Origin: Botryllus schlosseri
Lineage: Eukaryota
DNA length: 64,000 nucleotides
Assembly (NCBI GenBank): GCA_051294905.1
Contig: CM119371.1
Coordinates: 18,912,001 to 18,976,000 of the forward strand
Reading direction: 5' to 3'
The position numbers were made by a program, and so were the translations under genes. Positions 1 through 64,000 of this stretch are shown piece by piece. The notes below the pieces were generated by a model, which ran no database searches, was not told the DNA's origin, and saw only the letters and a list, made by a program, of their open reading frames with translations. Each line of letters starts with the position of its first letter. The stretch's first letter is position 1.

Positions 1-109
1 ATTCGATTGCTGTGCACTATTCTCATATGAACTATCGCGCGAAATTTGTAATTGTAGTCGGCCTAACGCATTTTCATTATATCGCAAACGCCGTAGAGAA
101 ACGGACAAT

Positions 110-126
110 GTCACATAAAACGGCAG
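110..126 (+). promoter_or_regulatory. Conserved upstream element GTCACATAAAACGGCA with TATA-like CATAAAA at about -31 to -25 (representative copy)
   Basis: The motif is kept at about the same distance from the gene start in all spacer classes of all three domains (variant CACGTAAAA in domain 2). A TATA-like box near -30 is known for Pol III 5S genes. Function here is inferred. Confidence 0.7.
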
Positions 127-144
127 AAACTGTCACAATCTGTC

Positions 145-265
145 GCCTACGACCATACCACGTTGAATATACCCGATCTCGTCCGATCTCGGAAGTCAAG
201 TAACGTTGGGCCCGGTTAGTACTTGCATGGGTGACCGGCTGGGAATACCGTGTGTAGTAGGCGGC
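145..265 (+). rRNA. 5S rRNA gene (representative first copy)
   Basis: GCCTACGACCATACCACGTTGAA...GGTTAGTACTTGCATGGGTGACCGGCTGGGAATACCG...GTAGGC matches eukaryotic 5S rRNA. The 5' GCCTAC pairs with the 3' GTAGGC (257-262), and A box, intermediate element and C box fall at canonical 5S positions. T tracts follow. The exact 3' end (262 vs 265) is inferred. Confidence 0.97.
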
Positions 266-439
266 ATTTTCATTTTTTTCGCACAAACTCGATCAATTTG
301 ATCGCTGCGCTGTATTCACGTATGAAGTATCGCGCGAAATTTGTAATTGTAGTCGGCCTAACGCATTTTCATTATATCGCAATCGTCTTAGAGAAACGGA
401 CAATGTCACATAAAACGGCAGAAACTGTCACGATCTGTC

Positions 440-550
440 GCCTACGACCATACCACGTTGAATATACCCGATCTCGGAAGTCAAGTAACGTTGGGCCCGG
501 TTAGTACTTGCATGGGTGACCGGCTGGGAATACCGGGTGTAGTAGGCGGC
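440..550 (+). pseudogene. 5S copy with 10-bp internal deletion (same lesion at 725, 3533, 8516, 8801, 11609)
   Basis: Reads ACCCGATCTCGGAAG instead of ACCCGATCTCGTCCGATCTCGGAAG. One of the two CCGATCTCG direct repeats is lost, which destroys helix III/loop C. Confidence 0.85.
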
Positions 551-1309
551 TTTTTCATTTTTTTCGCACAAACTCGATCAATTTGATCGCTGCGCTGTAT
601 TCACGTATGAAGTATCGCGCGAAATTTGTAATTGTAGTCGGCCTAACGCATTTTCATTATATCGCAATCGTCTTAAAGAAACGGACAATGTCACATAAAA
701 CGGCAGAAACTGACAGGATCTGTCGCCTACGACCATACTACGTTGAATATACCCGATCTCGGAAGTCAAGTAACGTTGGGCCCGGTTGGTACTTGCATGG
801 GTGACCGGCTGGGAATACCGGGTGTAGTAGGCGGCTTTTTCATTTTTTTCGCACAAACTCGATCAATTTGATCACTGCGCTGTATTCACGTATGAAGTAT
901 CGCGCGAAATTTGTAATTGTAGTCGGCCTAACACATTTTCATGATATCGCAATCTCGTGCTGTTTTGACATGACGAAAATTCCAATAAAATAACTACTCT
1001 GACAGCGAGAGCTTACTTGTCTGTTTTTCGACCAGACACAAGAACAGAGCAGGACGCCAATGATATTCGACCTCTAATTGGTCAGAAAGTGCCTCGGCGC
1101 AATAAGACTATCTACTATTCTGGCGTCTCGTCGACAGCATGGCGACGGAAATTGTCACATAAAACGGCACAAATCGTAACCACTGTCGCCTACGACCATA
1201 CCACGTTGAATACACCCGATCTCGTCCGATCTCGGAAGTCAAGCAATGTTGGGCCCGGTTAGTACTTGCATGGGTGACCGGCTGGGAATACAGGGTGTAG
1301 GTAGGCGGC

Positions 1310-1322
1310 TTTTGCATTTTTT
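1310..1322 (+). terminator. RNA polymerase III terminator TTTT-GCA-TTTTTT (representative; double T tract after each gene)
   Basis: A T4-5 tract directly after the gene 3' end is followed by a second T tract. This is seen in essentially all units, and as AAAAAATGCAAAA on the + strand in the minus array. Confidence 0.85.
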
Positions 1323-4300
1323 GTGCGCAAACTCGATCGTTTTGATTGCAACTGTTTTGTATGCGCACGTAGGCCTACGTACAACTATGATTGTCATCAT
1401 TTGCTGGCCGCCGCTTATTTCAATTGGTAGTTATACTAGGCCTGACACATTGTCATTATATCGAAATCTCGTGCTGTTTTCACATGACGAAAAGTGCAAT
1501 AAAATAACGACTCTGACAGCGAGAGCTTACTTGTGTGTTTGTCGACAAGATACAAGAACAGAGCAGGATGCCAACGATATTCGACCACTGGCAGATGGGT
1601 CGAAAATGCCCCGCCGCAATCAGACAATGTGCTTTTCTGGCGTCTCGTCGACAGCATGGCGACGGAAATTGTCACATAAAACGGCACAGATCGTAACCGC
1701 TGTCGCCTACGACCATACCACGTTGAATACACCCGATCTCGTCCGATCTCGGAAGTCAAGCAATGTTGGGCCCGGTTAGTACTTGCATGGGTGACCGGCT
1801 GGGAATACCGGGTGTAGGTAGGCGGCTTTTGCACTTTTGTCGCACAAACTCGATCAATTCGATTGCTGTGCACTATTCTCATATGAACTATCCCGCGGAA
1901 TTTGTAATTGTAGTCGGCCTAACGCATTTTAATTATATCGCAATCGCCTTATGCTTAGAGAAACGAACAATGTCACATAAAACGGCAGAAACTGTCACAA
2001 TCTGTCGCCTACGACCATACCACGTTGAATATACCCGATCTCGTCCGATCTCGGAAGTCAAGCAACGTTGGGCCCGGTTAGTACTTGCATGGGTGACCGG
2101 CTGGGAATACCGGGTGTAGGTAGGCGGCTTTTGGACTTTTTTCGCACAAACTCGATCAATTTGATTGCACGTACATCTATGAATGTCATCATTTGCTGGC
2201 CGCCGCTTCTTTCAGCTATGAACTCGCGCTCAATTTGTAGTTGTACGGGGCCGTTTTCAATATATCGCCATCTCGTGCCGTTTTGGCATGACGAGAATTG
2301 CAATATAATAAACTCTGACACGGAGAGCTTAAGTTTTATGTGTGTTTTTCGACCAGTTCGTCCGAAAGTGCCTCAGAGCAATCAGACAATCTGCTTTTCA
2401 GGCGTCTCGTTGACAGCGTGGCGACGGAAATTGTCACATAAAACGGCACAGATCGTAACCGCTGTCGCCTACGACCATACCACATTGAATACACCCGATC
2501 TCGTCCGATCTCAGAAGTCAAGCAACGTTGGGCCCGGTTAGTACTTGCATGGGTGACCGGCAGGGAATACCGGGTGTAGTATTAGGCTGCTTTTGCATTT
2601 TTGTCGTACAAACTCGATCAATTCGATTGCTGTGCACTATTCTCATATGAAATATCGCGCGAAATTTGTAATTGTAGTCGGCCTAACGCATTTTCATTAT
2701 ATCGCAAACGCCGTAGAGAAACGGACAATGTCACATAAAACGGCAGAAACTGTCACAATCTGTCGCCTACGACCATACCACGTTAAATATACCCGATCTC
2801 GTCCGATCTCGGAAGTCAAGCAACGTTGGGCCCGGTTAGTACTTGCATGGGTGACCGGCTGGAAATACCGGGTGTAGTAGGCGGCTTTTTCATTTTTTTC
2901 GCACAAACTCGATCAATTTGATCGCTGCGCTGTATTCACGTATGAAGTATCGCGCGAAATTTGTAATTGTAGTCGGCCTAACACATTTTCATGATATCGC
3001 AATCTCGTGCTGTTTTGACATGACGAAAATTTCAATAAAATAACTACTCTGACAGCGAGAGCTTACTTGTCTGTTTTTCGACCAGACACAAGAACAGAGC
3101 AGGACGCCAATGATATTCGACCTCTAATTGGTCAGAAAGTGCCTCGACGCAATAAGACTATTTACTATTCTGGCGTTTCGTCGACAGCATGGCGACGGAA
3201 ATTGTCACATAAAACGGCACAAATCGTAACCACTGTCGCCTACGACCATACCACGTTGAATACACCCGATCTCGTCCGATCTCGGAAGTCAAGCAATGTT
3301 GGGCCCGGTTAGTACTTGCATGGGTGACCGGCTGGAAATACCGGGTGTAGTAGGCGGATTTTTCATTTTTTTCGCACAAACTCGATCAATTTGATCGCTG
3401 CGCTGTATTCACGTATGAAGTATCGCGCGAAATTTGTAATTGTAGTCGGCCTAACGCATTTTCATTATATCGCAATCGTCTTAAAGAAACGGACAATGTC
3501 ACATAAAACGGCAGAAACTGACAGGATCTGTCGCCTACGACCATACTACGTTGAATATACCCGATCTCGGAAGTCAAGTAACGTTGGGCCCGGTTAGTAC
3601 TTGCATGGGTGACCGGCTGGGAATACCGGGTGTAGTATTAGGCTGCTTTTGCATTTTTGTCGTACAAACTCGATCAATTCGATTGCTGTGCACTATTCTC
3701 ATATGAACTATCGCGCGAAATTTGTAATTGTAGTCGGCCTAACGCATTTTCATTATATCGCAAACGCCGTAGAGAAACGGACAATGTCACATAAAACGGC
3801 AGAAACTGTCACAATCTGTCGCCTACGACCATACCACGTTGAATATACCCGATCTCGTCCGATCTCGGAAGTCAAGCAACGTTGGGCCCGGTTAGTACTT
3901 GCATGGGTGACCGGCTGGAAATACCGGGTGTAGTAGGCGGCTTTTTCATTTTTTTCGCACAAACTCGATCAATTTGATCGCTGCGCTGTATTCACGTATG
4001 AAGTATCGCGCGAAATTTGTAATTGTAGTCGGCCTAACACATTTTCATGATATCGCAATCTCGTGCTGTTTTGACATGACGAAAATTCCAATAAAATAAC
4101 TACTCTGACAGCGAGAGCTTACTTGTCTGTTTTTCGACCAGACACAAGAACAGAGCAGGACGCCAATGATATTCGACCTCTAATTGGTCAGAAAGTGCCT
4201 CGGCGCAATAAGACTATCTACTATTCTGGCGTCTCGTCGACAGCATGGCGACGGAAATTGTCACATAAAACGGCACAAATCGTAACCACTGTCGCCTACG

Positions 4301-7300
4301 ACCATACCACGTTGAATACACCCGATCTCGTCCGATCTCGGAAGTCAAGCAATGTTGGGCCCGGTTAGTACTTGCATGGGTGACCGGCTGGGAATACCGG
4401 GTGTAGGTAGGCGGATTTTGCATTTTTTGTGCGCAAACTCGATCGTTTTGATTGCAACTGTTTTGTATGCGCACGTAGGCCTACGTACAACTATGATTGT
4501 CATCATTTGCTGGCCGCCGCTTATTTCAATTGGTAGTTATACTAGGCCTGACACATTGTCATTATATCGAAATCTCGTGCTGTTTTCACATGACGAAAAG
4601 TGCAATAAAATAACTACTCTGACAGCGAGAGCTTACTTGTGTGTTTGTCGACAAGATACAAGAACAGAGCAGGATGCCAACTATATTCGACCACTGGCAG
4701 ATGGGTCGAAAATGCCCCGGCGCAATCAGACAATGTGCTTTTCTGGCGTCTCGTCGACAGCATGGCGACGGAAATTGTCACATAAAACGGCACAGATCGT
4801 AACCGCTGTCGCCTATGACCATACCACGTTGAATACACCCGATCTCGTCCGATCTCGGAAGTCAAGCAATGTTGGGCCCGGTTAGTACTTGCATGGGTGA
4901 CCGGCTGGGAATAGCGGGTGTAGGTAGGCGGCTTTTGCACTTTTGTCGCACAAACTCGATCAATTCGATTGCTGTGCACTATTCTCATATGAACTATCCC
5001 GCGCAATTTGTAATTGTAGTCGGCCTAACGCATTTTAATTATATCGCAATCGCCTTATGCTTAGAGAAACGGACAATGTCACATAAAACGGCAGAAACTG
5101 TTACAATCTGTCGCCTACGACCATACCACGTTGAATATACCCGATCTCGTCCGATCTCGGAAGTCAAGCAACGTTGGGCCCGGTTAGTACTTGCATGGGT
5201 GACCGGCTGGGAATACCGGGTGTAGTATTAGGCTGCTTTTGCATTTTTGTCGTACAAACTCGATCAATTCGATTGCTGTGCACTATTCTCATATGAACTA
5301 TCGCGCAAAATTTGTAATTGTAGTCGGCCTAACGCATTTTCATTATATCGCAAACGCCGTAGAGAAACGGACAATGTCACATAAAACGGCAGAAACTGTC
5401 ACAATCTGTCGCCTACGACCATACCACGTTGAATATACCCGATCTCGTCCGATCTCGGAAGTCAAGCAACGTTGGGCCCGGTTAGTACTTGCATGGGTGA
5501 CCGGCTGGAAATACCGGGTGTAGTAGGCGGCTTTTTCATTTTTTTCGCACAAACTCGATCAATTTGATCGCTGCGCTGTATTCACGTATAAAGTATCGCG
5601 CGAAATTTGTAATTGTAGTCGGCCTAACACATTTTCATGATATCGCAATCTCGTGCTGTTTTGACATGACGAAAATTCCAATAAAATAACTACTCTGACA
5701 GCGAGAGCGTACTTGTCTGTTTTTCGACCAGACACAAGAACAGAGCAGGACGCCAATGATATTCGACCTCTAATTGGTCAGAAAGTGCCTCGGCGCAATA
5801 AGACTATCTACTATTCTGGCGTCTCGTCGACAGCATGGCGACGGAAATTGTCACATAAAACGGCACAAATCGTAACCACTGTCGCCTACGACCATACCAC
5901 GTTGAATACACCCGATCTCGTCCGATCTCGGAAGTCAAGCAATGTTGGGCCCGGTTAGTACTTGCATGGGTGACCGGCTGGGAATACCGGGTGTAGGTAG
6001 GCGGCTTTTGCATTTTTTGTGCGCAAACTCGATCGTTTTGATTGCAACTGTTTTGTATGCGCACGTAGGCCTACGTACAACTATGATTGTCATCATTTGC
6101 TGGCCGCCGCTTATTTCAATTGGTAGTTATACTAGGCCTGACACATTGTCATTATATCGAAATCTCGTGCTGTTTTCACATGACGAAAAGTGCAATAAAA
6201 TAACTACTCTGACAGCGAGAGCTTACTTGTGTGTTTGTCGACAAGATACAAGAACAGAGCAGGATGCCAACGATATTCGACCACTGGCAGATGGGTCGAA
6301 AATGCCCCGGCGCAATCAGACAATGTGCTTTTCTGGCGTCTCGTCGACAGCATGGCGACGGAAATTGTCACATAAAACGGCACAGATCGTAACCGCTGTC
6401 GCCTACGACCATACCACGTTGAATACACCCGATCTCGTCCGATCTCGGAAGTCAAGCAATGTTGGGCCCGGTTAGTACTTGCATGGGTGACCGGCTGGGA
6501 ATACCGGGTGTAGGTAGGCGGCTTTTGCACTGTTGTCGCACAAACTCGATCAATTCGATTGCTGTGCACTATTCTCATATGAACTATCCCGCGGAATTTG
6601 TAATTGTAGTCGGCCTAACGCATTTTAATTTTATCGCAATCGCCTTATGCTTAGAGAAACGGACAATGTCACATAAAACGGCAGAAACTGTCACAATCTG
6701 TCGCCTACGACCATACCACGTTGAATATACCCGATCTCGTCCGATCTCGGAAGTCAAGCAACGTTGGGCCCGGTTAGTACTTGCATGGGTGACCGGCTGG
6801 GAATACCGGGTGTAGGTAGGCGGCTTTTGGACTTTTTTCGCACAAACTCGATCAATTTGATTGCACGTACATCTATGAATGTCATCATTTGCTGGCCGCC
6901 GCTTCTTTCAGCTATGAACTCGCGCTCAATTTGTAGTTGTACGGGGCCGTTTTCAATATATCGCCATCTCGTGCCGTTTTGGCATGACGAGAATTGCAAT
7001 AAAATAAACTCTGACACGGAGAGCTTAAGTTTTATGTGTGTTTTTCGACCAGTTCGTCCGAAAGTGCCTCAGAGCAATCAGACAATCTGCTTTTCAGGCG
7101 TCTCGTTGACAGCGTGGCGACGGAAATTGTCACATAAAACGGCACAGATCGTAACCGCTGTCGCCTACGACCATATACCACGTTGAATACACCCGATCTC
7201 GTCCGATCTCGGAATTCAAGCAACGTTGGGCCCGGTTAGTACTTGCATGGGTGACCGGCAGGGAATACCGGGTGTAGTATTAGGCTGCTTTTGCATTTTT

Positions 7301-10300
7301 GTCGTACAAACTCGATCAATTCGATTGCTGTGCACTATTCTCATATGAACTATCGCGCGAAATTTGTAATTGTAGTCGGCCTAACGCATTTTCATTATAT
7401 CGCAAACGCCGTAGAGAAACGGACAATGTCACATAAAACGGCAGAAACTGTCACAATCTGTCGCCTACGACCATACCACGTTGAATATACCCGATCTCGT
7501 CCGATCTCGGAAGTCAAGCAACGTTGGGCCCGGTTAGTACTTGCATGGGTGACCGGCTGGGAATACCGGGTGTAGGTAGGCGGCTTTTGGACTTTTTTCG
7601 CACAAACTCGATCAATTTGATTGCACGTACATCTATGAATGTCATCATTTGCTGGCCGCCGCTTCTTTCAGCTATGAACTCGCGCTCAATTTGTAGTTGT
7701 ACGGGGCCGTTTTCAATATATCGCCATCTCGTGCCGTTTTGGCATGACGAGAATTGCAATAAAATAAACTCTGACACGGAGAGCTTAAGTTTTATGTGTG
7801 TTTTTCGACCAGTTCGTCCGAAAGTGCCTCAGAGCAATCAGACAATCTGCTTTTCAGGCGTCTCGTTGACAGCGTGGCGACGGAAATTGTCACATAAAAC
7901 GGCACAGATCGTAACCGCTGTCGCCTACGACCATACCACGTTGAATACACCCTATCTCGTCCGATCTCGGAAGTCAAGCAACGTTGGGCCCGGTTAGTAC
8001 TTGCATGGGTGACCGGCAGGGAATACCGGGTGTAGTATTAGGCTGCTTTTGCATTTTTGTCGTACAAACTCGATCAATTCGATTGCTGTGCACTATTCTC
8101 ATATGAACTATCGCGCGAAATTTGTAATTGTAGTCGGCCTAACGCATTTTCATTATATCGCAAACGCCGTAGAGAAACGGACAATGTCACATAAAACGGC
8201 AGAAACTGTCACAATCTGTCGCCTACGACCATACCACGTTGAATATACCCGATCTCGTCCGATCTCGGAAGTCAAGTAACGTTGGGCCCGGTTAGTACTT
8301 GCATGGGTGACCGGCTGGGAATACCGTGTGTAGTAGGCGGCATTTTCATTTTTTTCGCACAAACTCGATCAATTTGATCGCTGCGCTGTATTCACGTATG
8401 AAGTATCGCGCGAAATTTGTAATTGTAGTCGGCCTAACGCATTTTCATTATATCGCAATCGTCTTAGAGAAACGGACAATGTCACATAAAACGGCAGAAA
8501 CTGTCACGATCTGTCGCCTACGACCATACCACGTTGAATATACCCGATCTCGGAAGTCAAGTAACGTTGGGCCCGGTTAGTACTTGCATGGGTGACCGGC
8601 TGGGAATACCGGGTGTAGTAGGCGGCTTTTTCATTTTTTTCGCACAAACTCGATCAATTTGATCGCTGCGCTGTATTCACGTATGAAGTATCGCGCGAAA
8701 TTTGTAATTGTAGTCGGCCTAACGCATTTTCATTATATCGCAATCGTCTTAAAGAAACGGACAATGTCACATAAAACGGCAGAAACTGACAGGATCTGTC
8801 GCCTACGACCATACTACGTTGAATATACCCGATCTCGGAAGTCAAGTAACGTTGGGCCCGGTTAGTACTTGCATGGGTGACCGGCTGGGAATACCGGGTG
8901 TAGTTGGCGGCATTTTCATTTTTTTCGCACAAACTCGATCAATTTGATCACTGCGCTGTATTCACGTATGAAGTATCGCGCGAAATTTGTAATTGTAGTC
9001 GGCCTAACACATTTTCATGATATCGCAATCTCGTGCTGTTTTGACATGACGAAAATTCCAATAAAATAACTACTCTGACAGCGAGAGCTTACTTGTCTGT
9101 TTTTCGACCAGACACAAGAACAGAGCAGGACGCCAATGATGTTCGACCTCTAATTGGTCAGAAAGTGCCTCGGCGCAATAAGACTATCTACTATTCTGGC
9201 GTCTCGTCGACAGCATGGCGACGGAAATTGTCACATAAAACGGCACAAATCGTAACCACTGTCGCCTACGACCATACCACGTTGAATACACCCGATCTCG
9301 TCCGATCTCGGAAGTCAAGCAATGTTGGGCCCGGTTAGTACTTGCATGGGTGACCGGCTGGGAATACAGGGTGTAGGTAGGCGGCTTTTGCATTTTTTGT
9401 GCGCAAACTCGATCGTTTTGATTGCAACTGTTTTGTATGCGCACGTAGGCCTACGTACAACTATGATTGTCATCATTTGCTGGCCGCCGCTTATTTCAAT
9501 TGGTAGTTATACTAGGCCTGACACATTGTCATTATATCGAAATCTCGTGCTGTTTTCACATGACGAAAAGTGCAATAAAATAACGACTCTGACAGCGAGA
9601 GCTTACTTGTGTGTTTGTCGACAAGATACAAGAACAGAGCAGGATGCCAACGATATTCGACCACTGGCAGATGGGTCGAAAATGCCCCGCCGCAATCAGA
9701 CAATGTGCTTTTCTGGCGTCTCGTCGACAGCATGGCGACGGAAATTGTCACATAAAACGGCACAGATCGTAACCGCTGTCGCCTACGACCATACCACGTT
9801 GAATACACCCGATCTCGTCCGATCTCGGAAGTCAAGCAATGTTGGGCCCGGTTAGTACTTGCATGGGTGACCGGCTGGGAATACCGGGTGTAGGTAGGCG
9901 GCTTTTGCACTTTTGTCGCACAAACTCGATCAATTCGATTGCTGTGCACTATTCTCATATGAACTATCCCGCGGAATTTGTAATTGTAGTCGGCCTAACG
10001 CATTTTAATTATATCGCAATCGCCTTATGCTTAGAGAAACGAACAATGTCACATAAAACGGCAGAAACTGTCACAATCTGTCGCCTACGACCATACCACG
10101 TTGAATATACCCGATCTCGTCCGATCTCGGAAGTCAAGCAACGTTGGGCCCGGTTAGTACTTGCATGGGTGACCGACTGGGAATACCGGGTGTAGGTAGG
10201 CGGCTTTTGGACTTTTTTCGCACAAACTCGATCAATTTGATTGCACGTACATCTATGAATGTCATCATTTGCTGGCCGCCGCTTCTTACAGCTATGAACT

Positions 10301-13300
10301 CGCGCTCAATTTGTAGTTGTACGGGGCCGTTTTCAATATATCGCCATCTCGTGCCGTTTTGGCATGACGAGAATTGCAATATAATAAACTCTGACACGGA
10401 GAGCTTAAGTTTTATGTGTGTTTTTCGACCAGTTCGTCCGAAAGTGCCTCAGAGCAATCAGACAATCTGCTTTTCAGGCGTCTCGTTGACAGCGTGGCGA
10501 CGGAAATTGTCACATAAAACGGCACAGATCGTAACCGCTGTCGCCTACGACCATACCACGTTGAATACACCCGATCTCGTCCGATCTCAGAAGTCAAGCA
10601 ACGTTGGGCCCGGTTAGTACTTGCATGGGTGACCGGCAGGGAATACCGGGTGTAGTATTAGGCTGCTTTTGCATTTTTGTCGTACAAACTCGATCAATTC
10701 GATTGCTGTGCACTATTCTCATATGAAATATCGCGCGAAATTTGTAATTGTAGTCGGCCTAACGCATTTTCATTATATCGCAAACGCCGTAGAGAAACGG
10801 ACAATGTCACATAAAACGGCAGAAACTGTCACAATCTGTCGCCTACGACCATACCACGTTAAATATACCCGATCTCGTCCGATCTCGGAAGTCAAGCAAC
10901 GTTGGGCCCGGTTAGTACTTGCATGGGTGACCGGCTGGAAATACCGGGTGTAGTAGGCGGCTTTTTCATTTTTTTCGCACAAACTCGATCAATTTGATCG
11001 CTGCGCTGTATTCACGTATGAAGTATCGCGCGAAATTTGTAATTGTAGTCGGCCTAACACATTTTCATGATATCGCAATCTCGTGCTGTTTTGACATGAC
11101 GAAAATTTCAATAAAATAACTACTCTGACAGCGAGAGCTTACTTGTCTGTTTTTCGACCAGACACAAGAACAGAGCAGGACGCCAATGATATTCGACCTC
11201 TAATTGGTCAGAAAGTGCCTCGACGCAATAAGACTATTTACTATTCTGGCGTTTCGTCGACAGCATGGCGACGGAAATTGTCACATAAAACGGCACAAAT
11301 CGTAACCACTGTCGCCTACGACCATACCACGTTGAATACACCCGATCTCGTCCGATCTCGGAAGTCAAGCAATGTTGGGCCCGGTTAGTACTTGCATGGG
11401 TGACCGGCTGGAAATACCGGGTGTAGTAGGCGGATTTTTCATTTTTTTCGCACAAACTCGATCAATTTGATCGCTGCGCTGTATTCACGTATGAAGTATC
11501 GCGCGAAATTTGTAATTGTAGTCGGCCTAACGCATTTTCATTATATCGCAATCGTCTTAAAGAAACGGACAATGTCACATAAAACGGCAGAAACTGACAG
11601 GATCTGTCGCCTACGACCATACTACGTTGAATATACCCGATCTCGGAAGTCAAGTAACGTTGGGCCCGGTTAGTACTTGCATGGGTGACCGGCTGGGAAT
11701 ACCGGGTGTAGTATTAGGCTGCTTTTGCATTTTTGTCGTACAAACTCGATCAATTCGATTGCTGTGCACTATTCTCATATGAACTATCGCGCGAAATTTG
11801 TAATTGTAGTCGGCCTAACGCATTTTCATTATATCGCAAACGCCGTAGAGAAACGGACAATGTCACATAAAACGGCAGAAACTGTCACAATCTGTCGCCT
11901 ACGACCATACCACGTTGAATATACCCGATCTCGTCCGATCTCGGAAGTCAAGCAACGTTGGGCCCGGTTAGTACTTGCATGGGTGACCGGCTGGAAATAC
12001 CGGGTGTAGTAGGCGGCTTTTTCATTTTTTTCGCACAAACTCGATCAATTTGATCGCTGCGCTGTATTCACGTATGAAGTATCGCGCGAAATTTGTAATT
12101 GTAGTCGGCCTAACACATTTTCATGATATCGCAATCTCGTGCTGTTTTGACATGACGAAAATTCCAATAAAATAACTACTCTGACAGCGAGAGCTTACTT
12201 GTCTGTTTTTCGACCAGACACAAGAACAGAGCAGGACGCCAATGATATTCGACCTCTAATTGGTCAGAAAGTGCCTCGGCGCAATAAGACTATCTACTAT
12301 TCTGGCGTCTCGTCGACAGCATGGCGACGGAAATTGTCACATAAAACGGCACAAATCGTAACCACTGTCGCCTACGACCATACCACGTTGAATACACCCG
12401 ATCTCGTCCGATCTCGGAAGTCAAGCAATGTTGGGCCCGGTTAGTACTTGCATGGGTGACCGGCTGGGAATACCGGGTGTAGGTAGGCGGCTTTTGCATT
12501 TTTTGTGCGCAAACTCGATCGTTTTGATTGCAACTGTTTTGTATGCGCACGTAGGCCTACGTACAACTATGATTGTCATCATTTGCTGGCCGCCGCTTAT
12601 TTCAATTGGTAGTTATACTAGGCCTGACACATTGTCATTATATCGAAATCTCGTGCTGTTTTCACATGACGAAAAGTGCAATAAAATAACTACTCTGACA
12701 GCGAGAGCTTACTTGTGTGTTTGTCGACAAGATACAAGAACAGAGCAGGATGCCAACTATATTCGACCACTGGCAGATGGGTCGAAAATGCCCCGGCGCA
12801 ATCAGACAATGTGCTTTTCTGGCGTCTCGTCGACAGCATGGCGACGGAAATTGTCACATAAAACGGCACAGATCGTAACCGCTGTCGCCTATGACCATAC
12901 CACGTTGAATACACCCGATCTCGTCCGATCTCGGAAGTCAAGCAATGTTGGGCCCGGTTAGTACTTGCATGGGTGACCGGCTGGGAATAGCGGGTGTAGG
13001 TAGGCGGCTTTTGCACTTTTGTCGCACAAACTCGATCAATTCGATTGCTGTGCACTATTCTCATATGAACTATCCCGCGCAATTTGTAATTGTAGTCGGC
13101 CTAACGCATTTTAATTATATCGCAATCGCCTTATGCTTAGAGAAACGGACAATGTCACATAAAACGGCAGAAACTGTTACAATCTGTCGCCTACGACCAT
13201 ACCACGTTGAATATACCCGATCTCGTCCGATCTCGGAAGTCAAGCAACGTTGGGCCCGGTTAGTACTTGCATGGGTGACCGGCTGGGAATACCGGGTGTA

Positions 13301-15318
13301 GGTAGGCGGCTTTTGGACTTTTTTCGCACAAACTCGATCAATTTGATTGCACGTACATCTATGAATGTCATCATTTGCTGGCCGCCGCTTCTTTCAGCTA
13401 TGAACTCGCGCTCAATTTGTAGTTGTACGGGGCCGTTTTCTATATATCGCCATCTCGTGCCGTTTTGGCATGACGAGAATTGCAATAAAATAAACTCTGA
13501 CACGGAGAGCTTAAGTTTTGTGTGTGTTTTTCGACCAGTTCGTCCGAAAGTGCCTCAGAGCAATCAGACAATCTGCTTTTCAGGCGTCTCGTTGACAGCG
13601 TGGCGACGGAAATTGTCACATAAAACGGCACAGATCGTAACCGCTGTCGCCTACGACCATACCACGTTGAATACACCCGATCTCGTCCGATCTCGGAAGT
13701 CAAGCAACGTTGGGCCCGGTTAGCACTTGCATGGGTGACCGGCAGGGAATACCGGGTGTAGTATTAGGCTGCTTTTGCATTTTTGTCGTACAAACTCGAT
13801 CAATTCGATTGCTGTGCACTATTCTCATATGAACTATCGCGCAAAATTTGTAATTGTAGTCGGCCTAACGCATTTTCATTATATCGCAAACGCCGTAGAG
13901 AAACGGACAATGTCACATAAAACGGCAGAAACTGTCACAATCTGTCGCCTACGACCATACCACGTTGAATATACCCGATCTCGTCCGATCTCGGAAGTCA
14001 AGCAACGTTGGGCCCGGTTAGTACTTGCATGGGTGACCGGCTGGAAATACCGGGTGTAGTAGGCGGCTTTTTCATTTTTTTCGCACAAACTCGATCAATT
14101 TGATCGCTGCGCTGTATTCACGTATGAAGTATCGCGCGAAATTTGTAATTGTAGTCGGCCTAACACATTTTCATGATATCGCAATCTCGTGCTGTTTTGA
14201 CATGACGAAAATTCCAATAAAATAACTACTCTGACAGCGAGAGCGTACTTGTCTGTTTTTCGACCAGACACAAGAACAGAGCAGGACGCCAATGATATTC
14301 GACCTCTAATTGGTCAGAAAGTGCCTCGGCGCAATAAGACTATCTACTATTCTGGCGTCTCGTCGACAGCATGGCGACGGAAATTGTCACATAAAACGGC
14401 ACAAATCGTAACCACTGTCGCCTACGACCATACCACGTTGAATACACCCGATCTCGTCCGATCTCGGAAGTCAAGCAATGTTGGGCCCGGTTAGTACTTG
14501 CATGGGTGACCGGCTGGGAATACCGGGTGTAGGTAGGCGGCTTTTGCATTTTTTGTGCGCAAACTCGATCGTTTTGATTGCAACTGTTTTGTATGCGCAC
14601 GTAGGCCTACGTACAACTATGATTGTCATCATTTGCTGGCCGCCGCTTATTTCAATTGGTAGTTATACTAGGCCTGACACATTGTCATTATATCGAAATC
14701 TCGTGCTGTTTTCACATGACGAAAAGTGCAATAAAATAACTACTCTGACAGCGAGAGCTTACTTGTGTGTTTGTCGACAAGATACAAGAACAGAGCAGGA
14801 TGCCAACGATATTCGACCACTGGCAGATGGGTCGAAAATGCCCCGGCGCAATCAGACAATGTGCTTTTCTGGCGTCTCGTCGACAGCATGGCGACGGAAA
14901 TTGTCACATAAAACGGCACAGATCGTAACCGCTGTCGCCTACGACCATACCACGTTGAATACACCCGATCTCGTCCGATCTCGGAAGTCAAGCAATGTTG
15001 GGCCCGGTTAGTACTTGCATGGGTGACCGGCTGGGAATACCGGGTGTAGGTAGGCGGCTTTTGCACTTTTGTCGCACAAACTCGATCAATTCGATTGCTG
15101 TGCACTATTCTCATATGAACTATCCCGCGGAATTTGTAATTGTAGTCGGCCTAACGCATTTTAATTATATCGCGATCGCCTTATGCTTAGAGAAACGGAC
15201 AATGTCACATAAAACGGCAGAAACTGTCACAATCTGTCGCCTACGACCATACCACGTTGAATATACCCGATCTCGTCCGATCTCGGAAGTCAAGCAACGT
15301 TGGGCCCGGTTAACGGTT

Positions 15319-17867
15319 AACGTAAATGGATTATCAAACAGACTACAGGATTTGGAACAATATATACAGACATCGAATTTGGATATATTATTGATTCAGG
15401 AAACGCATAAGATCGATAATGTGGATATACGTAACTGGGCAGCGGATATCGGATTTATTATCTACTTCAACACAAAGAACGAAGTGAGACAATATTCTGG
15501 CACTGCGATAATGATTAAAGAACATCACGAAGGTAAAATTTTACGCCACTATAGCATGATCGAAAACCGTGCCCAATGCCTCTGCATCCAAATTGACAAA
15601 TGCCCAATAGCCATAATAAATATTTATGCCCCGTCTGGACAATCCGCAGATCAGATGCCAGAAAGTTACGTGACGATTTCCTAATCAAACTAGAATCAGA
15701 AATCCATGAAATTGAAGTCCCGGTTATAATGGGTGGTGATTTCAACCTAATTATTGACAAAAAAGACACTCGAATTAAACAGAACCTCCATGTCAGAAGC
15801 GCCGAGAGACACTTTGAAAAGCTAACTAACGACGCGGAACTGATTGACGTGTTTAGGAGTAAACATCCTCTTGCCGAAGTATTCACTTACGTCACTGGAA
15901 AAAACGCGAGGAGACTAGATCGTTTCTACGCATCTTGTGAACTCATGAGCCACGTCCAGAATGCAGGACATGAAAATAACCTTGTGGCTGACCACATAAG
16001 TCCGACAATAACACTCGCAATTGAGCCAAGCACTCTATGGGGAAGAAAAAATTGGAAGTGTAATAATGACATTTTGCGTGATGACGTGTACCGAGATATA
16101 ATATCTAATCTCATAAGCTTTGAAGAGAATAATATTCAACACTGCCACGGAATTCAACAATGGTGGGACAGACTAAAAGATAGAATTGCCAACGTAAGCA
16201 AGAGATATGAAATAGACAAATATAAAACCTGTGATCCTCAGATAACGTATCAGAGGGTAAAGGGAAAATTGCGCATGTTAACCAAAATTGACCGTTGCGA
16301 AGGTGAACCTAACACGACGAGACAATTTTGGCAAGAATTGAAGACCAGACGGCGCAAGACCGAGCTTAAAGAACTTCAGCTCAGAGATGGAACGGTAACG
16401 ACCGACCGTAATATTATTGCTAACCAGATTGAACAATTTTACACAGAATTGTGGACCCGACACGACGGCATTAATTCGTACGATCAAGACGAATATCTAT
16501 CATCGTACCAACACGACTGCATGCACGGGAAAGACAATGAACAAACATCGGTAATACAATCTAGCGAAATATTACAAATACTGAAAGCAATGAACAGGGA
16601 AAGGTCACCGGGTTTCGACGGCCTGACAGTGGAATTCTACCTTGCAATGTGGCAAAACATTGGTTCGAGATTAACAGAAATCATAAACAACGCGCTAATA
16701 TACGGAAACATACCGCATAGCTGGAAACGTGCTAAAATTATTTTGATTCACAAAGGAAAGGACAAAAAGGATTTAGCGAACTGGCGACCCATTTCGCTGT
16801 TAAACACGGACTACAAAATAATGGCGAAAATTCTCAACAACAGACTGGTTGAGGAAATTTCGAGCAACATCAACATGACACAGAAAGCGGGAATTCCCGG
16901 AAGACAAATGGACGTGATACACAACAATGTGAGTGCAATTGTTAATTATCATCAAGAAAAACCTTTGGAAGGTTATATAATGACAATAGACGCAAGGAAA
17001 GCCTTTGATAAGGTGAATCACCAAATGCTCTTCAAAGTGCTTGGTAAACTGCCCGTCACGAGAGAAACTCTTAAAGTGATCAAAGCTATATATGATAATC
17101 CTATTGCGACCCTTGAGGTTAACGGCCTCCAAGCAGCCAACGTAAATTGTACGAGGGGCATTAGACAAGGATGTCCTTTGAGTATGACGCTATACGCGAT
17201 TAGCGCAGACCCGCTAGCCCACAAATTATGCACTAACGACGGGAAGCGAGTGGCGCAGTTGGTTAAACACTGCAGTCACGACACCAATGGTTGGTGGTTC
17301 GAGTCTCGGCTCTGCCATGTTTCTATGTGTCGGAGGTTTCTCTGGGCTCCTCATCGCCGACCTCACTGCGGTTGCAGTGCATTGAAAAGCCCAGAACGAA
17401 AGTGAGCCGTGGTAGAAGTCGGCAGCAAAGACCACGACGGGGACGCATGGATGTGAGAGAGTCTGACGTATGAATGAGAGAAAGATCGAAGAAGTCGTCC
17501 CCAAGATTACTGAAGACAAAGACCCATGAACTTTACAAATATTCGTGTCGTGGTGCACAAAGCCTGAAAAAGGCGATAAGCGCCACTGTAAATGTGTCAT
17601 TAATAATAATAATAATAATAATGCACTAACGACAACATCAAGGGTATCCGAATCGGCGGGATAGAGCATACATTAGACCAATTTGCTGATGACGTCACAC
17701 TGTATCTAAGAACAACTGACTCTATTGCCACAGTCATCAACGAATATCAAAGCTTGCACAGAGTGACAGGTCAAGATATCAACACAGACAAGACGGAAAT
17801 CCTACCGCTGAACGAAAAATCGCGTATCAAACTGCAAAAAACTGCGCACGCAGATATGCTAAAGCCA
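15319..17867 (+). pseudogene. Disrupted ORF2 (APE endonuclease + partial RT) of copy 1
   Basis: Motifs NVNGL, QETH, GDFN, RLDRFY, WRPISLLNTDYK and GIRQGCPLS are present. It lacks the start, has a 5-bp CAGAT duplication frameshift (15647-15656), carries the SINE insertion and has lost its 3' part. Confidence 0.93.
17241..17620 (+). mobile_element. tRNA-derived SINE (380 bp) nested in the RT domain of copy 1
   Basis: A box TGGCGCAGTTGG, B box GGTTCGAGTC and a (TAA)n tail. The 13-bp TSD ATGCACTAACGAC lies at 17228-17240 and 17621-17633. The insertion is absent from the intact element (empty site around 61226-61238). Confidence 0.93.
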
Positions 17868-20800
17868 CATGACGAAAAGTGCAATAAAATAACTACTCTG
17901 ACAGCGAGAGCTTACTTGTGTGTTTGTCGACAAGATACAAGAACAGAGCAGGATGCCAACTATATTCGACCACTGGCAGATGGGTCGAAAATGCCCCGGC
18001 GCAATCAGACAATGTGCTTTTCTGGCGTCTCGTCGACAGCATGGCGACGGAAATTGTCACATAAAACGGCACAAATCGTAACCACTGTCGCCTACGACCA
18101 TACCACGTTGAATACACCCGATCTCGTCCGATCTCGGAAGTCAAGCAATGTTGGGCCCGGTTAGTACTTGCATGGGTGACCGGCTGGGAATACCGGGTGT
18201 AGGTAGGCGGCTTTTGCATTTTTTGTGCGCAAACTCGATCGTTTTGATTGCAACTGTTTTGTATGCGCACGTAGGCCTACGTACAACTATGATTGTCATC
18301 ATTTGCTGGCCGCCGCTTATTTCAATTGGTAGTTATACTAGGCCTGACACATTGTCATTATATCGAAATCTCGTGCTGTTTTCACATGACGAAAAGTGCA
18401 ATAAAATAACTACTCTGACAGCGAGAGCTTACTTGTGTGTTTGTCGACAAGATACAAGAACAGAGCAGGATGCCAACGATATTCGACCACTGGCAGATGG
18501 GTCGAAAATGCCCCGGCGCAATCAGACAATGTGCTTTTCTGGCGTCTCGTCGACAGCATGGCGACGGAAATTGTCACATAAAACGGCACAGATCGTAACC
18601 GCTGTCGCCTACGACCATACCACGTTGAATACACCCGATCTCGTCCGATCTCGGAAGTCAAGCAATGTTGGGCCCGGTTAGTACTTGCATGGGTGACCGG
18701 CTGGGAATAGCGGGTGTAGGTAGGCGGCTTTTGCACTTTTGTCGCACAAACTCGATCAATTCGATTGCTGTGCACTATTCTCATATGAACTATCCCGCGC
18801 AATTTGTAATTGTAGTCGGCCTAACGCATTTTAATTATATCGCAATCGCCTTATGCTTAGAGAAACGGACAATGTCACATAAAACGGCAGAAACTGTTAC
18901 AATCTGTCGCCTACGACCATACCACGTTGAATATACCCGATCTCGTCCGATCTCGGAAGTCAAGCAACGTTGGGCCCGGTTAGTACTTGCATGGGTGACC
19001 GGCTGGGAATACCGGGTGTAGGTAGGCGGCTTTTGGACTTTTTTCGCACAAACTCGATCAATTTGATTGCACGTACATCTATGAATGTCATCATTTGCTG
19101 GCCGCCGCTTCTTTCAGCTATGAACTCGCGCTCAATTTGTAGTTGTACGGGGCCGTTTTCTATATATCGCCATCTCGTGCCGTTTTGGCATGACGAGAAT
19201 TGCAATAAAATAAACTCTGACACGGAGAGCTTAAGTTTTGTGTGTGTTTTTCGACCAGTTCGTCCGAAAGTGCCTCAGAGCAATCAGACAATCTGCTTTT
19301 CAGGCGTCTCGTTGACAGCGTGGCGACGGAAATTGTCACATAAAACGGCACAGATCGTAACCGCTGTCGCCTACGACCATACCACGTTGAATACACCCGA
19401 TCTCGTCCGATCTCGGAAGTCAAGCAACGTTGGGCCCGGTTAGCACTTGCATGGGTGACCGGCAGGGAATACCGGGTGTAGTATTAGGCTGCTTTTGCAT
19501 TTTTGTCGTACAAACTCGATCAATTCGATTGCTGTGCACTATTCTCATATGAACTATCGCGCAAAATTTGTAATTGTAGTCGGCCTAACGCATTTTCATT
19601 ATATCGCAAACGCCGTAGAGAAACGGACAATGTCACATAAAACGGCAGAAACTGTCACAATCTGTCGCCTACGACCATACCACGTTGAATATACCCGATC
19701 TCGTCCGATCTCGGAAGTCAAGCAACGTTGGGCCCGGTTAGTACTTGCATGGGTGACCGGCTGGAAATACCGGGTGTAGTAGGCGGCTTTTTCATTTTTT
19801 TCGCACAAACTCGATCAATTTGATCGCTGCGCTGTATTCACGTATGAAGTATCGCGCGAAATTTGTAATTGTAGTCGGCCTAACACATTTTCATGATATC
19901 GCAATCTCGTGCTGTTTTGACATGACGAAAATTCCAATAAAATAACTACTCTGACAGCGAGAGCGTACTTGTCTGTTTTTCGACCAGACACAAGAACAGA
20001 GCAGGACGCCAATGATATTCGACCTCTAATTGGTCAGAAAGTGCCTCGGCGCAATAAGACTATCTACTATTCTGGCGTCTCGTCGACAGCATGGCGACGG
20101 AAATTGTCACATAAAACGGCACAAATCGTAACCACTGTCGCCTACGACCATACCACGTTGAATACACCCGATCTCGTCCGATCTCGGAAGTCAAGCAATG
20201 TTGGGCCCGGTTAGTACTTGCATGGGTGACCGGCTGGGAATACCGGGTGTAGGTAGGCGGCTTTTGCATTTTTTGTGCGCAAACTCGATCGTTTTGATTG
20301 CAACTGTTTTGTATGCGCACGTAGGCCTACGTACAACTATGATTGTCATCATTTGCTGGCCGCCGCTTATTTCAATTGGTAGTTATACTAGGCCTGACAC
20401 ATTGTCATTATATCGAAATCTCGTGCTGTTTTCACATGACGAAAAGTGCAATAAAATAACTACTCTGACAGCGAGAGCTTACTTGTGTGTTTGTCGACAA
20501 GATACAAGAACAGAGCAGGATGCCAACGATATTCGACCACTGGCAGATGGGTCGAAAATGCCCCGGCGCAATCAGACAATGTGCTTTTCTGGCGTCTCGT
20601 CGACAGCATGGCGACGGAAATTGTCACATAAAACGGCACAGATCGTAACCGCTGTCGCCTACGACCATACCACGTTGAATACACCCGATCTCGTCCGATC
20701 TCGGAAGTCAAGCAATGTTGGGCCCGGTTAGTACTTGCATGGGTGACCGGCTGGGAATACCGGGTGTAGGTAGGCGGCTTTTGCACTTTTGTCGCACAAA

Positions 20801-21032
20801 CTCGATCAATTCGATTGCTGTGCACTATTCTCATATGAACTATCCCGCGGAATTTGTAATTGTAGTCGGCCTAACGCATTTTAATTATATCGCGATCGCC
20901 TTATGCTTAGAGAAACGGACAATGTCACATAAAACGGCAGAAACTGTCACAATCTGTCGCCTACGACCATACCACGTTGAATATACCCGATCTCGTCCGA
21001 TCTCGGAAGTCAAGCAACGTTGGGCCCGGTTA
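17866..21032 (+). repeat. 5S rDNA array, domain 1b: 8 gene units duplicated from the ~12.4-15.3 kb region
   Basis: Gene starts at 18090, 18607, 18909, 19369, 19667, 20140, 20657 and 20959 (interrupted). Shares diagnostic SNPs at offset 5720, such as GGGAATAGCGGG, TTAGCACTTG and TATCGCGATCG. Confidence 0.93.
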
Positions 21033-21038
21033 ACGGTT

Positions 21039-24000
21039 AACGTAAATGGATTATCAAACAGACTACAGGATTTGGAACAATATATACAGACATCGAATTT
21101 GGATATATTATTGATTCAGGAAACGCATAAGATCGATAATGTGGATATACGTAACTGGGCAGCGGATATCGGATTTATTATCTACTTCAACACAAAGAAC
21201 GAAGTGAGACAATATTCTGGCACTGCGATAATGATTAAAGAACATCACGAAGGTAAAATTTTACGCCACTATAGCATGATCGAAAACCGTGCCCAATGCC
21301 TCTGCATCCAAATTGACAAATGCCCAATAGCCATAATAAATATTTATGCCCCGTCTGGACAATCCGCAGATGCCAGAAAGTTACGTGACGATTTCCTAAT
21401 CAAACTAGAATCAGAAATCCATGAAATTGAAGTCCCGGTTATAATGGGTGGTGATTTCAACCTAATTATTGACAAAAAAGACACTCGAATTAAACAGAAC
21501 CTCCATGTCAGAAGCGCCGAGAGACACTTTGAAAAGCTAACTAACGACGCGGAACTGATTGACGTGTTTAGGAGTAAACATCCTCTTGCCGAAGTATTCA
21601 CTTACGTCACTGGAAAAAACGCGAGGAGACTAGATCGTTTCTACGCATCTTGTGAACTCATGAGCCACGTCCAGAATGCAGGACATGAAAATAACCTTGT
21701 GGCTGACCACATAAGTCCGACAATAACACTCGCAATTGAGCCAAGCACTCTATGGGGAAGAAAAAATTGGAAGTGTAATAATGACATTTTGCGTGATGAC
21801 GTGTACCGAGATATAATATCTAATCTCATAAGCTTTGAAGAGAATAATATTCAACACTGCCACGGAATTCAACAATGGTGGGACAGACTAAAAGATAGAA
21901 TTGCCAACGTAAGCAAGAGATATGAAATAGACAAATATAAAACCTGTGATCCTCAGATAACGTATCAGAGGGTAAAGGGAAAATTGCGCATGTTAACCAA
22001 AATTGACCGTTGCGAAGGTGAACCTAACACGACGAGACAATTTTGGCAAGAATTGAAGACCAGACGGCGCAAGACCGAGCTTAAAGAACTTCAGCTCAGA
22101 GATGGAACGGTAACGACCGACCGTAATATTATTGCTAACCAGATTGAACAATTTTACACAGAATTGTGGACCCGACACGACGGCATTAATTCGTACGATC
22201 AAGACGAATATCTATCATCGTACCAACACGACTGCATGCACGGGAAAGACAATGAACAAACATCGGTAATACAATCTAGCGAAATATTACAAATACTGAA
22301 AGCAATGAACAGGGAAAGGTCACCGGGTTTCGACGGCCTGACAGTGGAATTCTACCTTGCAATGTGGCAAAACATTGGTTCGAGATTAACAGAAATCATA
22401 AACAACGCGCTAATATACGGAAACATACCGCATAGCTGGAAACGTGCTAAAATTATTTTGATTCACAAAGGAAAGGACAAAAAGGATTTAGCGAACTGGC
22501 GACCCATTTCGCTGTTAAACACGGACTACAAAATAATGGCGAAAATTCTCAACAACAGACTGGTTGAGGAAATTTCGAGCAACATCAACATGACACAGAA
22601 AGCGGGAATTCCCGGAAGACAAATGGACGTGATACACAACAATGTGAGTGCAATTGTTAATTATCATCAAGAAAAACCTTTGGAAGGTTATATAATGACA
22701 ATAGACGCAAGGAAAGCCTTTGATAAGGTGAATCACCAAATGCTCTTCAAAGTGCTTGGTAAACTGCCCGTCACGAGAGAAACTCTTAAAGTGATCAAAG
22801 CTATATATGATAATCCTATTGCGACCCTTGAGGTTAACGGCCTCCAAGCAGCCAACGTAAATTGTACGAGGGGCATTAGACAAGGATGTCCTTTGAGTAT
22901 GACGCTATACGCGATTAGCGCAGACCCGCTAGCCCACAAATTATGCACTAACGACGGGAAGCGAGTGGCGCAGTTGGTTAAACACTGCAGTCACGACACC
23001 AATGGTTGGTGGTTCGAGTCTCGGCTCTGCCATGTTTCTATGTGTCGGAGGTTTCTCTGGGCTCCTCATCGCCGACCTCACTGCGGTTGCAGTGCATTGA
23101 AAAGCCCAGAACGAAAGTGAGCCGTGGTAGAAGTCGGCAGCAAAGACCACGACGGGGACGCATGGATGTGAGAGAGTCTGACGTATGAATGAGAGAAAGA
23201 TCGAAGAAGTCGTCCCCAAGATTACTGAAGACAAAGACCCATGAACTTTACAAATATTCGTGTCGTGGTGCACAAAGCCTGAAAAAGGCGATAAGCGCCA
23301 CTGTAAATGTGTCATTAATAATAATAATAATAATAATGCACTAACGACAACATCAAGGGTATCCGAATCGGCGGGATAGAGCATACATTAGACCAATTTG
23401 CTGATGACGTCACACTGTATCTAAGAACAACTGACTCTATTGCCACAGTCATCAACGAATATCAAAGCTTGCACAGAGTGACAGGTCAAGATATCAACAC
23501 AGACAAGACGGAAATCCTACCGCTGAACGAAAAATCGCGTATCAAACTGCAAAAAACTGCGCACGCAGATATGCTAAAGCCAGTAATTAAGATACTGGGC
23601 CTATACCACGGTGAAAGCGAACTGCAAATGAACTTCGACAGACTCTGGCAAGGAGTCGAGAAAAGCGTAAGGCATATTAAATCAAAACGACTTTCTTGGA
23701 TTGGTAAAATAATGGCGATTAAGGCATACATAATTAGCAAAATAACTTATACATATGCCAACAAGCAAATTCCAGGCGACAAGCTCAAGCAACTCGAACG
23801 CCTCGTCTTCGGCCTACTGTGGAGTCCTGAGAAACTCGAGCAAAAAAGCAGAATGCAACTGATCAGACCTAAGCCAGAAGGAGGGATTGATATGCCAGAT
23901 ATCGAATCTGCAACACAAGCAAAGAGAGCAAAAAGACTACAACAACTTAGTCGACTCGAGAACCCGATTGATATCTGGCATGCAGAAGCGATATACAATC

Positions 24001-24680
24001 TCACAACGAAGGTGAGCGACATAAATTGCAATTTATACAACAACCTCTACCCTCACAGAAATACATTGACGGAGGAATGGAAGAAGGAAAAGGAAATATT
24101 CGACGTAATTAAAAGCCGATCACAGGATATACAAGAACTAAGCCAGAAAGAAATGTACAAAATCCTTGTTAAAACGAAGACGCAACAAGGAGGAAGCCGC
24201 ATGGCGGACTGGAAAGAGATATGGCTATACCAGCCCAATATCAAAGATCACATTGACAACAAGAAACGTGAGATTTCGTATCGAATTAACACTGAGAGCT
24301 ACTTTACAGGCTCCAGAAAAACCAACGAAGGCTGGGTAAGAAGAAAAGACGCCTACTTGAAAAACAAATGCAAATTCTGCCAACACGCCGAAGATACTCT
24401 GCGTCACACCTTCGCCGAATGCGCAACTTACAAAAAACTGTTCTCTCTTGTAATACAGGATCTCGAGAACGACCTGCAAACGACTATTGACGCTACACCC
24501 GACGAGATCATACGCAACGTCTACGACGGACCGCAAGCTCCGACTATAATAAAAGCTTTTATGAACGTGAAAACCCTTGTGTGGGAATGGAAAAACGCAC
24601 TCGACATACAAAATGAATACGCCCAAAATATTGACCAACGCATCCAAGATATAAGAAGTAAAATATACCGAATAATTTAA
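21039..24680 (+). pseudogene. ORF2 (APE-RT-Zn finger) of copy 2, lacking the first 10 codons and interrupted by a SINE
   Basis: Collinear with the 1092-aa ORF at 59894-63172. The SINE introduces stops 16 codons before the FADD motif. The C-terminal CKFC-X8-H-X4-C is present. Confidence 0.95.
22956..23335 (+). mobile_element. tRNA-derived SINE (380 bp) nested in the RT domain of copy 2
   Basis: A box at 22966-22977, B box at 23011-23020 and a (TAA)7 tail at 23316-23336. The TSD ATGCACTAACGAC lies at 22943-22955 and 23336-23348. Confidence 0.94.
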
Positions 24681-25172
24681 GCGAGCCATTTAAACGCTCA
24701 CGCGATAAATCATGTTGCATTTATCGACCCGCAAAACGCAACCAATCCACCTACAACCTATCCAAACCACCAAACCTCCCATCCCACTCTACCCCACCCC
24801 TAAACCAACACCTACTCCCCCAATCTACCATATCCACCACCACCCATGCCCTATTCCTACCCCACCCACCCCTACCCTATTCCTACCCCACCCACCACCA
24901 CTCCGCCGAATTTATATGAAAATCAGACGCAAACGAGCGCCAAGTACTGGCGGCTCCTTCTACGACCGCGACCACGAATCGACATCGACTGCTACGATGA
25001 GATGAGATGAGACGAGCGACTACGAGCGCCAACTTACGACGGCGTCTACTACGACCGCGTATACAAATCCTACTTCGGCAACGGCTGAGACGAGATGACC
25101 CGATGATGGGGAAAGATTTTCTTTATGAAATTTTTGAAATTTTATGTACATATTTGAATAAACATCACAAAA
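24681..25172 (+). other. 3' UTR of retrotransposon copy 2 with C-rich tract, AATAAA (25157-25162) and A4 tail
   Basis: Lies between the ORF2 stop and the 3' junction and is homologous to 59405-59893 on the minus strand. Confidence 0.88.
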
Positions 25173-28100
25173 CGGTTAGTACTTGCATGGGTGACCGGCT
25201 GGGAATACCGTGTGTAGTAGACGGCTTTTGCATTTTTGTCGCACAAACTCGATCAATTAGATTGCTACTGTTTTGTATGCGCACGTAGGCCTACGTACAA
25301 CTATAAATGTCACCATTTGCTGGCCGCCGCTTATTTCAATTTGTAGTTATACTAGGCCTAACACATTGTCATTATATCGAAATCTCGTGCTGTTTTCACA
25401 TGACGAAAAGTGCAATAAAATAACTACTCTGACAGCGAGAGCTTACTTGTGTGTTTGTCGACCAGATACAAGAACAGGGCAGGACGCCAATGATATTCGA
25501 CCGCTAGCAGACTTTTCTTTCGAGTTATTGGGCCGAAAGTGCCTCGGCGCAATCAGACAATCTGCTTTTCAGGCGTCTCATCGTTGGTAGCGTGGCGACT
25601 TTTCGCCTGAGATGAACGAAAAATGTCACGTAAAACGGCACAGATTGTATCCACTGTCGCCTACGACCATACCACGTTGAATACACCCGATCTCGTCTGA
25701 TCTCGGAAGTTAAGCGGCGTTGGGCTCAGTTAGTACTTGCATGGGTGACCGGCTGGGAATACCGGGTGCGTGTAGGCTTTTGCATTTTTTTCCGCACAAA
25801 CTCGATCAATTCGATTGCTGTGCTTTATTTTCAAATGAATTATCGCGCGAAATTTGGAATTGTAATCCGCCTAACACATTTTCATTATATCAAACTCTCG
25901 TACTGTTTTGACATGACAGAAAGTGCAATAAAATAACTACTCTGACAGCGAGAGCTTACTTGTGTGTTTGTCGACAAGATACAAGAACAGAGCAGGATGC
26001 CAACGATATTCGACCGCTGGCAGACGGGTTGAAAATGCCCCAGCGCAATCAGACAATCTGCTTTTCTGGCGTCTCGTCGACAGCATGGCGACGGAAATTG
26101 TCACATAAAACGTCAGAATTGGTAACCACACTTGCCTACGACCATACCACGTTGAATATACCCGATCTCGTCCGATCTCGGAAGTCAAGCAACGTTGGGC
26201 CCGGTTAGTACTTGCATGGGTGACCGGCTGGGAATACCATGTGTAGTAGACGGCTTTTGCATTTTTGTCGCACAAACTCGATCAATTAGATTGCAACTGT
26301 TTTGTATGCGCACGTAGGCCTACGTACAACTATAAATGTCACCATTTGCTGGCCGCCGCTTATTTCAATTTGTAATTATACTAGGCCTAACACATTGTCA
26401 TTATATCGAAATCTCGTGCTGTTTTCACATGACGAAAAGTGCAATAAAATAACTACTCTGACAGCGAGAGCTTACTTGTGTGTTTGTCGACAAGATACAA
26501 GAACAGAGCAGGATGCCAACGATATTCGACCGCTGGCAGACAGGTTGAAAATGCCCCAGCGCAATCAGACAATCTGCTTTTCAGGCGTCTCATCGTTGGC
26601 AGCGTGGCGACTTTTCGCCTGAGATGAACGAAAAATGTCACGTAAAACGGCACAGATTGTATCCACTGTCGCCTACGACCATACCACGTTGAATACACCC
26701 GATCTCGTCTGATCTCGGAAGTCAAGCAACGTTGGTTCCGGTTAGTACTTGCATGGGTGACCGGCTGGGAATACCGTGTGTAGTAGACGGCTTTTGCATT
26801 TTTGTCGCACAAACTCGATCAATTAGATTGCAACTGTTTTGTATGCGCACGTAGGCCTACGTACAACTATAAATGTCACCATTTGCTGGCCGCCGCTTAT
26901 TTCAATTTGTAGTTATACTAGGCCTAACACATTGTCATTATATCGAAATCTCGTGCTGTTTTCACATGACGAAAAGTGCAATAAAATAACTACTCTGACA
27001 GCGAGAGCTTACTTGTGTGTTTGTCGACCAGATACAAGAACAGGGCAGGACGCCAATGATATTCGACCGCTAGCAGACTTTTCTTTCCAGTTATTGGGCC
27101 GAAAGTGCCTCGGCGCAATCAGACAATCTGCTTTTCAGGCGTCTCATCGTTGGTAGCGTGGCGACTTTTCGCCTGAGATGAACGAAAAATGTCACGTAAA
27201 ACGGCACAGATTGTATCCACTGTCGCCTACGACCATACCACGTTGAATACACCCGATCTCGTCTGATCTCGGAAGTTAAGCGGCGTTGGGCTCAGTTAGT
27301 ACTTGCATGGGTGACCGGCTGGGAATACCGGGTGCGTGTAGGCTTTTGCATTTTTTTTCCGCACAAACTCGATCAATTCGATTGCTGTGCTTTATTTTCA
27401 AATGAATTATCGCGCGAAATTTGGAATTGTAATCCGCCTAACACATTTTCATTATATCAAACTCTCGTACTGTTTTGACATGACAGAAAGTGCAATAAAA
27501 TAACTACTCTGACAGCGAGAGCTTACTTGTGTGTTTGTCGACAAGATACAAGAACAGAGCAGGATGCCAACGATATTCGACCGCTGGCAGACGGGTTGAA
27601 AATGCCCCAGCGCAATCAGACAATCTGCTTTTCTGGCGTCTCGTCGACAGCATGGCGACGGAAATTGTCACATAAAACGTCACAATTGGTAACCACACTT
27701 GCCTACGACCATACCACGTTGAATATACCCGATCTCGTCCGATCTCGGAAGTCAAGCAACGTTGGGCCCGGTTAGTACTTGCATGGGTGACCGGCTGGGA
27801 ATACCATGTGTAGTAGACGGCTTTTGCATTTTTGTCGCACAAACTCGATCAATTAGATTGCAACTGTTTTGTATGCGCACGTAGGCCTACGTACAACTAT
27901 AAATGTCACCATTTGCTGGCCGCCGCTTATTTCAATTTGTAGTTATACTAGGCCTAACACATTGTCATTATATCGAAATCTCGTGCTGTTTTCACATGAC
28001 GAAAAGTGCAATAAAATAACTACTCTGACAGCGAGAGCTTACTTGTGTGTTTGTCGACAAGATACAAGAACAGAGCAGGATGCCAACGATATTCGACCGC

Positions 28101-31100
28101 TGGCAGACAGGTTGAAAATGCCCCAGCGCAATCAGACAATCTGCTTTTCAGGCGTCTCATCGTTGGCAGCGTGGCGACTTTTCGCCTGAGATGAACGAAA
28201 AATGTCACGTAAAACGGCACAGATTGTATCCACTGTCGCCTACGACCATACCACGTTGAATACACCCGATCTCGTCTGATCTCGGAAGTCAAGCAACGTT
28301 GGTTCCGGTTAGTACTTGCATGGGTGACCGGCTGGGAATACCGTGTGTAGTAGACGGCTTTTGCATTTTTGTCGCACAAACTCGATCAATTAGATTGCAA
28401 CTGTTTTGTATGCGCACGTAGGCCTACGTACAACTATAAATGTCATCATTTGCTGGCCGTCGCTTATTTCAATTTGTAGTTATACTAGGCCTAACACATT
28501 GACATTATATCGAAATCTCGTGCTGTTTTCACATGACGAAAAGTGCAATAAAATAACTACTCTGACAGCGAGAGCTTACTTGTGTGTTTGTCGACCAGAT
28601 ACAAGAACAGGGCAGGACGCCAATGATATTCGACCGCTAGCAGACTTTTCTTTCCAGTTATTTGGCCGAAAGTGCCTCGGCGCAATCAGACAATCTGCTT
28701 TTCAGGCGTCTCATCGTTGGTAGCGTGGCGACTTTTCGCCTGAGATGAACGAAAAATGTCACGTAAAACGGCACAGATTGTATCCACTGTCGCCTACGAC
28801 CATACCACGTTGAATACACCCGATCTCGTCTGATCTCGGAAGTTAAGCAGCGTTGGGCTCAGTTAGTACTTGCATGGGTGACCGGCTGGGAATACCGGGT
28901 GCGTGTAGGCTTTTGCATTTTTTTTTCCGCACAAACTCGATCAATTCGATTGCTGTGCTTTATTTTCAAATGAATTATCGCGCGAAATTTGGAATTGTAA
29001 TCCGCCTAACACATTTTCATTATATCAAACTCTCGTACTGTTTTGACATGACAGAAAGTGCAATAAAATAACTACTCTGACAGCGAGAGCTTACTTGTGT
29101 GTTTGTCGACAAGATACAAGAACAGAGCAGGATGCCAACGATATTCGACCGCTGGCAGACGGGTTGAAAATGCCCCAGCGCAATCAGACAATCTGCTTTT
29201 CTGGCATCTCGTCGACAGCATGGCGACGGAAATTGTCACATAAAACGTCAGAATTGGTAACCACACTTGCCTACGACCATACCACGTTGAATATACCCGA
29301 TCTCGTCCGATCTCGGAAGTCAAGCAACGTTGGGCCCGGTTAGTACTTGCATGGGTGACCGGCTGGGAATACCATGTGTAGTAGACGGCTTTTGCATTTT
29401 TGTCGCACAAACTCGATCAATTAGATTGCAACTGTTTTGTATGCGCACGTAGGCCTACGTACAACTATAAATGTCACCATTTGCTGGCCGCCGCTTATTT
29501 CAATTTGTAATTATACTAGGCCTAACACATTGTCATTATATCGAAATCTCGTGCTGTTTTCACATGACGAAAAGTGCAATAAAATAACTACTCTGACAGC
29601 GAGAGCTTACTTGTGTGTTTGTCGACAAGATACAAGAACAGAGCAGGATGCCAACGATATTCGACCGCTGGCAGACAGGTTGAAAATGCCCCAGCGCAAT
29701 CAGACAATCTGCTTTTCAGGCGTCTCATCGTTGGCAGCGTGGCGACTTTTCGCCTGAGATGAACGAAAAATGTCACGTAAAACGGCACAGATTGTATCCA
29801 CTGTCGCCTACGACCATACCACGTTGAATACACCCGATCTCGTCTGATCTCGGAAGTCAAGCAACGTTGGTTCCGGTTAGTACTTGCATGGGTGACCGGC
29901 TGGGAATACCGTGTGTAGTAGACGGCTTTTGCATTTTTGTCGCACAAACTCGATCAATTAGATTGCAACTGTTTTGTATGCGCACGTAGGCCTACGTACA
30001 ACTATAAATGTCATCATTTGCTGGCCGTCGCTTATTTCAATTTGTAGTTATACTAGGCCTAACACATTGACATTATATCGAAATCTCGTGCTGTTTTCAC
30101 ATGACGAAAAGTGCAATAAAATAACTACTCTGACAGCGAGAGCTTACTTGTGTGTTTGTCGACCAGATACAAGAACAGGGCAGGACGCCAATGATATTCG
30201 ACCGCTAGCAGACTTTTCTTTCCAGTTATTTGGCCGAAAGTGCCTCGGCGCAATCAGACAATCTGCTTTTCAGGCGTCTCATCGTTGGTAGCGTGGCGAC
30301 TTTTCGCCTGAGATGAACGAAAAATGTCACGTAAAACGGCACAGATTGTATCCACTGTCGCCTACGACCATACCACGTTGAATACACCCGATCTCGTCTG
30401 ATCTCGGAAGTTAAGCAGCGTTGGGCTCAGTTAGTACTTGCATGGGTGACCGGCTGGGAATACCGGGTGCGTGTAGGCTTTTGCATTTTTTTTTTCGCAC
30501 AAACTCGATCAATTCGATTGCTGTGCTTTATTTTCAAATGAATTATCGCGCGAAATTTGGAATTGTAATCCGCCTAACACATTTTCATTATATCAAACTC
30601 TCGTACTGTTTTGACATGACAGAAAGTGCAATAAAATAACTACTCTGACAGCGAGAGCTTACTTGTGTGTTTGTCGACAAGATACAAGAACAGAGCAGGA
30701 TGCCAACGATATTCGACCGCTGGCAGACGGGTTGAAAATGCCCCAGCGCAATCAGACAATCTGCTTTTCTGGCATCTCGTCGACAGCATGGCGACGGAAA
30801 TTGTCACATAAAACGTCAGAATTGGTAACCACACTTGCCTACGACCATACCACGTTGAATATACCCGATCTCGTCCGATCTCGGAAGTCAAGCAACGTTG
30901 GGCCCGGTTAGTACTTGCATGGGTGACCGGCTGGGAATACCATGTGTAGTAGACGGCTTTTGCATTTTTGTCGCACAAACTCGATCAATTAGATTGCAAC
31001 TGTTTTGTATGCGCACGTAGGCCTACGTACAACTATAAATGTCACCATTTGCTGGCCGCCGCTTATTTCAATTTGTAATTATACTAGGCCTAACACATTG

Positions 31101-34100
31101 TCATTATATCGAAATCTCGTGCTGTTTTCACATGACGAAAAGTGCAATAAAATAACTACTCTGACAGCGAGAGCTTACTTGTGTGTTTGTCGACAAGATA
31201 CAAGAACAGAGCAGGATGCCAACGATATTCGACCGCTGGCAGACAGGTTGAAAATGCCCCAGCGCAATCAGACAATCTGCTTTTCAGGCGTCTCATCGTT
31301 GGCAGCGTGGCGACTTTTCGCCTGAGATGAACGAATAATGTCACGTAAAACGGCACAGATTGTATCCACTGTCGCCTACGACCATACCACGTTGAAGACA
31401 CCCGATCTCGTCTGATCTCGGAAGTCAAGCAACGTTGGTTCCGGTTAGTACTTGCATGGGTGACCGGCTGGGTATACCGTGTGTAGTAGACGGCTTTTGC
31501 ATTTTTGTCGCACAAACTCGATCAATTAGATTGCAACTGTTTTGTATGCGCACGTAGGCCTACGTACAACTATAAATGTCACCATTTGCTGGCCGCCGCT
31601 TATTTCAATTTGTAATTATACTAGGCCTAACACATTGTCATTATATCGAAATCTCGTGCTGTTTTCACATGACGAAAAGTGCAATAAAATAACTACTCTG
31701 ACAGCGAGAGCTTACTTGTGTGTTTGTCGACAAGATACAAGAACAGAGCAGGATGCCAACGATATTCGACCGCTGGCAGACAGGTTGAAAATGCCCCAGC
31801 GCAATCAGACAATCTGCTTTTCAGGCGTCTCATCGTTGGCAGCGTGGCGACTTTTCGCCTGAGATGAACGAAAAATGTCACGTAAAACGGCACAGATTGT
31901 ATCCACTGTCGCCTACGACCATACCACGTTGAATACACCCGATCTCGTCTGATCTCGGAAGTCAAGCAACGTTGGGCCCGGTTAGTACTTGCATGGGTGA
32001 CCGGCTGGGAATACCGTGTGTAGTAGACGGCTTTTGCATTTTTGTCGCACAAACTCGATCAATTAGATTGCAACTGTTTTGTATGCGCACGTAGGCCTAC
32101 GTACAGCTATAAATGTCACCATTTGCTGGCCGCCGCTTATTTCAATTTGTAGTTATACTAGGCCTAACACATTGTCATTATATCGAAATCTCGTGCTGTT
32201 TTCACATGACGAAAAGTGCAATAAAATAACTACTCTGACAGCGAGAGCTTACTTGTGTGTTTGTCGACCAGATACAAGAACAGGGCAGGACGCCAATGAT
32301 ATTCGACTGCTAGCAGACTTTTCTTTCCAGTTATTGGGCCGAAAGTGCCTCGGCGCAATCAGACAATCTGCTTTTCAGGCGTCTCATCGTTGGTAGCGTG
32401 GCGACTTTTCGCCTGAGATGAACGAAAAATGTCACGTAAAACGGCACAGATTGTATCCACTGTCGCCTACGACCACACCACGTTGAATACACCCGATCTC
32501 GTCTGATCTCGGAAGTTAAGCGGCGTTGGGCTCAGTTAGTACTTGCATGGGTGACCGGCTGGGAATATCGGGTGCGTGTAGGCTTTTGCATTTTTTTTTC
32601 CGCACAAACTCGATCAATTCGATTGCTGTGCTTTATTTTCAAATGAATTATCGCACGAAATTTGGAATTGTAATCCGCCTAACACATTTTCATTATATCA
32701 AACTCTCGTATACTGTTTTGACATGACAGAAAGTGCAATAAAATAACTACTCTGACAGCGAGAGCTTACTTGTGTGTTTGTCGACAAGATACATGAACAG
32801 AGCAGGATGCCAACGATATTCGACCGCTGGCAGACGGGTTGAAAATGCCCCAGCGCAATCAGACAATCTGCTTTTCTGGCGTCTCGTCGACAGCATGGCG
32901 ACGGAAATTGTCACATAAAACGTCAGAATTGGTAACCACACTTGCCTACGACCATACCACGTTGAATATACCCGATCTCGTCCGATCTCGGAAGTCAAGC
33001 AACGTTGGGCCCGGTTAGTACTTGCATGGGTGACCGGCTGGAAATACCATGTGTAGTAGACGGCTTTTGCATTTTTGTCGCACAAACTCGATCAATTAGA
33101 TTGCAACTGTTTTGTATGCGCACGTAGGCCTACGTACAACTATAAATGTCACCATTTGCTGGCCACCGCTTATTTCAATTTGTAGTTATACTAGGCCTAA
33201 CACATTGTCATTATATCGAAATCTCGTGCTGTTTTCACATGACGAAAAGTGCAATAAAATAACTACTCTGACAGCGAGAGCTTACTTGTGTGTTTGTCGA
33301 CAAGATACAAGAACAGAGCAGGATGCCAACGATATTCGACCGCTGGCAGACGGGTTGGAAATGCCCCAGCGCAATCAGACAATCTGCTTTTCAGACGTCT
33401 CGTTGACAGCGTGGCGACTTTTCGCCCGAGACAACGGAAAATGTCACATAAAACGGCACAGATTCTAACCACTGTCGCCTACGACCATACCACGTTGAAT
33501 ACACCCGATCTCGTCTGATCTTGGAAGTTAAGCGGCGTTGGGCTCAGTTAGTACTTGCATGGGTGACCGGCTGGGAATACCGGGTGCGTGTAGGCTTTTG
33601 CATTTTTTTTTCCGCACAAACTCGATCAATTCGATTGCTGTGCTTTATTTTCAAATGAATTATCGCGCGAAATTTGGAATTGTAATCCGCCTAACACATT
33701 TTCATTATATCAAACTCTCGTACTGTTTTGACATGACAGAAAGTGCAATAAAATAACTACTCTGACAGCGAGAGCTTACTTGTGTGTTTGTCGACAAGAT
33801 ACAAGAACAGAGCAGGATGCCAACGATATTCGACCGCTAGCAGACTTTTCTTTCCAGTTATTGGGCCGAAAGTGCCTCGGCGCAATCAGACAATCTGCTT
33901 TTCAGGCGTCTCATCGTTGGTAGCGTGGCGACTTTTCGCCTGAGATGAACGAAAAATGTCACGTAAAACGGCACAGATTGTATCCACTGTCGCCTACGAC
34001 CATACCACGTTGAATACACCCGATCTCGTCTGATCTCGGAAGTTAAGCGGCGTTGGGCTCAGTTAGTACTTGCATGGGTGACCGGCTGGGAATACCGGGT

Positions 34101-34544
34101 GCGTGTAGGCTTTTGCATTTTTTTCTCCGCACAAACTCGATCAATTCGATTGCTGTGCTTTATTTTCAAAGGAATTATCGCGCGAAATTTGGAATTGTAA
34201 TCCGCCTAACACATTTTCATTATATCAAACTCTCGTACTGTTTTGACATTACAGAAAGTGCAATAAAATAACTACTCTGACAGCGAGAGCTTACTTGTGT
34301 GTTTGTCGACAAGATACAAGAACAGAGCAGGATGCCAACGATATTCGACCGCTGGCAGACGGGTAGAAAATGCCCCAGCGCAATCAGACAATCTGCTTTT
34401 CTGGCGTCTCGTCGACAGCATGGCGACGGAAATTGTCACATAAAACGTCAGAATTGGTAACCACACTTGCCTACGACCATACCACGTTGAATATACCCGA
34501 TCTCGTCCGATCTCAGAAGTCAAGCAACGTTGGGCCCGGTTAGT
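25173..34544 (+). repeat. 5S rDNA array, domain 2: ~1,567-bp 3-mer higher-order repeat of variant genes (one 3' half plus 18 gene starts)
   Basis: Starts at 25659, 26134, 26671, 27225, 27701, 28238, 28792, 29269, 29806, 30360, 30837, 31374, 31911, 32465, 32944, 33477, 33992 and 34469. Units are ~476, 537 and 554 bp. Confidence 0.94.
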
Positions 34545-34620
34545 ACTAACCGGGCCCAACGTTGCTTAACTTCCGAGATCGGACGAGATCGGGTGTATTC
34601 AACGTGGTATGGTCGTAGGC
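34469..34620. repeat. Palindromic orientation switch: two convergent 5S 5' halves (nt 1-76 each) fused at AGT|ACT
   Basis: ...GGGCCCGGTTAGT|ACTAACCGGGCCC... centred at 34544/34545. The palindrome is perfect over 34522-34567 and has three mismatches over the 76-nt arms. Confidence 0.93.
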
Positions 34621-37600
34621 GACAGTGGATACAATCTGTGCCGTTTTATGTGACATTCTATCGGGCGAAAAGTCGCCACGCTGTCAACGAGACGCCTGAA
34701 AAGCAGATTGTCTGATTGCTCGGAGGCACTTTCGGACGAACTGGTCGAAAAACACACATATAAATTAAGCTCTCCGTGTAAGAGTTTATTTTATTGCAAT
34801 TCTCGTCATGTCAAAACGGCACGAGATTGCGATAAACGGCCCTGCACAACTACAAATTGAGCGCGAGTTCATAGCTGAAAGAAGCGGCGGCCGGCAAATG
34901 ATGACATTCATAGTTGTACGTGCAATCAAATTGATCGAGTTTGTGTGAAAAAATGCAAAAGGCGGCCTACTACACCCGGTATTCCCAGCCGGTCACCCAT
35001 GCAAGTACTAACCGGGCCCAACGTTGCTTGACTTCCGAGATCAGACGAGATCGGGTGTATTCAACGTGGTATGGTCGTAGGCGACAGTGGGTACAATCTG
35101 TGCCGTTTTATGTGACATTCTATCGGGCGAAAAGTCGCCATGCACGCTGTCAACGAGACGCCTGAAAAGCAGATTGTCTGATTGCTCGGAGGCACTTTCG
35201 GACGAACTGGTCGAAAAACACACATATAAATTAAGCTCTCCGTGTAAGAGTTTATTTTATTGCAATTCTCGTCATGTCAAAACGGCACGAGATTGCGATA
35301 AACGGCCCTGCACAACTACAAATTGAGCGCGAGTTCATAGCTGAAAGAAGCGGCGGCCGGCAAATGATGACATTCATAGTTGTACGTGCAATCAAATTGA
35401 TCGAGTTTGTGTGAAAAAATGCAAAAGGCGGCCTACTACACCCGGTATTCCCAGCCGGTCACCCATGCAAGTACTAACCGGGCCCAACGTTGCTTGACTT
35501 CCGAGATCAGACGAGATCGGGTGTATTCAACGTGGTATGGTCGTAGGCGACAGTGGGTACAATCTGTGCCGTTTTATGTGACATTCTATCGGGCGAAAAG
35601 TCGCCATGCACGCTGTCAACGAGACGCCTGAAAAGCAGATTGTCTGATTGCTCGGAGGCACTTTCGGACGAACTGGTCGAAAAACACACATATAAATTAA
35701 GCTCTCCGTGTAAGAGTTTATTTTATTGCAATTCTCGTCATGTCAAAACGGCACGAGATTGCGATAAACGGCCCTGCACAACTACAAATTGAGCGCGAGT
35801 TCATAGCTGAAAGAAGCGGCGGCCGGCAAATGATGACATTCATAGTTGTACGTGCAATCAAATTGATCGAGTTTGTGTGAAAAAATGCAAAAGGCGGCCT
35901 ACTACACCCGGTATTCCCAGCCGGTCACCCATGCAAGTACTAACCGGGCCCAACGTTGCTTGACTTCCGAGATCAGACGAGATCGGGTGTATTCAACGTG
36001 GTATGGTCGTAGGCGACAGTGGATACAATCTGTGCCGTTTTATGTGACATTCTATCGGGCGAAAAGTCGCCACGCTGTCAACGAGACGCCTGAAAAGCAG
36101 ATTGTCTGATTGCTCGGAGGCACTTTCGGACGAACTGGTCGAAAAACACACATATAAATTAAGCTCTCCGTGTAAGAGTTTATTTTATTGCAATTCTCGT
36201 CATGTCAAAACGGCACGAGATTGCGATAAACGGCCCTGCACAACTACAAATTGAGCGCGAGTTCATAGCTGAAAGAAGCGGCGGCCGGCAAATGATGACA
36301 TTCATAGTTGTACGTGCAATCAAATTGATCGAGTTTGTGTGAAAAACTGCAAAAGGCGGCCTACTACACCCGGTATTCCCAGCCGGTCACCCATGCAAGT
36401 ACTAACCGGGCCCAACGTTGCTTGACTTCCGAGATCAGACGAGATCGGGTGTATTCAACGTGGTATGGTCGTAGGCGACAGTGGATACAATCTGTGCCGT
36501 TTTATGTGACATTCTATCGGGCGAAAAGTCGCCACGCTGTCAACGAGACGCCTGAAAAGCAGATTGTCTGATTGCTGTGAAGCACTTTCGGACGAACTGG
36601 TCGAAAAACACACATATAAATTAAGCTCTCCGTGTCAGAGTTTATTTTATTGCAATTCTCGTCATGTCAAAACGGCACGAGATTGCGATAAACGGCCCTG
36701 CACAACTACAAATTGAGCGCGAGTTCATAGCTGAAAGAAGCGGCGGCCGGCAAATGATGACATTCATAGTTGTACGTGCAATCAAATTGATCGAGTTTGT
36801 GTGAAAAAATGCAAAAGGCGGCCTACTACACCCGGTATTCCCAGCCGGTCACCCATGCAAGTACTAACCGGGCCCAACGTTGCTTGACTTCCGAGATCAG
36901 ACGAGATCGGGTGTATTCAACGTGGTATGGTCGTAGGCGACAGTGGATACAATCTGTGCCGTTTTATGTGACATTCTATCGGGCGAAAAGTCGCCACGCT
37001 GTCAACGAGACGCCTGAAAAGCAGATTGTCTGATTGCTCGGAGGCACTTTCGGACGAACTGGTCGAAAAACACACATATAAATTAAGCTCTCCGTGTAAG
37101 AGTTTATTTTATTGCAATTCTCGTCATGTCAAAACGGCACGAGATTGCGATAAACGGCCCTGCACAACTACAAATTGAGCGCGAGTTCATAGCTGAAAGA
37201 AGCGGCGGCCGGCAAATGATGACATTCATAGTTGTACGTGCAATCAAATTGATCGAGTTTGTGTGAAAAAATGCAAAAGGCGGCCTACTACACCCGGTAT
37301 TCCCAGCCGGTCACCCATGCAAGTACTAACCGGGCCCAACGTTGCTTGACTTCCGAGATCAGACGAGATCGGGTGTATTCAACGTGGTATGGTCGTAGGC
37401 GACAGTGGGTACAATCTGTGCCGTTTTATGTGACATTCTATCGGGCGAAAAGTCGCCATGCACGCTGTCAACGAGACGCCTGAAAAGCAGATTGTCTGAT
37501 TGCTCGGAGGCACTTTCGGACGAACTGGTCGAAAAACACACATATAAATTAAGCTCTCCGTGTAAGAGTTTATTTTATTGCAATTCTCGTCATGTCAAAA

Positions 37601-40600
37601 CGGCACGAGATTGCGATAAACGGCCCTGCACAACTACAAATTGAGCGCGAGTTCATAGCTGAAAGAAGCGGCGGCCGGCAAATGATGACATTCATAGTTG
37701 TACGTGCAATCAAATTGATCGAGTTTGTGTGAAAAAATGCAAAAGGCGGCCTACTACACCCGGTATTCCCAGCCGGTCACCCATGCAAGTACTAACCGGG
37801 CCCAACGTTGCTTGACTTCCGAGATCAGACGAGATCGGGTGTATTCAACGTGGTATGGTCGTAGGCGACAGTGGGTACAATCTGTGCCGTTTTATGTGAC
37901 ATTCTATCGGGCGAAAAGTCGCCATGCACGCTGTCAACGAGACGCCTGAAAAGCAGATTGTCTGATTGCTCGGAGGCACTTTCGGACGAACTGGTCGAAA
38001 AACACACATATAAATTAAGCTCTCCGTGTAAGAGTTTATTTTATTGCAATTCTCGTCATGTCAAAACGGCACGAGATTGCGATAAACGGCCCTGCACAAC
38101 TACAAATTGAGCGCGAGTTCATAGCTGAAAGAAGCGGCGGCCGGCAAATGATGACATTCATAGTTGTACGTGCAATCAAATTGATCGAGTTTGTGTGAAA
38201 AAATGCAAAAGGCGGCCTACTACACCCGGTATTCCCAGCCGGTCACCCATGCAAGTACTAACCGGGCCCAACGTTGCTTGACTTCCGAGATCAGACGAGA
38301 TCGGGTGTATTCAACGTGGTATGGTCGTAGGCGACAGTGGATACAATCTGTGCCGTTTTATGTGACATTCTATCGGGCGAAAAGTCGCCACGCTGTCAAC
38401 GAGACGCCTGAAAAGCAGATTGTCTGATTGCTCGGAGGCACTTTCGGACGAACTGGTCGAAAAACACACATATAAATTAAGCTCTCCGTGTAAGAGTTTA
38501 TTTTATTGCAATTCTCGTCATGTCAAAACGGCACGAGATTGCGATAAACGGCCCTGCACAACTACAAATTGAGCGCGAGTTCATAGCTGAAAGAAGCGGC
38601 GGCCGGCAAATGATGACATTCATAGTTGTACGTGCAATCAAATTGATCGAGTTTGTGTGAAAAACTGCAAAAGGCGGCCTACTACACCCGGTATTCCCAG
38701 CCGGTCACCCATGCAAGTACTAACCGGGCCCAACGTTGCTTGACTTCCGAGATCAGACGAGATCGGGTGTATTCAACGTGGTATGGTCGTAGGCGACAGT
38801 GGATACAATCTGTGCCGTTTTATGTGACATTCTATCGGGCGAAAAGTCGCCACGCTGTCAACGAGACGCCTGAAAAGCAGATTGTCTGATTGCTGTGAAG
38901 CACTTTCGGACGAACTGGTCGAAAAACACACATATAAATTAAGCTCTCCGTGTCAGAGTTTATTTTATTGCAATTCTCGTCATGTCAAAACGGCACGAGA
39001 TTGCGATAAACGGCCCTGCACAACTACAAATTGAGCGCGAGTTCATAGCTGAAAGAAGCGGCGGCCGGCAAATGATGACATTCATAGTTGTACGTGCAAT
39101 CAAATTGATCGAGTTTGTGTGAAAAAATGCAAAAGGCGGCCTACTACACCCGGTATTCCCAGCCGGTCACCCATGCAAGTACTAACCGGGCCCAACGTTG
39201 CTTGACTTCCGAGATCAGACGAGATCGGGTGTATTCAACGTGGTATGGTCGTAGGCGACGGTGGATACAATCTGTGCCGTTTTATGTGACATTCTATCGG
39301 GCGAAAAGTCGCCACGCTGTCAACGAGACGCCTGAAAAGCAGATTGTCTGATTGCTCGGAGGCACTTTCGGACGAACTGGTCGAAAAACACACATATAAA
39401 TTAAGCTCTCCGTGTAAGAGTTTATTTTATTGCAATTCTCGTCATGTCAAAACGGCACGAGATTGCGATAAACGGCCCTGCACAACTACAAATTGAGCGC
39501 GAGTTCATAGCTGAAAGAAGCGGCGGCCGGCAAATGATGACATTCATAGTTGTACGTGCAATCAAATCGATCGAGTTTGTGTGAAAAAATGCAAAAGGCG
39601 GCCTACTACACCCGGTATTCCCAGCCGGTCACCCATGCAAGTACTAACCGGGCCCAACGTTGCTTGACTTCCGAGATCAGACGAGATCGGGTGTATTCAA
39701 CGTGGTATGGTCGTAGGCGACAGTGGGTACAATCTGTGCCGTTTTATGTGACATTCTATCGGGCGAAAAGTCGCCATGCACGCTGTCAACGAGACGCCTG
39801 AAAAGCAGATTGTCTGATTGCTCGGAGGCACTTTCGGACGAACTGGTCGAAAAACACACATATAAATTAAGCTCTCCGTGTAAGAGTTTATTTTATTGCA
39901 ATTCTCGTCATGTCAAAACGGCACGAGATTGCGATAAACGGCCCTGCACAACTACAAATTGAGCGCGAGTTCATAGCTGAAAGAAGCGGCGGCCGGCAAA
40001 TGATGACATTCATAGTTGTACGTGCAATCAAATCGATCGAGTTTGTGTGAAAAAATGCAAAAGGCGGCCTACTACACCCGGTATTCCCAGCCGGTCACCC
40101 ATGCAAGTACTAACCGGGCCCAACGTTGCTTGACTTCCGAGATCAGACGAGATCGGGTGTATTCAACGTGGTATGGTCGTAGGCGACAGTGGGTACAATC
40201 TGTGCCGTTTTATGTGACATTCTATCGGGCGAAAAGTCGCCATGCACGCTGTCAACGAGACGCCTGAAAAGCAGATTGTCTGATTGCTCGGAGGCACTTT
40301 CGGACGAACTGGTCGAAAAACACACATATAAATTAAGCTCTCCGTGTAAGAGTTTATTTTATTGCAATTCTCGTCATGTCAAAACGGCACGAGATTGCGA
40401 TAAACGGCCCTGCACAACTACAAATTGAGCGCGAGTTCATAGCTGAAAGAAGCGGCGGCCGGCAAATGATGACATTCATAGTTGTACGTGCAATCAAATT
40501 GATCGAGTTTGTGTGAAAAACTGCAAAAGGCGGCCTACTACACCCGGTATTCCCAGCCGGTCACCCATGCAAGTACTAACCGGGCCCAACGTTGCTTGAC

Positions 40601-43600
40601 TTCCGAGATCAGACGAGATCGGGTGTATTCAACGTGGTATGGTCGTAGGCGACAGTGGATACAATCTGTGCCGTTTTATGTGACATTCTATCGGGCGAAA
40701 AGTCGCCACGCTGTCAACGAGACGCCTGAAAAGCAGATTGTCTGATTGCTGTGAAGCACTTTCGGACGAACTGGTCGAAAAACACACATATAAATTAAGC
40801 TCTCCGTGTCAGAGTTTATTTTATTGCAATTCTCGTCATGTCAAAACGGCACGAGATTGCGATAAACGGCCCTGCACAACTACAAATTGAGCGCGAGTTC
40901 ATAGCTGAAAGAAGCGGCGGCCGGCAAATGATGACATTCATAGTTGTACGTGCAATCAAATTGATCGAGTTTGTGTGAAAAAATGCAAAAGGCGGCCTAC
41001 TACACCCGGTATTCCCAGCCGGTCACCCATGCAAGTACTAACCGGGCCCAACGTTGCTTGACTTCCGAGATCAGACGAGATCGGGTGTATTCAACGTGGT
41101 ATGGTCGTAGGCGACAGTGGATACAATCTGTGCCGTTTTATGTGACATTCTATCGGGCGAAAAGTCGCCACGCTGTCAACGAGACGCCTGAAAAGCAGAT
41201 TGTCTGATTGCTCGGAGGCACTTTCGGACGAACTGGTCGAAAAACACACATATAAATTAAGCTCTCCGTGTAAGAGTTTATTTTATTGCAATTCTCGTCA
41301 TGTCAAAACGGCACGAGATTGCGATAAACGGCCCTGCACAACTACAAATTGAGCGCGAGTTCATAGCTGAAAGAAGCGGCGGCCGGCAAATGATGACATT
41401 CATAGTTGTACGTGCAATCAAATCGATCGAGTTTGTGTGAAAAAATGCAAAAGGCGGCCTACTACACCCGGTATTCCCAGCCGGTCACCCATGCAAGTAC
41501 TAACCGGGCCCAACGTTGCTTGACTTCCGAGATCAGACGAGATCGGGTGTATTCAACGTGGTATGGTCGTAGGCGACAGTGGGTACAATCTGTGCCGTTT
41601 TATGTGACATTCTATCGGGCGAAAAGTCGCCATGCACGCTGTCAACGAGACGCCTGAAAAGCAGATTGTCTGATTGCTCGGAGGCACTTTCGGACGAACT
41701 GGTCGAAAAACACACATATAAATTAAGCTCTCCGTGTAAGAGTTTATTTTATTGCAATTCTCGTCATGTCAAAACGGCACGAGATTGCGATAAACGGCCC
41801 TGCACAACTACAAATTGAGCGCGAGTTCATAGCTGAAAGAAGCGGCGGCCGGCAAATGATGACATTCATAGTTGTACGTGCAATCAAATCGATCGAGTTT
41901 GTGTGAAAAAATGCAAAAGGCGGCCTACTACACCCGGTATTCCCAGCCGGTCACCCATGCAAGTACTAACCGGGCCCAACGTTGCTTGACTTCCGAGATC
42001 AGACGAGATCGGGTGTATTCAACGTGGTATGGTCGTAGGCGACAGTGGGTACAATCTGTGCCGTTTTATGTGACATTCTATCGGGCGAAAAGTCGCCATG
42101 CACGCTGTCAACGAGACGCCTGAAAAGCAGATTGTCTGATTGCTCGGAGGCACTTTCGGACGAACTGGTCGAAAAACACACATATAAATTAAGCTCTCCG
42201 TGTAAGAGTTTATTTTATTGCAATTCTCGTCATGTCAAAACGGCACGAGATTGCGATAAACGGCCCTGCACAACTACAAATTGAGCGCGAGTTCATAGCT
42301 GAAAGAAGCGGCGGCCGGCAAATGATGACATTCATAGTTGTACGTGCAATCAAATTGATCGAGTTTGTGTGAAAAATTGCAAAAGGCGGCCTACTACACC
42401 CGGTATTCCCAGCCGGTCACCCATGCAAGTACTAACCGGGCCCAACGTTGCTTGACTTCCGAGATCAGACGAGATCGGGTGTATTCAACGTGGTATGGTC
42501 GTAGGCGACAGTGGATACAATCTGTGCCGTTTTATGTGACATTCTATCGGGCGAAAAGTCGCCACGCTGTCAACGAGACGCCTGAAAAGCAGATTGTCTG
42601 ATTGCTCGGAGGCACTTTCGGACGAACTGGTCGAAAAACACACATATAAATTAAGCTCTCCGTGTAAGAGTTTATTTTATTGCAATTCTCGTCATGTCAA
42701 AACGGCACGAGATTGCGATAAACGGCCCTGCACAACTACAAATTGAGCGCGAGTTCATAGCTGAAAGAAGCGGCGGCCGGCAAATGATGACATTCATAGT
42801 TGTACGTGCAATCAAATCGATCGAGTTTGTGTGAAAAAATGCAAAAGGCGGCCTACTACACCCGGTATTCCCAGCCGGTCACCCATGCAAGTACTAACCG
42901 GGCCCAACGTTGCTTGACTTCCGAGATCAGACGAGATCGGGTGTATTCAACGTGGTATGGTCGTAGGCGACAGTGGGTACAATCTGTGCCGTTTTATGTG
43001 ACATTCTATCGGGCGAAAAGTCGCCATGCACGCTGTCAACGAGACGCCTGAAAAGCAGATTGTCTGATTGCTCGGAGGCACTTTCGGACGAACTGGTCGA
43101 AAAACACACATATAAATTAAGCTCTCCGTGTAAGAGTTTATTTTATTGCAATTCTCGTCATGTCAAAACGGCACGAGATTGCGATAAACGGCCCTGCACA
43201 ACTACAAATTGAGCGCGAGTTCATAGCTGAAAGAAGCGGCGGCCGGCAAATGATGACATTCATAGTTGTACGTGCAATCAAATCGATCGAGTTTGTGTGA
43301 AAAAATGCAAAAGGCGGCCTACTACACCCGGTATTCCCAGCCGGTCACCCATGCAAGTACTAACCGGGCCCAACGTTGCTTGACTTCCGAGATCAGACGA
43401 GATCGGGTGTATTCAACGTGGTATGGTCGTAGGCGACAGTGGGTACAATCTGTGCCGTTTTATGTGACATTCTATCGGGCGAAAAGTCGCCATGCACGCT
43501 GTCAACGAGACGCCTGAAAAGCAGATTGTCTGATTGCTCGGAGGCACTTTCGGACGAACTGGTCGAAAAACACACATATAAATTAAGCTCTCCGTGTAAG

Positions 43601-46600
43601 AGTTTATTTTATTGCAATTCTCGTCATGTCAAAACGGCACGAGATTGCGATAAACGGCCCTGCACAACTACAAATTGAGCGCGAGTTCATAGCTGAAAGA
43701 AGCGGCGGCCGGCAAATGATGACATTCATAGTTGTACGTGCAATCAAATTGATCGAGTTTGTGTGAAAAATTGCAAAAGGCGGCCTACTACACCCGGTAT
43801 TCCCAGCCGGTCACCCATGCAAGTACTAACCGGGCCCAACGTTGCTTGACTTCCGAGATCAGACGAGATCGGGTGTATTCAACGTGGTGTGGTCGTAGGC
43901 GACAGTGGATACAATCTGTGCCGTTTTATGTGACATTCTATCGGGCGAAAAGTCGCCACGCTGTCAACGAGACGCCTGAAAAGCAGATTGTCTGATTGCT
44001 CGGAGGCACTTTCGGACGAACTGGTCGAAAAACACACATATAAATTAAGCTCTCCGTGTAAGAGTTTATTTTATTGCAATTCTCGTCATGTCAAAACGGC
44101 ACGAGATTGCGATAAACGGCCCTGCACAACTACAAATTGAGCGCGAGTTCATAGCTGAAAGAAGCGGCGGCCGGCAAATGATGACATTCATAGTTGTACG
44201 TGCAATCAAATTGATCGAGTTTGTGTGAAAAACTGCAAAAGGCGGCCTACTACACCCGGTATTCCCAGCCGGTCACCCATGCAAGTACTAACCGGGCCCA
44301 ACGTTGCTTGACTTCCGAGATCAGACGAGATCGGGTGTATTCAACGTGGTATGGTCGTAGGCGACAGTGGATACAATCTGTGCCGTTTTATGTGACATTC
44401 TATCGGGCGAAAAGTCGCCACGCTGTCAACGAGACGCCTGAAAAGCAGATTGTCTGATTGCTCGGAGGCACTTTCGGACGAACTGGTCGAAAAACACACA
44501 TATAAATTAAGCTCTCCGTGTCAGAGTTTATTTTATTGCAATTCTCGTCATGTCAAAACGGCACGAGATTGCGATAAACGGCCCTGCACAACTACAAATT
44601 GAGCGCGAGTTCATAGCTGAAAGAAGCGGCGGCCGGCAAATGATGACATTCATAGTTGTACGTGCAATCAAATTGATCGAGTTTGTGTGAAAAAATGCAA
44701 AAGGCGGCCTACTACACCCGGTATTCCCAGCCGGTCACCCATGCAAGTACTAACCGGGCCCAACGTTGCTTGACTTCCGAGATCAGACGAGATCGGGTGT
44801 ATTCAACGTGGTATGGTCGTAGGCGACAGTGGGTACAATCTGTGCCGTTTTATGTGACATTCTATCGGGCGAAAAGTCGCCATGCACGCTGTCAACGAGA
44901 CGCCTGAAAAGCAGATTGTCTGATTGCTCGGAGGCACTTTCGGACGAACTGGTCGAAAAACACACATATAAATTAAGCTCTCCGTGTAAGAGTTTATTTT
45001 ATTGCAATTCTCGTCATGTCAAAACGGCACGAGATTGCGATAAACGGCCCTGCACAACTACAAATTGAGCGCGAGTTCATAGCTGAAAGAAGCGGCGGCC
45101 GGCAAATGATGACATTCATAGTTGTACGTGCAATCAAATCGATCGAGTTTGTGTGAAAAAATGCAAAAGGCGGCCTACTACACCCGGTATTCCCAGCCGG
45201 TCACCCATGCAAGTACTAACCGGGCCCAACGTTGCTTGACTTCCGAGATCAGACGAGATCGGGTGTATTCAACGTGGTATGGTCGTAGGCGACAGTGGGT
45301 ACAATCTGTGCCGTTTTATGTGACATTCTATCGGGCGAAAAGTCGCCATGCACGCTGTCAACGAGACGCCTGAAAAGCAGATTGTCTGATTGCTCGGAGG
45401 CACTTTCGGACGAACTGGTCGAAAAACACACATATAAATTAAGCTCTCCGTGTAAGAGTTTATTTTATTGCAATTCTCGTCATGTCAAAACGGCACGAGA
45501 TTGCGATAAACGGCCCTGCACAACTACAAATTGAGCGCGAGTTCATAGCTGAAAGAAGCGGCGGCCGGCAAATGATGACATTCATAGTTGTACGTGCAAT
45601 CAAATTGATCGAGTTTGTGTGAAAAAATGCAAAAGGCGGCCTACTACACCCGGTATTCCCAGCCGGTCACCCATGCAAGTACTAACCGGGCCCAACGTTG
45701 CTTGACTTCCGAGATCAGACGAGATCGGGTGTATTCAACGTGGTATGGTCGTAGGCGACAGTGGGTACAATCTGTGCCGTTTTATGTGACATTCTATCGG
45801 GCGAAAAGTCGCCATGCACGCTGTCAACGAGACGCCTGAAAAGCAGATTGTCTGATTGCTCGGAGGCACTTTCGGACGAACTGGTCGAAAAACACACATA
45901 TAAATTAAGCTCTCCGTGTAAGAGTTTATTTTATTGCAATTCTCGTCATGTCAAAACGGCACGAGATTGCGATAAACGGCCCTGCACAACTACAAATTGA
46001 GCGCGAGTTCATAGCTGAAAGAAGCGGCGGCCGGCAAATGATGACATTCATAGTTGTACGTGCAATCAAATTGATCGAGTTTGTGTGAAAAAATGCAAAA
46101 GGCGGCCTACTACACCCGGTATTCCCAGCCGGTCACCCATGCAAGTACTAACCGGGCCCAACGTTGCTTGACTTCCGAGATCAGACGAGATCGGGTGTAT
46201 TCAACGTGGTATGGTCGTAGGCGACAGTGGGTACAATCTGTGCCGTTTTATGTGACATTCTATCGGGCGAAAAGTCGCCATGCACGCTGTCAACGAGACG
46301 CCTGAAAAGCAGATTGTCTGATTGCTCGGAGGCACTTTCGGACGAACTGGTCGAAAAACACACATATAAATTAAGCTCTCCGTGTAAGAGTTTATTTTAT
46401 TGCAATTCTCGTCATGTCAAAACGGCACGAGATTGCGATAAACGGCCCTGCACAACTACAAATTGAGCGCGAGTTCATAGCTGAAAGAAGCGGCGGCCGG
46501 CAAATGATGACATTCATAGTTGTACGTGCAATCAAATTGATCGAGTTTGTGTGAAAAAATGCAAAAGGCGGCCTACTACACCCGGTATTCCCAGCCGGTC

Positions 46601-49600
46601 ACCCATGCAAGTACTAACCGGGCCCAACGTTGCTTGACTTCCGAGATCAGACGAGATCGGGTGTATTCAACGTGGTATGGTCGTAGGCGACAGTGGATAC
46701 AATCTGTGCCGTTTTATGTGACATTCTATCGGGCGAAAAGTCGCCACGCTGTCAACGAGACGCCTGAAAAGCAGATTGTCTGATTGCTCGGAGGCACTTT
46801 CGGACGAACTGGTCGAAAAACACACATATAAATTAAGCTCTCCGTGTAAGAGTTTATTTTATTGCAATTCTCGTCATGTCAAAACGGCACGAGATTGCGA
46901 TAAACGGCCCTGCACAACTACAAATTGAGCGCGAGTTCATAGCTGAAAGAAGCGGCGGCCGGCAAATGATGACATTCATAGTTGTACGTGCAATCAAATC
47001 GATCGAGTTTGTGTGAAAAAATGCAAAAGGCGGCCTACTACACCCGGTATTCCCAGCCGGTCACCCATGCAAGTACTAACCGGGCCCAACGTTGCTTGAC
47101 TTCCGAGATCAGACGAGATCGGGTGTATTCAACGTGGTATGGTCGTAGGCGACAGTGGATACAATCTGTGCCGTTTTATGTGACATTCTATCGGGCGAAA
47201 AGTCGCCACGCTGTCAACGAGACGCCTGAAAAGCAGATTGTCTGATTGCTCGGAGGCACTTTCGGACGAACTGGTCGAAAAACACACATATAAATTAAGC
47301 TCTCCGTGTAAGAGTTTATTTTATTGCAATTCTCGTCATGTCAAAACGGCACGAGATTGCGATAAACGGCCCTGCACAACTACAAATTGAGCGCGAGTTC
47401 ATAGCTGAAAGAAGCGGCGGCCGGCAAATGATGACATTCATAGTTGTACGTGCAATCAAATTGATCGAGTTTGTGTGAAAAACTGCAAAAGGCGGCCTAC
47501 TACACCCGGTATTCCCAGCCGGTCACCCATGCAAGTACTAACCGGGCCCAACGTTGCTTGACTTCCGAGATCAGACGAGATCGGGTGTATTCAACGTGGT
47601 ATGGTCGTAGGCGACAGTGGATACAATCTGTGCCGTTTTATGTGACATTCTATCGGGCGAAAAGTCGCCACGCTGTCAACGAGACGCCTGAAAAGCAGAT
47701 TGTCTGATTGCTGTGAAGCACTTTCGGACGAACTGGTCGAAAAACACACATATAAATTAAGCTCTCCGTGTCAGAGTTTATTTTATTGCAATTCTCGTCA
47801 TGTCAAAACGGCACGAGATTGCGATAAACGGCCCTGCACAACTACAAATTGAGCGCGAGTTCATAGCTGAAAGAAGCGGCGGCCGGCAAATGATGACATT
47901 CATAGTTGTACGTGCAATCAAATTGATCGAGTTTGTGTGAAAAAATGCAAAAGGCGGCCTACTACACCCGGTATTCCCAGCCGGTCACCCATGCAAGTAC
48001 TAACCGGGCCCAACGTTGCTTGACTTCCGAGATCAGACGAGATCGGGTGTATTCAACGTGGTATGGTCGTAGGCGACAGTGGATACAATCTGTGCCGTTT
48101 TATGTGACATTCTATCGGGCGAAAAGTCGCCACGCTGTCAACGAGACGCCTGAAAAGCAGATTGTCTGATTGCTCGGAGGCACTTTCGGACGAACTGGTC
48201 GAAAAACACACATATAAATTAAGCTCTCCGTGTAAGAGTTTATTTTATTGCAATTCTCGTCATGTCAAAACGGCACGAGATTGCGATAAACGGCCCTGCA
48301 CAACTACAAATTGAGCGCGAGTTCATAGCTGAAAGAAGCGGCGGCCGGCAAATGATGACATTCATAGTTGTACGTGCAATCAAATCGATCGAGTTTGTGT
48401 GAAAAAATGCAAAAGGCGGCCTACTACACCCGGTATTCCCAGCCGGTCACCCATGCAAGTACTAACCGGGCCCAACGTTGCTTGACTTCCGAGATCAGAC
48501 GAGATCGGGTGTATTCAACGTGGTATGGTCGTAGGCGACAGTGGGTACAATCTGTGCCGTTTTATGTGACATTCTATCGGGCGAAAAGTCGCCATGCACG
48601 CTGTCAACGAGACGCCTGAAAAGCAGATTGTCTGATTGCTCGGAGGCACTTTCGGACGAACTGGTCGAAAAACACACATATAAATTAAGCTCTCCGTGTA
48701 AGAGTTTATTTTATTGCAATTCTCGTCATGTCAAAACGGCACGAGATTGCGATAAACGGCCCTGCACAACTACAAATTGAGCGCGAGTTCATAGCTGAAA
48801 GAAGCGGCGGCCGGCAAATGATGACATTCATAGTTGTACGTGCAATCAAATTGATCGAGTTTGTGTGAAAAACTGCAAAAGGCGGCCTACTACACCCGGT
48901 ATTCCCAGCCGGTCACCCATGCAAGTACTAACCGGGCCCAACGTTGCTTGACTTCCGAGATCAGACGAGATCGGGTGTATTCAACGTGGTATGGTCGTAG
49001 GCGACAGTGGATACAATCTGTGCCGTTTTATGTGACATTCTATCGGGCGAAAAGTCGCCACGCTGTCAACGAGACGCCTGAAAAGCAGATTGTCTGATTG
49101 CTGTGAAGCACTTTCGGACGAACTGGTCGAAAAACACACATATAAATTAAGCTCTCCGTGTCAGAGTTTATTTTATTGCAATTCTCGTCATGTCAAAACG
49201 GCACGAGATTGCGATAAACGGCCCTGCACAACTACAAATTGAGCGCGAGTTCATAGCTGAAAGAAGCGGCGGCCGGCAAATGATGACATTCATAGTTGTA
49301 CGTGCAATCAAATTGATCGAGTTTGTGTGAAAAAATGCAAAAGGCGGCCTACTACACCCGGTATTCCCAGCCGGTCACCCATGCAAGTACTAACCGGGCC
49401 CAACGTTGCTTGACTTCCGAGATCAGACGAGATCGGGTGTATTCAACGTGGTATGGTCGTAGGCGACAGTGGATACAATCTGTGCCGTTTTATGTGACAT
49501 TCTATCGGGCGAAAAGTCGCCACGCTGTCAACGAGACGCCTGAAAAGCAGATTGTCTGATTGCTCGGAGGCACTTTCGGACGAACTGGTCGAAAAACACA

Positions 49601-52600
49601 CATATAAATTAAGCTCTCCGTGTAAGAGTTTATTTTATTGCAATTCTCGTCATGTCAAAACGGCACGAGATTGCGATAAACGGCCCTGCACAACTACAAA
49701 TTGAGCGCGAGTTCATAGCTGAAAGAAGCGGCGGCCGGCAAATGATGACATTCATAGTTGTACGTGCAATCAAATTGATCGAGTTTGTGTGAAAAATTGC
49801 AAAAGGCGGCCTACTACACCCGGTATTCCCAGCCGGTCACCCATGCAAGTACTAACCGGGCCCAACGTTGCTTGACTTCCGAGATCAGACGAGATCGGGT
49901 GTATTCAACGTGGTGTGGTCGTAGGCGACAGTGGATACAATCTGTGCCGTTTTATGTGACATTCTATCGGGCGAAAAGTCGCCACGCTGTCAACGAGACG
50001 CCTGAAAAGCAGATTGTCTGATTGCTCGGAGGCACTTTCGGACGAACTGGTCGAAAAACACACATATAAATTAAGCTCTCCGTGTAAGAGTTTATTTTAT
50101 TGCAATTCTCGTCATGTCAAAACGGCACGAGATTGCGATAAACGGCCCTGCACAACTACAAATTGAGCGCGAGTTCATAGCTGAAAGAAGCGGCGGCCGG
50201 CAAATGATGACATTCATAGTTGTACGTGCAATCAAATCGATCGAGTTTGTGTGAAAAACTGCAAAAGGCGGCCTACTACACCCGGTATTCCCAGCCGGTC
50301 ACCCATGCAAGTACTAACCGGGCCCAACGTTGCTTGACTTCCGAGATCAGACGAGATCGGGTGTATTCAACGTGGTATGGTCGTAGGCGACAGTGGATAC
50401 AATCTGTGCCGTTTTATGTGACATTCTATCGGGCGAAAAGTCGCCACGCTGTCAACGAGACGCCTGAAAAGCAGATTGTCTGATTGCTCGGAGGCACTTT
50501 CGGACGAACTGGTCGAAAAACACACATATAAATTAAGCTCTCCGTGTAAGAGTTTATTTTATTGCAATTCTCGTCATGTCAAAACGGCACGAGATTGCGA
50601 TAAACGGCCCTGCACAACTACAAATTGAGCGCGAGTTCATAGCTGAAAGAAGCGGCGGCCGGCAAATGATGACATTCATAGTTGTACGTGCAATCAAATT
50701 GATCGAGTTTGTGTGAAAAATTGCAAAAGGCGGCCTACTACACCCGGTATTCCCAGCCGGTCACCCATGCAAGTACTAACCGGGCCCAACGTTGCTTGAC
50801 TTCCGAGATCAGACGAGATCGGGTGTATTCAACGTGGTGTGGTCGTAGGCGACAGTGGATACAATCTGTGCCGTTTTATGTGACATTCTATCGGGCGAAA
50901 AGTCGCCACGCTGTCAACGAGACGCCTGAAAAGCAGATTGTCTGATTGCTCGGAGGCACTTTCGGACGAACTGGTCGAAAAACACACATATAAATTAAGC
51001 TCTCCGTGTAAGAGTTTATTTTATTGCAATTCTCGTCATGTCAAAACGGCACGAGATTGCGATAAACGGCCCTGCACAACTACAAATTGAGCGCGAGTTC
51101 ATAGCTGAAAGAAGCGGCGGCCGGCAAATGATGACATTCATAGTTGTACGTGCAATCAAATCGATCGAGTTTGTGTGAAAAAATGCAAAAGGCGGCCTAC
51201 TACACCCGGTATTCCCAGCCGGTCACCCATGCAAGTACTAACCGGGCCCAACGTTGCTTGACTTCCGAGATCAGACGAGATCGGGTGTATTCAACGTGGT
51301 ATGGTCGTAGGCGACAGTGGGTACAATCTGTGCCGTTTTATGTGACATTCTATCGGGCGAAAAGTCGCCATGCACGCTGTCAACGAGACGCCTGAAAAGC
51401 AGATTGTCTGATTGCTCGGAGGCACTTTCGGACGAACTGGTCGAAAAACACACATATAAATTAAGCTCTCCGTGTAAGAGTTTATTTTATTGCAATTCTC
51501 GTCATGTCAAAACGGCACGAGATTGCGATAAACGGCCCTGCACAACTACAAATTGAGCGCGAGTTCATAGCTGAAAGAAGCGGCGGCCGGCAAATGATGA
51601 CATTCATAGTTGTACGTGCAATCAAATTGATCGAGTTTGTGTGAAAAACTGCAAAAGGCGGCCTACTACACCCGGTATTCCCAGCCGGTCACCCATGCAA
51701 GTACTAACCGGGCCCAACGTTGCTTGACTTCCGAGATCAGACGAGATCGGGTGTATTCAACGTGGTATGGTCGTAGGCGACAGTGGATACAATCTGTGCC
51801 GTTTTATGTGACATTCTATCGGGCGAAAAGTCGCCACGCTGTCAACGAGACGCCTGAAAAGCAGATTGTCTGATTGCTGTGAAGCACTTTCGGACGAACT
51901 GGTCGAAAAACACACATATAAATTAAGCTCTCCGTGTCAGAGTTTATTTTATTGCAATTCTCGTCATGTCAAAACGGCACGAGATTGCGATAAACGGCCC
52001 TGCACAACTACAAATTGAGCGCGAGTTCATAGCTGAAAGAAGCGGCGGCCGGCAAATGATGACATTCATAGTTGTACGTGCAATCAAATTGATCGAGTTT
52101 GTGCGAAAAAAATGAAAAAGCCGCCTACTACACCCGGTATTCCCAGCCGGTCACCCATTCAAGTACTAACCGGCCCAACGTTACTTGACTTCCGAGAGCG
52201 GACGAGATCGGGTATATTCAACGTGGTATGGTCGTAGGCGACAGATCGAGACAGTTTCTGCCGTTTTATGTGACATTGTCCGTTTCTCTAAGACGATTGC
52301 GATATAATGAAAATGCGTTAGGCCGACTACAATTACAAATTTCGCGCGATACTTCATACGTGAATACAGCGCAGCGATCAAATTGATCGAGTTTGTGCGA
52401 AAAAAATGAAAAAGCCGCCTACTACACCCGGTATTCCCAGCCGGTCACCCATGCATGTACTAACCGGGCCCAACGTTACTTGACTTCCGAGATCGGACGA
52501 GATCGGGTATATTCAACGTGGTATGGTCGTAGGCGACAGTGGGTACAATCTGTGCCGTTTTATGTGACATTCTATCGGGCGAAAAGTCGCCATGCACGCT

Positions 52601-55600
52601 GTCAACGAGACGCCTGAAAAGCAGATTGTCTGATTGCTCGGAGGCACTTTCGGACGAACTGGTCGAAAAACACACATATAAATTAAGCTCTCCGTGTAAG
52701 AGTTTATTTTATTGCAATTCTCGTCATGTCAAAACGGCACGAGATTGCGATAAACGGCCCTGCACAACTACAAATTGAGCGCGAGTTCATAGCTGAAAGA
52801 AGCGGCGGCCGGCAAATGATGACATTCATAGTTGTACGTGCAATCAAATTGATCGAGTTTGTGTGAAAAAATGCAAAAGGCGGCCTACTACACCCGGTAT
52901 TCCCAGCCGGTCACCCATGCAAGTACTAACCGGGCCCAACGTTGCTTGACTTCCGAGATCAGACGAGATCGGGTGTATTCAACGTGGTATGGTCGTAGGC
53001 GACAGTGGGTACAATCTGTGCCGTTTTATGTGACATTCTATCGGGCGAAAAGTCGCCATGCACGCTGTCAACGAGACGCCTGAAAAGCAGATTGTCTGAT
53101 TGCTCGGAGGCACTTTCGGACGAACTGGTCGAAAAACACACATATAAATTAAGCTCTCCGTGTAAGAGTTTATTTTATTGCAATTCTCGTCATGTCAAAA
53201 CGGCACGAGATTGCGATAAACGGCCCTGCACAACTACAAATTGAGCGCGAGTTCATAGCTGAAAGAAGCGGCGGCCGGCAAATGATGACATTCATAGTTG
53301 TACGTGCAATCAAATTGATCGAGTTTGTGTGAAAAAATGCAAAAGGCGGCCTACTACACCCGGTATTCCCAGCCGGTCACCCATGCAAGTACTAACCGGG
53401 CCCAACGTTGCTTGACTTCCGAGATCAGACGAGATCGGGTGTATTCAACGTGGTATGGTCGTAGGCGACAGTGGATACAATCTGTGCCGTTTTATGTGAC
53501 ATTCTATCGGGCGAAAAGTCGCCACGCTGTCAACGAGACGCCTGAAAAGCAGATTGTCTGATTGCTCGGAGGCACTTTCGGACGAACTGGTCGAAAAACA
53601 CACATATAAATTAAGCTCTCCGTGTAAGAGTTTATTTTATTGCAATTCTCGTCATGTCAAAACGGCACGAGATTGCGATAAACGGCCCTGCACAACTACA
53701 AATTGAGCGCGAGTTCATAGCTGAAAGAAGCGGCGGCCGGCAAATGATGACATTCATAGTTGTACGTGCAATCAAATCGATCGAGTTTGTGTGAAAAAAT
53801 GCAAAAGGCGGCCTACTACACCCGGTATTCCCAGCCGGTCACCCATGCAAGTACTAACCGGGCCTAACGTTGCTTGACTTCCGAGATCAGACGAGATCGG
53901 GTGTATTCAACGTGGTATGGTCGTAGGCGACAGTGGATACAATCTGTGCCGTTTTATGTGACATTCTATCGGGCGAAAAGTCGCCACGCTGTCAACGAGA
54001 CGCCTGAAAAGCAGATTGTCTGATTGCTCGGAGGCACTTTCGGACGAACTGGTCGAAAAACACACATATAAATTAAGCTCTCCGTGTAAGAGTTTATTTT
54101 ATTGCAATTCTCGTCATGTCAAAACGGCACGAGATTGCGATAAACGGCCCTGCACAACTACAAATTGAGCGCGAGTTCATAGCTGAAAGAAGCGGCGGCC
54201 GGCAAATGATGACATTCATAGTTGTACGTGCAATCAAATTGATCGAGTTTGTGTGAAAAATTGCAAAAGGCGGCCTACTACACCCGGTATTCCCAGCCGG
54301 TCACCCATGCAAGTACTAACCGGGCCCAACGTTGCTTGACTTCCGAGATCAGACGAGATCGGGTGTATTCAACGTGGTGTGGTCGTAGGCGACAGTGGAT
54401 ACAATCTGTGCCGTTTTATGTGACATTCTATCGGGCGAAAAGTCGCCACGCTGTCAACGAGACGCCTGAAAAGCAGATTGTCTGATTGCTCGGAGGCACT
54501 TTCGGACGAACTGGTCGAAAAACACACATATAAATTAAGCTCTCCGTGTAAGAGTTTATTTTATTGCAATTCTCGTCATGTCAAAACGGCACGAGATTGC
54601 GATAAACGGCCCTGCACAACTACAAATTGAGCGCGAGTTCATAGCTGAAAGAAGCGGCGGCCGGCAAATGATGACATTCATAGTTGTACGTGCAATCAAA
54701 TCGATCGAGTTTGTGTGAAAAAATGCAAAAGGCGGCCTACTACACCCGGTATTCCCAGCCGGTCACCCATGCAAGTACTAACCGGGCCCAACGTTGCTTG
54801 ACTTCCGAGATCAGACGAGATCGGGTGTATTCAACGTGGTATGGTCGTAGGCGACAGTGGATACAATCTGTGCCGTTTTATGTGACATTCTATCGGGCGA
54901 AAAGTCGCCACGCTGTCAACGAGACGCCTGAAAAGCAGATTGTCTGATTGCTCGGAGGCACTTTCGGACGAACTGGTCGAAAAACACACATATAAATTAA
55001 GCTCTCCGTGTAAGAGTTTATTTTATTGCAATTCTCGTCATGTCAAAACGGCACGAGATTGCGATAAACGGCCCTGCACAACTACAAATTGAGCGCGAGT
55101 TCATAGCTGAAAGAAGCGGCGGCCGGCAAATGATGACATTCATAGTTGTACGTGCAATCAAATTGATCGAGTTTGTGTGAAAAATTGCAAAAGGCGGCCT
55201 ACTACACCCGGTATTCCCAGCCGGTCACCCATGCAAGTACTAACCGGGCCCAACGTTGCTTGACTTCCGAGATCAGACGAGATCGGGTGTATTCAACGTG
55301 GTGTGGTCGTAGGCGACAGTGGATACAATCTGTGCCGTTTTATGTGACATTCTATCGGGCGAAAAGTCGCCACGCTGTCAACGAGACGCCTGAAAAGCAG
55401 ATTGTCTGATTGCTCGGAGGCACTTTCGGACGAACTGGTCGAAAAACACACATATAAATTAAGCTCTCCGTGTAAGAGTTTATTTTATTGCAATTCTCGT
55501 CATGTCAAAACGGCACGAGATTGCGATAAACGGCCCTGCACAACTACAAATTGAGCGCGAGTTCATAGCTGAAAGAAGCGGCGGCCGGCAAATGATGACA

Positions 55601-58600
55601 TTCATAGTTGTACGTGCAATCAAATCGATCGAGTTTGTGTGAAAAAATGCAAAAGGCGGCCTACTACACCCGGTATTCCCAGCCGGTCACCCATGCAAGT
55701 ACTAACCGGGCCCAACGTTGCTTGACTTCCGAGATCAGACGAGATCGGGTGTATTCAACGTGGTATGGTCGTAGGCGACAGTGGATACAATCTGTGCCGT
55801 TTTATGTGACATTCTATCGGGCGAAAAGTCGCCACGCTGTCAACGAGACGCCTGAAAAGCAGATTGTCTGATTGCTCGGAGGCACTTTCGGACGAACTGG
55901 TCGAAAAACACACATATAAATTAAGCTCTCCGTGTAAGAGTTTATTTTATTGCAATTCTCGTCATGTCAAAACGGCACGAGATTGCGATAAACGGCCCTG
56001 CACAACTACAAATTGAGCGCGAGTTCATAGCTGAAAGAAGCGGCGGCCGGCAAATGATGACATTCATAGTTGTACGTGCAATCAAATTGATCGAGTTTGT
56101 GTGAAAAAATGCAAAAGGCGGCCTACTACACCCGGTATTCCCAGCCGGTCACCCATGCAAGTACTAACCGGGCCCAACGTTGCTTGACTTCCGAGATCAG
56201 ACGAGATCGGGTGTATTCAACGTGGTATGGTCGTAGGCGACAGTGGATACAATCTGTGCCGTTTTATGTGACATTCTATCGGGCGAAAAGTCGCCACGCT
56301 GTCAACGAGACGCCTGAAAAGCAGATTGTCTGATTGCTCGGAGGCACTTTCGGACGAACTGGTCGAAAAACACACATATAAATTAAGCTCTCCGTGTAAG
56401 AGTTTATTTTATTGCAATTCTCGTCATGTCAAAACGGCACGAGATTGCGATAAACGGCCCTGCACAACTACAAATTGAGCGCGAGTTCATAGCTGAAAGA
56501 AGCGGCGGCCGGCAAATGATGACATTCATAGTTGTACGTGCAATCAAATTGATCGAGTTTGTGTGAAAAACTGCAAAAGGCGGCCTACTACACCCGGTAT
56601 TCCCAGCCGGTCACCCATGCAAGTACTAACCGGGCCCAACGTTGCTTGACTTCCGAGATCAGACGAGATCGGGTGTATTCAACGTGGTATGGTCGTAGGC
56701 GACAGTGGATACAATCTGTGCCGTTTTATGTGACATTCTATCGGGCGAAAAGTCGCCACGCTGTCAACGAGACGCCTGAAAAGCAGATTGTCTGATTGCT
56801 GTGAAGCACTTTCGGACGAACTGGTCGAAAAACACACATATAAATTAAGCTCTCCGTGTCAGAGTTTATTTTATTGCAATTCTCGTCATGTCAAAACGGC
56901 ACGAGATTGCGATAAACGGCCCTGCACAACTACAAATTGAGCGCGAGTTCATAGCTGAAAGAAGCGGCGGCCGGCAAATGATGACATTCATAGTTGTACG
57001 TGCAATCAAATTGATCGAGTTTGTGTGAAAAAATGCAAAAGGCGGCCTACTACACCCGGTATTCCCAGCCGGTCACCCATGCAAGTACTAACCGGGCCCA
57101 ACGTTGCTTGACTTCCGAGATCAGACGAGATCGGGTGTATTCAACGTGGTATGGTCGTAGGCGACAGTGGATACAATCTGTGCCGTTTTATGTGACATTC
57201 TATCGGGCGAAAAGTCGCCACGCTGTCAACGAGACGCCTGAAAAGCAGATTGTCTGATTGCTCGGAGGCACTTTCGGACGAACTGGTCGAAAAACACACA
57301 TATAAATTAAGCTCTCCGTGTAAGAGTTTATTTTATTGCAATTCTCGTCATGTCAAAACGGCACGAGATTGCGATAAACGGCCCTGCACAACTACAAATT
57401 GAGCGCGAGTTCATAGCTGAAAGAAGCGGCGGCCGGCAAATGATGACATTCATAGTTGTACGTGCAATCAAATTGATCGAGTTTGTGTGAAAAATTGCAA
57501 AAGGCGGCCTACTACACCCGGTATTCCCAGCCGGTCACCCATGCAAGTACTAACCGGGCCCAACGTTGCTTGACTTCCGAGATCAGACGAGATCGGGTGT
57601 ATTCAACGTGGTGTGGTCGTAGGCGACAGTGGATACAATCTGTGCCGTTTTATGTGACATTCTATCGGGCGAAAAGTCGCCACGCTGTCAACGAGACGCC
57701 TGAAAAGCAGATTGTCTGATTGCTCGGAGGCACTTTCGGACGAACTGGTCGAAAAACACACATATAAATTAAGCTCTCCGTGTAAGAGTTTATTTTATTG
57801 CAATTCTCGTCATGTCAAAACGGCACGAGATTGCGATAAACGGCCCTGCACAACTACAAATTGAGCGCGAGTTCATAGCTGAAAGAAGCGGCGGCCGGCA
57901 AATGATGACATTCATAGTTGTACGTGCAATCAAATTGATCGAGTTTGTGTGAAAAATTGCAAAAGGCGGCCTACTACACCCGGTATTCCCAGCCGGTCAC
58001 CCATGCAAGTACTAACCGGGCCCAACGTTGCTTGACTTCCGAGATCAGACGAGATCGGGTGTATTCAACGTGGTGTGGTCGTAGGCGACAGTGGATACAA
58101 TCTGTGCCGTTTTATGTGACATTCTATCGGGCGAAAAGTCGCCACGCTGTCAACGAGACGCCTGAAAAGCAGATTGTCTGATTGCTCGGAGGCACTTTCG
58201 GACGAACTGGTCGAAAAACACACATATAAATTAAGCTCTCCGTGTAAGAGTTTATTTTATTGCAATTCTCGTCATGTCAAAACGGCACGAGATTGCGATA
58301 AACGGCCCTGCACAACTACAAATTGAGCGCGAGTTCATAGCTGAAAGAAGCGGCGGCCGGCAAATGATGACATTCATAGTTGTACGTGCAATCAAATCGA
58401 TCGAGTTTGTGTGAAAAAATGCAAAAGGCGGCCTACTACACCCGGTATTCCCAGCCGGTCACCCATGCAAGTACTAACCGGGCCCAACGTTGCTTGACTT
58501 CCGAGATCAGACGAGATCGGGTGTATTCAACGTGGTATGGTCGTAGGCGACAGTGGATACAATCTGTGCCGTTTTATGTGACATTCTATCGGGCGAAAAG

Positions 58601-59404
58601 TCGCCACGCTGTCAACGAGACGCCTGAAAAGCAGATTGTCTGATTGCTCGGAGGCACTTTCGGACGAACTGGTCGAAAAACACACATATAAATTAAGCTC
58701 TCCGTGTAAGAGTTTATTTTATTGCAATTCTCGTCATGTCAAAACGGCACGAGATTGCGATAAACGGCCCTGCACAACTACAAATTGAGCGCGAGTTCAT
58801 AGCTGAAAGAAGCGGCGGCCGGCAAATGATGACATTCATAGTTGTACGTGCAATCAAATTGATCGAGTTTGTGTGAAAAACTGCAAAAGGCGGCCTACTA
58901 CACCCGGTATTCCCAGCCGGTCACCCATGCAAGTACTAACCGGGCCCAACGTTGCTTGACTTCCGAGATCAGACGAGATCGGGTGTATTCAACGTGGTAT
59001 GGTCGTAGGCGACAGTGGATACAATCTGTGCCGTTTTATGTGACATTCTATAGGGCGAAAAGTCGCCACGCTGTCAACGAGACGCCTGAAAAGCAGATTG
59101 TCTGATTGCTCGGAGGCACTTTCGGACGAACTGGTCGAAAAACACACATATAAATTAAGCTCTCCGTGTAAGAGTTTATTTTATTGCAATTCTCGTCATG
59201 TCAAAACGGCACGAGATTGCGATAAACGGCCCTGCACAACTACAAATTGAGCGCGAGTTCATAGCTGAAAGAAGCGGCGGCCGGCAAATGATGACATTCA
59301 TAGTTGTACGTGCAATCAAATTGATCGAGTTTGTGTGAAAAAATGCAAAAGGCGGCCTACTACACCCGGTATTCCCAGCCGGTCACCCATGCAAGTACTA
59401 ACCG
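34545..59404 (-). repeat. 5S rDNA array, domain 3: about 53 full genes plus two halves in homogeneous 462/466-bp units
   Basis: Reverse-complement 5S genes recur every 462 or 466 bp. The length difference is a 4-bp indel (GCCATGCACG vs GCCACG). One 294-bp foreign unit lies near 52.1-52.4 kb. Confidence 0.96.
34961..35082 (-). rRNA. 5S rRNA gene (representative of the minus-strand array)
   Basis: The reverse complement reads GCCTACGACC...GTCTGATCTCGG...CCGGGTGTAGTAGGCCGCC-TTTT, with intact helices and internal promoter. Confidence 0.96.
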
Positions 59405-59893
59405 TTTTTGTGATGTTTATTCAAGTATGTACATAAAATTTCAAAAATTTCATAAAGAAAATCTTTCCCCATCATCGGGTCATCTCGTCTCAGCCGTTGC
59501 CGAAGTATGGTATGTATACGCGGTCGTAGTAGACGTCGTCGTAAGTTGGCGCTCGTAGTCGCTCGGCTCATCTCATGTCATCGTAGCAGTCGATTCGTGG
59601 TCTTAGAAGGAGCCGCCAGTGCTTGGCGCTCGTTTGCGTGTGATTTTCATATAAATTTGGTGGAGTGGTGGCGGGTGGGGTAGGAATAGGGTAGGGGTGG
59701 GGTGGGTAGGAATAGGGCATGGGGGGTGGGAGATCGGGTAGATTGGGGGGGGGGACGTGTAGGTGTTGGTTTAGGGAAGGGGCAGAGTGGGATGGGAGGT
59801 TTGGTGGTTTGGATAGGTTGTAGGTGGATTGGTTGCGTTTTGTGGGTCGATAAATGCAATATGATTTATCGCGCGAGCGTTTAAATGGCTCGC

Positions 59894-62800
59894 TTAAATT
59901 ATTCGGTATATTTTACTTCTTATATCGGAGATGCGTTGGTCAATATTTTGGGCATATTCATTTTGTATGTCAAGGGCGTTTTTCCATTCCCACACAAGGG
60001 TTTTCACGTTCATAAAAGCTTTTATTATAGTCGGAGCTTGCGGTCCGTCGTAGACGTTGCGTATGATCTCGTCGGGTGTAGCGTCAATAGTCGTTTGCAG
60101 GTCGTTCTCGAGATCCTGTATTACAAGAGAGAACAGTTTTTTGTAAGTTGCACATTCGGCGAAGGTGTGGCGCAGAGTATCTTCGGCGTGTTGGCAGAAT
60201 TTGCATTTGTTTTTCAAGTAGGCGTCTTTTCTTCGTACCCAGCCTGCGTTGGTTTTTCTGGAGCCTGTAAAGTAGCTCTCAGTGTTAATGCGATACGAAA
60301 TCTCACGTTTCTTGTTGTCAATGTGATCTTTGATATTGGGCTGGTATAGCCATATCTCCTTCCAGTCCGCCATGCGGCTTCTTCCTTGTTGCGTCTTTGT
60401 TTTAACAAGGATCTGGTACATTTCTTTCTGGCTTAGTTCTTGTATATCCTGTGATTGTCTTTTAATTACGTCGAATATTTCCTTTTCCTTCTTCCATTCC
60501 TCCGTCAGTGTATTTCTGTGAGGGTAGAGGTTGTTGTATAAATTGCAATTTATATCTCTCACCTTCGTTGTCAGATTGTATATAGCTGCTGCATGCCAGA
60601 TATCAATCGGGTTCTCGAGTCGACTAAGTTGTTGTAGTCTTTTTGCTCTCTTTGCTTGTGTTGCAGATTCGATATCTGGCATATCAATCCCTCCTTCTGG
60701 CTTAGGTCTGATCAGTTGCATTCTGCTTTTCTGCTCGAGTTTCTCAGGACTCCACAGTAGGCCGAAGACGAGGCGTTCGAGTTGCTTGAGCTTGTCGTCT
60801 GGAATTTGCTTGTTGGCATATGTATAAGTTATTTTGCTAATTATGTATGCCTTAATCGCCGTTATTTTACCAATCCAAGAAAGCCGTTTTGATTTAATAT
60901 GCCTTACGCTTTTCTCGACTCCTTGCCAGAGTCTGTCGAAGTTCATTTGCAGCTCGCTTCCTCCGTGGTATAAGCCCAGTATCTTAATTACTGGCTTTAG
61001 CATATGTGCGTGCGCAGTTTTTTGCAGACTGATACGCGATTTTTCGTTCAGCGGTAGGATTTCCGTCTTGTCTGTGTTGATATCTTGACCTGTCACTCTA
61101 TGCAAGCTTTGATATTCGTTAAGGACTGTGGTAATAGAGTCAGTTGTTCTTAGATACAGTGTGACGTCATCAGCAAATTGGTCTAATTTATGCTCTATCC
61201 CGCCGATTTGGATACCTTTGATGTTGTCGTTAGTGCATAGCTTGTGGGCTAGAGGGTCTGCGCTAATCGCGTATAGTGTCATACTCAAAGGACATCCTTG
61301 TCTAATACCCCTCGTACAATTTACATTGGCTGTTTGGAGGCCGTTAACCTCGATGGTCGCAATAGGATTATCATATATGGCTTTGATCACTTTAAGAGTT
61401 TCTTCCGTGACGGGCAGTTTATCAAGCACTTTCAGGAGCATTTGGTGGTCCACCTTATCAAAGGCTTTCCTTGCGTCTATAGTCATTATATAACCTTCTA
61501 AAGGTTTTTCTTGATGATAATTAACAATTGCACTCACATTGTTGTGTATCACGTCCATTTGTCTTCCAGGAATTCCCGCTTTCTGTGTCATGTTGATGTT
61601 GCTCGAAATTTCCTCAACCAGTCTGTTGTTGAGAATTTTCGCCATTATTTTGTAGTCCGTGTTTAACAGCGAAATGGGTCGCCAGTTCGCTAAATCCTTT
61701 TTGTCCTTTCCTTTGTGAATCAAAATAATTTTAGCACGTTTCCAGCTATGCGGTATGTTTCCGTATATTAGCGCGTTGTTTATGATTTCTGTTAATCTCG
61801 AACCAATGCTTTGCCACATTGCAAGGTAGAATTCCACTGTCAGGCCGTCGAAACCCGGTGACCTTTCCCTGTTCATTGCTTTCAGTATTTGTAATATTTC
61901 GCTAGATTGTATTACCGATGTTCGTTCATTGTCTTTCCCGTGCATGCAGTCGTTCTGGTACGATGATAGATATTCGGCTTGATCGTACGAATTAATGCCG
62001 TCGTGTCGGGTCCACAATTCTGTGTAGAATTGTTCAATCTGGTTAGCAATAATATTACGGTCAGTCGTTACCGTTCCATCTCTGAGCTGAAGTTCTTTAA
62101 GCTCAGTCTTACGCCGTCTGGTCTTCAATTCTTGCCAAAATTGTCTCGTCGTGTTAGGTTCACCTTCGCAACGGTCAATTTTGGTTAACATGCGCAATTT
62201 TCCCTTTACCCTCTGATACGTTATCTGAGGATCACAAGTTTTATATTTGTCTATCTCATATCTCTTGCTTACGTTGGCAATTCTATCTTTTAGTCTGTCC
62301 CACCATTGTTGAATGCCATGGCAGTGTTGGATATTATTCTCTTCAAAGCTGATGAGATTAGATATTATATCTCGGTACACGTCATCTCGCAAAAGGTCAT
62401 TATTACACTTCCAATTTTTTCTTCCCCACAGAGTGCTTGGCTCAATTGCGAGTGTTATTGTCGGACTTATGTGGTCAGCCACAAGGTTATTTTCATGCCC
62501 TGCATTCTGGACATGGCTCATGAGTTCACAAGATGCGTAGAAACGATCTAGTCTCCTCGCGGTTTTTCCAGTGACGTAAGTGAATACTTCGGCAAGAGGA
62601 TGTTTACTCCTAAACACGTCAATCAGTTCCGCGTCATTAGTTAGCTTTTCAAAGTGTCTCTCGGCGCTTCTGACATGGAGGCTCTGTTTAATTCGAGTGT
62701 CTTTTTTGTCAATAATTAGGTTGAAATCACCACCCATTATAACCGGGACTTCAATTTCATGGATTTCTGATTCTAGTTTGATTAGGAAATCGTCACGTAA

Positions 62801-63172
62801 CTTTCTCGCATCTGCGGATTGTCCAGACGGGGCATAAATATTTATTATAGCTATTGGGCATTTGTCAATTTGAATGCAGAGGCATTGGGCACGGTTTTCA
62901 ATCATGCTATAGTGGCGCAAAATTTTACCTTCGTGATGTTCTTTAATCATTATCGCAGTGCCAGAGTATTGTCTCACTTCGTTCTTTGTGTTGAAGTAGA
63001 TAATAAATCCGATTTCCGCTGCCCAGTTACGTATATCCACATTATCGATCTTATGCGTTTCCTGAATCAATAGTATATCCAAATTCGATGTCTGTATATA
63101 TTGTTCCAAATCCTGTAGTCTGTTTGATAATCCATTTACGTTAATCGATGCTATTTTCAATAGGTTCGCCAT
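59894..63172 (-). CDS. ORF2 polyprotein, 1092 aa: APE-type endonuclease, reverse transcriptase, C-terminal CCHC zinc finger
   Basis: EN motifs SINVNGL, LIQETH, NIYAP, MGGDFN, RLDRFY and ADH. RT motifs SPGFDG, WRPISLLNTDYK, IDARKAFDKV, GIRQGCPLS and QFADD. C-terminal C-X2-C-X8-H-X4-C. This is the architecture of L1/Tx1-clade ORF2. Confidence 0.97.
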   Translation of the reverse strand: MANLLKIASINVNGLSNRLQDLEQYIQTSNLDILLIQETHKIDNVDIRNWAAEIGFIIYFNTKNEVRQYSGTAIMIKEHHEGKILRHYSMIENRAQCLCIQIDKCPIAIINIYAPSGQSADARKLRDDFLIKLESEIHEIEVPVIMGGDFNLIIDKKDTRIKQSLHVRSAERHFEKLTNDAELIDVFRSKHPLAEVFTYVTGKTARRLDRFYASCELMSHVQNAGHENNLVADHISPTITLAIEPSTLWGRKNWKCNNDLLRDDVYRDIISNLISFEENNIQHCHGIQQWWDRLKDRIANVSKRYEIDKYKTCDPQITYQRVKGKLRMLTKIDRCEGEPNTTRQFWQELKTRRRKTELKELQLRDGTVTTDRNIIANQIEQFYTELWTRHDGINSYDQAEYLSSYQNDCMHGKDNERTSVIQSSEILQILKAMNRERSPGFDGLTVEFYLAMWQSIGSRLTEIINNALIYGNIPHSWKRAKIILIHKGKDKKDLANWRPISLLNTDYKIMAKILNNRLVEEISSNINMTQKAGIPGRQMDVIHNNVSAIVNYHQEKPLEGYIMTIDARKAFDKVDHQMLLKVLDKLPVTEETLKVIKAIYDNPIATIEVNGLQTANVNCTRGIRQGCPLSMTLYAISADPLAHKLCTNDNIKGIQIGGIEHKLDQFADDVTLYLRTTDSITTVLNEYQSLHRVTGQDINTDKTEILPLNEKSRISLQKTAHAHMLKPVIKILGLYHGGSELQMNFDRLWQGVEKSVRHIKSKRLSWIGKITAIKAYIISKITYTYANKQIPDDKLKQLERLVFGLLWSPEKLEQKSRMQLIRPKPEGGIDMPDIESATQAKRAKRLQQLSRLENPIDIWHAAAIYNLTTKVRDINCNLYNNLYPHRNTLTEEWKKEKEIFDVIKRQSQDIQELSQKEMYQILVKTKTQQGRSRMADWKEIWLYQPNIKDHIDNKKREISYRINTESYFTGSRKTNAGWVRRKDAYLKNKCKFCQHAEDTLRHTFAECATYKKLFSLVIQDLENDLQTTIDATPDEIIRNVYDGPQAPTIIKAFMNVKTLVWEWKNALDIQNEYAQNIDQRISDIRSKIYRII

Positions 63173-63998
63173 TGATTCTGTTTTGGGGGTCCTGCTGGAT
63201 TATGGCTGTCTTTCTTTTAGTGTTGTCTTTTTTAATGCAATTTATATTCGGTTTTATTATCCTCACTTGGTTGCTTGTGTTGTTCCTGGTCGTTACTCTG
63301 TTTCCGTTTTGTTGTTTCGACGCTTTATCACAGCTGGCGCTCGATTTTGGTCCTTTGTTGGCATTAGACGACTTTTTACTGAGTAGCTTTTGGGCCGTCT
63401 GTGTTTCATTTGATTTGCCTGATTCGCGTTTTTTCTCGCTGACCTGAGGCTGTACGGAGTGTTCCTCTGTTGTGTCTTCATTCTCGTATGCAGCGTCCGG
63501 TGATGTGTAAGATTTCGTCATCACTGGGCTATTCGGCGCTGTTTGATTTTTGTTCGTGTCCTCATTCTGACTCATATTCAGGTCAGCTGGTTTCTCTGTT
63601 GTTATTCTCGTCGATCCGTTCGTTTCGTCGGTTATTCTCTCACCAGCATTGGGTTCGCTTGAGTTTTTTCTTACAGGTTTATCTACGATTTGATCATTGA
63701 CTCCCTCAGCCTTTTCGATTCCAGCCTCGTGTTCGTTTTGTCTTTTGCCACGTTTTGCTTTACAAGTTTCTGCGCCATGGCCTATCCTGCCGCACTTGGT
63801 GCATTCCAATTTTTCGGCTGGGCAATCTCTGATCATGTGACCCGTTCCGTTGCAGTTGTAGCAACGCTTTTGATATGCATCTGCAGCAGTCTTGATCCAA
63901 CATCTCACACCATCAATTATCATACTATCTGGCATATCTTCTTCACTGAAATCTTCCATCCAGATGTTAGTGAAGCCATTGTACCAGTTAGTATTCTT
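63141..63998 (-). CDS. ORF1 nucleic-acid-binding (gag-like) protein, C-terminal part; open to the window edge
   Basis: Two C-X2-C-X4-H-X4-C knuckles (CYNCNGTGHMIRDC, CTKCGRIGHGAETC) precede a low-complexity charged tail. The frame stays open upstream of the track's Met (KNTNWYNGFTNIW-M). It overlaps the ORF2 start by 32 nt. Confidence 0.92.
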   Translation of the reverse strand, partial: KNTNWYNGFTNIWMEDFSEEDMPDSMIIDGVRCWIKTAADAYQKRCYNCNGTGHMIRDCPAEKLECTKCGRIGHGAETCKAKRGKRQNEHEAGIEKAEGVNDQIVDKPVRKNSSEPNAGERITDETNGSTRITTEKPADLNMSQNEDTNKNQTAPNSPVMTKSYTSPDAAYENEDTTEEHSVQPQVSEKKRESGKSNETQTAQKLLSKKSSNANKGPKSSASCDKASKQQNGNRVTTRNNTSNQVRIIKPNINCIKKDNTKRKTAIIQQDPQNRINGEPIENSID

Positions 63999-64000
63999 GT

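What the first reader, a model, noticed from the sequence alone, without database searches (positions are those of the whole stretch)
59355..64000. Sequence-specific non-LTR retrotransposon that targets the internal promoter of 5S rRNA genes
Seen: both visible 3' junctions are identical to the base, ...AATAAACATCAC(A)4-5|CGGTTAGTACTTGC (25172/25173 on +, 59405/59404 on -). This is between 5S nt 68 and 69, co-oriented with the gene, in two different spacer families. The two elements differ at many positions and in 5' extent, which argues for separate insertions. This copy has an intact 1092-aa APE-RT-ZnF ORF2 and a two-knuckle ORF1. Known: Tx1-group elements of the L1 clade include families specific for multicopy RNA genes (Mutsu for 5S rDNA in fish, Keno for U2 snRNA). 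Inference: this is a possibly active 5S-specific family whose APE endonuclease cuts near GGGCC/CGGTTA. It may be a new lineage or an independent origin of 5S targeting, and is a candidate site-specific gene-insertion tool.
Basis: partly seen in the sequence, partly recalled or inferred. Interest (0 to 1): 0.9.

Follow-up and report, generated by a model that had tools for sequence, protein, structure and literature searches.

The report
Recently active 5S-gene-targeting LINE family
A jumping gene of the LINE type, still intact and apparently recently mobile, has landed again and again at exactly the same nucleotide inside 5S ribosomal RNA genes of this genome; the kind of element is known, but this family and its landing site appear to be new.

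Summary
The window lies in 5S rDNA arrays. A 5.28-kb LINE with an APE endonuclease and a reverse transcriptase sits in a 5S gene, co-oriented, with its 3' end at ...CATCACAAAAA|CGGTTAGTAC. Genome-wide I found 13 such 5S junctions on four contigs. Eleven have different 5' junctions, so at least ten are independent insertions. Three copies on three contigs differ at 5-6 of about 5,200 bases and keep both ORFs intact.

Three corrections follow. First, the terminal C belongs to the element, so the cut is GGGCCC|GGTTAG (nt 69/70, ambiguous with 68/69). Second, the family is not purely 5S-specific: 32 of 45 junctions lie elsewhere, at sites fitting GGCCN|GGT(T), several in tRNA T-arms. Only the young subfamily with an A-type tail is strict (11 in 5S, 4 in tRNA-like sites, 1 other). 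Third, the window's third copy is a segmental duplicate.

ORF2 belongs to the L1/Tx1 superclade. In my tree it falls outside both the Tx1-named clade and the L1 anchor group. Mutsu inserts about 20 nt from the 5S 5' end, so this is a different site. I class it as a new member of a known kind. Repbase and Dfam could not be checked, and no RNA evidence was obtained.

The parts
59354..59403 (-). 3' remnant of the disrupted 5S gene (about nt 70-119), directly downstream of the element
   Evidence: Sequence. It matches the neighbouring intact 5S units found by Rfam.
59404..59893 (-). 3' UTR of the element. It ends ...GAATAAACATCACAAAAAC and has no poly(A) tail. The last base (C, 59404) is element-derived but identical to 5S C69.
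   Evidence: At 10 of 11 readable non-5S sites the target base at -1 is not C, yet the junction always reads AAAAC|GG.
59894..63172 (-). ORF2, 1092 aa, intact. APE endonuclease at aa 8-214, reverse transcriptase at aa 491-706 with FADD, and a C-terminal C-X2-C-X7-H-X4-C motif.
   Evidence: The alignment to human L1 EN shows the N/E/D-N/D/D-H catalytic motifs in place.
63141..64000 (-). C-terminal 285 aa of ORF1 with two CCHC knuckles. ORF1 overlaps ORF2 by 32 nt. The rest of ORF1, a 5' UTR of roughly 130-240 nt depending on the copy, and the 5' half of the 5S gene lie beyond the window end (about window-equivalent 64001-64681).
   Evidence: In this copy 5S nt 1-35 abut the element, a target deletion of about 33 bp.
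20959..21032 (+). 5' part of a second disrupted 5S gene (nt 1-74)
21033..25173 (+). Older, 5'-truncated and decayed copy of the same family. Its tail is CATCACAAAAC and its TSD is CGGTTA. It is followed by 5S nt 70-119 at 25174-25222.
   Evidence: It is 91% identical to the - copy over the 3' UTR (L005).
22956..23335 (+). tRNA-derived SINE with a (TAA)n tail, inserted into the + copy and flanked by a 13-bp duplication ATGCACTAACGAC
   Evidence: Read directly.
15313..17867 (+). Segmental duplicate of the + copy, with the same 5' junction and the same SINE. Its 3' part is lost where it joins spacer sequence. It is not an independent insertion.
   Evidence: It lies 5,720 bp from the + copy.

Best explanation
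This is an autonomous non-LTR retrotransposon of 5,279 bp. ORF1 is 458 aa with two CCHC knuckles. ORF2 is 1092 aa with an APE endonuclease, a reverse transcriptase and a CCHC motif. It belongs to the L1/Tx1 superclade and inserts by target-primed reverse transcription at a defined DNA sequence.

Its machinery nicks the bottom strand opposite GGCCN|GGTT. In this genome the best and most numerous match is 5S rDNA nt 65-74 (GGGCCC|GGTTAGTAC). Reverse transcription starts at a fixed RNA end (...AAUAAACAUCACAAAAAC), not on a poly(A) tail. Top-strand cleavage is imprecise, which gives TSDs of 6-10 bp, blunt joins, or target deletions of up to about 33 bp, together with variable 5' truncation.

The insertion separates the front 69 nt of the 5S gene from the rest and so inactivates that unit. 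About 1% of roughly 1,100 target-bearing units are occupied. The youngest subfamily is near-identical on three contigs with intact ORFs, so the family has probably been active very recently.

What is shown: junction anatomy, independence of the insertions, the target motif, ORF integrity and the catalytic motifs. What is inferred: which strand is nicked first and where, that the endonuclease (rather than another domain or RNA annealing) reads the motif, an internal Pol II promoter, and present-day activity.
For: 1. Same-nucleotide insertions. A search with the 495-nt 3' UTR gave 42 matches, 30 of which were fetched as loci. Of these, 11 of 30 are followed by 5S from nt 69. A junction-pattern search gave 96 hits, of which 45 belong to family A, with 12 in 5S. 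The window's + copy has an A4 tail and was missed by the pattern, so the total is 13. They lie on contigs C1, C9, C11 and C17.

2. Independence. Eleven 5S copies have eleven different 5' structures. Examples are full length with TSD CGGTTAGTAC, full length with a blunt join, a 33-bp target deletion, and truncations at reference positions 774, 839, 2679, 4705 and 4841.

3. Youth. The C1, C9 and C11 copies differ at 5 of 5,243 and 6 of 5,193 aligned columns. All three have ORF1 of 458 aa and ORF2 of 1092 aa. Three more 5S copies have an open ORF2 at 97% identity.

4. Target motif. I inspected about 20 non-5S copies with a visible 5' boundary, and 11 gave a readable TSD. All 11 begin with GG. C is at -2 in 10 of 11 (binomial p 8e-6 against a background of 0.25). 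G is at -5 in 9 of 11, and T is at +3 in 72-85% of non-5S flanks. All 30 BLAST-ascertained copies read AAAAC-GG, and that query did not include those bases.

5. A tRNA-Glu(TTC) gene is split at GGCGGCCCG|GGTTCGATTCC. The intact paralogue 1.3 kb away shows the uninterrupted site.

6. Enrichment. The 18-mer 5S target occurs 1,099 times (reversed-pattern control 0). GGCCNGGTT occurs 7,671 times (control 4,445). 5S therefore holds about 14% of minimal motif sites but 11 of 16 A-tail junctions.

7. Enzyme. The best solved relative is human L1 ORF2p at 254 bits. L1 EN aligns at E 1e-9 with the catalytic motifs conserved, and the RT carries FADD.

Against: Most family-A junctions (32 of 45) are not in 5S, so specificity is a property of one subfamily or is leaky.

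Survivorship may inflate the contrast, because old insertions in arrays are lost by array turnover while off-target fossils persist.

The first 300 aa of ORF2 show no position at which both T-tail, non-5S copies examined differ from all A-tail copies (only 2 T-tail copies). The endonuclease alone therefore does not explain why A-tail copies are stricter.

No RNA or polymorphism evidence for current activity was obtained. No nicking assay exists. Censuses are lower bounds: 40 of 139 and 42 of 2,607 candidates were scored, and the pattern itself contained CGG.
Confidence: 0.85

Rival explanations
1. Fidelity for 5S comes mainly from the RNA, not the endonuclease. Master copies sitting in 5S genes give read-through transcripts ending in ...AAAAAC-GGUUAGUAC.... 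These anneal to the nicked 5S bottom strand, as proposed for R1, R2 and the telomeric LINEs. The enzyme itself would recognise only about GGCCN|GG. Lineages whose masters lie outside 5S (T-tail) would then scatter.
For: No fixed EN-domain difference separates the A-tail (5S) from the T-tail (dispersed) copies. GG is absolute, and T at +3 and T at +4 decay in frequency from 0.72-0.85 to 0.53-0.64, as expected for microhomology priming. The tail is a fixed sequence, not poly(A). A-tail against T-tail target usage differs strongly (11/5 vs 1/28, Fisher p 4.5e-6), although terminal branch lengths are similar in both groups. Co-transcription with the target is said to strengthen specificity in a passage of PMC4494074.
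Against: The upstream GGCC preference (-5 to -2) cannot come from annealing to the downstream primer, so protein-DNA recognition is also needed. No transcript ends were observed. T-tail copies do not share the flank of any identifiable master.
Confidence: 0.25
2. Targeting works by tethering to the RNA polymerase III machinery (TFIIIA, TFIIIC), as for Ty3 or the Dictyostelium TRE elements. This would explain why both 5S and tRNA genes are hit.
For: The A-tail subfamily hits only 5S (11) and tRNA T-arm-like sites (4), apart from one junction. The sites fall in internal control regions: the 5S intermediate-element region and the tRNA B box (coordinates recalled).
Against: Insertion is at one exact nucleotide inside the gene, not at a distance from it. 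The 5S and tRNA-Glu sites share the primary sequence GGCCC(C/G)GGTT. The same motif is seen at non-gene off-target sites and in tRNA-derived SINEs.
Confidence: 0.07
3. The apparent specificity is an artefact of array amplification or of assembly. One or two old insertions would have been copied along with 5S units.
For: One window copy (15313-17867) is indeed such a duplicate.
Against: There are eleven different 5' junctions on four contigs, in arrays with different unit lengths and spacers. Identities range from 84% to 100%.
Confidence: 0.02
4. It is an already catalogued family, for example a Repbase or Dfam L1 or Tx1 entry for this species, possibly annotated with its 5S target. In that case nothing here is new.
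For: Repbase holds many target-annotated Tx1 and L1 families from invertebrates (passages of PMC4494074). I could not query Repbase or Dfam.
Against: Five full-text searches found only Mutsu and Dada-5S as transposons aimed at 5S genes. [quoted passage not shown] The closest database protein is 53% identical and unnamed.
Confidence: 0.25

Closest known systems
Mutsu (MutsuDr1-3 and later subfamilies; Repbase L1-2_DR, L1-5_DR, L1-3_DR), the 5S-specific LINE of zebrafish
   Same: An APE-type, two-ORF LINE of about 5.5 kb that inserts sequence-specifically and co-oriented inside 5S rRNA genes. Many copies are intact, and subfamilies have their own target variants (PMC5340908: abstract and passages).
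   Different: Mutsu's site is about 20 nt from the 5S 5' end, whereas this element inserts at nt 69/70. Mutsu was identified with a 3' poly(A) stretch as a criterion, whereas this tail is a fixed A5C. The one zebrafish 'pol-like' protein retrieved (BAC82609.1) is 25% identical to this ORF2; whether that protein is Mutsu itself is unknown. No Mutsu sequence could be compared directly.
Tx1 clade of target-specific LINEs (Tx1L, Keno in U2, Kibi and Koshi in microsatellites, Tx1-Mar)
   Same: An APE plus RT ORF2 close to L1. Families have short, defined target sequences, often in multicopy RNA genes (PMC4494074 passages).
   Different: In a 44-row ORF2 tree the element lies in a separate 13-row clade (SH-aLRT 100). 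It is outside the clade holding the three rows whose own or whose relatives' source names point to Tx1 (100), and on the other side of a 99-supported split. ORF2 is about 1,090-1,150 aa, against about 1,300 aa.
L1 proper (human L1 ORF2p, fish L1)
   Same: It is the best solved-structure match (254 bits). The EN catalytic motifs and the RT palm motifs align.
   Different: There is no poly(A) tail, and ORF1 has CCHC knuckles with no Transposase_22 match. The target is a GC-rich motif of about 9 bp rather than TTTT/AA. It does not group with the L1 anchor P0080, which scores 628 bits to human L1.
R1 and R2 of 28S rDNA
   Same: They share the strategy of living in a multicopy rRNA gene. They also share a precise 3' junction with a ragged 5' junction, and possibly use downstream target sequence in the transcript.
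   Different: R2 uses a restriction-like endonuclease. R1 is an APE element of another clade, and the R1Bm and TRAS1 EN structures did not match at E 0.001. The target gene is different.
Dada-5S DNA transposons of fish
   Same: They insert specifically in 5S rRNA genes. Related families switch between tRNA and 5S targets that share primary sequence (PMC8869645 abstract and passages).
   Different: They are DNA transposons with a DDE transposase, an unrelated mechanism.

Membership tests
Target-specific APE-type non-LTR retrotransposon (TPRT) | ORF2 with an APE-like endonuclease with catalytic residues and a reverse transcriptase with the Y/FxDD box | tested here: met
   Pfam Exo_endo_phos and RVT_1. 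Alignment to L1 EN keeps the N, E, D-N, D and D-H motifs. FADD is present.
Target-specific APE-type non-LTR retrotransposon (TPRT) | Independent insertions at the same nucleotide and orientation, with a precise 3' junction and variable 5' junctions or TSDs | tested here: met
   13 5S junctions at one nucleotide; 11 distinct 5' structures on 4 contigs.
Target-specific APE-type non-LTR retrotransposon (TPRT) | The great majority of family copies lie in the target | tested here: inconclusive
   Family A: 12 of 45 junctions in 5S. A-tail subfamily: 11 of 16 in 5S plus 4 in tRNA-like sites. Survivorship bias is not excluded.
Target-specific APE-type non-LTR retrotransposon (TPRT) | The endonuclease nicks the target sequence specifically in vitro | not testable with these tools
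   Needs protein biochemistry.
Tx1 clade | ORF2 or RT groups with Tx1 reference sequences in a phylogeny | tested here: not met
   Quick IQ-TREE of 44 rows. The three rows labelled Tx1 are P0094 (pol-like, Danio), P0194 (pol-like, Tetraodon) and P0213 (YTX2 protein, Polyodon). Their 8-row clade (100) excludes the element, which sits in a 13-row unnamed clade (100). Caveats: the labels come from source names of these proteins or of their relatives, there is no Repbase reference and no outgroup, and support is SH-aLRT only.
Tx1 clade | Repbase or Dfam classification | not testable with these tools
   Neither library is available here.
Mutsu | Insertion about 20 nt downstream of the 5S 5' end | tested here: not met
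   The site here is nt 69/70. Mutsu's site is taken from PMC5340908 passages.
Mutsu | Sequence similarity to the MutsuDr consensus sequences | not tested
   No sequence identified as Mutsu was available. Kojima and Fujiwara 2004 is not held.
L1 clade sensu stricto | Groups with bona fide L1; poly(A) tail; ORF1 of the Transposase_22 type | tested here: not met
   It does not group with the L1 anchor P0080. The tail is a fixed A5C. ORF1 matches only zf-CCHC.
Pol III-tethered integrators (Ty3, TRE/DRE type) | Insertion at a set distance outside Pol III genes, independent of local sequence | tested here: not met
   Insertions are inside the genes at a shared sequence motif, and the motif is also used at non-gene sites.

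The most novel reading that the evidence does not exclude
An L1-like lineage outside the Tx1-named clade has independently evolved 5S-gene targeting at a new site. It is caught in transition within one genome. Cousin families at 52-57% ORF2 identity insert without visible preference. T-tail and B relatives insert at GGCCN|GG(T) sites, often in tRNA T-arms. The youngest A-tail subfamily is almost exclusive to 5S. No fixed change was found in the first 300 aa of ORF2, which contain the endonuclease domain. The extra fidelity may therefore be inherited through the master copy's location, by read-through RNA annealing to the target, rather than through the protein.
Probability: 0.2. Interest if true: 0.7.

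Novelty: new member of a known kind. Interest (0 to 1): 0.55.

Why it matters
Site-specific LINEs that live in multicopy RNA genes are natural models for how an APE endonuclease acquires sequence specificity. With R2 as the lead example, they are also being developed for insertion of transgenes into rDNA 'safe harbours' (titles and abstracts of PMC11371274 and PMC13586686 seen in the listing).

This family offers a second, independent solution for the 5S gene, at a stretch (GGTTAGTAC) that I recall as conserved across eukaryotic 5S genes. It comes with a graded series of relatives in one genome, running from promiscuous through motif-preferring to 5S-strict, so protein and RNA determinants of specificity could be mapped by swaps. 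It also shows that tRNA T-arms and 5S share a usable target motif, which parallels what was reported for Dada DNA transposons.

For genome biology, about 1% of 5S units are knocked out. A minority 5S variant (GGGCTCAG instead of GGGCCCGG) lacks the GG that every insertion site has, which recalls the maternal/somatic 5S and Mutsu story in zebrafish.

Tried and rejected
1. RNA and polymorphism evidence. The look-up of sequencing runs listed no holder on record as RNA. Expression, transcript ends and insertion polymorphism are therefore untested.

3. Large flanks. Fetching 6-kb flanks for all 96 pattern hits succeeded only for the first 20. Their 5' junctions and TSDs are unknown.

4. Earlier notes of this scan. 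Nothing was found for this genome or sequence, and three word hits were unrelated.

5. Naming the zebrafish protein BAC82609.1. No paper holds the accession, and Kojima and Fujiwara 2004 is not held.

6. ESM Atlas. It returned only generic RVT/EEP clusters with no taxa.

7. Genomic context of the closest foreign relatives (P0001 at 53% and P0002 at 39% identity). This could not be fetched, so whether they sit in 5S genes is unknown.

8. Considered and rejected. The hits reading CAATAAACATCACAAAAACCGATATGG (13 of 96) are an unrelated repeat with an internal look-alike, not junctions. An EN-domain substitution explaining the A-tail strictness was not found.

Full report
WHAT IS THERE

The window is almost wholly 5S rDNA. 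Rfam finds 120 5S matches: a mixed, higher-order array on the + strand (1-34,100) and a regular 462-466-bp array on the - strand (34,500-59,010).

At 59,404-64,000 (- strand) lies the 3' 4.6 kb of a LINE. Its 490-nt 3' UTR ends in GAATAAACATCACAAAAAC. ORF2 is intact at 1092 aa (59894-63172), and the last 285 aa of ORF1 are in view. Directly downstream, 5S resumes at GGTTAGTACTTGC.

Reading on in the assembly shows the rest of the element. ORF1 is 458 aa with two CCHC knuckles, and the 5' UTR is short. The front of the same 5S gene follows, but only nt 1-35, so about 33 bp of target were lost.

A second copy lies on the + strand at 21033-25173. It is truncated near the start of ORF2, is 91% identical in the 3' UTR, is broken by stops, and carries a SINE. 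It has the same 3' junction, and a 6-bp duplication CGGTTA flanks it. A third copy at 15313-17867 has the same 5' junction and the same SINE and lies one 5,720-bp higher-order unit away. It is a segmental duplicate, not a separate event.

IS IT SITE-SPECIFIC?

The window's assembly (495 Mb, 219 contigs) could be searched. The 3' UTR gave 42 matches, from 40 scored of 139 candidates. Thirty were fetched, and 11 of them are followed by 5S from the same nucleotide. A junction pattern gave 96 hits against 3 for the reversed control. After reading every flank, the hits sort as follows:
- 45 belong to this family (A): 12 in 5S, 6 in tRNA T-arm-like sequence, 27 elsewhere.
- 36 belong to a close sister (B, tail AAAAATCAC...): 9 in tRNA T-arm-like sequence.
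- 13 are an unrelated repeat.
- 2 are unclear.

With the window's + copy, whose shorter A-run escaped the pattern, there are 13 5S junctions on contigs C1, C9, C11 and C17, all at one nucleotide and co-oriented.

Eleven of the 13 have eleven different 5' structures:
- full length with TSD CGGTTAGTAC;
- full length with a blunt join;
- a 33-bp deletion;
- 22 nt of filler between 5S and the element;
- truncations at reference positions 774, 839, 2679, 4705 and 4841, and other rearranged forms.

A precise 3' junction with a ragged 5' junction is the signature of target-primed reverse transcription. It shows at least ten independent hits. Array duplication explains only the one copy noted above.

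IS IT ALIVE?

The copies on C1, C9 and C11 sit in arrays with different units and spacers. They differ at only 5 of 5,243 and 6 of 5,193 aligned positions, and all three have both ORFs open. Three more 5S copies have an open ORF2 at 97% identity.

The EN domain aligns with human L1 EN with the catalytic N, E, D-N, D and D-H motifs in place, and the RT has FADD.

I obtained no RNA or polymorphism evidence.

WHERE EXACTLY, AND WHAT IS RECOGNISED?

I inspected about 20 non-5S copies whose 5' boundary was visible, and 11 gave a readable target-site duplication. In all 11 the duplicated target begins with GG. The base before it in the undisturbed target is C in only 1 of 11, yet every junction reads AAAAC|GG.

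A split tRNA-Glu(TTC) gene makes this explicit. The intact paralogue 1.3 kb away reads GGCGGCCCGGGTTCGATTCC. The split gene reads ...GGCGGCCCGGGTT[element]...AAAAAC GGTTCGATTCC.

The element therefore ends in C, and the cut in 5S is GGGCCC|GGTTAG (nt 69/70).

Upstream of the cut, the 11 non-5S sites show C at -2 (10 of 11, p 8e-6), G at -5 (9 of 11), G at -4 (6) and C at -3 (5). Downstream, non-5S flanks show T at +3 in 72-85% and T at +4 in 53-64%, then nothing. The working motif is GGCCN|GGTT, and 5S matches it perfectly.

Four T-tail copies sit at one position of a tRNA-derived SINE, GGCCG|GGTCATACC, which resembles the 5S site.

GGCCNGGTT occurs 7,671 times in the genome (reversed control 4,445). 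The 18-mer 5S target occurs 1,099 times (control 0). 5S is thus about 14% of minimal sites but takes 11 of 16 A-tail insertions, so recognition reaches beyond the nine bases or something else adds fidelity. About 1% of 5S units are occupied.

SUBFAMILIES

A tree of the 3' UTRs (30 copies) has a supported clade (98/93) of 12 copies with the tail CACAAAAAC. Ten are in 5S and two in tRNA-like sites. One row, L019, was mislabelled 'other' by my script; one search shows it is in 5S. The other 18 copies have the tail CACTAAAAC: one is in 5S, two in SINEs and 15 elsewhere. Fisher p is 2e-5. On the larger census the split is 11/5 against 1/28, p 4.5e-6.

Terminal branches of several dispersed T-tail copies (0.004-0.013) are as short as those of A-tail 5S copies, so age and survivorship alone do not obviously explain the contrast, though they may contribute.

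In the first 300 aa of ORF2 there is no position where both T-tail copies available differ from all A-tail copies. This leaves open a determinant elsewhere in the proteins. It also leaves open the RNA: read-through transcripts from masters sitting in 5S would carry GGUUAGUAC... and could anneal to the nicked target. Similar effects are cited for R1, R2 and telomeric LINEs in a passage of PMC4494074. I rate that as a real but secondary possibility, because the upstream GGCC preference needs protein-DNA contact.

More distant cousins in the same genome (ORF2 52-57% identical, open frames) end in related tails such as ...AAATAAAATCACTGAAAA. Their flanks are unrelated in 3, 2 and 2 copies, so there is no visible target preference in this small sample.

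WHAT IS IT RELATED TO?

The best solved relative is human L1 ORF2p (254 bits). R2 proteins score 50-77 bits. The R1Bm and TRAS1 endonucleases did not match at E 0.001.

In the 5.8-billion-protein set the nearest protein is 53% identical and unnamed, then 39%, then about 30%. A zebrafish 'pol-like protein' (BAC82609.1) is 25% identical to ORF2. Its own relatives carry source names such as 'transposon TX1 uncharacterized 149 kDa protein' and 'YTX2'. That protein scores 280 bits to human L1, so the three are about equidistant.

One hit, P0080 from Oryzias, is a true L1 (628 bits over its full length). A 44-row ORF2 tree (quick search, SH-aLRT only, unrooted) puts the element in a 13-row clade of unnamed ~1,100-1,150-aa proteins (100). 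This clade is separated by a 99-supported split from the side that holds both the Tx1-named clade (100) and the L1 anchor.

So the element belongs to the L1/Tx1 superclade. Membership of Tx1 is not shown and on this evidence is not met. Repbase references would be needed to settle it.

COMPARISON WITH WHAT IS KNOWN

Mutsu of zebrafish is the known 5S-specific LINE. Its sites are about 20 nt from the 5' end, in the half of the gene that differs between maternal and somatic 5S (PMC5340908, abstract and passages). Dada-5S are DNA transposons of fish 5S genes (PMC8869645, abstract and passages). Five full-text searches found no other transposon aimed at the 5S gene itself. A 2024 review says that, to its authors' knowledge, no TE insertion within the 5S gene has been reported, although its table lists Mutsu (PMC10946416, passages).

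The present family has a different site, a fixed non-poly(A) tail, a smaller ORF2 and a different lineage. I call it a new member of a known kind, with the caveat that Repbase and Dfam could not be consulted.

The site falls between box A and box C, in the intermediate-element region, by the Xenopus coordinates that I recall. This was not tested for this organism. I see no evidence that promoter function, as opposed to sequence, is what is recognised.

VERDICT

The result is of interest mainly as a tractable natural series for studying how LINE target specificity is set, and as a second, independent 5S-gene integrator.

Noticed in passing
window 34469-34620: The + and - strand 5S arrays meet head to head inside a 5S gene. 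Rfam reports overlapping partial 5S matches on both strands (34469-34567 + and 34522-34620 -), which suggests an inversion breakpoint or palindromic junction within the gene.
   Followed up: no
window 25659-25778, 27225-27344, 33992-34111 and others: A minority 5S variant (6 of 114 units scanned) reads GGGCTCAGTTAG instead of GGGCCCGGTTAG. It therefore lacks the GG found at every insertion site, and also differs upstream (TTAAGCGGCG). Four more units read GGTTCCGGTTAG. Such variants might be poor targets, which recalls the maternal/somatic 5S story for Mutsu.
   Followed up: partly
window 22956-23335 (and its duplicate at 17236-17615): A tRNA-derived SINE with a (TAA)n tail and a 13-bp target duplication is inserted in the old LINE copy. 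The same or a related SINE family (…GGTTCGATCCCCGGCCGGGTCATACCAAAGACTCGAAAATTGG…) is itself hit at least four times at one position by T-tail copies of the LINE.
   Followed up: partly
G000 C1:5915901, C1:6252705, C3:32980314, C3:33305809, C17:1434347 (L054, L055, L063, L088, L077); also C5:20957741, C7:22697174, C8:14776377: Sister family B (tail GAATAAAAATCACAAAAAC) is followed five times by the same sequence GGTTACAACCC(T/C)GGTTTTTGGTCCGCTTATGACTGG, and three times by GGTTACAACTTACAACAC. This is either repeated hits on two other repeat families at fixed sites or composite repeats. It was not resolved, because only 121-nt stretches are held.
   Followed up: no
G000 C1:5174396-5177647, C4:11102275-11105526, C11:6122152-6125403 and others: The genome holds many related LINE families: 2,607 first-look ORF2 candidates, with several groups at 45-57% identity and open ~1,100-aa frames. 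Three give equal scores, which suggests other recently active, apparently non-site-specific cousins.
   Followed up: partly
window 1-34000: The + strand array is built of higher-order repeats. Units recur at 8,076-bp spacing (for example 145 and 8221) and at 5,720-bp spacing (15239 and 20959). Several 5S variants and truncated units of 90-116 nt are present. The recurring 157- and 177-aa ORFs listed across the array are probably artefacts of the repeat.
   Followed up: no
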